NCBI GenBank assembly: GCA_965645245.1
Contig: OZ287087.1
Span: 1,054,001 to 1,118,000, forward strand
Direction: 5' to 3'
Length of the DNA: 64,000 bases
Source of the DNA: Massalongia carnosa
Taxonomy: Eukaryota
A program made the translations under genes and the position numbers. Below, piece by piece: positions 1-64,000 of this stretch (position 1 is its first letter; each line of letters begins with the position of its first letter). Below the pieces are notes generated by a model. That model worked only from the letters and a program-made list of their open reading frames with translations, made no database searches and had not been told where the DNA came from.

Positions 1-721
1 ACCGTTTCTACCCCCACCTGAAATTATTAACGATGAACAGGAATGGGAAGTGGAAGAAATTATAGGTAGAAGGTCTGAGAAAGGGGAAATATTCTATAAG
101 GTAAAATGGGTAGGATACCCTGAAGAATATGATGAGTGGGTACCAGAGAAAGATCTGGATGGAGCCTTAGAACTGAAGCAGGATTTCGATGCAAAGCAGA
201 AAGCAAAGCGCAGGCGAATCAAGAAACTACAGGTTACTCGCTGAATCCAGCAAAACCCTTCTTATTCGCCATCTCATCACCATCGGAACTTTCTGCTTTC
301 TCGTCCGGCACCTCATCATCACCATCAGTATCTTCTACTTCCTCGTCCGACTCCTCATCACCCTTTTCTTCCTTGAGACTCTCGCTGGAGGAGCATTCGG
401 AGACAACAATCTCGTACTCCTCACCGTCTTCACCTAAATCAACAAACCATCAACGCTAGCGTTACCGAGCTCGGATCTCTGCTGCTAATCGCCATCGTCC
501 CCTTCTCCGCTACTTCTAGCGCTCGGAGCGGCATCGGCGACCCAGCATTACCGAGAAGCTAGTGATATTTACATCTACCTACGTCAAGCGCCAGGTATTC
601 GCGCTTTCTACACAACAAACTTGCTATCTACGCGAGATCTTCTATCACGTCCCTACACACTCCCTTCCGCGTTCGAGTACTGTACGTGTTGGAGGACCAG
701 CACTATAGGAGAGGAGGCAAT
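1..721 (+). mobile_element. 3' internal end of an upstream copy of Ty3/Gypsy chromovirus family 1 (pol chromodomain tail to 244, 3' region, PPT 707-717)
   Basis: 1-1213 matches 6038-7250 (offset 6037) with no difference seen; ORF 50..244 is the same chromodomain peptide that ends pol 2790..6281. Confidence 0.95.
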
Positions 722-1213
722 TGTCAGTGCATAGAAGGAATAAGGGCTAAGCTAACTAAGCGGGGCTTAGTTCTACGGCTAGGCTTAGTCATATGGAAAG
801 CAGTGAATCTGCGTTACGCGGCTGGTATCTACTGCCGAGAGTATAGTACGAGCGATCGAGATATACGAGGATGTTCGTACGATTAGTGAGCGGATGGTAC
901 GATACAGTAAGCACAGTGTCCACGATACAGTCAGCACAGTGTCCACGATGCAGTCAGCAGAGTGTTTAGCCGGCTTATCCGGTAGGAGTAATGGGCGGTC
1001 AAGATAGTTACAGTATCAAGGGCCCAGAGGGTCAAGGGCTTCGGTCCGGGTATATAAGGAGGCTGCTCGAGGGAGATGCAATCTTCAACGATTAGTCTTC
1101 CGCTTTACCTACATACTTCTTTTAGTATATTAGTATAGCAAATCATTAGTGTCTTCACATTGTCACATATCCCTAGGCCTGGTGTCTGATAATCGCCAGG
1201 TCTGACTCTTACA
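722..1213 (+). repeat. LTR (492 bp) shared between two tandem units
   Basis: Starts TGTCAG after PPT AGGAGAGGAGG, ends CTTACA; TATATAA at 1051; internal ~23-bp tandem (GATACAGTMAGCACAGTGTCCAC, ~3 copies) at ~899-965. Confidence 0.95.
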
Positions 1214-1216
1214 ATT

Positions 1217-1225
1217 CTAATCGTT
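1217..1225 (+). promoter_or_regulatory. Primer-binding site, self-priming (Tf1-type)
   Basis: CTAATCGTT, 3 nt after the LTR end, is the reverse complement of AACGATTAG at 1087-1095, 36 nt after the TATA box. Confidence 0.75.
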
Positions 1226-1290
1226 CTATCCTTCAAGGAGTGACGATCCGTTGACACATTTATACACCTTCTATACACTATCGTCCCGCC

Positions 1291-2532
1291 ATGTCCGCGC
1301 AAGAAGTTGCCTCTGATACCATGATGCCGGAGGAGCGGATCGAAGAACTTTCGGATTCTGAGGGCCCTGGAAGAGGAGCCCTGACCCCAATGGAAAAAGT
1401 AGTCGAACCCATTCAACCCCTGACGTTAGACGAACAGATAGCGCAAGCTGAGCGCAGGCGTAGCGAACTTAAGAAGGAAGTACGTCTGAGGAATTTGAAA
1501 GCCAGTATTGAGCAACTGCAAGAACAAACTCAAAAGCCTTCGAAACCTCCAAACCCTACCGGATCATCCAAGGAACCGGTAATGAGAGGAGCCATTAACC
1601 CTCGTTCTGACGACAATGTAGAGATGACGAGTAGCCAGTCAGTACCTGTTGTTGTTTACAGGAGACGCGCTGCTAGACCCGAGAAAGTCAGTCCCTATCA
1701 TGGAAAAACGGTCAAGGAACATCTGGATTATGAGCGGAACTGCAGAGTGGCGTTTCGCGTGGCAAAAGAGGATTTCCCAGATGATGAATCCAAGATCGCT
1801 TTCGCAATGCAATCGCTGGAAGGGGAGCCTAAGGAAGCTTGGCATCGATATGAGGCAGACGGTGAAATGCACAATTATACCTTCGAAGAGTACTTGAAAT
1901 TCTTGTTAAATATTGTCGAGGACCCAGTTAATCGAGGTCTGCATATGGCCCAATTATTTGCCGAAGCCAAGCAAGGAGAGAAGCAAACGGTAAGAGCTTT
2001 CGAGGCGCACTTGAGTAGCCTCGAGGACCAGTTGCCCTCCTATACCGAAGAACAAAGAGCGACTCATCTGTTTACTAAGTTGCGGCCGTCTATTAGAGCA
2101 GCTATAGGCAACTATCAGAATATTCCAAGGACTAGAGAAGCTCTGGTGACTCTGGCCAGTAGGCTGGAAAACAATCAGAAAAGAGAAAACGATGTCTTAA
2201 CGACGTCGAAGCATGAGCGTCCAAATGTTTCTCACCCCCCTCGCACTAAATCACATAGAGATAAGAGGAACGAGGAGATAAAGGACACTGACAAACCAAA
2301 ACCTACGAAAGACGGTAAAAGGGGTCAGAAAAGAAAGCATGCTGAGACAAAGGAAAGTACCGACGAGGTGACATGTTATCGCTGCGGAGAACAGGGTCAC
2401 TACGCCAACAAGTGTCCCAACCCTCCTAAAGACGACAAGGAGCCGAAGCACGGTGTGAACGCCGTCGCAAAGTCGGGAAAAGCCAAACCTCCACGGAAAG
2501 CTCGCCAGCCGATGGAGGGAAACGATCAGTAG
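1291..2532 (+). CDS. gag: Gag of Ty3/Gypsy family 1 (413 aa)
   Basis: Open ATG ORF after 5' LTR; zinc knuckle CYRCGEQGHYANKC; capsid-like central region. Confidence 0.92.
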   Translation: MSAQEVASDTMMPEERIEELSDSEGPGRGALTPMEKVVEPIQPLTLDEQIAQAERRRSELKKEVRLRNLKASIEQLQEQTQKPSKPPNPTGSSKEPVMRGAINPRSDDNVEMTSSQSVPVVVYRRRAARPEKVSPYHGKTVKEHLDYERNCRVAFRVAKEDFPDDESKIAFAMQSLEGEPKEAWHRYEADGEMHNYTFEEYLKFLLNIVEDPVNRGLHMAQLFAEAKQGEKQTVRAFEAHLSSLEDQLPSYTEEQRATHLFTKLRPSIRAAIGNYQNIPRTREALVTLASRLENNQKRENDVLTTSKHERPNVSHPPRTKSHRDKRNEEIKDTDKPKPTKDGKRGQKRKHAETKESTDEVTCYRCGEQGHYANKCPNPPKDDKEPKHGVNAVAKSGKAKPPRKARQPMEGNDQ

Positions 2533-5500
2533 AAAGCGAGCCAAGCCTAATTCCTGAGGGGACTATAACGAGGGGAGTCCAAAAATACCCGGCGACAGTG
2601 TTGCTTGATGGAGCAGCCGAGATTAATGTGATTAATCAGGGATTCGCCGTCGCTTCAGATCTTAGACCTATTGAAAGCGAACTACCTGCTCCTCAATTCA
2701 TGGATGGTAAAGAGGTTTACTGCTATGGAGCTTATAAGGTAGTAATGGCTCTCTAGGATACTTGGCAGCGACAGCGCACCTTTACCAGCGTGTTTTACGC
2801 AATTGACAAACAGGGCCCTGACTTGGTGTTGGGTCTCCCTGGTCTCAAACAGCTGGGTATCGTAATCGATTATGGAGCGAAGCGCTGGCGTTATAGCTTT
2901 CAGTCTGATATGTTCGAGTTGTGCAAGCCTAAACAGTTTGCGAAGACCCTGGATTCCGGGGCACCACTCTATGCTATAGTGGCTCAACCCATTGCACCTT
3001 GTTCCGAAAGACAACCTGTTAATGTTGGCGCTGTTGATGAGAACAACAGCCGGAACACCAACGAAACGCAGGGGATACCTGTGGAATTTGCTGAATTCCA
3101 GGATGTTTTTTCTAAGGACAGAGCCAATCAATTAGCTACGCACAAGGACTGTGACCACGCTATCGATTTAGAAGGCGGTGATCCACCTTATGGTCCTTTA
3201 TACAACTTATCGAATACGGAGCTTAAGACTCTTCGGGAATATCTTGACGACGCCCTGGCGAAGGGTTGGATCCGGCACTCCACCAGTTCTGCAGGTGCAC
3301 CAATACTATTTGTGCCTAAGAAGGACGGTACTCTGCGCCTCTGCGTTGACTATCGAGGATTGAATAAGGTGACCAAAAAGAATCGTCATCCGCTCCCTCT
3401 TATCACGCAGATACTGGATCAGTTAAACGGGTGTTCCTATTTTACCAAAATGGATTTGCGAGATGCTTATCATCGTCTCCGAATCCGCAAGGGCGACGAG
3501 TGGAAGACGGCATTTCGATCCCGTTACGGACACTACGAGTATATGGTTATGCCTTTTGGATTAGCCAACGCCCCTGCAACTTTTCAAGCTTACATCAATA
3601 AAGCTTTATCTGGGATCGTGGATGTTTTCTGCGTAGTCTATCTGGACGATATATTGGTATTTTCCAAAGATAGAACGAGCCATGTGGAGCATGTTAAAGA
3701 GGTGTTACGTCGTCTAAGGAAACACGATCTCTATGCAAATCTTAAAAAGTGCGAGTTCTTTGCTCCGGCCGTGGAATATCTAGGGTTTATCATTAGCAGC
3801 GATGGTATCTCCATGGATCCACGCCGGGTTGAAACCGTGCGGGATTGGCCTGCACTTCAGTCCTTTCGAGACATTCAGGTCTTTCTAGGATTCGCCAATT
3901 TCTATCGACGTTTCATACGTCATTATTCTCAAATCACTAGGCCATTGACTGACATGCTGAAAGGCATGCAGGCTGGGATAAAAAGGGGTACTTTTTATCT
4001 TACGGCCGAAGGAGCGGAAGCGTTTAGCAAGCTGAAAGAAGCCTTTCAGGGCGCGCCCATCTTGGTTCACTTCGATCCAGAACTGCTCATTCGCCTAGAG
4101 ACCGATGCATCGGATTTCGGAATCTCTGGCATTATCTCCCAGTTGCAGAAGGATAGGCAATGGCATCCCGTCGCTTTCTACTCGCGGAAGATGATACCGG
4201 CCGAGCGCAACTATGAAACCCATGATCAAGAGTTGCTGGCCATTGTGATGTGTTTTAAACACTGGAGGCATTACCTGGAGGGTAGCCTGCACCCCGTTGA
4301 GGTCCTGACAGACCACAACAATTTGAGGGGTTTTATGAATATTAAGGTGTTGAGTGGTCGGCAAGCGCGATGGGCTATGAAGTTAGCCGCTTATGATTTC
4401 GTAATCATGCATCGCTCGGGAAAGACCAATCCTGCCGATGCACCGTCTAGGCGCCCTGATTATCAGAGCATCAACACCGAGGTGACGAGATTGTTGCCTA
4501 CTCTTCAAAAGAAGCTGAGCAAAATAGATTCCTTATGCGTAGGTTATACGCCGGGGATTCGTACGGTGCTTGCCGCACTTAGGTATGATCTTCGCTCAAA
4601 GATAGCTTCGTCCGGGATTGAACCCCTGGAGAATTTAGAGGGTGAAACCTCTAAATCAATTACTTCTCTTGACGAAGAGAGTGATACTTTTGAAGTCGGC
4701 TTGACGCAATGTATTCCCCGGGCTGTAGCTGTTGCCTTATCAGATGAAGAAAAGCCTTTGGAAAGTGCTTCCAAGTCAGTGCTTGAACTCATCAAGGCGC
4801 TACAGGGGAAAGACGCATTCGTGTCTAGCAGGCGAGAGACCGTTGCTAAGTCTTTGAAGCGCAAGGGTGGTCGCTCCCCCAAAGCAATTTGGACTATAGA
4901 TAGCAATGATCTTCTCAATCATCGTGGCAGAATTTACGTGCCCGATGAAGAATCTATTCGTGCGGAGCTGTTGCGGCGTCATCATGACGACGAGCTCGCG
5001 GGTCATTTTGGTGCGGAGAAAACAGCTGAGTTGCTTACCCGCAAATACTATTTGAAAGGACTTAACAAGACTGTGAAGAAGTACACGGAATCCTGCGACA
5101 TTTGTCAAAGGACGAAGGCGCCTAGGCACCGACCTTACGGGGTTATGCAATCGCTTCCACGTCCTTCCGGTCCTTGGAAAGAAATCACTATAGATTTCAT
5201 AACTGGGTTTCCACCTAGCAAGCGTTTCGGCCGGGTTTATGACTCGTGCCTAGTAATTGTGGATAGATATACCAAAATGGCGCTATATATCCCGGTTACG
5301 AATAAAATCAATGCAGTGGACCTGGCAGAAATTCTGTTTGAATCGGTAGTATTACAGTTCGGCGCTCCTGAGGGCATAGTATCGGATAGAGGGTCGGTCT
5401 TTACCAGTGAGTACTGGTCAGAAATTTGTTTTCATTTAAAGACGAAACGCCGGCTTAGCACGGCCTTTCACCCTCAAACTGATGGCCAAATCGAACCACA

Positions 5501-6281
5501 AAACCAGACCCTTGAACACTATTTGAGAGTTTACTGCACTGACAATCAATCCAACTGGGTGGCACTATTGCCCCAAGCACAATTTGTCTACCAAGTCAGT
5601 TATCAAAGTACGCTTGGGTGCAGCCCCTTTTATTGTATGTACGGCTATAACCCGGAGATTCGCTACGAAGTCGGGGACGACATCGCTGTGGAGAGGGTGC
5701 CCGCTGCGAAAGAACGAGTAAAGCAATTACACGAGTTCAGATATTCTTTAGAGGCACGCTGGAAAAGCGTATCCGAAGCGCAGGCCAAGTACTACAACAG
5801 GAAACATCTTGAGAAAGATTTCAATGAAGGGGACTTGGTAATGTTATCTGCCAAGAATCTAAAACAAAAAAGGCCTAGTAAGAAACTTTCACATAAGTTT
5901 TTAGGTCCTTTTCGCATTCTAGAAGCATTCGGCAAGCAGGCGTATCGTCTTGCTCTTCCTACGACTTATAGAATTCACCCGGTCTTTCATGTCTCTTACC
6001 TAGAACCTTACAAGCGAAGAGATGGTCAAGAGCATATACCGTTTCTACCCCCACCTGAAATTATTAACGATGAACAGGAATGGGAAGTGGAAGAAATTAT
6101 AGGTAGAAGGTCTGAGAAAGGGGAAATATTCTATAAGGTAAAATGGGTAGGATACCCTGAAGAATATGATGAGTGGGTACCAGAGAAAGATCTGGATGGA
6201 GCCTTAGAACTGAAGCAGGATTTCGATGCAAAGCAGAAAGCAAAGCGCAGGCGAATCAAGAAACTACAGGTTACTCGCTGA
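2475..6281 (+). CDS. pol: Pol (protease, RT, RNase H, integrase, chromodomain) in the -1 frame to gag; one in-frame TAG at 2754-2756
   Basis: Frame opens at slippery GGGAAAA 2475-2481; protease-like [29 protein letters not shown]; RNaseH ETDASD...ELLAI; integrase HH...CDIC, SDRG, GPF; C-terminal chromodomain EWEVEEII...YKVKWVGY. Confidence 0.93.
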
Positions 6282-6743
6282 ATCCAGCAAAACCCTTCTT
6301 ATTCGCCATCTCATCACCATCGGAACTTTCTGCTTTCTCGTCCGGCACCTCATCATCACCATCAGTATCTTCTACTTCCTCGTCCGACTCCTCATCACCC
6401 TTTTCTTCCTTGAGACTCTCGCTGGAGGAGCATTCGGAGACAACAATCTCGTACTCCTCACCGTCTTCACCTAAATCAACAAACCATCAACGCTAGCGTT
6501 ACCGAGCTCGGATCTCTGCTGCTAATCGCCATCGTCCCCTTCTCCGCTACTTCTAGCGCTCGGAGCGGCATCGGCGACCCAGCATTACCGAGAAGCTAGT
6601 GATATTTACATCTACCTACGTCAAGCGCCAGGTATTCGCGCTTTCTACACAACAAACTTGCTATCTACGCGAGATCTTCTATCACGTCCCTACACACTCC
6701 CTTCCGCGTTCGAGTACTGTACGTGTTGGAGGACCAGCACTAT

Positions 6744-6754
6744 AGGAGAGGAGG
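6744..6754 (+). promoter_or_regulatory. Polypurine tract
   Basis: AGGAGAGGAGG 4 nt before the 3' LTR TG. Confidence 0.85.
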
Positions 6755-6758
6755 CAAT

Positions 6759-7250
6759 TGTCAGTGCATAGAAGGAATAAGGGCTAAGCTAACTAAGCGG
6801 GGCTTAGTTCTACGGCTAGGCTTAGTCATATGGAAAGCAGTGAATCTGCGTTACGCGGCTGGTATCTACTGCCGAGAGTATAGTACGAGCGATCGAGATA
6901 TACGAGGATGTTCGTACGATTAGTGAGCGGATGGTACGATACAGTAAGCACAGTGTCCACGATACAGTCAGCACAGTGTCCACGATGCAGTCAGCAGAGT
7001 GTTTAGCCGGCTTATCCGGTAGGAGTAATGGGCGGTCAAGATAGTTACAGTATCAAGGGCCCAGAGGGTCAAGGGCTTCGGTCCGGGTATATAAGGAGGC
7101 TGCTCGAGGGAGATGCAATCTTCAACGATTAGTCTTCCGCTTTACCTACATACTTCTTTTAGTATATTAGTATAGCAAATCATTAGTGTCTTCACATTGT
7201 CACATATCCCTAGGCCTGGTGTCTGATAATCGCCAGGTCTGACTCTTACA
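6759..7250 (+). repeat. 3' LTR (492 bp) of family 1
   Basis: Matches 722-1213; similarity stops after ...CTTACA. Confidence 0.95.
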
Positions 7251-7455
7251 TGCGACGAGCAGAAAAACTCTGCAGGAGCATTGGATGAGCTCTACCGTAC
7301 CCAATTCTGGTGCGTTTATGCTCAAGAGGGGCTCAAACGAATGAGAAAGAAGGGTAGAATCTAATACGAAAGTTTCAGAATATCGAAATTGACGGTACTG
7401 TTGCTGCTTCAGTGCGGTGTCGCTATACTTTTCTTCTTAGTTTTATTGTTCTGGT
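7251..7455 (-). mobile_element. Diverged LINE-A-related 5' UTR fragment (host site of the Ty3 tandem)
   Basis: TGCGACGAGCAGAAAAACTCTGCAGGAGC resembles 40635-40665 TGCGACCAGCAGAAAAACTCTGCTGGAGC in the LINE-A 5' UTR. Confidence 0.65.
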
Positions 7456-7461
7456 CGCATG

Positions 7462-9140
7462 GCACTTAGAAAAATTATGTCTAGACATCGACGAGAATGG
7501 AAGAATTATCCGACCGATTATAGTCATAAAACGTTAAAACATAGTCGAATCGAAAATTTTCATGCAATTACAAAAGCAAAAACCCAAACTTGGTTGACTT
7601 TTCTAGAAAATTCAGCGAATAAAGACGTATTACCGCGTTTAAATACACTAAACCGCGCATATTCGAAAAAATCCTACTAATTCAATATGAAAACAAGTTA
7701 AATATTTAATTCGATAACAAATGCGATGCATTTGTGGCAGCAATGTTTACAAAAAACCCAATTATAGACGATAATTTCGAAAATTTATCGAATCAAGACA
7801 ATAAAGATTACGATATTTGGCCGGATTTGACAAAAAACGAGTTGAAAAACGCGATTAGTTTGTTTAATCCGAAAGTAACATGTGGATCGGATTTAGTTAA
7901 TTTCACAATTGTTCAAAAAAATTTTCAATCCTTGAAAATCATCTTTTTTATGATTTATTCAAAATTTATACAAACCGGTTTTCATCCGTTATGCTGGCGA
8001 ACAGGACTCGGTGAAGTTTTGAAAAAAAACCTAATAAATCTGACTATTCGCTGCCAAAATCATATCGAATTATCACTTTACTAAATTGTTTTGGTAAAAT
8101 TGCCGAGAAAATCGTTGCAAATCGCATTGCATACATCGTCGAAAATTCGAATTTATTAGATATCGAACAGATGGGCGGACACAAAAATCATTCTGTAATT
8201 GACGTAGTCACGACCGTCGTTCATGACATCGAAATACCAAATCGAAAAAAAAACGTTTTATCATGTTTATTACTCGATATCATAGGTGCTTTTGACTTTG
8301 TATCGATTAATCAGCTGTTAAATGTCATGAAAAATCTGAAATTATCTCGCATAGTAATTCAATGGGTCAAACATTTTAGGGCAAAACAATCGGTCAATCT
8401 AATAATCGATGAAAATAAAAGCAAACCCTATTATGTTGAATTAGGAATTCCACAAGGCTCATCAATTTCGCCTATATTATTGTCGCTCTACATTCGTCAA
8501 TTATTTCCGAAAGTACGAATGAAATTCAATGCACATTCTCCTAGTTTTAATAATGATGATGCAATATATGTCAAAAACAAAACAAAACTGCAAAACAGAA
8601 TTGTAAAGAATTCGAAATAATAGTTATAACAGCATTTGATTGGGCCGCATCGAATAATGTCAAATTTGATGACGAGAAATCCGATCTGATTCACTTCGAA
8701 AAGACAAGAAATTCATCGAAAGAGACACTGCAATTACCAAACGCAAGTTTACTAGCACCGGAAAATGTAGTCAAATGGTTGGGATTCTGGCTAGATCGAA
8801 AACTGAATTACAAAAAACACGTCGAAACTCGAATTTCATCTGCAAATCGGTCGTTCTTTGCGATTCAAAATTTGATGAACTCGTAATGGGGTCTAAAACC
8901 GACTGCATGCAGACAGCTTTATATGTCATGCATCGTTCCTATTTCGGACTATGGTTCAGAAATTTGGTATAATGGTCAAAAGAAATATGAAGAACTATTT
9001 TAGAATTTGCAATATCGGATGATTCAAAAGATGTTGGGAACATTCAAAATGACACCTGTTCAGGCGATGGAAATTGAATGACATTTTTTAACAGTCAGAC
9101 TACAATTATTGATGAAATATCAAAAGTATGCTATTCGAGA
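7462..9140 (+). pseudogene. Degenerate LINE-A ORF2 fragment (RT region)
   Basis: Broken ORFs 7459-8620 align to the 56534..59860 protein (RHRREWKNYP, QMGG, GIPQGS); many frameshifts and stops. Confidence 0.9.
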
Positions 9141-9928
9141 TTTTTTTTGTTCATTAAGTGTATTCAACCTAAGGTAATGACACTAAACTATTTTAGGATA
9201 TGTTTCTTTAATACAATTAAATCAACCCTTTATAACCAATCTCTGAATCGTCAATTTTGCCCCGTTTTTACTCCGTGTTAGTAATAACCAATAGTAATCG
9301 AATTTCGATTTTGCAATTTGTCTTTATAAACTTCTTATATGTTTCAGCATTAATCAATTCTGGTTTTACTGTTCGATCTCTCCCCAACCTCCCGTTTCGA
9401 GAATTTCGTCTTCTAGCTGACCTAGTATCCATTTTCTAGTAGCGATTTTTGTTTTGACAATAACTGTATCAAAATATCATTTCCAATTTTTGTATTAAAT
9501 AATATATTTGAATTGATTGTAGTATCGCAATTTTGTTTCATTATTTGAATCTTTTTAAAATAGTGAATGCAATTCAACAATAGATGTTCTGGTGCTTGAC
9601 GTTCGTTGCATTGATTCGTGAATTTCGACACATTATAATCTTTCAATCGATGTAGATATGATCGAAAATAACTGTGTCCGAACTTCAGCTGCATAATAGT
9701 AGCAAAGATCAATTTCAAACAATTGTTTGACAAACTATAAAAGCTCGATTTGCAATGTTGCATTTCGAATTTCTCGTAATATTTGCCTTTTGACCTGCAT
9801 CGTTGCCATTGACTTGTTCATGTGTTTAGCGTATTTCGATAAATTTGACTTTTCAAATTATCGAATGTGATCGCTGAGGACTCCGCTAGGATTTGACTGT
9901 GACCCGATTTCGCCGTTTTGTCTGCAAT
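9141..9928 (-). mobile_element. LINE-A 3' end (ORF2 C-terminus, 3' UTR, poly-A)
   Basis: T8 at 9141 followed by the antisense 3' UTR; ORF 9422..9763 FGHSYFRSYL...EHLLLNC. Confidence 0.9.
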
Positions 9929-10418
9929 TGTCATGGAATTACCTCGCTCCCTCCCACGTTTCCTGATCGGGTTAGTATTTAACAGGCTCTCTTGCCGTGA
10001 AACCTGCCCTGTATGTAGAATAGATCCGTGGCACGTTATTCCGAATTATCCTGAAACCTCGCCCCATGTGTTCAGACGTTCTTCCGCTACCTTCAGTGCA
10101 CTCCCAAACTCCTATATTCCGAATCCAATCTCAACGTCTCCACTATTCAAGCCTACGACTGGGATTGCCCAGCAGAGAGAGATTGCTTCGGCATGGAGAA
10201 AGGCGGAACAGGTCAAAGCGATCATGGTTAGGAAATTAGAACAGGAACAGAGATGAGGGCAAGTCAAGAATAGGGGAGTTGGAAGCCATGGCTATAAAAC
10301 CTATGTGGTTTCTCAGGTGTTTGGAGCTCTTCGTCGGACATCTTGTATACTATCCCTAGACCTAGCTTTCTAAATAGTAACTCTTGTATATCTCTCTATC
10401 TGGACTTTGTCCATGATA
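9929..10418 (+). repeat. Probable 5' LTR of family 2
   Basis: Begins TGTCATGG at the break in LINE-A sequence and ends CCATGATA (1 mismatch from the inverted terminus); TATAAAA at 10293; no second LTR in the window to confirm. Confidence 0.7.
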
Positions 10419-10481
10419 TTACGTCCGACCTACATTTAATTGTTTCTTTGTTTTCTCTTTCCCTTATAAAGATTGTTAATC

Positions 10482-11697
10482 ATGTCTTTTCAAGAAGAAA
10501 CCGCAAATCTGCCTCAGGAAGCCGAGGTAGCCCAAAAGGAGCTAGAACATGTCAGCAATAACCCGGACGAGTTCATCGCCGCCTATCGAGACCTGGAACG
10601 ACAATTAGCTGAGATTCGAAACGCGGTTCCTCCAGCCATTAATCAAACGTCTTCCAACCCATTATTGGCAACCCCGTCATCAACTCCTTCTCCTTCCGTT
10701 CCGAGCTCCCAGCTGGCCGCCATTATAGAAGAGCTAATGAAACGACCAGCCTTTCCGCCCAGGTCCGAGAAACTTCCTGACATACCGGAGTATGACGATG
10801 ACGAGGACAAACTCGATGCTTGGGAACAGAATCTAATTCTAAAAATGCACATTAACCATGACCGATACTTTTTCGATGAGGCCAATATAGCTTATGCGGA
10901 GAGCAGACTCACTATCAGCAAGCGAGCCCATCTGCTCATGACTCCCTACCGGATAGATGGCTTATGCCGCCTAACCTCTTTTTCGGACTGGAGAGCGAAA
11001 CTTCGTCTGGCCTGTGGTAACCCCTTCGAGCAAAAGGATGCCCGTACATATTTGCGAGACACCCTGAAACCGGGTAACCTAACCTTTGAGGAATATTACA
11101 ACCTTTTTCTCTCAGAAGAAGGAACGATTTAAAATGGAAGACGCCTCCCTCATCGATGCGATGAAGGCCAACATCAACTATTCCACCCAAACAGTGGCCA
11201 TCTATTATCGAGTCCCCGGAACCAATCAGGAGCCCGTCACCTTCGACGAACATGTTGCAATGTGGGCCCAAACGGATCGAAAAATTCGTCAAATCAGGCA
11301 TATCTCGCCACGCCAAGCCTCTGGAGCCTCTATTAGCAACTCCTCAACTAAAAAGGGTGCATCCGTCGCCACCACCACTGCCGTTGTCAGGAGTCCTGCC
11401 CCCCGCTCCTCCACGATCGTCGTCGCTCCAGCCGTCACCCCTGCTGCGGTTCCTTCTCTTCCCGCAGGGGATCCGATGGACCTCAGCTCTGCCATGGCCG
11501 CTGTGAAAGGCCAAAGCCTGAAAGTCCCCGGTGTCAAGGAAATCTGCGAGCAATGGAGACTATGCTTCTACTCTAAGCAATCGCACCCTGGGAAGACCGC
11601 AATCGACTGTCCCAACAAGAAGGCATCGTCTACTATTCGGTCTCTTGTCCTTTACAACGACTCCGACGCCTCTGAGGATGCAGCGGGAAAAACCTGA
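10482..11697 (+). pseudogene. gag: gag of family 2, frameshifted near 11100
   Basis: Overlapping ORFs 10473..11132 and 11086..11697; EKLPDIPEY, GDPMDLS, degenerate knuckle CFYSKQSH...C. Confidence 0.8.
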
Positions 11698-14600
11698 GCC
11701 CCGTATTCAGTCTCATACGAGGGCTTCAAAAGTCTGATTTAATGATTTATGCATGTCTCCTTTCTGTATCATTTTCACCTCCCCTAATGTCCAACGCTCG
11801 TTTTTCTGCAGCTTCCGCTTTGACCTTGTTTGAAAACGATGAAACTTTCAAAGATAGCCATATGGTTGTCTCATGTATATTACGTTGTCTGCAAGCAAGG
11901 ATAGGAGCTTTAATTCTCGTGGACTGTGGTGCATCAGGTTACTTATTTATCGATAAAGAATTCGCGCACCTTCATCAATTCCCCCTTCACCCCCTTAATA
12001 CCCTCGCCGACTCCTAGGTTTCGATGGTCAGCCTGCTCTGACCGGAAACATCACCCATGTGGCAGAAGTAACCATGGATCTCAATGGATACATAGAGAAA
12101 CTGTTCCTATATGTGACCGGATTAAGACATTACCCCATCGTCCTAGGACACCCATGGCTGCGTCGACATAGCGCTATCACTAACTTCGCCAATAATACCC
12201 TGTCATTATCCTCCCCATTTTGCCTAGCACATTGCTGTCCCGGCCCCGTAATGGTTTATTCAACCACCGCCGAGGAAGAACAGTTCCTTATGCCTGCCGA
12301 AATTCAGAAGGTATGGGAGACTAAAGATCAAGAAACCATTCTGCAATGTAGTCAAACAGAACCATTGAAATTTGACTTTCAGGCTGAAGACGGTCCCAGT
12401 CGAATCCTAACCGCCATGCAAAAAGGCGTCTCCCCTAGGATCCGATACCGGTCCGGGGAGCTACGTTCGTTTAGCACCTCGCCTACATACCTCAAACCCC
12501 CTGCCCAGTAAACTAACCGCGGTTGAATCCGCACCAACCAACCCAGCACAGCTTCGAGTCAGTGAGGTGAGCGCCGGCACATTCGACCGCCTCGCAAGAC
12601 AGAAGGACCACGAGATATTCAGTATCTCCCTCCAAGAAATAGACCGGTTCTTAGGTATAGAATCGCCTTTAAAACCCCCTAGCCCTAGCTCCAGGTCATC
12701 TATTAAGTTAATAGCAACCCAAGTTTTCCCCCCTTTTAACACTAAGGCCTGTCTAAGTGATAAGGACATGCACCTAGCCATTTGCAGAATGCACAATGAA
12801 CTCACCCTAGAAACATCCGTCACTCAAGAAGAACTTGAGCACGTTAGGCAGCAAAAGAACGTTGACCCTGCACCTCTGCTTCCAAAGCAATACCACGACT
12901 ACCTAGATGTCTTTTCCAGAAAGGAGTCCGATAAACTACCAGAACACCGCTCCCATGATCACGCCATCGTCTTAAAAGAAGGTTTTCAACCACCTAATCA
13001 AGCTCTTTACGGGATGAGTCGTGATGAGATCCAGGAACTTCGTCGTTATCTAGATGAGAATCTCACCAAAGAATTCATTCGATTTAGCCGCTCACATGCA
13101 GCCTCCCCGGTTATGTTTATTAAGAAGCCCGGCGGAGGACTTCGATTCTGCGTCGACTACCGAGGATTAAACGCTCACCATAAAAAATCGTTATCCAATA
13201 CCTCTAATCACCGAGACCCTCAACCGTTTGTGCAAAGCCAAGATATTTACCAAGTTGGATATTATATCAGCATTCAATCGCCTGAGAATCAAAGAGGGAG
13301 ACGAAGAACTTACTGCTTTCCGGACTCGTTTCGGTCTCTACGAATATCTTGTCATGCCTTTCGGTCTGTGCAACGGACCTGCCTCGTTTCAACATTTTAT
13401 CAATGACACCCTGAGGGAATACCTAGATAGATTCTACACCGCGTATCTAGATTACATCCTCATCTATAGTGATGACGAAATCGAACATGACCTACATGTA
13501 AAACAAGTCCTTGTCACACTCAGAGAGGCCGGACTCTAAGCGGACATCACAAAGTGCGCCTTCGGAGTCACCGAGGTCCCCTATTTGGGTCTCATCGTCA
13601 CTACTAAGGGAGTCAAGATGGATCCTGCCAAGATCGATACCGTCATCAATTAGCCTGCGCCCGTTAGCGTTAGAGATGTTCAAAGCTTTCTCGGATTCGC
13701 CAATTGCTACAGGCGTTTCGTATTTGGGTTCAGTAAAATAGCCTGCCGTTGACGAACCTAACCAAGAAGGGAACGAAATTCTCCTGGACTAGAGATTGTC
13801 AGCAAGCCTTCAATACGATGCAAAAAGCATTTACCTACGATCTTATTCTCATGCACTTTGATCTAGACAAGAAAATCGTGGTCGAAACGGACGGCTCCGA
13901 CTTTGTATCGGCGGGTATCCTAACGCAATATGATGAAAAAGATATCTTGCGTCCCGTCGCATACTTCTCGAAAAAGCATAACCCTGCCGAATGTAACTAT
14001 GAGATCTATGACAAAGAACTCATGGCAATAGTTCGAGCTTTCGAGGAATAGAGACCTGAACTAGAAGGCTCCGCCCAACCCATCGATGTTATTTCAGACC
14101 ATAAGAACCTGTAATATTTCACCTCTACCAAGCTTTTGAGTCGGCGCCAGGCCCGATAGAGTGAGTTTCTATCTCGATTCGACTATAAGATAGTCTACCG
14201 ACCTGGGAAAGCCGGCGGTAAACCGGATACCCTAACTCGACGGTCAGGAGACCTCCCTGAAGAAGGGGATGAAACCGATAAGCGGAACTCATTTCAGCAT
14301 CAGACGATACTGAAAACGCATAACCTAGACGACGGAGTAGCCGAGAGCTTCAATTCAACAGTAGTTGGAACCTCCCCAGACCCCATAGTGCTCGCTCCTG
14401 CTATTCTTGATCACGAACAAGATCTTGACGAGAATGATGACACAGAGACGGATCATGAAGAACCCCAACTAGATTTAGTTACTCATCAGCTAAACCCCGA
14501 CGATGACCCAATGGACGTGGCCACTCAGGACATTTGGAACCGAGCCCTGGATAGGGATAAGTTTTCACCCCGTGTTCTAGAAATGCTTCGAAACGGATCG

Positions 14601-14941
14601 AGATATCATATCGGCATACAACTAGCAGAGTGAGAAGACAGAAATGGGATTTTGTACTTCAGAAATCGACAATATGTACCCAAATCAGATAGCCTTCGCC
14701 TAAGAATCCTACAACTCGCTCACAATAGTGTCGTAGGTGTACACCCAGGCCGTGCCAAATGTTATGAACTCATCAGTCGCTCTTATTGGTGGCCTAGCAT
14801 GCACAAAACGGTGCAACGATTCGTCGGAAACTGCCATGTCTGCAAAAGTGCCAAACCCTCCCGTGAACGTTATCAGGGGTGGCTTAGGCCCTTACCTCCA
14901 CCTAAGCGTCGCTGGCGCGATGTTGCTATAGATTATGTCGA
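11685..14941 (+). pseudogene. pol: pol of family 2 (PR-RT-RNaseH-partial IN), multiple stops and frameshifts
   Basis: Collinear ORF fragments 11742-14999; catalytic YLDD mutated to YLDY. Confidence 0.9.
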
Positions 14942-16563
14942 GCAAAGACACCAAAGACCACCTATCGAAACACAAGTACCGCAACTTTTGATACTCTAAT
15001 ACTTTCATAGTCAATTGGTTACCTCTCTCTCAGTCATTTGAGCTCCTCCAGAGCAATAACGGACTCAGATTGAGTGTAGGAGAGCTCTAGCAAAGCTCCA
15101 GCAGAGATTTTCTGCCGGTCGCACGCAACAGACGTGATAAAGCGCGCTCAAGAAGTTATAAAAAACAACAAATACCAACAATATCACCAAAAATCGCTCT
15201 TTTTTCTCACTTTCTTCTGTTCTGTTGTCGCATTACCCTCAATTATTACTACAAGAATTATCTACAAAAAATATCCACTGTCGCGGTACCGTACAACAAT
15301 TGTCGAGATGACCAACTTTTTTGAAGTTCCGCAAGCACAAATTTTCACAGTATATTTCACGTATAATTTCGGCATATACCATTTTAGGCTTTATCGATCT
15401 ACATTGAACGGTTGGTCAACAGATCACTGAAAAGAAGGGGAAAAACGTCTGGAATAGGATTTATACCAAAGATCCTATTTCAGATTAATCAGAATAGGAA
15501 GTCTCTTATTATCTTACCTTGCCTTAGATCTATTTTTATCGCAAAAAAGTAAAAAAAAAACTTTCATTATTTTCAACTATTGTAGTGTCTGGTAAAGGGT
15601 TAAATATGATTTACTGCCTAAGCGAGGAACGGTCTATTTTAACCCGATTAGGATTTATTTGACGAGTTATTGTCATATAAATAGGGATAGGGAAGCAAGA
15701 GTCGTTAGACCTGTAAATTGGTGTAAATTTCTATTCTGATTAGTACGTCCGGGGATCATCAGAATAAATTTTTTGGTGGTGATAAAAGGGATATTGAAAA
15801 GGCACATCGATTTATTTATTAAATCATGTTTCAAGCCGGTACTCCCTAGGACTCGACGAATTATATCGAGAGCCTCCCCGGGAACACCCCTGAGCACTCC
15901 TCAAAACCCTCCCCAAATGGAATCTCCGGGGCTCTCGTCAGTAGGACTTATAGAAAAATCGCCTGTACTTGACGAGCCTATGGATCAATCACATGAATAT
16001 TCGTCCGCCCCGACTACGCCGACCCCAAAAGCAACAAAATTCCCAATTGGACAATTTACTACCAATCTACCCATGCCATCGTTAAATTCTAATATAGAAT
16101 TAAGCCCGCCTATCAAACGTAACAAACGAAAAACATTCGACGAACGAGTAGAGGAATGCCAAAAAGCAATCAATCGAGCACAATCAATTGGATTACTCAA
16201 AACGGCCAAAACCGCGTTATTGAAGTCATTTGTCTTAGATCAAAATCCAGAAACAGCAATAGTCATTGATAATGTCAATTCCTTATTGACAAAAAAATCA
16301 CTTAATATCAAAACAACACTAGCCATGATGAATTGGAAATTGGACAAGGTAATTGATCAGACTAGTAATCGAACCTCAGAAACAACGCGAAAATCGACTC
16401 GGGTTCAACAAGTCAATATGACTGAAAATCCAAATAAAGTCGTCAACACGAAGGAACGAAAGGAAACCGCCGGGGTTACAAGTACGAAGGTCAATAACAG
16501 GCCTCCATCCTGGAGTCAAATGCTTGGAAAAGCAACTGCGAATTCCGAAAATTGGACAACTGT
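14942..16563 (+). mobile_element. LINE-A 5' portion (5' UTR plus ORF1 from ATG 15826, cut at ENWTTV)
   Basis: Closely matches ~53860-55500; interrupted by an antisense LINE-A tail. Confidence 0.92.
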
Positions 16564-18234
16564 TTTATTTTTATTTTTTATCTATTAAGTGTATTCAACC
16601 TAAGGTTATGACACTAAACTATTTTAGGATATGTTTCTATATTACAAATAAATCAACCCTTTATAACCCATCTATGTATTGTCAATTTTTCCCCATTTTT
16701 ACTCCGTGTTAGTAACAAAATATAGTAATCGAAGAATATCGATTTTAAAATTTGTCTTTATAAGTTCGTGAATGTTTCAGCATAAATCGTTTCAGATTTT
16801 ACTGTTCGATCTCTCCCCAACCTCCAGTTTCGAAAATCTCGTCATCAAGCTGACCTAGTATCCCTTTTCTTGTCGCGATATGGTTATTGACAATGAATTT
16901 AATCAAAATGTCATTTCCGATTTTTGTATTAAACAACATGTTCAAGTTGATCGTAGTATCTATATTTTGTTTCATGTTTTGAATTTCATCGAAATAGTGA
17001 ATGCAATTCAATAACAGGTGTTCTGGCGTTTGTCGTTGATTGTATTGATTTGTGCAATTTGACGAATTATAATCTTTCAATCGCTGTAAATATGATCGAA
17101 AATAGCCGTGTCCGAATTTTAATTGCATAATAGTAGCAAATATCAATTTGGAACAGTTGTTTGATAAATAATAAAATCTCGATATGCCAGGTTTCATTTC
17201 GAATTTCTCGTAGTATTTGCCTTTTGATTTGCATTGTTGCCATTGATTCGTCCATGTGGTTAGCATATTTTGATTTATTTGATCTTTTACATAATCAAAT
17301 GTTATCGCCGAGGACTCGACTAGGATTTGATTATGGCCCGTCTTTGCTATTTTGTCTGCAATTTCGTTTTCGGTAATATTTGAATAACTCGGAACCCATT
17401 GCAAAATCACCTGAAAATTGCTTTCAAATAAGAGTTTTGCGAGCTTTCGAATTTGTCTGGCGAAAATATGATTTGTCAAGTTCTGAATTTCGTTTATCGC
17501 GTTTATACTATCAGAAAAAATCCAAATCGTTTTTTCTAAGTTCGATAAAATATTAGTATTCGACAATTTATAGACCCATTTCATTGCTTTTAAAATCGCA
17601 TGCAGTTCAGCATTTTTAATGCTTGACTGTTTGCTTAATTTCCAGCTTTTCGAAATCGTATGATACTTGATCAGACAATATTTTTCGATAAATCGATTAA
17701 ATATATTGATAATATTACTCCAATTCCTTATAATTGGCGCAAATGTGACTGCAGACGTTGCAAATTCGATTTTCGATCCATCTGTATAAAGTAAAACTCG
17801 GGATTTATCGGAGTTCATTGATTTAATTTGGTATAAGGTCAAATAATAACTTGATTTAGCAAATTCCTTTGTATTTTCGATTTGAAATTCAATTTTGCAA
17901 GGCGATTCCAGGGTTTAATAAAATGATTTGATTGTTCAAATTCATCAGTTTTGTGAACTATTTCGGAATCGGAATGAAGAACGCGAATTAGCTGACTAGG
18001 ATGTCGTTTATTTGTTTGTTTTTCGTCTTCGTTCCATTCGGCATATTTGTTGTTCCATAAACTTGTGTCAAAACCGATATTTTCGAATTTTATCGAATAT
18101 GTGTTTGGAATTCTTTGACAAATAGGGTTATTTTCGGCAATCTTCAATAATCGAATTGCGTATTTTTGATTTTTCATTAATAATCGAAGTTTAACTGGTA
18201 AAACATGTGATTCAATTTCCATTGCCTGAACAGG

Positions 18235-18441
18235 TGTCAGGGTCCTGGCCTGACCCGACATGCTCTGGTGGTCACGGGACAGCGTGACTCACCTAAGCAG
18301 TAGCGCGCGTCGCTTGACTGGCTAGCGCACCCACGGTAGATTATGTTTAGGAGTTCAGCGATGAGTATTCTTTTCTTTCCTTCCTTGTAGTTAAATTCTA
18401 GTTCATAGCTACTGAATAATATCAGGGTAAGCTGCCTGACA
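18235..18441 (+). repeat. 5' LTR (207 bp), family 3
   Basis: Matches 24613-24819 with 4 substitutions counted by eye. Confidence 0.97.
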
Positions 18442-18442
18442 T

Positions 18443-18453
18443 AATTTAACTAC
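18443..18453 (+). promoter_or_regulatory. Primer-binding site, self-priming (11 nt)
   Basis: AATTTAACTAC is the exact reverse complement of LTR GTAGTTAAATT at 18387-18397. Confidence 0.85.
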
Positions 18454-18637
18454 CTTTAATGCTTATTAGTACTCTTCCAGTCTTCTAGAACTTTCAGCAC
18501 ATTTAGAAAGGGACAACGACCTGCTCCTTTAGCTTTCCAGAACGACCACTAGTGAGAATTCGAGCTGGTCCTCTCTCCAGAACCTTTAGAACTTCTAGAA
18601 TCGAAAGACAGAGCTCTTTTACCTCCAGAACACAGTC

Positions 18638-20454
18638 ATGAGTTCGAAAACTCCCCTGACTGCTCGAAAGGCCGGCGCTCCTCGCGAAGACGCTCAAGCA
18701 GGCCCTGCTTTTAACACTCGCGCCCATTCCATGTCCCATCATTCGGCTCGCTCTGATAGTATGCCAGGGACGTTCCAAGACTCCGAGCTTACACCCGGTG
18801 AGCAGATGGGAGACGAGACAGAATGCACACTAGAAAAGACCCCGAAGGCTGGGTCAGGAAATGAGAAGGAAGGGGCTCGCGAGATTGACATCTCGGAACA
18901 TCCATACTACGAACGAGAAACTCGGAAACATCCCGCACGATACAAAATTCGCAACCTAGAAGACTTCCGATATGCCGTCCTAGACGAGAACGAAGGTCCT
19001 CGTTGGTATGAGTTTTTGTCTAGAGTAATTCCCTATGACAAAACACTGTACGAAAAAATCTTCGGGCTTCATGAGAAGCTTATCAAGACCAAGAAGCATT
19101 TAGAACAATATAAGCAGATTAATGACCGTTTCGCTGACGAAAAGGAGTAAGACGAACGCCAAATCCTTCTTGTTTAGGAAGAGCTTTCGCATAAAGAAAT
19201 TGAGTAGGAAGAAGCCCTCCAGGCCCAACAGGACTTACAGAAAGAGAAGGAGAATCTTGAGCGACGGCTAGCAGCTCCCGACTCCTCTCCTGGCCAACGG
19301 GAGGACACTGCTACAGCCCAGAGCACCACTATAAATCCCCAGAACTGGCGTCCACGTGGCATTCACCCCAGCAAGCCTCTGAAAGGCGAAGACGCTGAGG
19401 AATATAGTCCTTGGCAATACTCACTCCGAAACAAGCTTAAGACCGATTCTCCGCTTTACGCCAACGAGGGGAGCGACGGCTAGCAGCTCCCGACTCCTCT
19501 CCTGGCCAACGGGAGGACACTGCTACAGCCCAGAGCACCACTATAAATCCCCAGAACTGGCGTCCACGTGGCATTCACCCCAGCAAGCCTCTGAAAGGCG
19601 AAGACGCTGAGGAATATAGTCCTTGGCAATACTCACTCCGAAACAAGCTTAAGACCGATTCTCCGCTTTACGCCAACGAGGGCGAAAAGGTCAGTTATGC
19701 TCTATCGCAAATGGAAGCGCCTATCTTTGGGGCTATGCACTCCTGGGTCGTCGACATGGGCGACTCTCTCACCATTGACGCTCTGTTCGACGAGATCGAA
19801 CATTATATGGGCATACATCTCCAGAGTCGAGATGCCAAGAAAGAACTCATCACCATCACAATGAAAAGTGGTAAAAGTGTAAGCGAGTACTATCATCGAA
19901 TTTTTAAGCTTTGGCAAAAGGCCAAAACCCCCATCGACGAGAGGATAGAGAAGTTTCTTGTAACATTAAAGCCAAGCATCTCTAATTCACTGATGGGTTC
20001 AGTTTTCACCGACTTTCGTCCCTTGCTCGACGAAGCTAGGAGAATCGAAGATCGACGCAAGGATGTCGCTCACTACTTTCCTCGGCCAGAGAAGTCTGGT
20101 CCGTCAAAGAACTCTGGTCGCGAAGGCAAGTCCTCGAGTGGACAAACCTCCATTTCCGATTCTCGTCAATCGAGTGCAAAAGAGAAGAAGTCGGGTGATC
20201 ATCCAAACTCCAAGTTCAGCGCCACGATAGTCAAACCCGCTGGTTGGTTAGGGGTTTGGTACGATCCTGACCCCAACCCCAAAAAGTTGGAGAAGGAAGA
20301 GCGAGAGACATTGTCGCGTCAGGGACGCTGTTGGACATGTCGGGGGTCAGGTCATCGAGGAAACGACTCGAACTGCCCTCAATTTAAAGAAAAGAAGCTT
20401 AACACTACAAGAATTGTTGAGATAGACTCTGACTCCGAGTCGGGAAAAGCTTAG
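18638..20454 (+). pseudogene. gag: gag of family 3, disrupted by 3 stops and a 212-bp tandem duplication
   Basis: ORFs 18638..19150 and 19711..20454 fall in one frame if the duplication is removed; knuckle CWTCRGSGH...C. Confidence 0.88.
19259..19682 (+). repeat. 212-bp direct tandem duplication inside gag
   Basis: 19259-19470 is repeated at 19471-19682 (GAGCGACGGCTAG...CCAACGAGGG). Confidence 0.95.
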
Positions 20455-23400
20455 TCCTTTATCAAAATCGCGATCAAGGACGTCTTAAGAAAGATGTCAT
20501 TTGTGAAATTGGTAGCGCTGAAATGAAGACAGTAAGGGTCTCTAGTTGTGCTGTTCTCGATACTGAAAAGAAGATCGAGGGCAAGCATCTAGTATTTAAA
20601 ACTAGCATAGCTGGAATTAAAACTCGTTTACTTGTTGATAATGGAAGTGAGGCTAAGCTCATTGATGAATCCTTCGCGCGTGTAAATAAACTGAACACCT
20701 CCAAATTAGAAACGGGGGTTAAACTGACCCTTGGAAACGGAGAGGTTGCCCAACTTCTCACGAGGACCGCCCTAGTCGACGTCAAAATCGGGGATCATCA
20801 AGAACAAGTCCTTTGCTATGTAGCAAAACTGGACGTGTACGCGGTTATTCTAGGAGATGGATGGCTACAAACTCACAACCCCAGCATTGACTGGAAAAAG
20901 CGAATTATGAAGTTTAACTCTGCCGATTGCTTGGAAATGGGATGCCTTTCGCGTGGAATAACCTGCACCGAATTTGCTGTTGGAAGTAGGGCAAAGAATA
21001 GGATCGGAACAAAAGACGATATCGAAGTCCTTCCGGTCAATGCGAAACATTTCTTTCGGATGGTTAGGAAGAAAGATCACGAGGGATACTTATGGACTCC
21101 CCGAGAACATAAGACCTTCTGTGCCACAACCACTGGGGCCGTCATCTCAAAGGATTACGACAAGTTTATGAAAGGCAAACCCGAGTACTCCCGCGAAGAA
21201 TTGTTGAAGAAAATTCCCTCAGAGTATCATAGCATGATAGAAGTCTTTATGAAGCATAAAGCAGACGAACTACCGGAACATCGTAAGGAGGATCACGAGA
21301 TCAACCTCATGGACGGAAAAGAACCCCCTTATGTCAGGAACTATAAGCCTATGTCAGAACAGGAGTTGGAAGCTGTCAAGAAGTATATTGACGAACATAT
21401 GGGAAAGGGATTCATTCGTCCCAGTTCGTCGACAGCAGCTGCTCCAGTCCTTCTAGTTCGAAAACCAGGTGGTGGACTGAGATTTTGTGTGGACTATCGA
21501 GCCTTGAATGCCATCACAGTAAAGAATCGATATCCTATTCCCCTAATTAACGAGACGCTCGGAAAACTCTCGCAGGCAAAACGCTTCACGAAACTAGACG
21601 TTATTACGGCATTCAATCGTCTTCGAGTAAAAGAAGGACATGAATGGCTTACCGCTTTTAACACAAGATATGGCCAGTTCGAATATCTGGTCATGCCTTT
21701 CGGTTTATGCAATGCTCCAGGAACTTTTCAGAGTTATATAAATAATTCGGTTCGGGAATATTTAGACGTCTTTTGTACTGCTTATCTGGATGACGTCTTG
21801 ATCTACAGTGATAATAAGGAAGAACATTCAGATCACGTCTTGAAAGTTCTTAAACGCTTGGGGGAACGAGGACTCCAAGTTGACATTGACAAATGTGAAT
21901 TCTCGGTGACTAAAGTAAAGTACCTCGGACTTATAGTCACCACTGAAGGAATACAAATGGATTCCGAGAAGATTGAAGCGATTTTGAAATGGGAAACTGC
22001 GGAGTCCGTGAAGGACGTGCAAGCTTTTTTAGGCTTTGCAAACTTCTATCGACGATTCATATCAAAGTTCTCTCAGCGTACAAGGTCTCTGACGGAATTA
22101 ACAAAAGGAGAACAAATAACGACCAAGTCGGGCAAGAAGATAACCCGATATAACGTGTTCACCTGGACCGAAGATTGTAAAAAAGCTTTCGAAGATTTGA
22201 AAGAGGCCTTCACTACTGCACCAGTGTTAGCGCACTATGATCCTTCTCTAGAGATATGGATAGAAATAGACTCTTCGGATTTCGACACTGCCGGAGTCTT
22301 ATCTCAGATGCATGACGGAGTGCTCAAACCGGTAGCATATTTCTCCAAGAAGATGACACCGGCCGAATGTAATTACATGATATATGATAAGGAACTCCTC
22401 GCTATCATAAAGAGCTTCGAGGACTGGCGGCCCGAGGCAGCAAGTGCTGCGCCTGACCAGCCAATCAAAGTTTATACTGATCATAAAAACTTGGAACACT
22501 TTATGACGACAAAGCAACTGAACCGCAGACAAGCCCGATGGGCTGAATTCCTTTCGGAGTTCAATTTCAAAATCATGTATCGACCGGGCAGACAAGGCGA
22601 AAAGCCGGACACACTTACTCGACGTTCTCAAGATCTTCCAAAAGGGTTTGACGACTCTCGACAACAACATCAAATCCAGACATTGCTACAAGAGCATCAA
22701 CTAGACGATGACGTAAAGAAGGCTTTATCAGTGATCTTCTGTGCAAACACAAGAACAAATGACACTGACGAAGAAGCTGAGGAACCCCAGGCTATCGAGG
22801 ACGATGAAGAGGCTCAGGGTCAGATTTTAAATGAAAATCCGGTAAAAGAACTAGGTGAGGATTCGGAAGAAGATCCATCAGCGAAACCTCTAGAAGAACT
22901 AGTTGAAGAAGCTTATGAAAAAGATGAAGTAGTTCAAGACATAATCGCTGCCAAAACACGAGAACTTCGCAAGCTTCCATCGCATCTTATAAAGAAAGGG
23001 ATCAAATTAGCCATGGGAGATCTCAAAGTGAAAGATGAAAGACTATATGTCAAAGATAGGCTGTATGTCCCAGATCATGAACCCCTTCAATTATGCCTGT
23101 TGCAGAAACATCACGAACCTCCTCTGCAAGGACACCCGGGATATAAAAGCATGTATCAGTTACTGATGGAAAACTACTTCTGGTTCGACATGAAGGATCA
23201 CTGCAAAAGATACGCAGTGAACTGCTCCATTTGTCGAAGGTCAAAATCATACAATGTCAAGAAACAGGGCTTACTGAATCCTCTACCCATACCGAACAGA
23301 AAATGGACAGACGTCTCTTTAGATTTTGTGGAGTTTTTGCCGGAATGTCGGCGAAGGAATATAGTGTATCAACACATATTAGTGATAGTAGACCGTCTAA

Positions 23401-24515
23401 CAAAAAGACGATTATACGAACCGCATACGTCACTCTCCACCGACGAATTAATGGACGCCATGTCTCGACGACTCTTCTCCTCGTATGGCTTTCCATTGTC
23501 AACGGTAAACGATCGAGGCAGTCAGCTGACTGCTCATCTGTGGAAAAGAATTTGTGAAAGATATGGAGTAAAGATAAAGTTCTCTTCAGCGCATCATCCA
23601 GAAACGGATGGTCAAACTGAGAATGCAAATAAAGTAATGAAGAACTACCTTCGATCATACATCAATTATGCTCAGGACAACTGGGTCGACTATCTTTCAG
23701 ATGCCGAGTTCGCCGTCAACAATCATGTTAACGTTTCGACAGGAATGACACCATATTTCGCAGATCACGGCTTTCATCCTCGTTCGGGAATAGAGCCTCC
23801 AGGAACATATGAAGAAAAGGGAAAAGCCGAGATACTTCATGCTGACAAAATAGTCGCTCGCCAGGAAGCAATGCGAGAATGGTTAAGAAATCAGCTAACA
23901 TGGGCCCAGGAAGAACAAACACGAGTTGCTAACAAAGATCGTCAACCGCACCCAGAATACAAAGTGGGCGACTTAGTGTACGTTAATGCTAAACATTTCG
24001 CATCGGAGCGTCCAAGTCGTTCCCTCGGGTTTAAAAACGTTGGTCCCTGGAAAATTGTTAGGATAATCGATAACAAGGCATATGAGCTTGACATACCACA
24101 GCATTTAAAGAATGTGGGACTCACCCCAATATTTCATCCATGGAAGTTGCATCTCGCTCCGTCCAATCCGTTCCCAGGGCAAGTACTGCCTCCCGGCCCA
24201 CCTCTCTTGATCACCGAGAACGATAAGGAGGTAACACATGAAGAGTGGGAAATCTTAGAGATAGTGGACTGTCGAGAGACAAGGAAATTTGGAGTACAGT
24301 ATAAGGCTACATATATTGGAAATTGGGACGAATGGAACGCTGACCCACCTTGGCAACCATGGACCGACTTCAGAAAGTCTATCGAAAAGGTTCTGCAATA
24401 TCATAGAGAACATCCTCGAAAACCGAAGGCGCCAGAGGACCTCACAGTGATGGATCAGACGATCGATAACGTCAGACCATCTACGGAAAGCGTAGATGGA
24501 CCCGATGAGGCTTAG
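20442..24515 (+). CDS. pol: Intact Pol of family 3 (PR, RT, RNase H, IN, chromodomain-like), -1 frame to gag
   Basis: 1330-aa ORF, open back to slippery GGGAAAA 20442-20448; LVDNGSE, YLDD, DSSD...ELLAI, GHPG...CSIC, NDRG, GPW, EWEILEIV. Confidence 0.95.
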   Translation, partial: GKSLVLYQNRDQGRLKKDVICEIGSAEMKTVRVSSCAVLDTEKKIEGKHLVFKTSIAGIKTRLLVDNGSEAKLIDESFARVNKLNTSKLETGVKLTLGNGEVAQLLTRTALVDVKIGDHQEQVLCYVAKLDVYAVILGDGWLQTHNPSIDWKKRIMKFNSADCLEMGCLSRGITCTEFAVGSRAKNRIGTKDDIEVLPVNAKHFFRMVRKKDHEGYLWTPREHKTFCATTTGAVISKDYDKFMKGKPEYSREELLKKIPSEYHSMIEVFMKHKADELPEHRKEDHEINLMDGKEPPYVRNYKPMSEQELEAVKKYIDEHMGKGFIRPSSSTAAAPVLLVRKPGGGLRFCVDYRALNAITVKNRYPIPLINETLGKLSQAKRFTKLDVITAFNRLRVKEGHEWLTAFNTRYGQFEYLVMPFGLCNAPGTFQSYINNSVREYLDVFCTAYLDDVLIYSDNKEEHSDHVLKVLKRLGERGLQVDIDKCEFSVTKVKYLGLIVTTEGIQMDSEKIEAILKWETAESVKDVQAFLGFANFYRRFISKFSQRTRSLTELTKGEQITTKSGKKITRYNVFTWTEDCKKAFEDLKEAFTTAPVLAHYDPSLEIWIEIDSSDFDTAGVLSQMHDGVLKPVAYFSKKMTPAECNYMIYDKELLAIIKSFEDWRPEAASAAPDQPIKVYTDHKNLEHFMTTKQLNRRQARWAEFLSEFNFKIMYRPGRQGEKPDTLTRRSQDLPKGFDDSRQQHQIQTLLQEHQLDDDVKKALSVIFCANTRTNDTDEEAEEPQAIEDDEEAQGQILNENPVKELGEDSEEDPSAKPLEELVEEAYEKDEVVQDIIAAKTRELRKLPSHLIKKGIKLAMGDLKVKDERLYVKDRLYVPDHEPLQLCLLQKHHEPPLQGHPGYKSMYQLLMENYFWFDMKDHCKRYAVNCSICRRSKSYNVKKQGLLNPLPIPNRKWTDVSLDFVEFLPECRRRNIVYQHILVIVDRLTKRRLYEPHTSLSTDELMDAMSRRLFSSYGFPLSTVNDRGSQLTAHLWKRICERYGVKIKFSSAHHPETDGQTENANKVMKNYLRSYINYAQDNWVDYLSDAEFAVNNHVNVSTGMTPYFADHGFHPRSGIEPPGTYEEKGKAEILHADKIVARQEAMREWLRNQLTWAQEEQTRVANKDRQPHPEYKVGDLVYVNAKHFASERPSRSLGFKNVGPWKIVRIIDNKAYELDIPQHLKNVGLTPIFHPWKLHLAPSNPFPGQVLPPGPPLLITENDKEVTHEEWEILEIVDCRETRKFGVQYKATYIGNWDEWNADPPWQPWTDFRKSIEKVLQYHREHPRKPKAPEDLTVMDQTIDNVRPSTESVDGPDEA

Positions 24516-24612
24516 CTTCGAGTAAGGGATTTTTCGTTTCTTTAGTCAAGAATTGGTTGAACGGAGCGAATTCTTCACGACTCCGAGACGTCGTCCATAG
24601 AAGGGGGGGTAG

Positions 24613-24819
24613 TGTCAGGGTCCTGGCCTGACCCGCCATGCTCTGGTGGTCACGGGACAGCGTGACTCACCTAAACAGTAGCGCGCGTCGCTTGACTGGC
24701 TAGCGCACCCACGGTAGATTATGTTTAGGAGTTCAGCGATGAGTATTCTTTTCTTTTCTTCCTTGTAGTTAAATTCTAGTTCATAGCTACTGAATAATAT
24801 CAGGGCAAGCTGCCTGACA
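24613..24819 (+). repeat. 3' LTR (207 bp), family 3
   Basis: Direct repeat of 18235-18441. Confidence 0.97.
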
Positions 24820-27027
24820 ACAGGTGTGGTTTTGAAAGTTCCTAAAATCTTTCGAATCATTTGATTTTGTAGGTTCTGAAATAGTTTTTCATATTTCTTT
24901 TGACTATTATACCAAATTTCTGAGCCTTAGTCCGAAATAGGAATAATGCATGACATATAGAGCTGTCTGCATGCGGTCGGTTTCAGACCCCATTCGGACT
25001 TCATCAAATTCTGAATTGCAAAAAACGATCGATTCGCAGAAGAGATCCGCGTTTCGACTTGTTTTTAGAAATTTAGTTTTCGGTCTAACCAGACGCCCAA
25101 CCATTTGACTACATTTTTCGGTTCTAGTACTGTACCGTTTGGTAATTCCAATGTGTCTTTCGATACATTTCTTGTCTTTTCGAAGTGAATCAGCTCGGAT
25201 TTATCGTCATCAAATTTGACATTATTCGATTAGGCCCAATCAAAAGCCGTTTTGACTATGATTTCGATTTCTTTGCAATTCTATTTTGCAGTTTTATTTT
25301 CGACATATATCGCAAAATCGTAAATAAAACTGGGAGAATGTGTATTGAATTTCATTCGTATTTTCGGAAACAAGTGACGAATGTAAATCAGAAATAGAAT
25401 AGGCGAGATTGTGGAGCCTTGTGGAATTCCTGACTCGACATAATATGTTTTGCTTAAATTTTCATCAAATATCAAATTGATCGATCGTTTTGTCATGAAT
25501 GCTTGACCTATTGAATTATTATGCGAGATAATTTCAGCTTTTTCATAACATTTAGCAGTTGATTAATCGAGACAAAGTCAAATGCGCCTTTGAAATCGAG
25601 TAATAATCATGATAAGACGTTTTTATTTCTATTTACAATTTCAATATCATAAACAACGTTCATTACTGCGTCAATTGCAGAATAATTTTTGCGTCCGCCC
25701 ATCTGTTCGATATGGAGTAAATTCGAATTTTCGCCGAAGAAGGCTAGTCGATGTGCAACGATTTTCTCAGCAATTTTACCAAGACAATTTAGTAATGTGA
25801 TAATTCGATATGTTTTTGGAAACGAATAGTCTGATTTATTAGGTTTTTTCAGAACTGCACCGAGTCCTGTCCGCCAGCATAACTAGCTAAGAATGATAAT
25901 AGAGTTGACATCTCCTTCGTGAAGTCTCTATCCCAGTTCTCGTTCATCTCACTGGTGCGTTTTACGGCCCAAGACTATTGATGAATTCTACGATTGGGGT
26001 GAACGACGTCCCTTTCGCCCAGGTCAAAACCAGTTCACTCCTTAAGCATATATCAAGGGCGAGTCTAGCCGTAGCCCATGCGCTGGCGAATCGACGGGGT
26101 CTCGTTACGAGCGAGATAGACATTCCCTGCTCTATATACACCGATATGCGCATACTGTCCTCTCGGGCTATGCATACGGTCTCCGTACGGTGGCCGCCAT
26201 TGCATACCACGCCTCACGGGTTTTTTACGCCCACTTCGCGTTATTCATAAAGGTCTCCCGTTTATGAACCGACCTTGTCTCGCAGGGATTTCGACCACTA
26301 TGCTCCTGACCAGGCAGTATAGTATCGATTTTCCGTCCCTACTAACCAAAACGAGTCGAGGACAACTCGGAGGGGTGCTCGTTTGAAATTCGTCTATTAG
26401 CTCAGGGCCTAGACTGTTATCAATTAACGGGTTCCTCGTATATTGCCCTCTTCTTGTCCCAAGGGTTTCCTATTTGATGACTATGTTGCCTCCACCATCC
26501 CCGGTACGACTCCAGCTCGGGCCGTTTTGCTCACGGTAGCCATCAATCGGATGGTTTTCATAACACAAATCCCTTGTATCGTGTAGGGTGTGACCCTACA
26601 CTATGTGTCTATATGTTTTATTTCTTTCAGCCGGAGGGCTCCGTGTTGTAGACGAAGGAGACCCGTGTGATAGACATAGCTGACCCGTGTCGTACATCTT
26701 TAGCTCTCAGCCGATGACTGCATGAAAGGAATTGAACCTTTAAGAGTATGACCGAACGTTGTTAATGAGGTCTATGAAAATCTTATTAACGAGGTCTTCG
26801 AGAACAATATTAACGAAGTTCCGCTGAACTTTTTTCATTCGTTTTGTGATCCATCGAGGTCTACCCGTGTCAAATCCACACTATGCCCGTGTCCAAATAA
26901 ATTATTTTCAGCTGATGACTGCTAGAAAGGACTTGAACCTCTAAAAATATGTACTCCGATATTAACGGGGTGCAGATCTGTCTTAACGAGCACCCGCAGA
27001 ACCCCCTTCACAGGGACGTGTTATTGA

Positions 27028-27177
27028 TTTGTGACTGTGTTTTTTGTGACTGTGTGTTTTGTGACTGTGTGTTTTTGACTGTGTGTTTGTGACTTTATGT
27101 TTGTGACTGTGTGCTTTGTGACTGTGTGCTTTGTACAACGTGTGATTGATGACTATGTGTTTTGTGACTCTGTGTTT
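27028..27177 (+). repeat. ~14-bp minisatellite (TGTGACTGTGTGTTT-like, ~10 units)
   Basis: Visible tandem; second copy at ~61023-61188. Confidence 0.9.
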
Positions 27178-27616
27178 TCCTCGATTTTATTTAACAGGCC
27201 GGGCCTATTAAATGGGATATTGTTATTCTGCTTCGAGATGGAGTTTTCTTGAGGTGACAGCATTCGCCCCGGTGCCTTTACGCGTTCTGTTGATCCCAGG
27301 TGATGACTGCATGGGGAGACTTGAACTCTCAGGAGCTAGAACGCGTGTCGACTGTGCCCGGGTGGGGGATGATGCGGCTCCTTTGGTCCACATCTTCTTC
27401 CAGCTGATGACTGCATGAAGGGACTTGAACCCTTAGAAGCATGGTGCTAAGACGCGCGCATTCTACCCCCCGGCGGTTGGCCTTCGTATCCTCTTCCGTA
27501 CGTACGTCTGCGACGCGTGTGAACGCGTTAAATTAGCATTGTTTTGATGCGAAGAAATAGGAGCAAATCTATATTTGACGGTCGCCCCACGGTGAGGCCT
27601 TTGGCGTCTCCGTGGT

Positions 27617-27761
27617 GAGGACCGATGGTGTAAAAGGAGGAGGACCGATGGTGTAGAAGGAGGACCGATGGTGTAGAAGGAGGAGGACCGATGGTGTAGA
27701 AGGAGGAGGACCGATGGTGTAGAAGGAGGAGGACCGATGGTGTAGAAGGAAGAGGACCGAT
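27617..27761 (+). repeat. 23-bp tandem repeat GGAGGAGGACCGATGGTGTAGAA (7 GGACCGAT cores)
   Basis: Visible tandem; 2 cores in copy B at 61627-61660. Confidence 0.95.
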
Positions 27762-28007
27762 GCTCACTTCATTCTTGATAAGTTTATAACATAAAGTGTC
27801 TTACATATGAAAACAAGTGAGCATGCAGTGTTGGTGCTTTTGTCGCGTAACTGTACAACCTGTTCTCGAGACAACAAAACTTCTTGGTGTTCATTTGAAA
27901 TTTAAGGTTACCGGTACCGTATACACTATTCTATTTTGGGTTTTTGCGATTTTCGTTGAACTGCCGACCAACAATCTGCTGAAACGAAGGGGAAAAACGT
28001 CTGAAAT

Positions 28008-29038
28008 TGTAATACGGATAGCTCTAGAGGGATACGTGATCGCCTATGGCGGTTGCGGGATTAAACTAGCGTGGACCATGCCGTAGTACGAAGTCGCATA
28101 AGCCGTCGAGGCTGACACACTGCCATTTTACCCCGAAACTTCGGAGTTATTGTTATCACGTTCTTGACTACTTACAGATCAAACACCTGTCGAGGCCGTG
28201 GTGGTAGATTGCCATGGAGTGTAAGGCGGACTCCTGTGGAGACGCCAAGGAACTCTATATGGGATCTACTGGCCTACTCGGAGCTACTGGATCTCTTGAT
28301 GGATCAAGAGGGGTAGCAGGAGGCACGGCTCGCTGGACGCAGCTTGAGCTAGGCTCCCCGATGTAAACTTCAGCTTCAACCTTTATCACTACGTTGGTAT
28401 TGATATCGGCTGAAAGAACCTTCATGACCTCGTTGTCTAGACCTTGGGTCTAGAGGCAGGTCCGCAGTGTAGCGAGGTATTCAGTCGGAGGTAACCTTCC
28501 ATCACTAGGTAGTGGTGACGGCGAAATGAAGCTACATAGCCTGAGGCATGTAGTGAGGGATCTAGCCGGGGGTAGAATTGTTCTACCTTGCAAGGGAAGA
28601 TCTAGAAGGCTGCTCGAGGCTGACTAGATGATCCAGCGAACGCCGAGTTCGTGGATGGATCCTGAGGGATGGTTGGATGTAATGCGATAAAGTCGGATGT
28701 GGATTGCAAGGCTGTAATGCTCGCAAGACTCCCAAGGCTTGCAAGGCTCCTAAGGTTCCAAGGCTCCCAAGGCTATAGGCTTGGGGTGAGTAGGATAAAT
28801 ATCAGAACGAATCTTGTAGTATTCGTTAGCAATTAGTCTTTATTCTATGAACAACCTACGTTTGGGTCTCGGACGAGATCTCTTGGTCTAAGCACTTCCA
28901 CATCCATTAGTTCTTTGGATCACGTATACTCTCGGAGACTAGCACGTAGTAGCTATCTTCCTCCTCTCACGCTGAGCATTTCCCCTTTCGAGATCAGTGT
29001 CGCTCGTGATAAGCTTACTGGTCTCGTAGCCAATTACA
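28008..29038. mobile_element. Probable solo LTR (1031 bp) with 5-bp TSD GAAAT
   Basis: TGTAAT...ATTACA termini; GAAAT at 28003-28007 and 29039-29043; removing it restores the LINE 5' UTR; internal CAAGGCTCC-type repeats at ~28705-28775; no coding domain. Confidence 0.88.
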
Positions 29039-29444
29039 GAAATAGGGTTAAACCAAAGGCCCTGTTTCAGGCTAACCAGAATTGGAAGTCTCCTACTCTC
29101 TCATTGTACTTGATTTTTATTTCTGGATCAAAAACATTTTTTTAAAAAAAAAATTTTCTGTTCGATCGTAAAATTCTTACTATATTCCAAATATCGTAGT
29201 TTCAAGGTAAAGAGTTAAATAAGATCTATTGCCTAAGCGAGGAACGGTCTATTTTAACTCGACTAGGATTTATTTGACTTGTTATTGTCAAATAAATAGG
29301 GTTTGGAAAGCAAGAGTCTTTAGACCAATAAATCGGCGTAAAAACTCTCTATTCTGACTATTACATCCGGGGAACGTCAGAATAAACTATGTGGTGGCGA
29401 TAAAGGGGATATAGCAAAGGCAATATCAATTTATTTATAAAATC

Positions 29445-31028
29445 ATGTTTAACGCGGTAATGAACCGCCGGAATATACCAAGGACACCACCCCCAGCCGG
29501 TCCCGCCCCCCTATCGACCCCCTACCCGGCCCCCCCCCGACACTCCCCCGGACCATCTCCGGTGGCGTTGATAGGGAGCTCTCCCCGTCTTGAACCTATG
29601 GATCAAACTCGCGAATATGCATCAGCCCCGTCAACACCGACACCAAAGGCAACGAAATTCCCATCGGGTCCATTTTCCACTATCTTGCCGATGCCTTCAT
29701 TGAACTTAAACATTGGATCAAGCCTACCAATCAAACGAAATAAAAGACGCACATTTGACGAACATTCGAGAGATAGCCAAGAAGCGATCAATCGGGCAAA
29801 TTCAATTGAGCTTCTAAAGTCGGCCAAAAAAGCATTATTGCAATCATTTGTACTTGACCAAAATCCACAAACGGCTATCGTAATTGACAACGATAATTCG
29901 TTGATTTCGAAAAAATCAATCAATTTACAAACATCCTTAGATATGATTAACTATAAAATGGGCATAGTACTTGATCAAACTTGTCATCTTTCCTCAAAAA
30001 CGTCACAACAACAAACGACTCCACTACAGAATGGTCCAAAAATCCAAAAACCTGTTGTTAAATTGAACGAAAATTCAATTATCGAAAATCAGACCATTCG
30101 CAAAGGAGCCACCGGGGTCTCTGGCAACAATGTTAGCACAACCGGTACATGGAGTCAAATGCTTGGAAAAGCAACCGAAAACTCCGAAAATTGGACTACT
30201 ATTCAAAGGAAAAGTTCGAATCATAATTCGAACAAAGTCGATCGATTTGATGCAATCAAGGCCGGACGACTCGTGATTTCACCGAAAAATCCTGACGCTC
30301 AAATCGACTCTATGAAGTTGCGTGATCAAATTAACGCGCTATTAAGAAACGCAAATTTAAACATCATCGTCAATACTGTTGAAAAGTCCAAAACCGGTCA
30401 GAATATCGTTCTCACTACTAGCCCTGACAACAATGCCGAAGAATTGTTGAAAAATAAATCTTCATGGGAACACATTTTCGAATCACAAAAAATTCGAAAA
30501 GACGAATCCTGGTTTAAAGTCATAGCACACGGAGTAAATATCTCGTTATTCGATAATAACATGCAATATTTGCAAACTGAAATCGAAAAATACAATTCGA
30601 ATATGCAACTATGCGATTTACCAAGATGGCTTGCTCGGGATCGTCAAAACAAAGTCACGTCGTCGGTAGTTTTGACTTTCAATAATCAAAATCAAGCGTC
30701 AAACGCGTTAAGAGGCGTGAATATCGCGGGTAGACATTGTGACACGGAAATATTTGCTTCCGTTCGTCTAAACACGCAATGTATTAATTGTCAGAAATTT
30801 GGACATAAGCATTATCAATGCAAAAGTCCGGCAAAATGCAATATATGCGCACAAAGTCATGAAACGCATAATCATGAATGCACAACATGCAAGTCTAAAA
30901 TCGCATGCGCACATGCAATTCTGAAATGCGTCAATTGCAACAAAAATCATCAATCGAACGATATAGGTTGCGAAATGTTTATCTCGCTAAATCCTAGAAA
31001 ATCGAATGATGAATTAATACTTGGTTAA
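29445..31028 (+). CDS. LINE ORF1 (gag-like nucleic-acid-binding protein, 527 aa)
   Basis: Uninterrupted ATG ORF; Pro-rich N-terminus; knuckles CINCQKFGHKHYQC, CNICAQSHETHNH, CVNCNKNH. Confidence 0.92.
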   Translation: MFNAVMNRRNIPRTPPPAGPAPLSTPYPAPPRHSPGPSPVALIGSSPRLEPMDQTREYASAPSTPTPKATKFPSGPFSTILPMPSLNLNIGSSLPIKRNKRRTFDEHSRDSQEAINRANSIELLKSAKKALLQSFVLDQNPQTAIVIDNDNSLISKKSINLQTSLDMINYKMGIVLDQTCHLSSKTSQQQTTPLQNGPKIQKPVVKLNENSIIENQTIRKGATGVSGNNVSTTGTWSQMLGKATENSENWTTIQRKSSNHNSNKVDRFDAIKAGRLVISPKNPDAQIDSMKLRDQINALLRNANLNIIVNTVEKSKTGQNIVLTTSPDNNAEELLKNKSSWEHIFESQKIRKDESWFKVIAHGVNISLFDNNMQYLQTEIEKYNSNMQLCDLPRWLARDRQNKVTSSVVLTFNNQNQASNALRGVNIAGRHCDTEIFASVRLNTQCINCQKFGHKHYQCKSPAKCNICAQSHETHNHECTTCKSKIACAHAILKCVNCNKNHQSNDIGCEMFISLNPRKSNDELILG

Positions 31029-34000
31029 TGGCGGGACAACATTCGTTGACAAATATCGAAAATACACAAAATATCAAATTTATCCAACATAATTGTGCAA
31101 AGTCAACGAATGCAATGATTTCGTGTCTGCAATATGCAGTATTAAATAGTTTTGATATTGTTTTATTTCGGGAACCATGGACGCAAGATCAAAAAACAAT
31201 TGTCCATCTGTCATTCACATGTTTTATGGCGATAATAGCGACTTATCGGCCGAGAGTAGCTATATTCGTTACAAAATGCAATCCATAATTACAATGCACG
31301 CCTAGAACGGATCTCATAAACGATACTGATATGCAAATTATCGAAATTACAATTGATGAAGTTCGAAAAGTGCAGATCTTTAACCTTTACAATGAAAAAA
31401 GTCTAAACGATCAAGAAACATATACAATCGATCGACTTTTTGTTAAATATCAACCTATATCAACTGATCAATTTGTAATATGTGGAGATTTCAATGCATA
31501 TCATAGCTGGTGGAATTCGAAGATTCAAAATGCAATTCGATCAGAAAATCTAGTTAAATGGTTAAAATTAAACAAATGTAGTTTGATAAATACGCCTGAT
31601 CTATATACATTTTTTGCTCATTCAGGAAACTCTTCATCTATTATTGATTTAACATTTGCAAATTCTAAAATCGAAAACGCAATTCTAAATTGGTCAATCG
31701 ATGATAACGCAGTCACGGGTTCAGATCATGAAGTTATTCGATTTGAACTTATCGCGTCTGGATTTAGCCGAACTTCGAAAAATCATGTGTAGACATCGTC
31801 GAGAATGGAAGAATAAACCGTCCTATTTCAGTCATCAAACATTTAGACATAGTCGAATCGAGTACTTTCATGTAATTCGAAAAGCGAAACAGCAAACTTG
31901 ATTGGCTTTCCTCGAAAACGCAGCAAATAAAGAGGTATTTACAGCTTATAAATACACTAAACCGCGCATGTTCGAAAAAATACCACCTATTCAATATGAA
32001 AATAAGTTAAATGTTCCATTCGATCACAAATGCGATACGTTTGTGTCAGCAATGTACACAGAAAACCCGCTCACGGATGATAATATTGAAGATTTAACGA
32101 ATCAAGACAGCGAAAATGACAACAATTGGCCGAATTTAACCGAAAATGAATTGCAAAATGCGATTAGTTTGTTTAATCCAAAGAAATCATGTGGACCTGA
32201 TGCAATCAATTTCACATATATTCAAAAATCGTTTCAACCATTGAAAAACGTGTTTTTTACTATTTATTCTAAATTTATACAAATCGGTTATCACCCGTTA
32301 TGTTGGCGAACAGGACTCGGTGCAGTTTTAAAAAAACCTAATAAACCAGACTACTGGCTGCCAAAATCATATCGAATTATTACTTTACTGAATTGTCTTG
32401 TTAAAATTGCGGAGAAAATAGTTGCTAATCGAGTAGCCTACCTCGGCAAAAATTCGAGCTTGTTAGATACCGAACAAATGGGCGGACGCAAAAATCAATC
32501 TGCAATCGATGCGGTAATAAACGTCGTTCATGATATCGAAATCGAAAACCGAAACAAAAATGTTTTATCATGTCTATTACTCGATGTCAAAGGAGCATTT
32601 GACTTTGTTTCGATTAATCAATTGCTAAATGTCATGAAAAAGCTGCATTTATCTCGCATAGTTATTCAATGGGTCAAGTATTTTATGACAAAACGATCGA
32701 TCAATTTGATATTCGATAAACACAAAAGCAAAACGTACTATATCGACTCTGGAATTCTACAGGGTTCACAAATTTCGCCAATTCTATTTCTGATTTATAT
32801 TCGTTACTTATTTCCGAAAATACGAATGAAATTAAATGCTCATTCACCTAGCTTTATAGACGATGTTGCAATATATGTCGAAAAGAAAACTGCCAAACAG
32901 AAGTGCAAAGAAATCAAAATTATCGTTAAAACAGCTTTTCATTGGGCCGCGACGAATAATGTCAAATTTGATGACGACAAATCTGAGTTGATTCACTTCG
33001 AAAAGTCAAGAAATGCATCAAAAGTCAAAGTGCAATTACCAAACGGGACAATACTAGAACCGAAAAATTCTGTCAAATGGTTAGGAGTCTGGTTAGACCG
33101 AAAACTAAATTACAAAAAACACGTCGAAACGCGAATTACTTCTGCAAATCGATCGTTTTTCGCAATTCAAAATTTGATGAAGTCCGAATGGGGACTAAAG
33201 CCAACTGCATGCAGAAAGCTCTATTTGTCATGCATTATTCCTATTTCGGACTATGGCTCAGAAATCTGGTATAACGGTCAAAAGAAATATGAAAAGCTAT
33301 TTCAGAATCTGCAAAATCGAATGATTCGAAAGATTTTAGGTACATTCAAAACCACGCCTATTCAGGCGATGGAAATTGAATCGCATATTTTACCAGCCAA
33401 GCTACGATTGTTGATGAAAAATCAAAAATACGCAATTCGATTATTGAAGATTGCCGAAAATAATCCTATTTGTAAAAGAATTCCCAGTACCTATTCGGTG
33501 AAATTCGAAAACATCGGTTTTGACACTAGTTTATGGAACAACAGATATGCTGAATGGAAAGAAGACGAGAAAAAATCGAGTAAACCTCATCCTAGTTAGC
33601 TTATCCGTATTCTTAATTCCGTTTCGGATATAGTTCACAAAACTGATGAATTCGAATCAGTAAATAATTTCATCAAACCATGGAAGCCGTCTTGTAAAAT
33701 CAAGTTCCAAATCGAAAGATCAAAAGAAACAGCAAAGTCAAGTTATTATTCGATTTTATCAAAAATTCAATCAATAAACGCCGATAAATCGCAAATGTTA
33801 CTCTATACCGATGGATCAAAAACCGAGTTTTCAACTTCCGCTGTCACATTTGCACCAATTACGCGAAATTTGAACAATTTCACCGATAACTTCAATCGTT
33901 TTATCGAAAAAGATTGTCTCCTCAAACATCATACGATTTCGAAAAGCCGGAATTTAAACAAATAGTCAAGCGTTAAAAACGCTGAACTGTATGCGATGCT

Positions 34001-34791
34001 ACAAGAAATAAAATGGGCATACAAATTGACAATTGCGAATATTCTCTTCAATTTGGAAAAAACGATTTGGATTTTTTCCGCTGGCATAAACACGATAACG
34101 AAATGCAGAACTTGGCAAATCATACATACGCAAAACAATTCGAAAATTCTCGAAATGCTTATTCGGAAACAATTATCAGGTGGTTCTACAATGGATTCAT
34201 AGTCATTCGAAAATCGTCGAAAATGAAATTGCAGATAAAGCAGCAAAAGCGGGACATAGTAGAATCCTAGTCGAGTCTTCGATAATAACATTTGATTATG
34301 TAAAGGGTCAAATAAATCGAAATATGTTAGCCACATGGGCGAATCAATGGCAACAATGCAAGTCAAAACGCAAATACTATTAAAAATTCGAAATGCAGCC
34401 TGGCAAATCGAGTTTTTATTATCTGTCGAATAATTGTTCGAAATTAATATTTGCGATTATTATGCAAATTAAATTCGGACACGGTTATTTCGATCATATC
34501 TGCACCGATTGAAAGATTATAATTCGTCAAAATGCACAGGGCGCTGCAACGAACGTCAAACGGCAGAACACTTATTGATGAATTGCGTAAATTATTCAAA
34601 TGAAATCCTAAACATGAAACAAAATATCGATAACCACAATTACTTTAAAAATGCTGTTTAATACTAGGATCGGAAATAATATTTTGTTTAAATTTATTGT
34701 TGATAACAAAATCGCGACTACAAAATGGATGTAAGGTCAGCTCGATGACGAAAATATCGAAACTGGAGGTTGGGGAGAGATCAAACAGTAA
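31028..34791 (+). pseudogene. LINE ORF2 (APE-RT-RNaseH-CCHC), with stops and an internal deletion near 31762
   Basis: IQHNC, GDFN, GSDH, QGS, FIDD motifs; reading jumps from ELIAS to DLAELRK relative to the 56534 copy. Confidence 0.92.
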
Positions 34792-35073
34792 AATTAGAAA
34801 TGATTTATGCTGGAATATTTGCGAGCTTTACAAAAACCAATTGTAAAATCGATATTTCGATTACTAAAGGTTGTTACTAACACGGAGTAAAAACAGGGCA
34901 ATATTGACGATAAATAGTTGGTTTATAAAGGTTTGATTTATTTGTAAAATAAAACCATATCTTAAAATAGTTTTGTGTCATAACCTTAGGTTGAATACAC
35001 TTAATGAATAAATAAAAAATAAAAATAAAAATTGGATCGAGGAACGGTAGTCCAATTTTCGGAATTGACAGTC

Positions 35074-38000
35074 TTGCTTAATTTCCAGCTTTTCGAAATC
35101 GTATGATACTTGATCAGACAATCTTTTTCGATAAATCGATTAAAATTATTGATAATATTATTCCAATTCCTTATAATTGGCGCAAATGTGACTGCAGACG
35201 TTGCAAATTCGATTTTCGATCTATCTGTATAAAGTTAAACTCGGGATTTATCGGAGTTCATTGATTTAATTTTGGATAAGGTCGAACAATAACTTGATTT
35301 AGCAGATTCCTTTGTATTTTCGATTTGAAATTCGATTTTGCACGGCGATTTCCAAGGTTTAATAAAATGATTTGATTGTTCAAATTCATCAGTTTTGTAA
35401 ACTATGTCGGAAACGGAATGAAGAAGGCGAATAAGCTGAATAGGATGTCGTTTATTTGCTTGTTTTTCGTCTTCGTTCCATCCGGCATATTTGTTGTTCC
35501 ATAAACTTGTGTCAAAACCGATATTTTCGAATTTTATCGAATATGTGTTTGGAATTCTTTGACAAATAGGGTTATTTTCGGCAATCTTAAACAATCGAAT
35601 TGCGTATTTTTGATTTTTCATTAATAATCGAAGTTTAACTGGTAAAACATGCGATTCAATTTCCATCGCCTGAACGGGTGTGGTTTTGAAAGTTCCTAAA
35701 ATCTTTCGAATCATTTGATTTTGTAGGTTCTGAAATAGTTTTTCATATTTCTTTTGACCATTATACCAAATTTCTGAGCCGTAGTCCGAAATAGGAATAA
35801 TGCATGACATATAGAGCTGTCTGCATGCGGTCGGTTTCAGACCCCATTCGGATTTCATCAAACTCTGAATTGCAAAAAACGATCGATTCGCAGAAGAGAT
35901 CCGCGTTTCGACGTATTTTTTGAAATTTAGTTCTCGGTCTAAACAAACGCCCAACCATTTGACTATATTTTTCGGTTCTAGTACTGTCCCGTTTGGTAAT
36001 ACTAATGTGTCTTTCGATAAATTTCTTCTCTTTTCGAAGTGAATCAGCTCGGATTTATCGTCATCAAATTTGACATTATTCGATGCGGCCCCAATCAAAA
36101 GCCCTTTTGACTATGATTTCGATTTCTTTGCAATTCTGTTTTGCAGTTTTATTTTCGACATATATTGCAACATCGTCAATAAAAGTGGGAGAATGTGCAT
36201 TGAATTTAATTCGTATTTTCGGAAACAAGTGACGAATATTAATCAGAAATAGAATAGGCGAGATTGGTGAGCCTTGTGGAATTCCTGATTCGACATAATA
36301 TGTTTTGCTTAAATTTTCATCAAATATCAAATTGATCGATTGTTTTGTCATGAATGCTTGACCCATTGAATTATTATGCGAGATAATTTCAGCTTTTTCA
36401 TAACATTTAGCAGTTGATTAATCGAGACAAAGTCAAATGCGCCTTTGATATCGAATAATAAACATGATAAGACGTTTTTATATCTATTTGCAAATTCAAT
36501 ATCATGAACAACGTTCATTACTGCGTCAATTGCAGAATGATTTTTGCGTCCGCCCATCTGTTCGATATCGAGTAAATTCAAATTTTCGCTGAAGTAGGCT
36601 AGTCGATTTGCAACGATTTTATCAGCAATTTTACCAAGAGAATTTAGTAATGTGATAATTCGATATGATTTTGGAAACGAATAGTCCGATTTATTAGGTT
36701 TTTTCAGAACTGCACCGAGTCCTGTCCGCCAGGATAACGGGTGATAACCGATTCGAATTAATTTCGAATAAATCATGAAAAACACGTTTTTCAACGATTG
36801 AAACGATTTTTGAACAATTGTAAAATTGATTGCATCAGGTCCACATGCTTTCTTCGGATTAAATAAACTAATCGCATTTTTCAACTCGTTTTCGGTCAAA
36901 TCTGGCCAATTATCATCATTTTCGCTGTATTGATTTGATAAATCTTCCTCATTATCGTCAATAAATGGGTTTTTTGTATACATTGCTGACACAAATGCAT
37001 CGCATTTGTCATCAAACTGTACATTTAGCTTGTTTTCATGTAGAATCGGCGGTATTTTTTCGAATATGCGCGGTTTAGTGTATTTATACGCGGTAAATAC
37101 ATCTTTATTTGCTGCATTTTCTAGAAAAGTCAACCATGTTTGTTGTTTTGCTTTTCGAATTGCATGAAAATACTCGATTCGACTATGTTTAAACGTCCGA
37201 TGACTAAAATCGGACGGATAATTCTTCCATTCTCGACGATGTCTGCAAATGGTTTTTCGAAGTTTAGTTAAATCTTGCGACCACCAATTTTTCCATTTTG
37301 CACAAATTTTCGTTTTCGGAATAAACATTTCAGCCGCGTTTTTGATAACGTTTTGCAAATATATCGCTGATTCGTCGAATTGATGATTATTCAATAAACT
37401 TTGAACTTGTGATTCGTAGATTGTTGAATTTTCGTCTAGATACTTCGCGAATTTATTCCAATCGGCTTTATTGCAATTGTATTTATTCGATAATGCGGTT
37501 GCATGTGACGTCAAGTTTTTGAAAGATGCGATTAGTTCAAATCGGATGACTTCATGATCAGAACCTGTGACTGCGTTTTCATCGATTGAACAATTTGTAA
37601 TTGCATTTTCGATTTTAGAATTTGCCAAAGTTACAACAATAACAGATCGAGAACTTCCAGAATGGGCGTAGTATGTACATAAGTCAGGTGTGTTTATCCA
37701 GCTACACCTGTTTAATTTCAACCATTTGACAAGATTTTTTGATCGAATTGCTTGTTGAATTTTCTAATTCCACCAGTTATGATGTGCATTGAAATCTCCA
37801 CAGATGACGAATTGATCAGTTGATTTAGGTTGTAATTGGATTAAAAGTCGATCGATCGTGTATGTTTCTCGATCACTTTGACTTTTTTCGTTATAAATAA
37901 TGAAAATCTGCACTTTTCGAACTTCATAAATTGTAATTTCAATAATTTGCATATCGGAATCGTCAATAAGATCCGTTCTAGGCGTGCATTGCAGTTTGGA

Positions 38001-40826
38001 ATTGCCAATTGTGACAAATATAGCTACTCTCGAGCGATAAGTCGCTGTTTTTGGCATAGTACATGTAAATGACGGATGTGATATTGTTTTTTGATCTCGT
38101 GTCCATGGTTCCTGAAACAAAACAATATCAATTTGATTTGATAGAGCATATTCCAAACACGATATCATTGCATTCGTTGACTTTGCACAATTATGTTGAA
38201 TAAATTTAACATTTTGTGTATTTTCGATGTTTGTAAACTAATGCTGTCCTGCCAATACAAAGCGGCTAATTCGTCAGTCGATTTTCGAACATTTAACGAT
38301 ATAACCATTTCACAATTTTCATCATTGGATTAATGATTCTTATTGCAATTCGCGCATTTGACGACGACGTGTGCACAAGCAATTTTTGACTTGCATGTTG
38401 TGCATTCATGATTGCGTGTTTCATGGTTTTGCGCACCTATGCTGCATTTCGCTTGACTTTTGCATTGATAATGCTTGTGTCCAAATTTTTGACAATTAAT
38501 GCATTGTGTGTTTGGACGAACGGAGGTAAATATTTCCGTGTCACAATGTCGGCCCGCGATATTGACTCGTTTTAACGCGTTCAAGGCCATATTTGGATCA
38601 TTGAATGTCAAAACAACGGATGATTTGATCTTGTTACGACGATCACGTGCTAGCCATCTGGGAACATCGCATAATTGCATGTTCGAATTGAACTTTTGAA
38701 TTTCGTCTTGCAAATATTGCATGTTTTCATCAAATGTTGCAATATTTACACCGTGTGCAACGACTTTGAACCACGATTCGTCCTTTCGAACTGTTCGTGG
38801 GTCGAATAAATGCTCGCATATTGATTTATTGTTCAATAAATCTTCAGCAGTGTTATCAGGACTAGTAGTCAGAACGATGTTTTGACCCTTTTTGGACTTT
38901 TCGACCGTGTTAACAACGATAGTCAATTTCGCGTCTTTAAAAAGCGAATTGATTTGGTTTCGAAGCAACAGTGAATCGATATCGCCGATTTGAGCTTTCG
39001 GTGTGATTATCAATCGTCGAGATTTGATCGACTTGAAATCGTCAGTATTATCGAATTTGTTCGCATTCGAATTATTGTTGTTGTTCTTGTTTATTTTTTT
39101 GGATCGAGGAACAGTAGTCCAATTTTCGGAATTGACAGTCGCTTTTCCGAGCATTTGGCTCCATGTTCTAGCTGTATCGTTGACCAGCGGCCCTGGGACT
39201 CAAGCGGTTTCGCTCCGAATTTCTGGGTTGACGTTTTTAGTCAAATTCGAATTTCCATTTGAATTTTCCTTCGATTTTGTCTGTACAGGATGCACCGATT
39301 GTCTCTTTGTTTCTGGAATTTGGCTAGTTTGTTCTAGCACCCTATTCAATTTCCGATCAATCATTTATAACGTTGCTTTTGGCTTGATCGATTTCTTTGG
39401 CAGTAGGGAATTGACGTGATCGATGACCATAGCCGTTTCGGGGTTTTGATCTATTACGAATGACTCTAATAATGCATTTTTTGCGTTTTCAAAAGTTGAG
39501 TCGATTTTGATCGATTGATGACTTCTTGACTCTCAATCGAATGTTCGTCAAATGTTCGTCTTTTGTTGCGTTTAATTGGTGAACTCAGTCGAATATCAGA
39601 ATTCAATGATAGCATGGGCAGATTGGTACTGAATTCACCAGATGGCGCGACAAAAGGTTTCGTTTTTGGGGTGGGTGTGGACGGTGCGGACGAAAATTCT
39701 CGCGTTTGGGCCATGGCCTCCGTAGATTCTACGGTTGGGGGGGTTGCTCCCAATTATCGCTACCGAAGATGGCGTGGGGAAGTCGGTTCGGGGGGGTCAC
39801 GGTGGAGTTCTCGGTGGGACCCATAGATGTTGTGGAGGGGGGCCTGGGGGAGGAGTTGTTGGTATCAATCGATTTGGTCTATGACCTATCGGGTTAAATC
39901 TTCGATTGGGCATAGTGTTTTTGCATTTGCAATATCCCTTTTATCGCCACCAAATAATTTATTCTGACTTTCCCCGGACGTACTAGTCAGAAAAGAATTT
40001 ACACCTTATTTGTTTACTGGTCAAATGACTCTTTCTTTCCTATCCCTATTTATTTGACTATAACGCGTCAAATAAAACCTAATCGGGTTAAAATAGACCG
40101 TTCCTCGCTAAGGCAGTAAGTAAGTCTTATTTAACCCTTTACCAGACACTACAATAGGTGAAAATAATGAAAGTTTTTTTTGCTTTTTTCAATAAAGATA
40201 AATTTTAATGCAATGTAAGACAATAGGAGACTTCCTATTCTGATTAATCTGAAACAGGACCTTTGGTATTATCCTATTCCAGACGTTTTTCCCCTTCTTT
40301 TCAGTGATCTGTTGACCGGCCGTTCAACGAAGATCTATAAAGCCGAAAATGGAATGTGCAAAAATTATACGTGAAATATGCTATGAAAATTTGTGCTTGC
40401 GGAAGTTCCCGTAACCTTAAATGAGGAATGAACTTTCGAAGACTTTGACGGCGCGAAAGTTGTTGTACAGTCCCGCGAGAGTAGATAATTTTTGTAGATA
40501 ATTTTTATAGTAATAATTGAAGGTCATGCGATAACAGAACAGAAGAATAAAGAAAAAAAAGCGATTATTGGTGAGGTTGTTGGTATTTGTTGTTTTTTCC
40601 AACTTCTAGAGCGCGATTTATCACGTCGGTCGCGTGCGACCAGCAGAAAAACTCTGCTGGAGCTTTGCTAGAGCTCTCCTACACTCAATCTGAGAGCGTT
40701 TTTGGACTGAAGGAGCTCAAATGACAGAGAAATAGAGGCTAAATTGAATATTAAAGTTATAGTTTATCAAACGTTGCGGAACTTGTTTTTCTTGTTGTTG
40801 TTCTGTAGACTGGCCAAGGGATATGT
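35074..40826 (-). mobile_element. LINE-A-related element (third subfamily), 5'-complete, truncated in RNase H; ORF1 ~39913-38254 and ORF2 ~38254-35074 both broken
   Basis: ORFs 39466..39753, 38330..39154, 37764..38168, 36348..37721, 36076..36366, 35235..36098; 5' end begins ACAT like the 53844 copy. Confidence 0.92.
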
Positions 40827-43141
40827 GCGAAAATGATGATAATTGGCCAGATTTGACCGAAAACGAGCTGCAAAATGCGATTAATTAATTTAATCCGAAG
40901 AAAGCATGTGGACCTGATGAAATCAATTTTACAATTGTTCAAAAATCGTTTCAATCGTTGAAAAACGTGTTTTTCATGATTTATTCGAAATTCATTCTAA
41001 TCGGTTATCACCCGTTATGCTTGCGGACAGGACTCGGTGCAGTTCTGAAAAAACCTAATAAATCAGACTATTCGCTACCAAAATCATATCGAATTCTCAC
41101 ATTACTAAATTGTCTTGGTAAAATTGTTGAGAAAATCGTTGCAAATCGACTAGCCTACTTCGGCGAAAATTCGAATTTACTCGATATCGAACAGATGGGT
41201 GGACGCAAAAATCATTCTGCAATTGACGCAGTAATGAACATCGTTCATGATATCGAAATTGCGAATCGAAATAAAAGCATTTTATCCTGTTTATTACTCG
41301 ATGTCAAAGGCGCATTTGACTTTGTCTCGATTAATCAACTGCTAAATGTCATGAAAAAGCTGAAATTATCTCGCATAATAATTCAATGGGTCAAGCATTT
41401 CATGATAAAACGATCGATCAATTTAATATTCGATAAAAACAAAGCAAAACATATTATGTCGAATCAGGAATTCCACAAGGTTCACCAATCTCGCCTATTC
41501 TATTTCTGATTTACATTCGTCACTTGTTTTCCGAAAATACGAATGAAATTTATGCACATTCTCCCAGTTTTATTGACGATGTTACAATATATGTCGAAAA
41601 TAAAACTGCAAAACAAAATTGCAAAGAAATCGAAATCATAGTCAAAACAGCTTTTGATTGGGCCGCATCGAATAATGTCAAATTTGATGACAATAAATCC
41701 GAGCTGATTCACTTCGAAAAGACAAGAAATGTATCGAAAGACACATTGGAATTACCAAATGGGACAATACTAGAACCGAAAAATGTAGTCAAATGGTTGG
41801 GCGTCTGGCTAGACCGAAAACTAAATTTCAAAAAACACGTCGAAACGCCAATCTCTTCTGCGAATCGATCATTTTTTGCAATTCAGAATTTGATGAAATC
41901 CGAATGGGGTCTGAAACCGACCGCATGCAGACAGCTCTATTTGTCATGCATTGTTCCTATTTCGGACTACGGTTCAGAAATTTGGTATACTGGTCAAAAG
42001 AAATATGAAAAACTATTTCAGAATTTGCAAAATCGAATGATTCGGAAAATTTTAGGAACTTTCAAAACCACACCTGTTCAGTCGATAGAAATTGAATCAC
42101 ATGTTTTACCAGTCAAACTTCGATTATTAATGAAAAATCAAAAATAAGCAATTCGATATTGAAGATTGCCGAAAATAAACCTATTTGTCAAAGAATTCCA
42201 AACACATATTCGATAAACTATGAAAACATCGGTTTTGACACAAGCTTATGGAACAACAAATATGCCGAACCGAACGAAAATAAAAAACAGACAAATAAAC
42301 GACACCCTAGTCAGCTTATTCGCGTTCTTCATTCCGTTTCTGACATAGCTCACAAAACTGATGAATTTGAACAATCAAATAATTTCATTAAACCTTGGAA
42401 ATCGTCTTGCAAAATCGAATTTCGAATCGAAAATATAAAAGATTCTGCAAAATCAAGTTATTATTCGACCTTATCCAAAATTCAATCAATAAACTCCGAT
42501 AAATCCCGAGATTTACTTTATACGGATAGATCAAAAATCGAATTTGCAACGTCTGCAGTCACATTTGCACCAATTTTGCGGAAATGGAATAATATTATTG
42601 ATAATTTTGATCGATTTATCGAAAAAAATTGTCTGATCAAGTATCATACGATTTCGAAAAGCTGGAAATTAAGCAAACAGTCAAGCATTAAAAATGCTGA
42701 ACTGCATGCGATTTTACAAGCAATGAAATGGGTCTATAAATTGTCGAATACTAATATTTTATCGAACTTAGAAAAAACGATTTGGAATTTTTCTGATAGT
42801 ACAAACGCGATAAACGAAATTCAGAAATTGACAAATCATATTTTCGCAAGACAAATTCGAAAGCTCACAAAAGGCTTATTTGAAACAATTGTCAGGTGAT
42901 TTTGCAATGGATTCCGAGTCATTCGAAAATTACCGAAAATGAAATTGCAGACAAAACAGCAAAGACGGGCCATAATCGAATACTAGGCGAGTCCTCGGCG
43001 ATAACATTTGACTATGTAAAAGACCAAATAAATCAAAATATGCTAACTACGTGGACGAATCAATGGCAACAATACAAATCAAAAGCCAAATACTATGAGA
43101 AATTCGAAATTCAACCTGGCATATCGAGCTTTTATTATTTA
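40827..43141 (+). pseudogene. LINE-A ORF2 fragment (RT and RNase H), truncated at both ends
   Basis: ORFs 40958..41509, 41524..42147, 42159..42899, 42896..43192. Confidence 0.92.
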
Positions 43142-43304
43142 TTTATTTTATTTTTTATTTATTCATTGAGTGTATTCAACATAAGGTTATGAGACAAAAC
43201 TATTTTAGGATATGTTTCTATATTACAAATAAATCAACCCTTCATAACCTATCTATGTATAGTCAATTTTTCTCCATTTTTACTCCGTGTTAGTAATAAC
43301 CTAT
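43142..43304 (-). mobile_element. LINE-A 3' UTR and tail remnant
   Basis: Antisense tail plus the same 3' UTR as 43305 onward. Confidence 0.85.
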
Positions 43305-43706
43305 TTTTTAATTTTTTTTATTTATTCATTAAGTGTATTCAACCTAAGGTTATGACACTAAACTATTTTAGGATATGTTTCTACATTACAAATAAATCAA
43401 CCATTTATAACCCATCTATGTATTGTCAATTTTCCACATTTTTACTCCGTGTTAGTAACAACCTATAGTAATCGAAGAATATCGATTTTAAAATTTGTCT
43501 TTGTAAGTTCGAGAATGTTTCAGCATAAATCGTTTCTGATTTTACTGTTCGATCTCTCCCCAACCTCCAGTTTCGAAAATCTCGTCATCAAGCTGACCTA
43601 GTATCCATTTTCTTGTCGTGATTTTGTTGATTTGATTTGATTTGATTATTCTTACGCCGTTGTGTCACCGGCCGAAGGCCGGCCCATGCGGGAGATGCTA
43701 TATAAG

Positions 43707-46700
43707 CTATGTAATAAGTAGAAAACCCAAAGGTGAAAAACTACTCCTGCGTATCCGCTTCATCGGGGGTTCGCCGCTCCCGCGGATTGATTCCTGTATC
43801 TCGAAAATCTGCGATACCTGTTTTTCAAACTGAAGAGAGACTGCCCGGCTCTGTTCAAGCAGTTGCGTGGCAATGGAATACTGTGTTAAAATACCTGTGC
43901 GCATGAGCCACGCGGTTACTACTTTGAGAGCATTGGGTTCGGTGATTAGCTTGCGGTAGTCTGACGAGCCTGCCGTTCGTAGCATGTGCGTTCTGTGTTC
44001 GTGCAGTCTGCAGAACATGATTACATGTTTGGCTGTTTGTAAGAGGCTTCCGCAGGGACATGCCGCCGAGTTCACACCTGGGACCTTGCGCCGATATAGA
44101 AAGTTGGCAAATCCGATTTTTTCCGTTCTTATCTGTGTTGCTAGTGAGCTTTGCGCTTTGTCTAGTAACTTGTGTGCGTTAAGCCTTTTCCTGTGTATAG
44201 GCGTCTGTTGTGCGATCGTGGGATATAACGTGTGTTTTGCTTGATATGCTTTCCACTTGTTGATCCACTGATTCTCAAAGTGCTTCTTTATTATCCCGTC
44301 TCGTTGGTTCTGCGTCGTTACTTGCGCCGTGCGTTGTCTCTTCTGTGCCTCGTCGATCGTTGTCCAGGGAGGGGGAGAGGGTTGATCCAGTTTAACTGTT
44401 TTCGGTGCGTCTTTCGTCATCTTTGTAACCCATTCTCGTTTACGAGTTCCCGGTGTTTTCTCTGCGACTCGCGATTGACCTCTTTTGCCTCTGAGTTTCA
44501 CTTGAATTCTACTGCACGCCTGCTTTATAATTTTTTCCTGTTCGCTGTTCGAGATTCTAGATCTCGTTTTTGCTTGTAAGCGGTCTAGATGTTGCGTTAA
44601 GGGAGGGATGTGGGTTTCTGCCTGTAATACTTCAATTGGGGTAGCCTTGTACGCTCCGGCTATGACTCGTAAACACTTGTTTTGTATGACTTCGAGTTTG
44701 CTTCTTGATTCGACTTTGGCTTTCTTTCTTGCTTCGGCTGGCATGTGCCATGCTATCGAGCCGTGCGACATGGCGGGGCGTATCACTGCTGTGTACACGT
44801 AGCGGGCTCGTAGGAGGGTCGCCCCCCAGGTTGAGGCTGTGATTTTGGTCAGTGCCATTGTTTGTCTCGTCATTTTCTTCTGAATTTCCTTGTAATGCGC
44901 TGCCCAATCGAGTCTAGTGTCAATGTATACTCCCAGGACTCTTATCGAAGTCTTGGTCTTCAGGATCTTGCCTCTTACCGCGAAGGATGCGTCCAGGTTG
45001 AATTTCTTTGGATTCTTTGCCAGGTTTATCAGCTCGTATTTGTGTGGCGCGAATACGGAGCCGTGGCGAGCAGCCCATCGTTCGCAGTCGTTGTGTATTT
45101 TTTCCAGCGTTTTGCAATTCTCTTCGGTGGACTTTCCGTACGGCAGTATATTGACGTCGTCTGCGAAACCCATGCCCGCTGCGTTGGTACCTGGTCTATT
45201 GCAAATATCGAGTAAGTCTGCATTATAAAAGAGATATAGAATGGGAGACAAAGGAGATCCTTGCGGAATTCCTATACTCAGCTGGAATGCGTTGGTTGTT
45301 CGTTGATTGATAGTGAGAGTGGTTTCTCTTTCCTTGAGGAAGCTTTCTTTCCATTTCGTGATCCATTCCGGAATTTTTCTCTTTCTCAGATTATGAATGA
45401 GCCTACGATGTGAAACCGTATCCAAGGCGCCTGAGACGTCGATACTAAGAAGCGATGCTACTTTGTCTTTCCCTTGATTCCAGACCGTGTGTACCTGCTC
45501 CGTGAGTAGTTCGAGCGCTGTGTCCGTTGCGCGGCCTGGTCTTGCTCCCATTTGCGTGTCTGGAATTAATCTGAGTTTTTCCGTTAAATAGCTTATTTTC
45601 CTTGCTATAATGGATTCTAGCATTTTTCCAAGCGTGTTTAGGAGCGCAATGGGTCTCCACGCCTTAGGATCCGCGTAATTACTCTTTCCTGGTTTCTTCA
45701 GCGTGATGGTGTTGGCGGTTTTGAACGCTCGAGGATGATAACCCTGCTCTGCGCAGGCCTGGAACAGTGGTGTCAGCAACTTGATCAGATTTTCCGAGTA
45801 TGCCTTGAGAATTCTATTTGTGATCCCGTCCGGACCGGGTGCCTTGTCTGGTTTCGACCTACGAAGCGCTGCCGCCACTTCTTCTTTCGTGATCAGGATG
45901 GGGTAGTCTGGGGTTTGCGGGTACGTGTATCCTACGATGTCGCTGAGATCTGCGTCCGGGGGTAGGGGGAAGAAAGATTTCTTTAGTATTTTCGCTTTCT
46001 CTTCGAAGGTATTGGCTATCGTATTAGGGTCCTGGGTTGTGGCCAGGGGGGGCATTTTTGGGATTTCTCTGGGGGCGTCACTTTTGTTTTTACCCCACTT
46101 TGCTAGACGGAAGAGTCCGGATTGGGAAGTTGTGATTGTGGCTATTTGCTGTTTGAAGCAGAGATTTTTTGCTTTACCGATAATTTTTTGTTTCTTATCG
46201 TTTGCTTTAACGTAGTTTTTCCAATCCGCTAGGTTTCTTTCCGCGGTCCAGATTCTTCGTAGCCTACGAGTCTCTCTTGTTGCGTCGTCGCATTCCTTAT
46301 TCCAAAAGGGTTTCGCCTCCGGGCTTGGTCTGGCCCATGGTACTGCTTTATCTACGATTTCCTTGAGGTAATCCTGGATTTCCTTGGTATATTGATCGAT
46401 TTCCTCGATGCTGTGCGGCATGCGTGGTGCGGGGGTTCTTTTATCAATTTCTTTTACCTTGTCCATGTTTAGAAGTTTCCAGGCCCTTCGTGGGAGCTTT
46501 GTCAGGGGTTCGCAGGAGAGCCGCAGTCTCGTTGAAATCGGTATATGATCGGAATCTTGATTCATCTCCGGGACCGTGGTGCAGTGTTCTAATCTCTCCG
46601 TTAAATCTTCTGTCATGAACACCAGATCAATGGTGCTGGTCGAGTTTCTTGCTTCCCATGTAATTGTTCCACTTGGAAGTGTGAGAGAGAGATTTTTGTT

Positions 46701-47231
46701 TTCTATAATGTCCAGCAGTTGTTCGGACGCCTCGTGCTGTCCTCGTACCCCTGCTCCACCCCAGTATGGGTGATGGAGATTGAAGTCTCCTAGAAGAATA
46801 TGCTCTCCGGGGTCTTGTAATTGGTGTAATACGGTCGATAGGGTGGACGGGCTAGTTATCGAGGAAGTGGATAAGGGCGATGGATTGTATACGTTTTGTA
46901 TGTGAATCATTTTTGTTCCGTTTCCGATTTCTACTTTAATTTTCAATGTGCTCATATCCTTTGACGGGTATTCCACTTCCCAGCTTTCTGGGTCTATTTT
47001 GTTATTGATATAAAAGCAAACTCGCGTGTCGCCCCCTGGTTTATAAAGAAGATGGAACCCACTTTGATAGGGGTTAAGAAGTAGGGACGTCGTAGGGTTT
47101 TTCCACGGTTCTTGAATAGCTATGATGTCGAAATCCTGTGTTCTTTTATCTGACAGCAAGGGTATCAGTGTGCCTTTTGCACTTTTCCTGACATTGTACT
47201 GCAGTATCGTAAGGGTTTCTGTGTTCTTCAT
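43707..47231 (-). CDS. LINE-B ORF2 (APE endonuclease, RT, C-terminal CCHC; no RNase H seen), 1174 aa
   Basis: ILQYNV, IQEPW, LGDFNLHH, SDH; KAPGPDG, WRPIALLN, PQGSPLSP, FADD; CPCG...HVIMFC. Confidence 0.95.
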   Translation of the reverse strand: MKNTETLTILQYNVRKSAKGTLIPLLSDKRTQDFDIIAIQEPWKNPTTSLLLNPYQSGFHLLYKPGGDTRVCFYINNKIDPESWEVEYPSKDMSTLKIKVEIGNGTKMIHIQNVYNPSPLSTSSITSPSTLSTVLHQLQDPGEHILLGDFNLHHPYWGGAGVRGQHEASEQLLDIIENKNLSLTLPSGTITWEARNSTSTIDLVFMTEDLTERLEHCTTVPEMNQDSDHIPISTRLRLSCEPLTKLPRRAWKLLNMDKVKEIDKRTPAPRMPHSIEEIDQYTKEIQDYLKEIVDKAVPWARPSPEAKPFWNKECDDATRETRRLRRIWTAERNLADWKNYVKANDKKQKIIGKAKNLCFKQQIATITTSQSGLFRLAKWGKNKSDAPREIPKMPPLATTQDPNTIANTFEEKAKILKKSFFPLPPDADLSDIVGYTYPQTPDYPILITKEEVAAALRRSKPDKAPGPDGITNRILKAYSENLIKLLTPLFQACAEQGYHPRAFKTANTITLKKPGKSNYADPKAWRPIALLNTLGKMLESIIARKISYLTEKLRLIPDTQMGARPGRATDTALELLTEQVHTVWNQGKDKVASLLSIDVSGALDTVSHRRLIHNLRKRKIPEWITKWKESFLKERETTLTINQRTTNAFQLSIGIPQGSPLSPILYLFYNADLLDICNRPGTNAAGMGFADDVNILPYGKSTEENCKTLEKIHNDCERWAARHGSVFAPHKYELINLAKNPKKFNLDASFAVRGKILKTKTSIRVLGVYIDTRLDWAAHYKEIQKKMTRQTMALTKITASTWGATLLRARYVYTAVIRPAMSHGSIAWHMPAEARKKAKVESRSKLEVIQNKCLRVIAGAYKATPIEVLQAETHIPPLTQHLDRLQAKTRSRISNSEQEKIIKQACSRIQVKLRGKRGQSRVAEKTPGTRKREWVTKMTKDAPKTVKLDQPSPPPWTTIDEAQKRQRTAQVTTQNQRDGIIKKHFENQWINKWKAYQAKHTLYPTIAQQTPIHRKRLNAHKLLDKAQSSLATQIRTEKIGFANFLYRRKVPGVNSAACPCGSLLQTAKHVIMFCRLHEHRTHMLRTAGSSDYRKLITEPNALKVVTAWLMRTGILTQYSIATQLLEQSRAVSLQFEKQVSQIFEIQESIRGSGEPPMKRIRRSSFSPLGFLLIT

Positions 47232-48859
47232 AGCATTCTTTCGTTGAGTTGTACCTCGTTGGTGTTTCTTGCTCTAGTCATCGGACGTCCTCTTTTCGGT
47301 TTGGCGAAGACCGACTCTCTGTTTTCTGGGTTTATTATTTTTGCCCTCGTCGACCCCCATTCTTCCCTCCCTCGTAGAATCCTCCGTTCTTGTGCTTCTT
47401 GTGGTGATAACGAGCGCGACCGAGTGACTCTCAGTTCTCTAATTGATCTCGCACTTTCTTTTCTCTTACTTATCGTCTTCGTAGTTTCTGTCATTTCCAC
47501 TTCGTTTTCCGCCTTTTCTCCTTCCTGCGGCTCCGCCTCGTTGGTGATGTGTGTCGATGGGAACTCGTTTTGTGAGGCGTCGGTGGGTTTGTTTGATTGG
47601 TGTTGTTGATTCCCATGACCTGCTTCGGTTTCGTCCTCGACTACGACTTCCATACGCCCCCCCTGCGCTTGGCTGAGGATTGATTTATTTCCTTTGGGTG
47701 GGGGCGGCACTGCGTACAAGCGCCGGCGTGATTCTCTTGTGATTTCCGTGCGGTGTTTTTTCTCTTTCCTGACTTGGCATTCCGCTGCCCACGCTGGGTG
47801 TCCCTTGTCCCCGCACACTGCGCATCGTAGGAACCTTCCGGTTCTGCTGCATGGGCAGTTTCTGCTGTCGTGCCTTCCGACGCAGTACCCGCAGACGGTG
47901 GGATTTTTGCAAAACTTCGCGATGTGTCCGTATTGCTGACAATTGAAGCATTGCGTGAGCTTGCAGCCGGCTTCGAAGAGCTCGCATGTTTTTATTTCCC
48001 CTTCGTCCGCCAGTCCTACGAGGATCAAACGATTGGCCATTTCTGCAGTTTCTACCTCGATGTGTAACGAGGCGTAGCGCTTGTTTTTTTTGCGGGCTCT
48101 GGCGCTCCAGGCTACTCGATTGATTTTCAGTCCTTCATGCAATCCTGCGTTTTCCTTTGTCAAGTATTCCAATGCTTTCGCTTGCTTTGACCCTCTGACT
48201 TCGTTCATTTTTACTCCGTGAGCTAGAATTGCATAGCCTTCTTTGCGTATCGTCGCTGATGCAGCAACTCTCTTTACCTAATCCGAGTGTGCTTGCAAGG
48301 TTTCCTTGACTTCCGGTGTTTTTACGTGAATTTTTAGATCTCCAATTGGTAGTCGTCGGATGCCCGTCACCTCTTCGTTAGAGACACGTAGGGCGTCTAC
48401 TATTTCCTTTGTGCTCATTTTAACTAGGGCTTCCTGCTCCTTGGGGTCTTCTATTCTCACTATGATTTCCTTCATTTTTCTCTTCTCTCTGAGGATGTTT
48501 TCCTCGTTGAGGCCTTGATTCTTCACTTCGGTTACCTGTCCGCTTTTACGCTTTCCTGCTGCGACCGCCGCGTAGCTGAGAGCCTTGCCGTTATTCTCGC
48601 CCTGTTTTTCTATCTTCTTCAATCTTTGCTGAATATCCTGCAATATATCTTGAAAATTTTCCTTCGTCGACGCGTCGAGCGCCTCGCGTTCCGATGAAGT
48701 TTTTTCTATGAACTCAACAAGATCGAGTATCCAACGCCTCGCCTCCGCGCCGGCTACAATCACATCTGCTCTTTCCAGAAATTCTCTTGCTTTGCTTGTT
48801 AGCTCGTGAGTTTCACTTATCTCTTGCCCTTGGGCTTCGAAACTCGTTGTCGTATTCAT
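47228..48859 (-). pseudogene. LINE-B ORF1 with a single in-frame TAG at 48280-48278
   Basis: ORFs 48278..48859 and 47228..48208 are in the same frame; knuckles CFNCQQYGHIAKFC, CGYCVGRHDSRNC, CAVCGDKGHPAWAAEC. Confidence 0.9.
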
Positions 48860-49488
48860 TTTCCGTTCTTTTCCTAATCGAATCTCTCAATTCTCGTGAT
48901 TTTGTCATTGACAATGAATTTAATCAAAATGTCATTTCCGATTTTTGTATTAAACAAAATATTCAAGTTGATCGTAGTATCCATATTTTGTTTCATGTTT
49001 TGAATTTCATCGAAATAGTGAATGCAATTCTATAACAAGTGTTCTGGCGTTTGTCGTTGATTGCATCGATTTGTACATTTTGACGAATTATAATCTTTCA
49101 ATCGCTGTAAATATGACCGAAAATAGCCGTGTCCGAATTATAATTGCATAATAGTAGCAAATATCAATTTGGAACAGTTGTTTGATAAATAATAAAATCT
49201 TAATATGCCAGGTTTCATTTCGCATTTCTCGTAGTATTTCCCTTTTGATTTGCATTGTTGCCATTGATTCGTTTATGTGGTTAGCATATTTTGATTTATT
49301 TAATCTTTTACATAATCAAATGTTATCGACGAGGACTCGACTAGGATTTGATTATGGCCCGTCTTTGCTATTTTATCTGTAATTTCGTTTTCGGTAATAT
49401 TTGAATGACTCGGAACCCATTGCAAAATCACCTGAAAATTGCTTTCAAATAAGAGTTTTGCGAGCTTTCGAATTTGTCTTGCAAAAAT

Positions 49489-49822
49489 TATAAAGTTCAG
49501 ACTGGAATCGGGTGAAGATGCTACTGGTGTCAGCAGCAGACAAATACGTAAGATGAGACATAATTGGGAACATTTCAGTAAGGTTGCAAAACCTCAGCTT
49601 GCTACTGGCCAGCGCAAGAAAATGAATCAACAACAAATCGATCAACTACTCGTGTATCTGGATCAGAGACCTACCTCTTATTTGGACGAGATGTGCTGTT
49701 TTTTGTATGATGAATTCGATGTCTTGGTGAGCGAGTCTACGGTTTCTCGAACTCTTAAGCAGATGGCCTGGAATCGAAAGATGGCCATTCGTATAGCACA
49801 ACAACGCAACCAATCTTTGCGT
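49489..49822 (+). pseudogene. Fragment of an IS630/Tc1/mariner-like transposase (N-terminal DNA-binding region)
   Basis: GQRKKM...LDQRPTSYLDEM..FLYDEFDVLVSESTVSRTLKQMAWNRK...AQQRNQSLR resembles the HTH region of fungal Tc1-like transposases; no DDE domain or TIR seen. Confidence 0.7.
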
Positions 49823-50253
49823 GGTAAACGTAGACGTGATGAAAGATCAAGAATACGGGCATTTAAAACTGGTGATGATGATCTAGGAGGATTGATCCTA
49901 AGCATTTGTTTAAATGAAGGTGCTGAGTTCCGAGGTAATTCAGTAGTAGATGCCCGTTTTCATGATTATTTGGAGGGCTGTTTGGGGGGCTGTTTTGAAG
50001 GCTGTTTAGGAGGCTGTTTTCGAGGCATGATGGCTGGAATAACTACGTTGAAAGTTCATATAAACGACAATCAAAAGGATATCATTAACCGTACTATCCT
50101 ATAGACTGTAAAGGGCATTGTGAAGGGGAGGAAGGCTATTAACTACTGCACCAAATTCTGGTGTTTGGTCCAATTCTGTCGCTTATTTTTTTTTTTTTTT
50201 TTACCGCGCAGTTTCGGGGTTCAAAGTTCGGCACACCATTTTGCAAACGGGTG

Positions 50254-53200
50254 TAACTGGTAAAACATGTGATTCAATTTCCATCCCCTGAACAGGTGTG
50301 GTTTTGAAAGTTCCTAAAATCTTTCGAATCATTTGATTTTGTAGGTTCTGAAATAGTTTTTCATATTTCTTTTGACCATTATACCAAATTTCTGAGCCGT
50401 AGTCCGAAATAGGAATAATGTATGACATATAGAGCTGTCTGCATGCGGTCCGTTTCAGACCCCATTCGGATTTCATCAAATTCTGAATTGCAAAAAACGA
50501 TCGATTCGCAGAAGAGATCCGCGTTTCGACGTATTTTTTGAAATTTAGTTTTCGGTCTAACCAGACGCCTAACCATTTGACTACATTATTCGGTTCTAGT
50601 ATTGTCCCGTTTGGTAATTCCAATGTGTCATTCGATACATTTCTTGTCTTTTCGAAGTGAATCAGCTCGGATTTATCGTCATCAAATTTGACATTATTCG
50701 ATGCGGCCCAATCAAAGGCCGTTTTGACTATGATTTCGATTTCATTGCAATTCTGTTTGGCAGTTTTATTTTCGACATATATTGCAACATCGTCAATAAA
50801 ACTGGGAGAATGTGTATTGAATTTCATTCGTATTTTCGGAAACCAGTGACGAATGTAAATCAGAAATAGAATAGGCGAGATTGGTGAGCCTTGTGGAATT
50901 CCTGATTCGACATAATATGTTTTGATTAAATTTTCATCAAATATCAAATTGATCGATCGTTTTGTCATGAAATGCTTGACCCATTGAATTATTATGCGAG
51001 ATAATTTCAGCTTTTTCATATTATTTAGCAGTTGATTAATCGAGACAAAGTCAAATGCGCCTTTGACATCGAGTAATAAACATGATAAGACGTTTTTATT
51101 TCTATTTGCAATTTCAATATCATGAACAACGTTCATTACTGCGTCAATTGAAGAATGATTTTTGCGTCCGCCCACCTGTTCAATATCGAGTAAATTCGAA
51201 TTTTCGCCGGAGTAGGCTAGTCGATTTGCAACGATTTTATCAGCAATTTTACCAAGACAATTTAGTAATGTGATAATTCGATATGATTTTGGAAACGAAT
51301 AGTCCGATTTATTAGGTTTTTTCAGAACTGCACCGAGTCCTGTCCGCCAGGATAACGGGTGATAACCGATTCGAATGAATTTCGAATAAATCATGAAAAA
51401 CACGTTTTTCAACGATTGAAACGATTTTTGAACAATTGTAAAATTGATTGCATCAGGTCCACATGCTTTCTTCGGATTAAATAAACTAATCGCATTTTTC
51501 AACTCGTTTTCGGTCAAATCTGGCCAATTATCATCATTTTCGCTGTATTGATTTGATAAATCTTCCTCATTATCGTCAATAAATGGGTTTTTTGTATACA
51601 TTGCTGACACAAATGCATCGCATTTGTCATCAAACTGTACATTTAGCTTGTTTTCATGTAGAATCGGCGGTATTTTTTCGAATATGCGCGGTTTAGTGTA
51701 TTTATACGCGGTAAATACATCTTTATTTGCTGCATTTTCTAGAAAAGTCAGCCATGTTTGTTGTTTTGCTTTTCGAATTGCTTGAAAATACTCGATTCGA
51801 CTATGTTTAAACGTCCGATGACTAAAATTGGACGGATAATTCTTCCATTCTCGACGATGTCTGCACATGGTTTTTCGAAGTTTGGTTAAATCTTGCGACC
51901 ACCAATTTTTCGATTTTGCACAAATTTTCGTTTTCGGAATAAACATTTCAGCCGCGTTTTTGATAACGTTTTGCAAATATATCGCTGATTCGTCGAATTG
52001 ATGATTATTCAATAAATTTGAACTTGTGATTCGTAGATCGTTGAATTTTCGTCTAGATACTTCGCGAATTTATTCCAATCGGCTTTATTGCAATTGTATT
52101 TATACGATAATGCGGTTGCATGTGACTTCAAGTTTTTGAAAGATGAGATTAGTTCAAATCGGATGACTTCATGATCAGAACCTGTGACTGCGTTTTCATC
52201 GATTGACCAATTTGTAATTGCATATTCGATTTTAGAATTTGCAAAAGTTAAATCAATAACAGATGAAGAACTTCTAGAATGGGCGTAGTATGTACATAAG
52301 TCAGGTTTGTTTATCAAACTACACCTGTTTAATTTCAACCATTTGACAAGATTTTCTGATCGAATTCCTTGTTGAATTTTCGAATTCCACCAGTTATGAT
52401 GTGCATTGAAATCTCCACAGATGACGAATTGATCAGTTGATTAAGGTTGTAATTGGATTAAAAGTCGATCGATCGTGTATGTTTCTCGATCACTTTGACT
52501 TTTTTCGTTATAAATATTGAAAATCTGCACTTTTCGAACTTCATCAATTGTAATTTCAATAATTTGCATATCGGAATCGTCAATAAGATCCGTTCTAGGC
52601 GTGCATTGCAGTTTGGAATTGCCATTTGTGATAAATATAGCTACTCTCGAGCGATAAGTCGCTATTTTTGGCATAATACATGTAAATGACGGATGTGATA
52701 TTGTTTTTTGATCTCGTGTCCATGGTTCCTGAAACAAAACAATATCAATTTGATTTGATAAAGCATATTCCAAACACGATATCATTGCATTCGTTGACTT
52801 TGCAAAATTATATTGAATAAATTTAACATTTTGTGTATTTTCGATGTTTATCAACGAATGCTGTCCTGCCATTACAAAGCGGCTAATTCGCTAGTCGATT
52901 TACGAACATTTAACGATATAACCATTTCACAATTTTCATCATTTGATTGATGATTCTTGTTGCAATTCGCGCATTTGACGACGACGTGTGCACAAGCAAT
53001 TTTTGACTTGCATGTTGTGCAATCATGATTGCGTGTTTCATGGTTTTGCGCACCTATGCTGCATTTCGCTTGACTTTTGCATTGATAATGATTGTGTCCA
53101 AATTTTTGACAATTAATGCATTGTGTGTTTGGACAAACGGAGGTAAATATTTCCGTGTCACAATGTCGGCCCGCGATATTGACTTCTTTTAACGCGTTCA

Positions 53201-53398
53201 AGGCCATATTTCGATCATTGAATGTCAAAACACCGGATGATTTTATCTTGTTACGACGATCACGTGCTAGCCATCTGGGAACATCGCATAATTGCATGTT
53301 CGAATTGAACTTTTTAATTTCGTCTTGCAAATATTGCATGTTTTCATCAAATGTCGCAATATTTACACCGTGTGCGACGACTTTGAACCACGATTCGT
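50254..53398 (-). mobile_element. LINE-A internal fragment (ORF1 C-terminus, ORF2 APE-RT)
   Basis: ORFs 52872..53462, 52441..52872, 52009..52338, 50201..52012; TAATG overlap at 52874-52870. Confidence 0.92.
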
Positions 53399-54762
53399 AC
53401 TGTCCTCTCGGGCTATGCAGACGGTCTCCGTACGGTGGCCGCCATTGCATACCACGCCTCACGGGTTTTTTACGCCCACTTCGCGTTATTTATAAAGGTC
53501 TCCCGTTTATGAACCGACCATGTCTCGCAGGGATTTCGACCACTATGCTCCTGACCAGGCAGTATAGCATCGATTTTCCGTCCCTACTAACCAAAACGAG
53601 TCGAGGAAAACTCGGAGGGGTGCTCGTTTGAAATTCGTCTATTAGCTCAGGGCCTAGACTGTTATAAATTAACGGGTTCCTCGTATATTGCCCTCTTCTT
53701 GTCCCAAGGGTGTCCTATTTGATGACTAGGTTGCCACCACCATGCCCGGTACGACTCCGGTTCGGGCCGTGTTGCTCACGGTAGCCATTAATCGGATAGT
53801 TTTCATAACCCAAATCCCTTGTATGGTGTAGGGTGTGACCCTAACATCAACTCTCTACTGGCAAAGATAACCTATCGAAACACAAGTACCGCAACTTTTG
53901 GTACTCTAAAACTTTTACAGTCAATTAAATTTCTCTTTCTCAGTCATTTGAGCTCCTCCAGAGCAAAACCAGACTCAGATTGAGTGTAGGAGAGCTCTAG
54001 CAAAGCTCCAGCAGAGATTTTCTGCTGGTCGCACGCGACAGACGTGATAAAGCGCGCTCAAGAAGTTATAAAAAACACCAAATACCAACAATATCACCAA
54101 AAATCGCTCTTTTTTCTCACTTTCTTCTGTTCTGTTGTCGCATTACCCTCAATTATTACTACAAGAATTATCTACAAAAAATATCTACTGTCGCGGTACT
54201 GTACAACAACTGTCGCGACGACCAACTTTTTTGAAGTTCATTTCTCATTTAAGGTTACGGGAACTTCCGCAAGCTCAAATATTCACAGTATATTTCACGT
54301 ATAATTTCTGCATATACCATTTTAGGCTTTATCGATCTCCATTGAACGGCCGGTCAACAGATCACTGAAAAGAAGGGGAAAAACGTCTGGAATAGGATTA
54401 TACCAAAGATCCTATTTCAGATTAATCAGAATAGGAAGTCTCTTATTATCTTACCTTGCCTTAGATCTATTTTTATCGCAAAAAAGCAAAAAAAAACCGT
54501 TCATTATTTTCAACTATTGTAGTGTCTGGTAAAGGGTTAAATAAGATTTACTGCCTAAGCGAGGAACGGTCTATTTTAACCCGATTAGGATTTATTTGAC
54601 GAGTTATTGTCATATAAATAGGGATAGGAAAGCAAGAGTCGTTAGACCTGTAAATTGGTGTAAATTTCTATTCTGATTAGTACGTCCGGGGAACATCAGA
54701 ATAAATTATTTGGTGGTGATAAAAGGGATATTGAAAAGGCATATCGATTTATTTATTAAATC

Positions 54763-56336
54763 ATGTTCAATCCGGTACTCCCTAGGACTCGACGAATTAT
54801 ATCGAGAGCCTCCCCGGGAACACCCCTGAGCACTCCTCAAAACCCTCCCCAAATGGAATCTCCGGGGCTCTCGTCAGTAGGACTTACAGAAAAATCGCCT
54901 GTACTTGACGAGCCTATGGATCAATCACATGAATATTCGTCCGCCCCGACTACGCCGACCCCAAAAGCAACCAAATTCCCATCTGGACAATTTACTACCA
55001 ATCTACCCTTGCCATCGTTAAATTCTAATAGGGATTAAGCCCGCCCATCAAACGTAACAAACGAAAAACATTCGACGAACGAGTAGAGGAAAGCCAAGAA
55101 GCAATCAATCGAGCACAATCGATTGGATTACTCAAAACGGCTAAAACCGCGTTATTGAAGTCATTTGTCTTAGATCAAAATCCAGAAACAGCAATAGTCA
55201 TTGATAATGTCAATTCCTTATTGACAAAAAAATCAATTAATATCAAAACAACACTAGACATGATGAATTGGAAATTGGACAAGGTAATTGATCAGACTAG
55301 TAATCGAACCTCAGAAACAACGCGAAAATCGACTCGGGTTCAACAAGTCAATATGACTGAAAATCCAAATAAAGTCGTCAACACGAACGCACGAAAGGAA
55401 ACCGCCGGGGTTACGAGTACAAAGGTCAATAACACGCCTCCATCCTGGAGTCAAATGCTTGGAAAAGCAACTGCGAATTCCGAAAATTGGACCACTGTTT
55501 CCAGATCGAAAAATTCGAGTCAAACCTCGAACAAACTCGACAAAACCGACGAATTAAATGCAATCAAACTCAGACGACTGATAATTACAGCAAAAATTCA
55601 AATCGGCGATATCGATTCATTGAAACTTCGAGATCAAATCAACGCGCAATTCAGCAACGCGAAGTTAGATATCGTAATCAACACGGTCGAAAAATCGAAA
55701 ACCGGTCAGAATATCGTTCTCACTACTAGTTCGAAAAACACTGCTGCAGAATTGTTGGAAAACAAATCTATATGGGAACATATGTTCGATGCACAAAGAA
55801 TTCGAAAAGACGAATCCTGGTTTAAAGTGATCGCACATGGAGTAAATATTGCAACGTTTGATCAAAATATGCAATTTTTGCAAAATGAAATCCAGAAATT
55901 CAACCTTAACATGGAATTATGCGATTTACCCAGATGGCTAGCGCGAGATCGCGAAAATAAAGTCAAATCTTCGGTCGTTTTGACTTTTAACGATCGAAAT
56001 CAGGCCTTAAACGCGTTAAAAGGCGTAAATATCGCGGGAAAACACTGTGACACGGAAATATTTACTTCCATTCGTCCGAATACACAAGGTATTAATTGTC
56101 AAAAATTCGGACACAAGCATTATCAGTGTCGAAACAAATCAAAATGCAATATTTGTGCACAAAATCATGAAACACGTAATCATGAATGCGTAACACGCAA
56201 ATCGAAAACTGCGTGTGCACACGTTGTTGTGAAATGTGCAAACAGCAATAAAAATCATCAATCAAATGATGAACATTGTGAAATGTTTACTGCATTAAAT
56301 CCACGAAAATCGGCTGACGAATTATCCGCCTTATAA
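54763..56336 (+). pseudogene. LINE-A ORF1, frameshift near 55031
   Basis: ORFs 54763..55038 and 55155..56336 together match the 15826 and 29445 ORF1 copies; several knuckle cysteines mutated. Confidence 0.9.
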
Positions 56337-59300
56337 TGGCAGGACAGCATTCGTTGGCAAATATAGAAAATACTCACAATGTCAAATTTATTCAACACAA
56401 CTGTGGAAGGTCAACGAATGCAATGATTTCGTGTTTGGAATATGCTTTATCAAATCAAATTGATATTGTTTTGTTTCAGGAACCATGGACACGAGATCAA
56501 AAAACAATATAACATCCGTCATTTACATGCATTATGCCGAAAATAGCAACTTATCGCTCGAGAGTAGCTATATTTGTCACAAAATGCAATCCCAAACTGC
56601 AATGCACGCCTAGAACGGATCTTATTGACGATTCCGATATGCATATTATTGAAATTACAATTGATGAAGTTCGAAAAGTGCAGATTTTCAATATTTATAA
56701 CGAAAAAAGTCAAAATGATCGAGAAACATACACGATCGATCGACTTTTAATCAAATATCAACCTACATCAACTAATCAATTCATCATATGTGAAGATTTC
56801 AATGCACATCATAACTGGTGGAATTCGAAAATTCAACATGCAATTCGATCAGAAAATTTAGTCAAATGGTTGAAAATAAACAAATGTAGTTTGATAAACA
56901 CACCTGATTTATGCACATTCTACGCCCATTCTGGAAGTTCATCATCTGTTATTGATTTAACATTTGCAAATTCCAAAATCGAAAATGCACTTACAAACTG
57001 GGCAATCGATGAAAACGCAGTCACAGGTTCAGATCATGAAGTCATCCGATTTGAACTAATCGCATCTTTCAAGAATTTGACGTCACATGCAACCGCATTA
57101 TCGAATAAATACAATTGTAATAAAGCCGATTGGAATAAATTCGCGAAGTTTCTAGACGAAAATTCAATCAACTACGAATCAAAAGTTCAAAGTTTATTGA
57201 ATAATCATCAATTCGACGAATCAGCGATATATTTGCAAAACGTTATCAAAAACGCGGCTGAAATGTTTATTCCGAAAACGAAAATTTGTGCAAAATCGAA
57301 AAATTGGTGGTCGCAAGATTTAACTGAACTTCGAAAAACCATTTGCAGACATCGTCGAGAATGGAAGAATTATCCGTCCGATTTTAGTCATCGGACGTTT
57401 AAACATAGTCGAATCGAGTATTTTAATGCAATTCGAAAAGCAAAACAACAAACATGGTTGACTTTTCTAGAAAATGCAGCGAATAAAGACGTGTTTACCG
57501 CGTATAAATATACTAAACCGCGCATATTCGAAAAAATGCCGCCGATTCTACATGAAAATAAGCTTAATGTTCAGTTTGATGACAAATGCGATGCGTTTGT
57601 GTCAGCAATGTACACAAAAAACCCATTTATAGACGATAATGTCGAAGATTTACCAAATCAAGACAGCGAAAATGATGATAATTGGCCAGATTTGACCGAA
57701 AACGAGCTGCAAAATGCGATTAATTTATTTAATCCGAAGAAAGCATGTGGACCTGATGCAATCAATATTACAATTGTTCAAAAATCGTTTCAATCGTTGA
57801 AAAACGTGTTTTTCATGATTTATTCGAAGTTCATTCGAATCGGTTATCACCCGTTATGCTGGCGGACAAGACTCGGTGCAGTTCTGAAAAAACCTAATAA
57901 ATCAGACTATTCGCTATCAAAATCATATCGAATTATCACATTACTAAATTGTCTTGGTAAAATTGCTGAGAAAATCGTTGCAAATCGACTAGCCTACTTC
58001 GGCGAAAATTCGAATTTACTAGATATCGAACAGATAGGCGGACGCAAAAATCATTCTGCAATTGACGCAGTAATGAACGTCGTTCATGATATCGAAATTG
58101 CGAATCGAAATAAAAGCGTTTTATCCTGTTTATTACTCGATGTCAAAGGCGCATTTGACTTTGTCTCGATTAATCAACTGCTAAATGTCATGAAAAAGCT
58201 GAAATTATCTCGCATAATAATTCAATGGGTCAAGCATTTCATGACAAAACGATCGATCAACTTGATATTCGATGAATACAAAAGCAAAACATATTATGTC
58301 GAATCAGGAATTCCACAAGGTTCACCAATCTCGCCTATTCTATTTCTGATTTACATTCGTCACTTGTTTCCGAAAATACGAATGAAATTTAATGCACATT
58401 CTCCCAGTTTTATTGACGATGTTGCAATATATGTCGAAAATAAAACTGCAAAACAAAATTGCAAAGAAATCGAAATCATAGTCAAAACAGCTTTTGATTG
58501 GGCCGCATCGAATAATGTCAAATTTTATGACGATAAATCCGAGCTGATTCACTTCGAAAAGACAAGAAATGTATCGAAAGACACATTGGAATTACCAAAC
58601 GGGACAGTACTAGAACCGAAAAATGTAGTCAAATGGTTTCGCGTCTGGTTAGACCGGAAACTGAATTTCAAAAAACACGTCGAAACGCGAATCTCTTCTG
58701 CGAATCGATCGTTTTTTGCAATTCAGAATTTGATGAAATCCGAATGGGGTCTGAAACCGACCGCATGCAGACAGCTCTATTTGTCATGCATTATTCCTAT
58801 TTCGGACTATGGCTCAGAAATTTGGTATAATGGTCAAAAGAAATATGAAAAACTATTTCAGAACCTACAAAATCGAATGATTCGAAAGATTTTAGGAACT
58901 TTCAAAACCACACCTATTCAGGCGATGGAAATTGAATCACATGTTTTACCAGTTAAACTTCGATTATTAATGAAAAATCAAAAATACGCAATTCGATTAT
59001 TGAAGATTGCCGAAAATAACCCTATTTGTCAAAGAATTCCAAATACATATTCGATAAAATTCGAAAACATCGGTTTTGACACTAGTTTATGGAACAACAA
59101 ATATGCCGAATGGAACGAAGACGAAAAACAAACAAATAAACGACATCCTAGTCAGCTCATTCGCGTTCTTCATTCCGTTTCCGACATAGTTCACAAAACT
59201 GATGAGTTTGAACAATCAAATCATTTTATTAAACCTTGGAAATCGCCGTGCAAAATCGAATTTCAAATCGAAAATACAAAGGAATCTGCTAAATCAAGTT

Positions 59301-60348
59301 ATTATTCGACCTTATCCAAAATTCAATCAATGAACTCCGATAAATCCCGAGTTTTACTTTATACGGATGGATCAAAAATCGAATTTGCAACGTCTGCAGT
59401 CACATTTGCGCCAATTATGAGGAATTGGAGTAGTATTATCAATAATTTTGATCGATTTATCGAAAAAGATTGTCTGATCAAGTATCATACGATTTCGAAA
59501 AGCTGGAAATTAAGCAAACAGTCAAGCATTAAAAATGCTGAACTGCATGCAATATTACAAGCAATGAAATGGGTCTATAAATTGTCTAATACTAATATTT
59601 TATCGAACTTGGAAAAAACGATTTGGATTTTTTCTGATAGTATAAACGCGATAAACGAAATTCAGAACTTGAAAAATCATATTTTCGCAAGACAAATTCG
59701 AAAGCTCGCAAAACGCTTATTTGAAAGCAATTATCAGGTGATTTTGCAATGGGTTCCGAGTCATTCAAATATTACCGAAAACGAAATTGCAGACAAAATA
59801 GCAAAGACGGGCCATAATCAAATCCTAGTCGAGTCCTCGCCTATAACATTGATTATGTAAAAGATCAAATAAATCAAAATATGCTAACCACATGGACGAA
59901 TCAATGGCAACAATGCAAATCAAAAGGCAAATACTACGAGAAATTCGAAATGAAACCTGGCATATCGAGATTTTATTATTTATCAAACAACTGTTCCAAA
60001 TTGATATTTGCTACTATTATGCAATTAAACTTCGGACACGGCTATTTTCGATCATATTTACATCGATTGAAAGATTATAATTCGTCAAAATGCTCAAATC
60101 GATGCAATCAACGACAAACGCCAGAACACTTGTTATAGAATTGCATTCACTATTTCGATGAAATTCAAAACATGAAACAAACCATCGATACTACGATCAA
60201 CTTGAATATGTTGTTTAATCCAAAAATCGGAAATGACATTTTGATTAAATTCATTGTCAATAACAAAATCGCGACTAGAAAATGGATACTAGGTCAGCTT
60301 GATGACGATATTTTCGAAACTGGAGGTTGGGGAGAGATCGAACAGTAA
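56336..60348 (+). pseudogene. LINE-A ORF2 (APE-RT-RNaseH-CCHC), nearly intact; stop near 56510, frameshift near 59850, stop at 60136
   Basis: 1108-aa ORF 56534..59860 with GSDH, PQGSPISP, FIDD, YTDGS, AELHAI, IFSDS, WVPSH, NEIAD. Confidence 0.95.
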
Positions 60349-61721
60349 AATCAGAAACGATTTATGCTGAAACAGTTACGAACTTACAAAGATAAATTGT
60401 AAAATCGATAATTTTCGATTACTATAGGTTGTTACTAACACGGAGTAAAAATGGGGAAAAATTGACGATACATAGATGGGTTATAAAGGGTTGATTTATT
60501 TGTAATATAGAAACATATCCTAAAATAGTTTAGTGTCATAACCTTAGGTTGAATACACTTATTGAATAAATAAAAAAAAAAGGGTGTGACCCTACACTAT
60601 GTGTCTATATGTTTTATTTCTTTCAGCCGGAGGGCTTCTTGTTGTAGACGAAGGAGACCCGTGTGACAGACATAGCTGACCCGTGTCGTAAGTCTTTAGC
60701 TCTCAGCCGATGACTGCATGAAAGGACTTGAACCTTTAAGAGTATGACTGAACGTTGTTAACGAGGTCTATGAAAATCTTATTAACGAGTCTTCGAGAAC
60801 AATATTAACGAAGTTCCGCTGAACTCTTTTCATTCGTTTTGTGATCCATCGAGGTCTACCCGTGTCAAATCCACACCATGCCCGTGTCAAAATGCATCAT
60901 TTTCAGCTGATGACTCCTAGAAAGGACTTGAACCTCTAAAAATATGTACGCCGATATTAACGGGATGCAGATCTGTCTTAACGAGCCCCCGCAGAACCCC
61001 GTTCACAGGGACGTGTTATTAATTTGTGACTGTGTTTTTTGTGACTGTGTGTTTTGTGACAGTGTGTTTTGTGACTGTGTGTTTTTTGCCTGTGTGTTTG
61101 TGACTGTATGTTTGTGACTATGTACTTTGTGACTTTGTGCTTTGTACAACTTGTGATTGATGACTATTTGTTTTGTGACTCTGTGTTTTCCTCGATTTTA
61201 TTTAACAGGCCGGGCCTATTAAATGGAATATTGTTATTCTGCTCCGAGATGGAGTTTTCTTGAGGTGACAGCATTCGCCCCGGTGTCTTTACGCGTTCTG
61301 TTGATCCCAGCTGATGACTGCATGGGGAGACTTGAACTCTCAGGAGCTAGAACGCGTGTCGATTGTGCCCGGGTGGGGGATGATGCGGCTCCTTTGGTCC
61401 ACATATTCTTCCAGCTGATGACTGCATGAAGGGACTTGAACCCTTAGAAGCATAGTGCAGGGACGCGCGCATTCTAACCCCTGGCTGTTGGCCTTCGTAT
61501 CGTTTTCCGTACGTACGTCTGCGACGCGTGTGAACTCGTCAAATTAGCATTGTTTTGATGCGAAAAGATAGGAGCAAATCTATGTTTGTCGGTCGCTCCA
61601 CGGTGAGGCCTTTGGCGTCTCCGTGGTGAGAACCGATGGTGTAGAAGGAGGAGGACCGATATATAATAATGTGATAGTAAATGTGATAGTAAATGTGATA
61701 TTAATTTAAATGATGCGGTGG

Positions 61722-62839
61722 TAGTAACAACCTATAGTAATCGAAGAATATCGAATTTACAATTTGTCTTCGTAAGTTCGTGAATGTTTCAGCATAAATC
61801 GTTTCTGATTTTACTGTTCGATCTCTCCCTAACCTCCAGTTTCGAAATTCTAGTCATCAAGCTGACCTAGTATCTATTTTCTTGTCGCGATTTAGTTATT
61901 GACAATGAATTTAATCAAAATGTCATTTCCGATTTTTGTATTAAACAACATATTCAAGTTGATCGTAGTATCGATATTTTGTTTCATGTTTTGAATTTTA
62001 TCGAAATAGTGAATGCAATTCAATAACAAGTGTTCTGGCGTTTGTCGTTGATTGCATCGATTTGTGCATTTTGACGAATTATAATCTTTCAATCGCTGTA
62101 AATATGATCGAAAATTGCCGTGTCCGAATTATAATTGCATAATAGTAGCAAATATCAATTTGGAACAGTTGTTTGGTAAATAAAAAAATCTCAATATGCC
62201 AGGTTTCATTTCGCATTTCTCGTAGTATTTGCCTTTTGATTTGCATTGTTGCCATTGATTCGTCCATGTGGTTAGCATATTTTGATTTATTTGATCTTTT
62301 ACATAGTCAAATGTTATCACTGAGGACTCGACTAGTATTCGATTATGTCCCGTCTTTGCTGTTTTGTTTGCAATTTCGTTTTCGGTAATTTTCGAATGAC
62401 TCGGAATCCATTGCAAAATCACCTGATAATTGCTTTCAAATAAGCGTTTTGCGAGCTTTCGAATTTGTCTTGCGAAAATATGATTTGTCAAGTTCTGAAT
62501 TTCATTTATCGCGTTTATGCTATCAGAAAAAATCCAAATGATTTTTTCTAAGTTCGATAAAATATTAGTATTCGACAATTTATAGACCCATTTCATTGCT
62601 TGTAAAATCGCATGCAGTTCAGCATTTTTATTGACTGTTTGCTTAATTTCCAGCTTTTCGAAATCGTATGATACTTGATCAGAGAATCTTTTTCGATAAA
62701 TCGATTAAAATTATTGATAATACTACTCCAATTCCTTATAATTGGCGCAAATGTGACTGCAGACGTTGCAAATTCGATTTTCGATCCATCTGTATAAATT
62801 AAAACTCCGGATTTATCGGAGTTCATTGATTTAATTTTG
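61722..62839 (-). mobile_element. LINE-A 3' fragment (RNase H to mid 3' UTR)
   Basis: ORFs 62593..62826, 62129..62596, 61892..62092. Confidence 0.9.
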
Positions 62840-64000
62840 TTTTTTTATTTATTTATTCATTAAGTTTATTCAACCTAAGATTATGACACTAAACTATTTT
62901 AAGATATGGTTTTATTTTACAAATAAATCAACCCTTTATAACCCAACTATGTATGGTCAATATTGCCCCGTTTTTACTCCGTGTTAGTAACAACCTTTAG
63001 TAATCGAAATATCGATTTTAAAATTTGTTTTTGTAAAGCTCGTAAATATTCCAGCATAAATCATTTCTAATTTTACTGTTCGATCTCTCCCCAACCTCCC
63101 GTTTCGAGATTTTCGTCATCGAGCTGACCTAGGATCCATTTTCTAGTCGCGATTTTGTTATCAACAATAAATTTAATCAAAATATTATTTCCGATCCTAG
63201 TATTAAACAACATTTTTAAAGTAATTGTGGTATCGATATTTTGTTTCATGTTTAGGATTTCATTTGAATAATATATGCAATTCATCAATAAGTGTTCTGG
63301 CGTTTGACGTTCGTTGTAGCGCCCTGTGCATTTTGACGAATTATAATCTTTCGATCGGTGCAGATATGATCGAAAATAACCGTGTCCGAATTTCATTTGC
63401 ATAATTGTTGCAAATATTAATTTAGAACAATTATTCTACAGATAATAAAAACTCGATTTGCCCGGCTGCATTTCGAATTTCTCATAGTATTTGCCTTTTG
63501 ACTTGCATTGTTGCCATTGATTCGCCCATGTGGCTAACATATTTCGATTTATTTGACCCTTTACATAATCAAATTTTATAATCGAAGACTCGATTAGGAT
63601 TCGACTATGTCCCGCTTTAGCTGCTTTATCTGCAATTTCATTTTCGACGATTTTCGAATGACTAGGAATCCATTGTAGAACCACCTGATAATTGTTTCCG
63701 AATAAGCATTACGAGAATTTTCGAATTGTTTTGCGTATGTATGATTTGTCAAGTTCTGAATTTCGTTTATCGCGTTTATGCTATCGGAAAAAATCCAAAT
63801 CGTTTTTTCCAAATTGAAGAGAATATTCGCAATTGTCAATTTGTATGCCCATTTTATTGCTTGTAGTATCGCATACAGTTCAGCGTTTTTAACGCTTGAC
63901 TTTTTGTTTAATTTCCAGCTTTTCGAAATCGTATGATGTTTGAGGAGACAATCTTTTTCGATAAAACGATTGAAGTTATCGGTGAAATTGTTCCAATTTC
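62840..64000 (-). mobile_element. 3' end of a LINE-A second-subfamily copy, running off the window
   Basis: Antisense tail at 62840; ORFs 63073..63402 and 63436..63684 match ~33900-34790. Confidence 0.9.

Follow-up and report, generated by a model that had tools for sequence, protein, structure and literature searches.

Our analysis argues, at a probability of about 0.7, that the RNA of a non-coding repeat in the window (the whole 64,000-nt stretch of DNA analysed) makes up the 5′ portion of MINE/WEIRD-type chimeric retroposons, and that the modules repeated within it are structural domains of this RNA. Both window copies, as read from the genomic sequence, are joined at their constant end to a 5′-truncated LINE in the same orientation. 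Of the 18 loci with a recognisable terminus, 17 have LINE-like coding similarity directly beside this end (8 found by a first LINE comparison, 2 more via Pfam and 7 more in a later check), and it is on the minus strand every time; the exception is locus L006, where there is none. The junctions fall at ORF1 residue 261 and at ORF2 residues ∼261, 443, 448, 576, 633, 662–664, 736 and 785, at least nine positions in all, and the fused LINE parts share only 24–37% protein identity with the window LINE. Chimera B runs from 61717 to 43312 on the minus strand and is flanked by ATAGGTTRTTACTAAC, duplicated with 1–2 mismatches; it is the one chimera for which the target duplication is resolved, and the sense 5′ side of chimera A abuts another LINE. 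In the mechanism that we propose, the LINE reverse transcriptase would copy the LINE RNA from its 3′ end, quit this template at varied internal points and then switch to the 3′ end of the element RNA, so that the chimera would be inserted as a single unit with a single target duplication.

The module-bearing element and its copies

The host of the modules is, on the evidence of its copies, a non-coding repeat of 1.5–2 kb that is non-autonomous and mobile, which agrees with the kind of element in which the sequence-only reading had placed them. That reading had put the repeat at 26689–27461; the feature is indeed there, but the repeat is larger, and in copy B it is split in two (Table 1). Its constant left terminus is C(C/T)AAGGAT, the sense 3′ end reading ...ATCCTTGG, and within the conserved 3′ domain a multi-helix domain (26455–26612) has a predicted minus-strand fold with covariation, in which 17 of 45 predicted pairs are compensatory. 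The modules number 1–5 per element and lie in its sense 5′ half, where the units that carry them are tandemly duplicated (183-nt period; unit size 100–185 nt).

Several other classes were considered for the element and rejected. Its tblastx similarity extends over all frames and includes stop codons, which speaks against a coding reading. Against an LTR reading, its ends are not TG..CA, copies in pairs were not seen, and the 208-bp LTRs belong to Gypsy-2 itself. DNA transposons and Helitrons were discarded on the basis of six full-length copies with neither TIRs nor a TSD of their own and of ends unlike TC...CTRR. Telomerase RNA, box C/D snoRNA, SECIS and k-turn were dropped for want of their defining partner motifs and of an Rfam match.

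Table 1. Positions of modules, element copies and associated LINE sequences in the window (CM, covariance model)
Feature	Position	Strand	Remarks
Module 1, copy A	26704..26746	−	43-nt core; outer stem to ∼26689–26751; CM 67.9 bits
Module 2, copy A	26905..26947	−	pattern and CM, 67.4 bits
Module 3, copy A	27293..27335	−	CM 65.1 bits; 9-bp outer stem ACGCGTTCT/AGAACGCGT at 27281–27346
Module 4, copy A	27397..27439	−	pattern and CM, 72.6 bits
Module 1, copy B	60700..60742	−	pattern and CM
Module 2, copy B	60900..60942	−	pattern and CM
Module 3, copy B	61304..61346	−	pattern and CM
Module 4, copy B	61408..61450	−	pattern and CM
Non-coding element, copy A	25887..27762	−	sense 3′ end at ∼25887; sense 5′ side ends within 23-nt tandem repeats at 27762
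Conserved 3′ domain of the element RNA	25887..26612	−	66–76% identity across fungal loci; non-coding; contains hairpin 26583–26603
Tandem repeats (23 nt) close to the sense 5′ end	27600..27762	−	other families have repeats of 28 nt and 34 nt here
5′-truncated LINE, chimera A	24812..25883	−	LINE nt 4010–5080; joined to sense 3′ end of copy A; continues at 16568–18237 past a nested Ty3/gypsy element
LINE 3′ part and A-rich tail, chimera A	16568..18237	−	LINE nt 5067–6736
Element copy B, 3′ piece	53398..53843	−	corresponds to copy A 26153–26598
Element copy B, 5′ piece with four modules	60581..61717	−	sense 5′ end of the chimera at 61717
Later full-length LINE insertion splitting copy B	53844..60580	+	target duplication AGGGTGTGACCCTA at 53830–53843 and 60581–60594
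5′-truncated LINE joined to copy B	50251..53397	−	LINE nt 1967–5115; continues at 48894–49488 and 43312–43628, with a nested LINE of another family in between
Target-site duplication of chimera B, left	43289..43304	.	15–16 nt; inside the 3′ UTR of the target LINE
Target-site duplication of chimera B, right	61718..61733	.	15–16 nt

The sense strand of the element RNA

The orientation of the fused LINE parts makes the window minus strand the sense strand of the element, and we infer from the genome that the RNA is transcribed from this strand and where its ends lie. With the minus strand as sense the RNA would read UCAUCAG, and CUGAUGA would occur only on the antisense. The wobble pairs point the same way: on the plus strand the 70 distinct modules (see below) hold 56 A·C or C·A cells and 23 G·U or U·G cells, and since A·C on the plus strand corresponds to a wobble in a minus-strand RNA, the count favours the minus strand by 56 to 23. 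A count of T-stem wobbles made without the model alignment again comes out for the minus strand, by 31 to 13. The sequence-only reading had taken the plus strand for the RNA and had seen the G–U wobbles as favouring it; the latter was based on few cells and is reversed in the larger set, and the former is overturned by the orientation of the LINE parts. In one family the background substitutions show little strand asymmetry (G>A 103, C>T 96, T>C 55, A>G 36). Mutation bias may contribute to the wobble asymmetry, and many of its cells are of common ancestry.

Comparison with MINE and other chimeras

The MINE elements of Magnaporthe grisea, with their WEIRD part, are reportedly also treated in Fudal et al. 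2005. As described by Gogvadze et al. 2007 (PMC2104539), a MINE consists of a full-length, 1.1-kb, non-coding and expressed WEIRD RNA joined at 28 sites to a 5′-truncated MGL LINE, with direct repeats of 10–20 bp. The chimeras found here share this architecture, as their 5′ part is likewise a full-length non-coding RNA (∼1–2 kb) whose constant end meets a 5′-truncated LINE of the same orientation at many LINE positions, with one target duplication around the whole (15–16 nt in chimera B) and with solo copies almost absent among the 18 examinable loci. Unlike WEIRD, for which other genomes were reported in 2007 to hold no similar sequence (PMC2104539), the window family is found in many fungal contigs, and the two are likened by architecture, not by sequence. 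Two published 20-nt WEIRD primers gave no match at ≤5 mismatches, a result with little bearing on distant homology. The window family further differs in its covarying T-loop modules, its structured 3′ domain and its 5′ tandem repeats, none of which figures in the description of WEIRD given in that source (PMC2104539).

The same source describes a WEIRD-MgSINE-MGL chimera, in which a LINE template jump led onto a SINE RNA, as well as the mammalian U6 snRNA–L1 chimeric retropseudogenes, in which a truncated LINE cDNA gains a cellular or parasitic RNA at its 5′ end by template switching (PMC2104539). The latter resemble our chimeras in their varied LINE junctions and in the one target duplication around the whole; in contrast, U6 is a short host snRNA of known function, whereas the element RNA is long, seems to occur mainly in chimeras and carries repeated structured modules. 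Two other fungal candidates, the Helenus TRIMs (PMC10886601) and Eg-R1 of Blumeria (PMC6022598), were set aside because their architecture, as far as these publications set it out, does not match the element.

The modules are repeated, covarying RNA folds

Scanning the window with CAGCTGATGACTGCATG at ≤3 mismatches yielded exactly eight matches, all on the plus strand (26708, 26909, 27297, 27401, 60704, 60904, 61308 and 61412), where 0.09 are expected by chance and eight were reached in 0 of 100 shuffles. Extending the pattern through the hairpin returned the identical eight sites (0.00 expected). These are the positions claimed in the sequence-only reading, and the CCCG(G)TG motif that it described before each module is present as well. 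Beyond the window, a stricter first pattern had no match among metagenome or viral contigs; a relaxed pattern located the module in 46 metagenome loci, for each of which ∼1.5 kb of flank was available, and had no match among the viral contigs. A covariance model search found 124 module instances in the 46 loci, 70 of them distinct. The flank of one of these loci contains a fungal-specific transcription-factor domain. The element family is present in many fungal contigs, and it also occurs in sequencing runs of at least five coded organisms; in the contigs of four sequencing runs its copies are numerous (2598 pieces in run X1) but nearly identical, and are too alike for covariation.

In sense orientation a module consists, in order, of P1, a single U, an RRRRG-UUCAAGU-CYYYY hairpin, a 4-nt joiner (CNYG), CAGUCAUCAGCUG and P1′, with P1 rich in pyrimidines and P1′ rich in purines. 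The hairpin has 5 bp, the 7-nt loop UUCAAGU and a G–C closing pair, and P1 is usually extended by a longer outer stem that differs from module to module. In the 70 distinct modules the loop letters and the 13 nt of CAGUCAUCAGCUG are nearly invariant, and the latter possibly form a 4-bp mini-hairpin, CAGU/GCUG. The joiner is palindromic in some modules (CAUG/CUAG), but as a dimerisation site it is not general, as joiners across families read CUUG, CACG, CCUG and others.

The paired positions behave as expected of conserved helices. In the eight window modules 94% of the cells pair, compared with 25–61% when the partners are slid, and the inner stems (AAAGG/CCTTT, AAAGG/CCTCT, GGGAG/CTCTC and AAGGG/CCCTT) vary in the compensating fashion noted before, double-sided changes being found in 6 pairs. 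In the 70 distinct modules 91.0% of the cells pair, compared with 33.0–53.7% in six slid controls, both sides are changed in 10 of 12 pairs, and 0 of 500 shuffles matched the observed values. All four P1 pairs and all five P3 pairs covary; P2 has one varying pair only. RNAalifold, applied to 42 minus-strand sequences that MAFFT had aligned without gaps, arrived independently at the same three helices, with 9 of 13 pairs compensatory. Taken together, the genomic copies, gathered in a covariance model as had been proposed from the sequence alone, indicate that the modules are repeated RNA folds kept by compensatory change, with a three-way-junction-like shape, and the earlier suggestion of such a repeated fold is well supported by the covariation.

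The thermodynamic signal of a single module is weak (z from −3.2 to +1.0). Of the outer stems claimed for the window, those of modules 1 and 3 and that of module 4 in copy A form in the predicted folds, while the stem of module 2 is absent from the minimum-energy folds of both copies. In module 2 of copy A, private changes at 26899/26900 weaken the outer stem, and most run contigs have other letters at this place. Without gaps, P1 extends past its 4 bp by 6.5 of 10 positions, compared with 5.2 in mismatched controls, an excess that is small because the outer stems are bulged.

Putative role of the modules

The hairpin corresponds letter for letter to what we take to be the T-arm of tRNA, with its 5-bp stem, UUCAAGU loop and G–C closing pair, and the sense strand carries the letters of a pol III B-box, GGTTCAAGTCC. 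The loop is constant in all its seven letters, a stricter pattern than the tRNA consensus. The modules differ from tRNA in having no cloverleaf, acceptor arm or anticodon arm; ARAGORN found 0 tRNA genes in the window and the 46 loci, and there was no match to the Rfam tRNA model. Moreover, the long insertion stands 3′ of the T-arm look-alike, so that the sense order is the mirror of a tRNA minihelix, and a simple mimic of a tRNA substrate is unlikely.

We tentatively propose that the modules are binding sites for a highly conserved factor and that this binding serves the hitchhiking. Such a partner is suggested by loop letters that stay nearly invariant while the fused LINE parts have diverged to the low identity given above. 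Candidates would be the LINE ribonucleoprotein or else some protein or surface able to recognise a tRNA by its T-arm or elbow; binding would stabilise the element RNA and hold it near the reverse transcriptase, and tandem duplication of the 100–185-nt unit would multiply the binding sites.

A broader reading, which we offer as speculation and consider rather unlikely in its entirety, is that these elements are a widespread, undescribed class of fungal retro-parasite that spreads by template-switch hitchhiking and of which WEIRD is a member. Their structured RNA, with its repeated T-arm or elbow mimics, would dock on a conserved surface (the ribosome or translation machinery near the nascent LINE protein, tRNA-handling proteins or the LINE particle) and so become the preferred second template of the LINE reverse transcriptase. 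WEIRD and MINE have so far been known from one fungus, reportedly without relatives, and the same architecture now appears in many fungal contigs, with a strongly conserved covarying module and a structured 3′ domain. The modules, their invariant loops and the defined 3′ end offer handles on how one particular RNA comes to be chosen by a LINE reverse transcriptase for its second template. For annotation, the architecture explains many LINE copies with a seemingly unrelated non-coding 5′ end, and repeats without target duplications of their own.

Alternative readings of the modules

The modules might instead act as DNA, the 100–185-nt units being promoter or TFIIIC-binding monomers that provide each new copy with an internal promoter, comparable to the 5′ monomers of mouse L1. 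The pol III B-box consensus matches GGTTCAAGTCC on the minus strand, and GTTCAAGTC is almost invariant in the 70 distinct modules. The tandem duplication of the units in the sense 5′ half would suit such monomers, as would the motifs that accompany the modules at fixed distance (YGTTMAKA and ACAYRGG, each in 38 of 62, compared with 9% and 7% of background windows), and a retroposon of this kind would presumably need an internal promoter. However, a protein site on DNA needs no complementary stems, yet all P1 and P3 pairs covary, also outside the B-box, and the wobble asymmetry indicates a folded single strand. Of the features of a tRNA or SINE only the T-arm/B-box part was found: A and B boxes spaced as in a tRNA are absent, nothing resembling an A-box was recognised and ARAGORN saw no tRNA-like gene. 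We therefore regard a role as DNA in place of the RNA fold as improbable, although both roles could be combined, as in tRNA genes. Runs of five or more T occur on the sense strand in 5 of 14 elements, and T-runs are not clearly avoided.

Functionless relics, namely pieces of tRNAs or of tRNA-derived SINE heads that earlier template jumps caught and that were then carried along and duplicated, are a still less credible source of the modules. The T-arm likeness and the precedent of the WEIRD-MgSINE-MGL jump would fit such an origin. Relics decay, yet here the pairing is kept by compensation across families whose other sequence is 66–76% identical, the loops and CAGUCAUCAGCUG hardly vary, and no cloverleaf, acceptor stem or anticodon arm was found. 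These observations are compatible with a module that derives from a tRNA and is still functional.

We give almost no credence to a self-cleaving plus-strand ribozyme of the hammerhead type, whether variant, minimal or dimeric, as in retrozymes or Penelope-like elements, since only 2 of the 70 distinct modules have the full core letters in the register proposed by the sequence-only reading, and Rfam, including its hammerhead models, gave no ribozyme match (at gathering score in the window and 12 loci, at E ≤ 10 in 26400–27800 and at E ≤ 1 in 6 loci). The resemblance is real in that CUGAUGA occurs in 39 of the 70, the module has a three-helix look in a non-autonomous retroelement, window module 2 can be written as CUGAUGA-N6-GAAA-stem-UC, and the 6-nt linker of the window copies contains short palindromes. 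This linker is, as had been remarked, all that stands in for stem II in the window modules; no helix forms there in any fold, stem II is absent from all 70, and most families have a non-palindromic linker. The positions that would correspond to A13, A14 and A15.1 form Watson–Crick pairs that covary and are hence not invariant as a hammerhead needs. A dimeric ribozyme or retrozyme fares no better, as the element has no terminal direct repeats and no tandem monomers of the retrozyme kind, and no LTRs were seen around the 46 loci, which lie on separate contigs (up to 551 kb) or overlap at one contig place, with no pair of copies a few kb apart. The plus strand is, moreover, antisense to the element, and the tempting ribozyme-like CUGAUGA beside the hairpin lies on this antisense strand.

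Module conservation and fold

Eight sites in the window match the 17-mer CAGCTGATGACTGCATG with at most 3 mismatches, all on the + strand, where 0.09 are expected by chance, and a longer pattern including the hairpin returns the same eight sites at an expectation of 0.00; the module positions of the sequence-only reading were thus exact. The repeat it described does hold the modules, but its span was drawn too small, as element copy A reaches leftward to about 25887 by homology to other loci. The eight cores align without gaps across 43 nt, with a structure that, written on the + strand, runs P1 (4 bp), CAG[CUGAUGA]CUG, a 4-nt joiner, P3 (5 bp, loop ACUUGAA), one A and P1'. The compensating stem changes reported earlier hold up, as 94% of cells pair vs 25–61% with partners slid, and three P1 pairs and three P3 pairs are changed on both sides. 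Folding energies of single modules are unremarkable (z –3.2 to +1.0), and a covariance model of the eight cores, run with filters off, detected no further module in the window (next best E = 0.05).

The strict module pattern had no match in metagenome or viral contigs. Leaving the P3 stem free gave 46 metagenome loci, many with 2–4 matches, and again none in viral contigs. The carriers include fungi, as a fungal-specific transcription-factor domain is encoded in the flank of one locus. The covariance model found 124 modules in the metagenome loci, always clustered on one strand, with 70 distinct sequences. Among the latter 91.0% of cells pair vs 33.0–53.7% in slid controls, 4/4 P1 pairs and 5/5 P3 pairs covary, and none of 500 shuffles reached the observed values, so that the covariation expected by the sequence-only reading is borne out over more copies. 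The outer P2 pair is CG in 56 of these modules, UG in 5, GC in 2 and UA in 2. One pattern match, L033, lies inside an amidase gene, has a poor model score of 23.6 bits and is probably a chance match outside the family.

Element–LINE chimeras and the sense strand

LINE coding sequence adjoins the constant end of the element, always on the window's minus strand and with varied LINE start positions. With the window LINE proteins as queries, these starts fall at ORF2 residues ~261, 443, 448, 576, 633, 662–664, 736 and 785 and at ORF1 residue 261, the window junctions themselves lying at ORF2 residue ~448 (copy A) and ORF1 residue 261 (copy B). Pfam adds an RNase H-like match beside the constant end in one further locus and an endonuclease match in another, and tblastx against the window's second LINE family identifies a LINE part in seven more. 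Of the 18 loci whose terminus is recognisable, 17 have a LINE part beside it, the sole exception being L006, where none was found. At locus L013 a single strand carries, in order, a module, the conserved domain, the terminus ...GTCGTTGGC and LINE ORF2. In several metagenome loci the LINE part is closer to the second LINE family than to the abundant one.

Chimera B, in which element copy B is joined to a 5'-truncated LINE, lies in the 3'UTR of another LINE, its target, and the two halves of that target overlap by 15–16 nt. As one 15–16 nt duplication flanks the whole chimera, element and LINE part entered as one retrotransposition event.

In the model alignment 56 wobble cells are A.C on the + strand (G.U on the minus) vs 23 of the reverse kind, and a T-stem count made without this alignment also favours the minus strand (31 vs 13); background substitutions are nearly strand-symmetric in the L004 family. 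These counts agree with minus as the sense strand, as inferred from the LINE parts, and overturn the earlier view that G-U wobbles favour a + strand RNA.

The module as RNA

On the minus strand the module reads YYYY-U-RRRRG-UUCAAGU-CYYYY-CNYG-CAGUCAUCAGCUG-RRRR. For 42 minus-strand sequences in a structure-blind alignment, RNAalifold predicts three helices (P1, the hairpin and a CAGU/GCUG mini-hairpin); 9/13 pairs are compensatory and G-U pairs are frequent. In every letter the hairpin agrees with a tRNA T-arm and, as DNA, it matches the B-box consensus. However, the order of the module's parts is the mirror of tRNA order; no cloverleaf was found around it in the window or the related loci, nor any tRNA gene in the window. 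In the neighbouring minus-strand domain 17 of the 45 predicted pairs are compensatory, and from this covariation beside the modules the RNA as a whole looks structured.

In the main rival reading the modules act as DNA, as B-box or promoter monomers. Such a role leaves the covariation unexplained, and it could coexist with one at the RNA level. Avoidance of T-runs on the sense strand, as for a pol III transcript, is not clear, with T5+ present in 5 of 14 elements.

A ribozyme is very unlikely. The sequence-only reading had seen a hammerhead-like core, and CUGANGA does occur in 39/70 distinct homologous modules, but GAA is in register in 10/70, all core letters are present in only 2/70 and stem II in 0/70. 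The covariation that backs the fold contradicts a hammerhead, as the would-be A13, A14 and A15.1 are ordinary Watson–Crick pairs that vary. Nor did any Rfam model, hammerheads included, match at gathering score in the whole window or 12 related loci, or at E up to 1 in 6 related loci; 26400–27800 searched at E up to 10 gave only a chance snoRNA match (E = 9.3).

A possible second template for LINE reverse transcriptase

The sequences show that the modules keep their pairing, that minus is the sense strand, that the junction end is constant while the LINE junctions vary, and that one chimera has a target duplication. We infer in addition a mechanism in which LINE reverse transcriptase would take element RNA by preference as its second template and the modules would serve the life cycle of that RNA, with duplication of module units adding binding sites. 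Module loop letters are almost invariant and the fused LINE proteins are only 24–37% identical to the window's LINE, which favours, as a candidate mechanism, recognition of the T-arm-like hairpin by a conserved host partner or deeply conserved surface. The element's junction end is kept across families (sense strand, ...ATCCTTGG) and is a candidate for the 3' end that accepts the template switch.

MINE/WEIRD of Magnaporthe has the same architecture as these chimeras. MINE is described as a 5'-truncated MGL LINE joined to the full-length WEIRD RNA, which is 1.1 kb long, non-coding and expressed; the fusions occur at 28 different sites with 10–20 bp flanking repeats and with no solo WEIRD copies, and the authors explain MINE by a template switch of the LINE reverse transcriptase (PMC2104539). 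Two primers published there had no match at up to 5 mismatches. A GCC*A/T site motif is reported on the LINE side in Magnaporthe. This kind of chimera is already in print; within a small survey confined to the literature, a MINE-like family across many fungal contigs appears undescribed, as do the element's covarying T-loop module and structured 3' domain.

Element anatomy and window setting

The element is homologous over its whole length across loci. A ~700-nt region conserved at 66–76% identity is non-coding, with similarity in all frames and stop codons, and beside it stand 1–5 module units followed by tandem repeats of 23, 28 or 34 nt. Two motifs flank the units at fixed distance, each in 38/62 modules vs 9% and 7% of background windows. 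The L004-family element is ~1.95 kb, with one end constant and the other common to 7 copies and earlier in others; no terminal inverted repeats or target duplication of its own were found in these copies. Their differences are almost all transitions (G>A 103, C>T 96, T>C 55, A>G 36; transversions 14), a pattern that looks like repeat-induced point mutation (RIP) in that fungus. In six full-length copies (L004, L018, L019, L029, L032, L037) the DNA past the sense 5' end is strikingly AT-rich (TATA-like) and the other flank is of ordinary composition, which could reflect a preferred target or DNA degraded by RIP.

The window holds retrotransposons nested in one another: Ty3/gypsy elements, and LINEs that encode endonuclease, RT and RNase H domains (Table).

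Table. Coordinates of the element copies, chimeric insertion and neighbouring retrotransposons in the window
Feature	Position	Strand	Remark
Element copy A	~25887–27762	minus
Junction end, copy A	25887–25894		ATTCTTAG
Structured domain	26455–26612	minus
Tandem repeats between modules 1–2 and 3–4	27025–27180, 61020–61190		imperfect, GTGACTGTGTGTTT
Element copy B	53398–53843 + 60581–61717	minus
Full-length LINE splitting copy B	53844–60580		14-nt target duplication AGGGTGTGACCCTA
Chimera B	61717 to 43312	minus	element, LINE nt 1967–6736, A-rich tail (LINE map of window)
Target duplication of chimera B	43289–43304 + 61718–61733		ATAGGTTRTTACTAAC, 1–2 mismatches
Second-family LINE	43629–48893	minus	ORF2 43707–47273; nested in LINE tail of chimera B
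Ty3/gypsy element	1–7250 (part in window)		LTRs 1–1213 / 6038–7250; gag 1255–2532; pol + chromodomain 2757–6281
Second Ty3/gypsy element	18234–24819		nested in LINE part of chimera A; 208-bp LTRs 18234–18441 + 24612–24819, 98% identical
Perfect 212-bp tandem duplication in second Ty3/gypsy	19259–19470 + 19471–19682

Contigs of public runs hold many near-identical copies of the repeat, and at several positions where copies A and B differ (26696, 26731, 27300) most or all contigs compared read copy B's letter, including ACTTGAA and CAGCTG. The tandem-repeat tract between the module pairs shows length variants in contigs of other runs. The LINE pieces flanking the second-family LINE overlap by 13 nt (LINE nt 6419–6431), probably its target duplication. 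The LTRs of the first Ty3/gypsy element are 100% identical over the 1213 nt contained in the window, which points to a very recent insertion.
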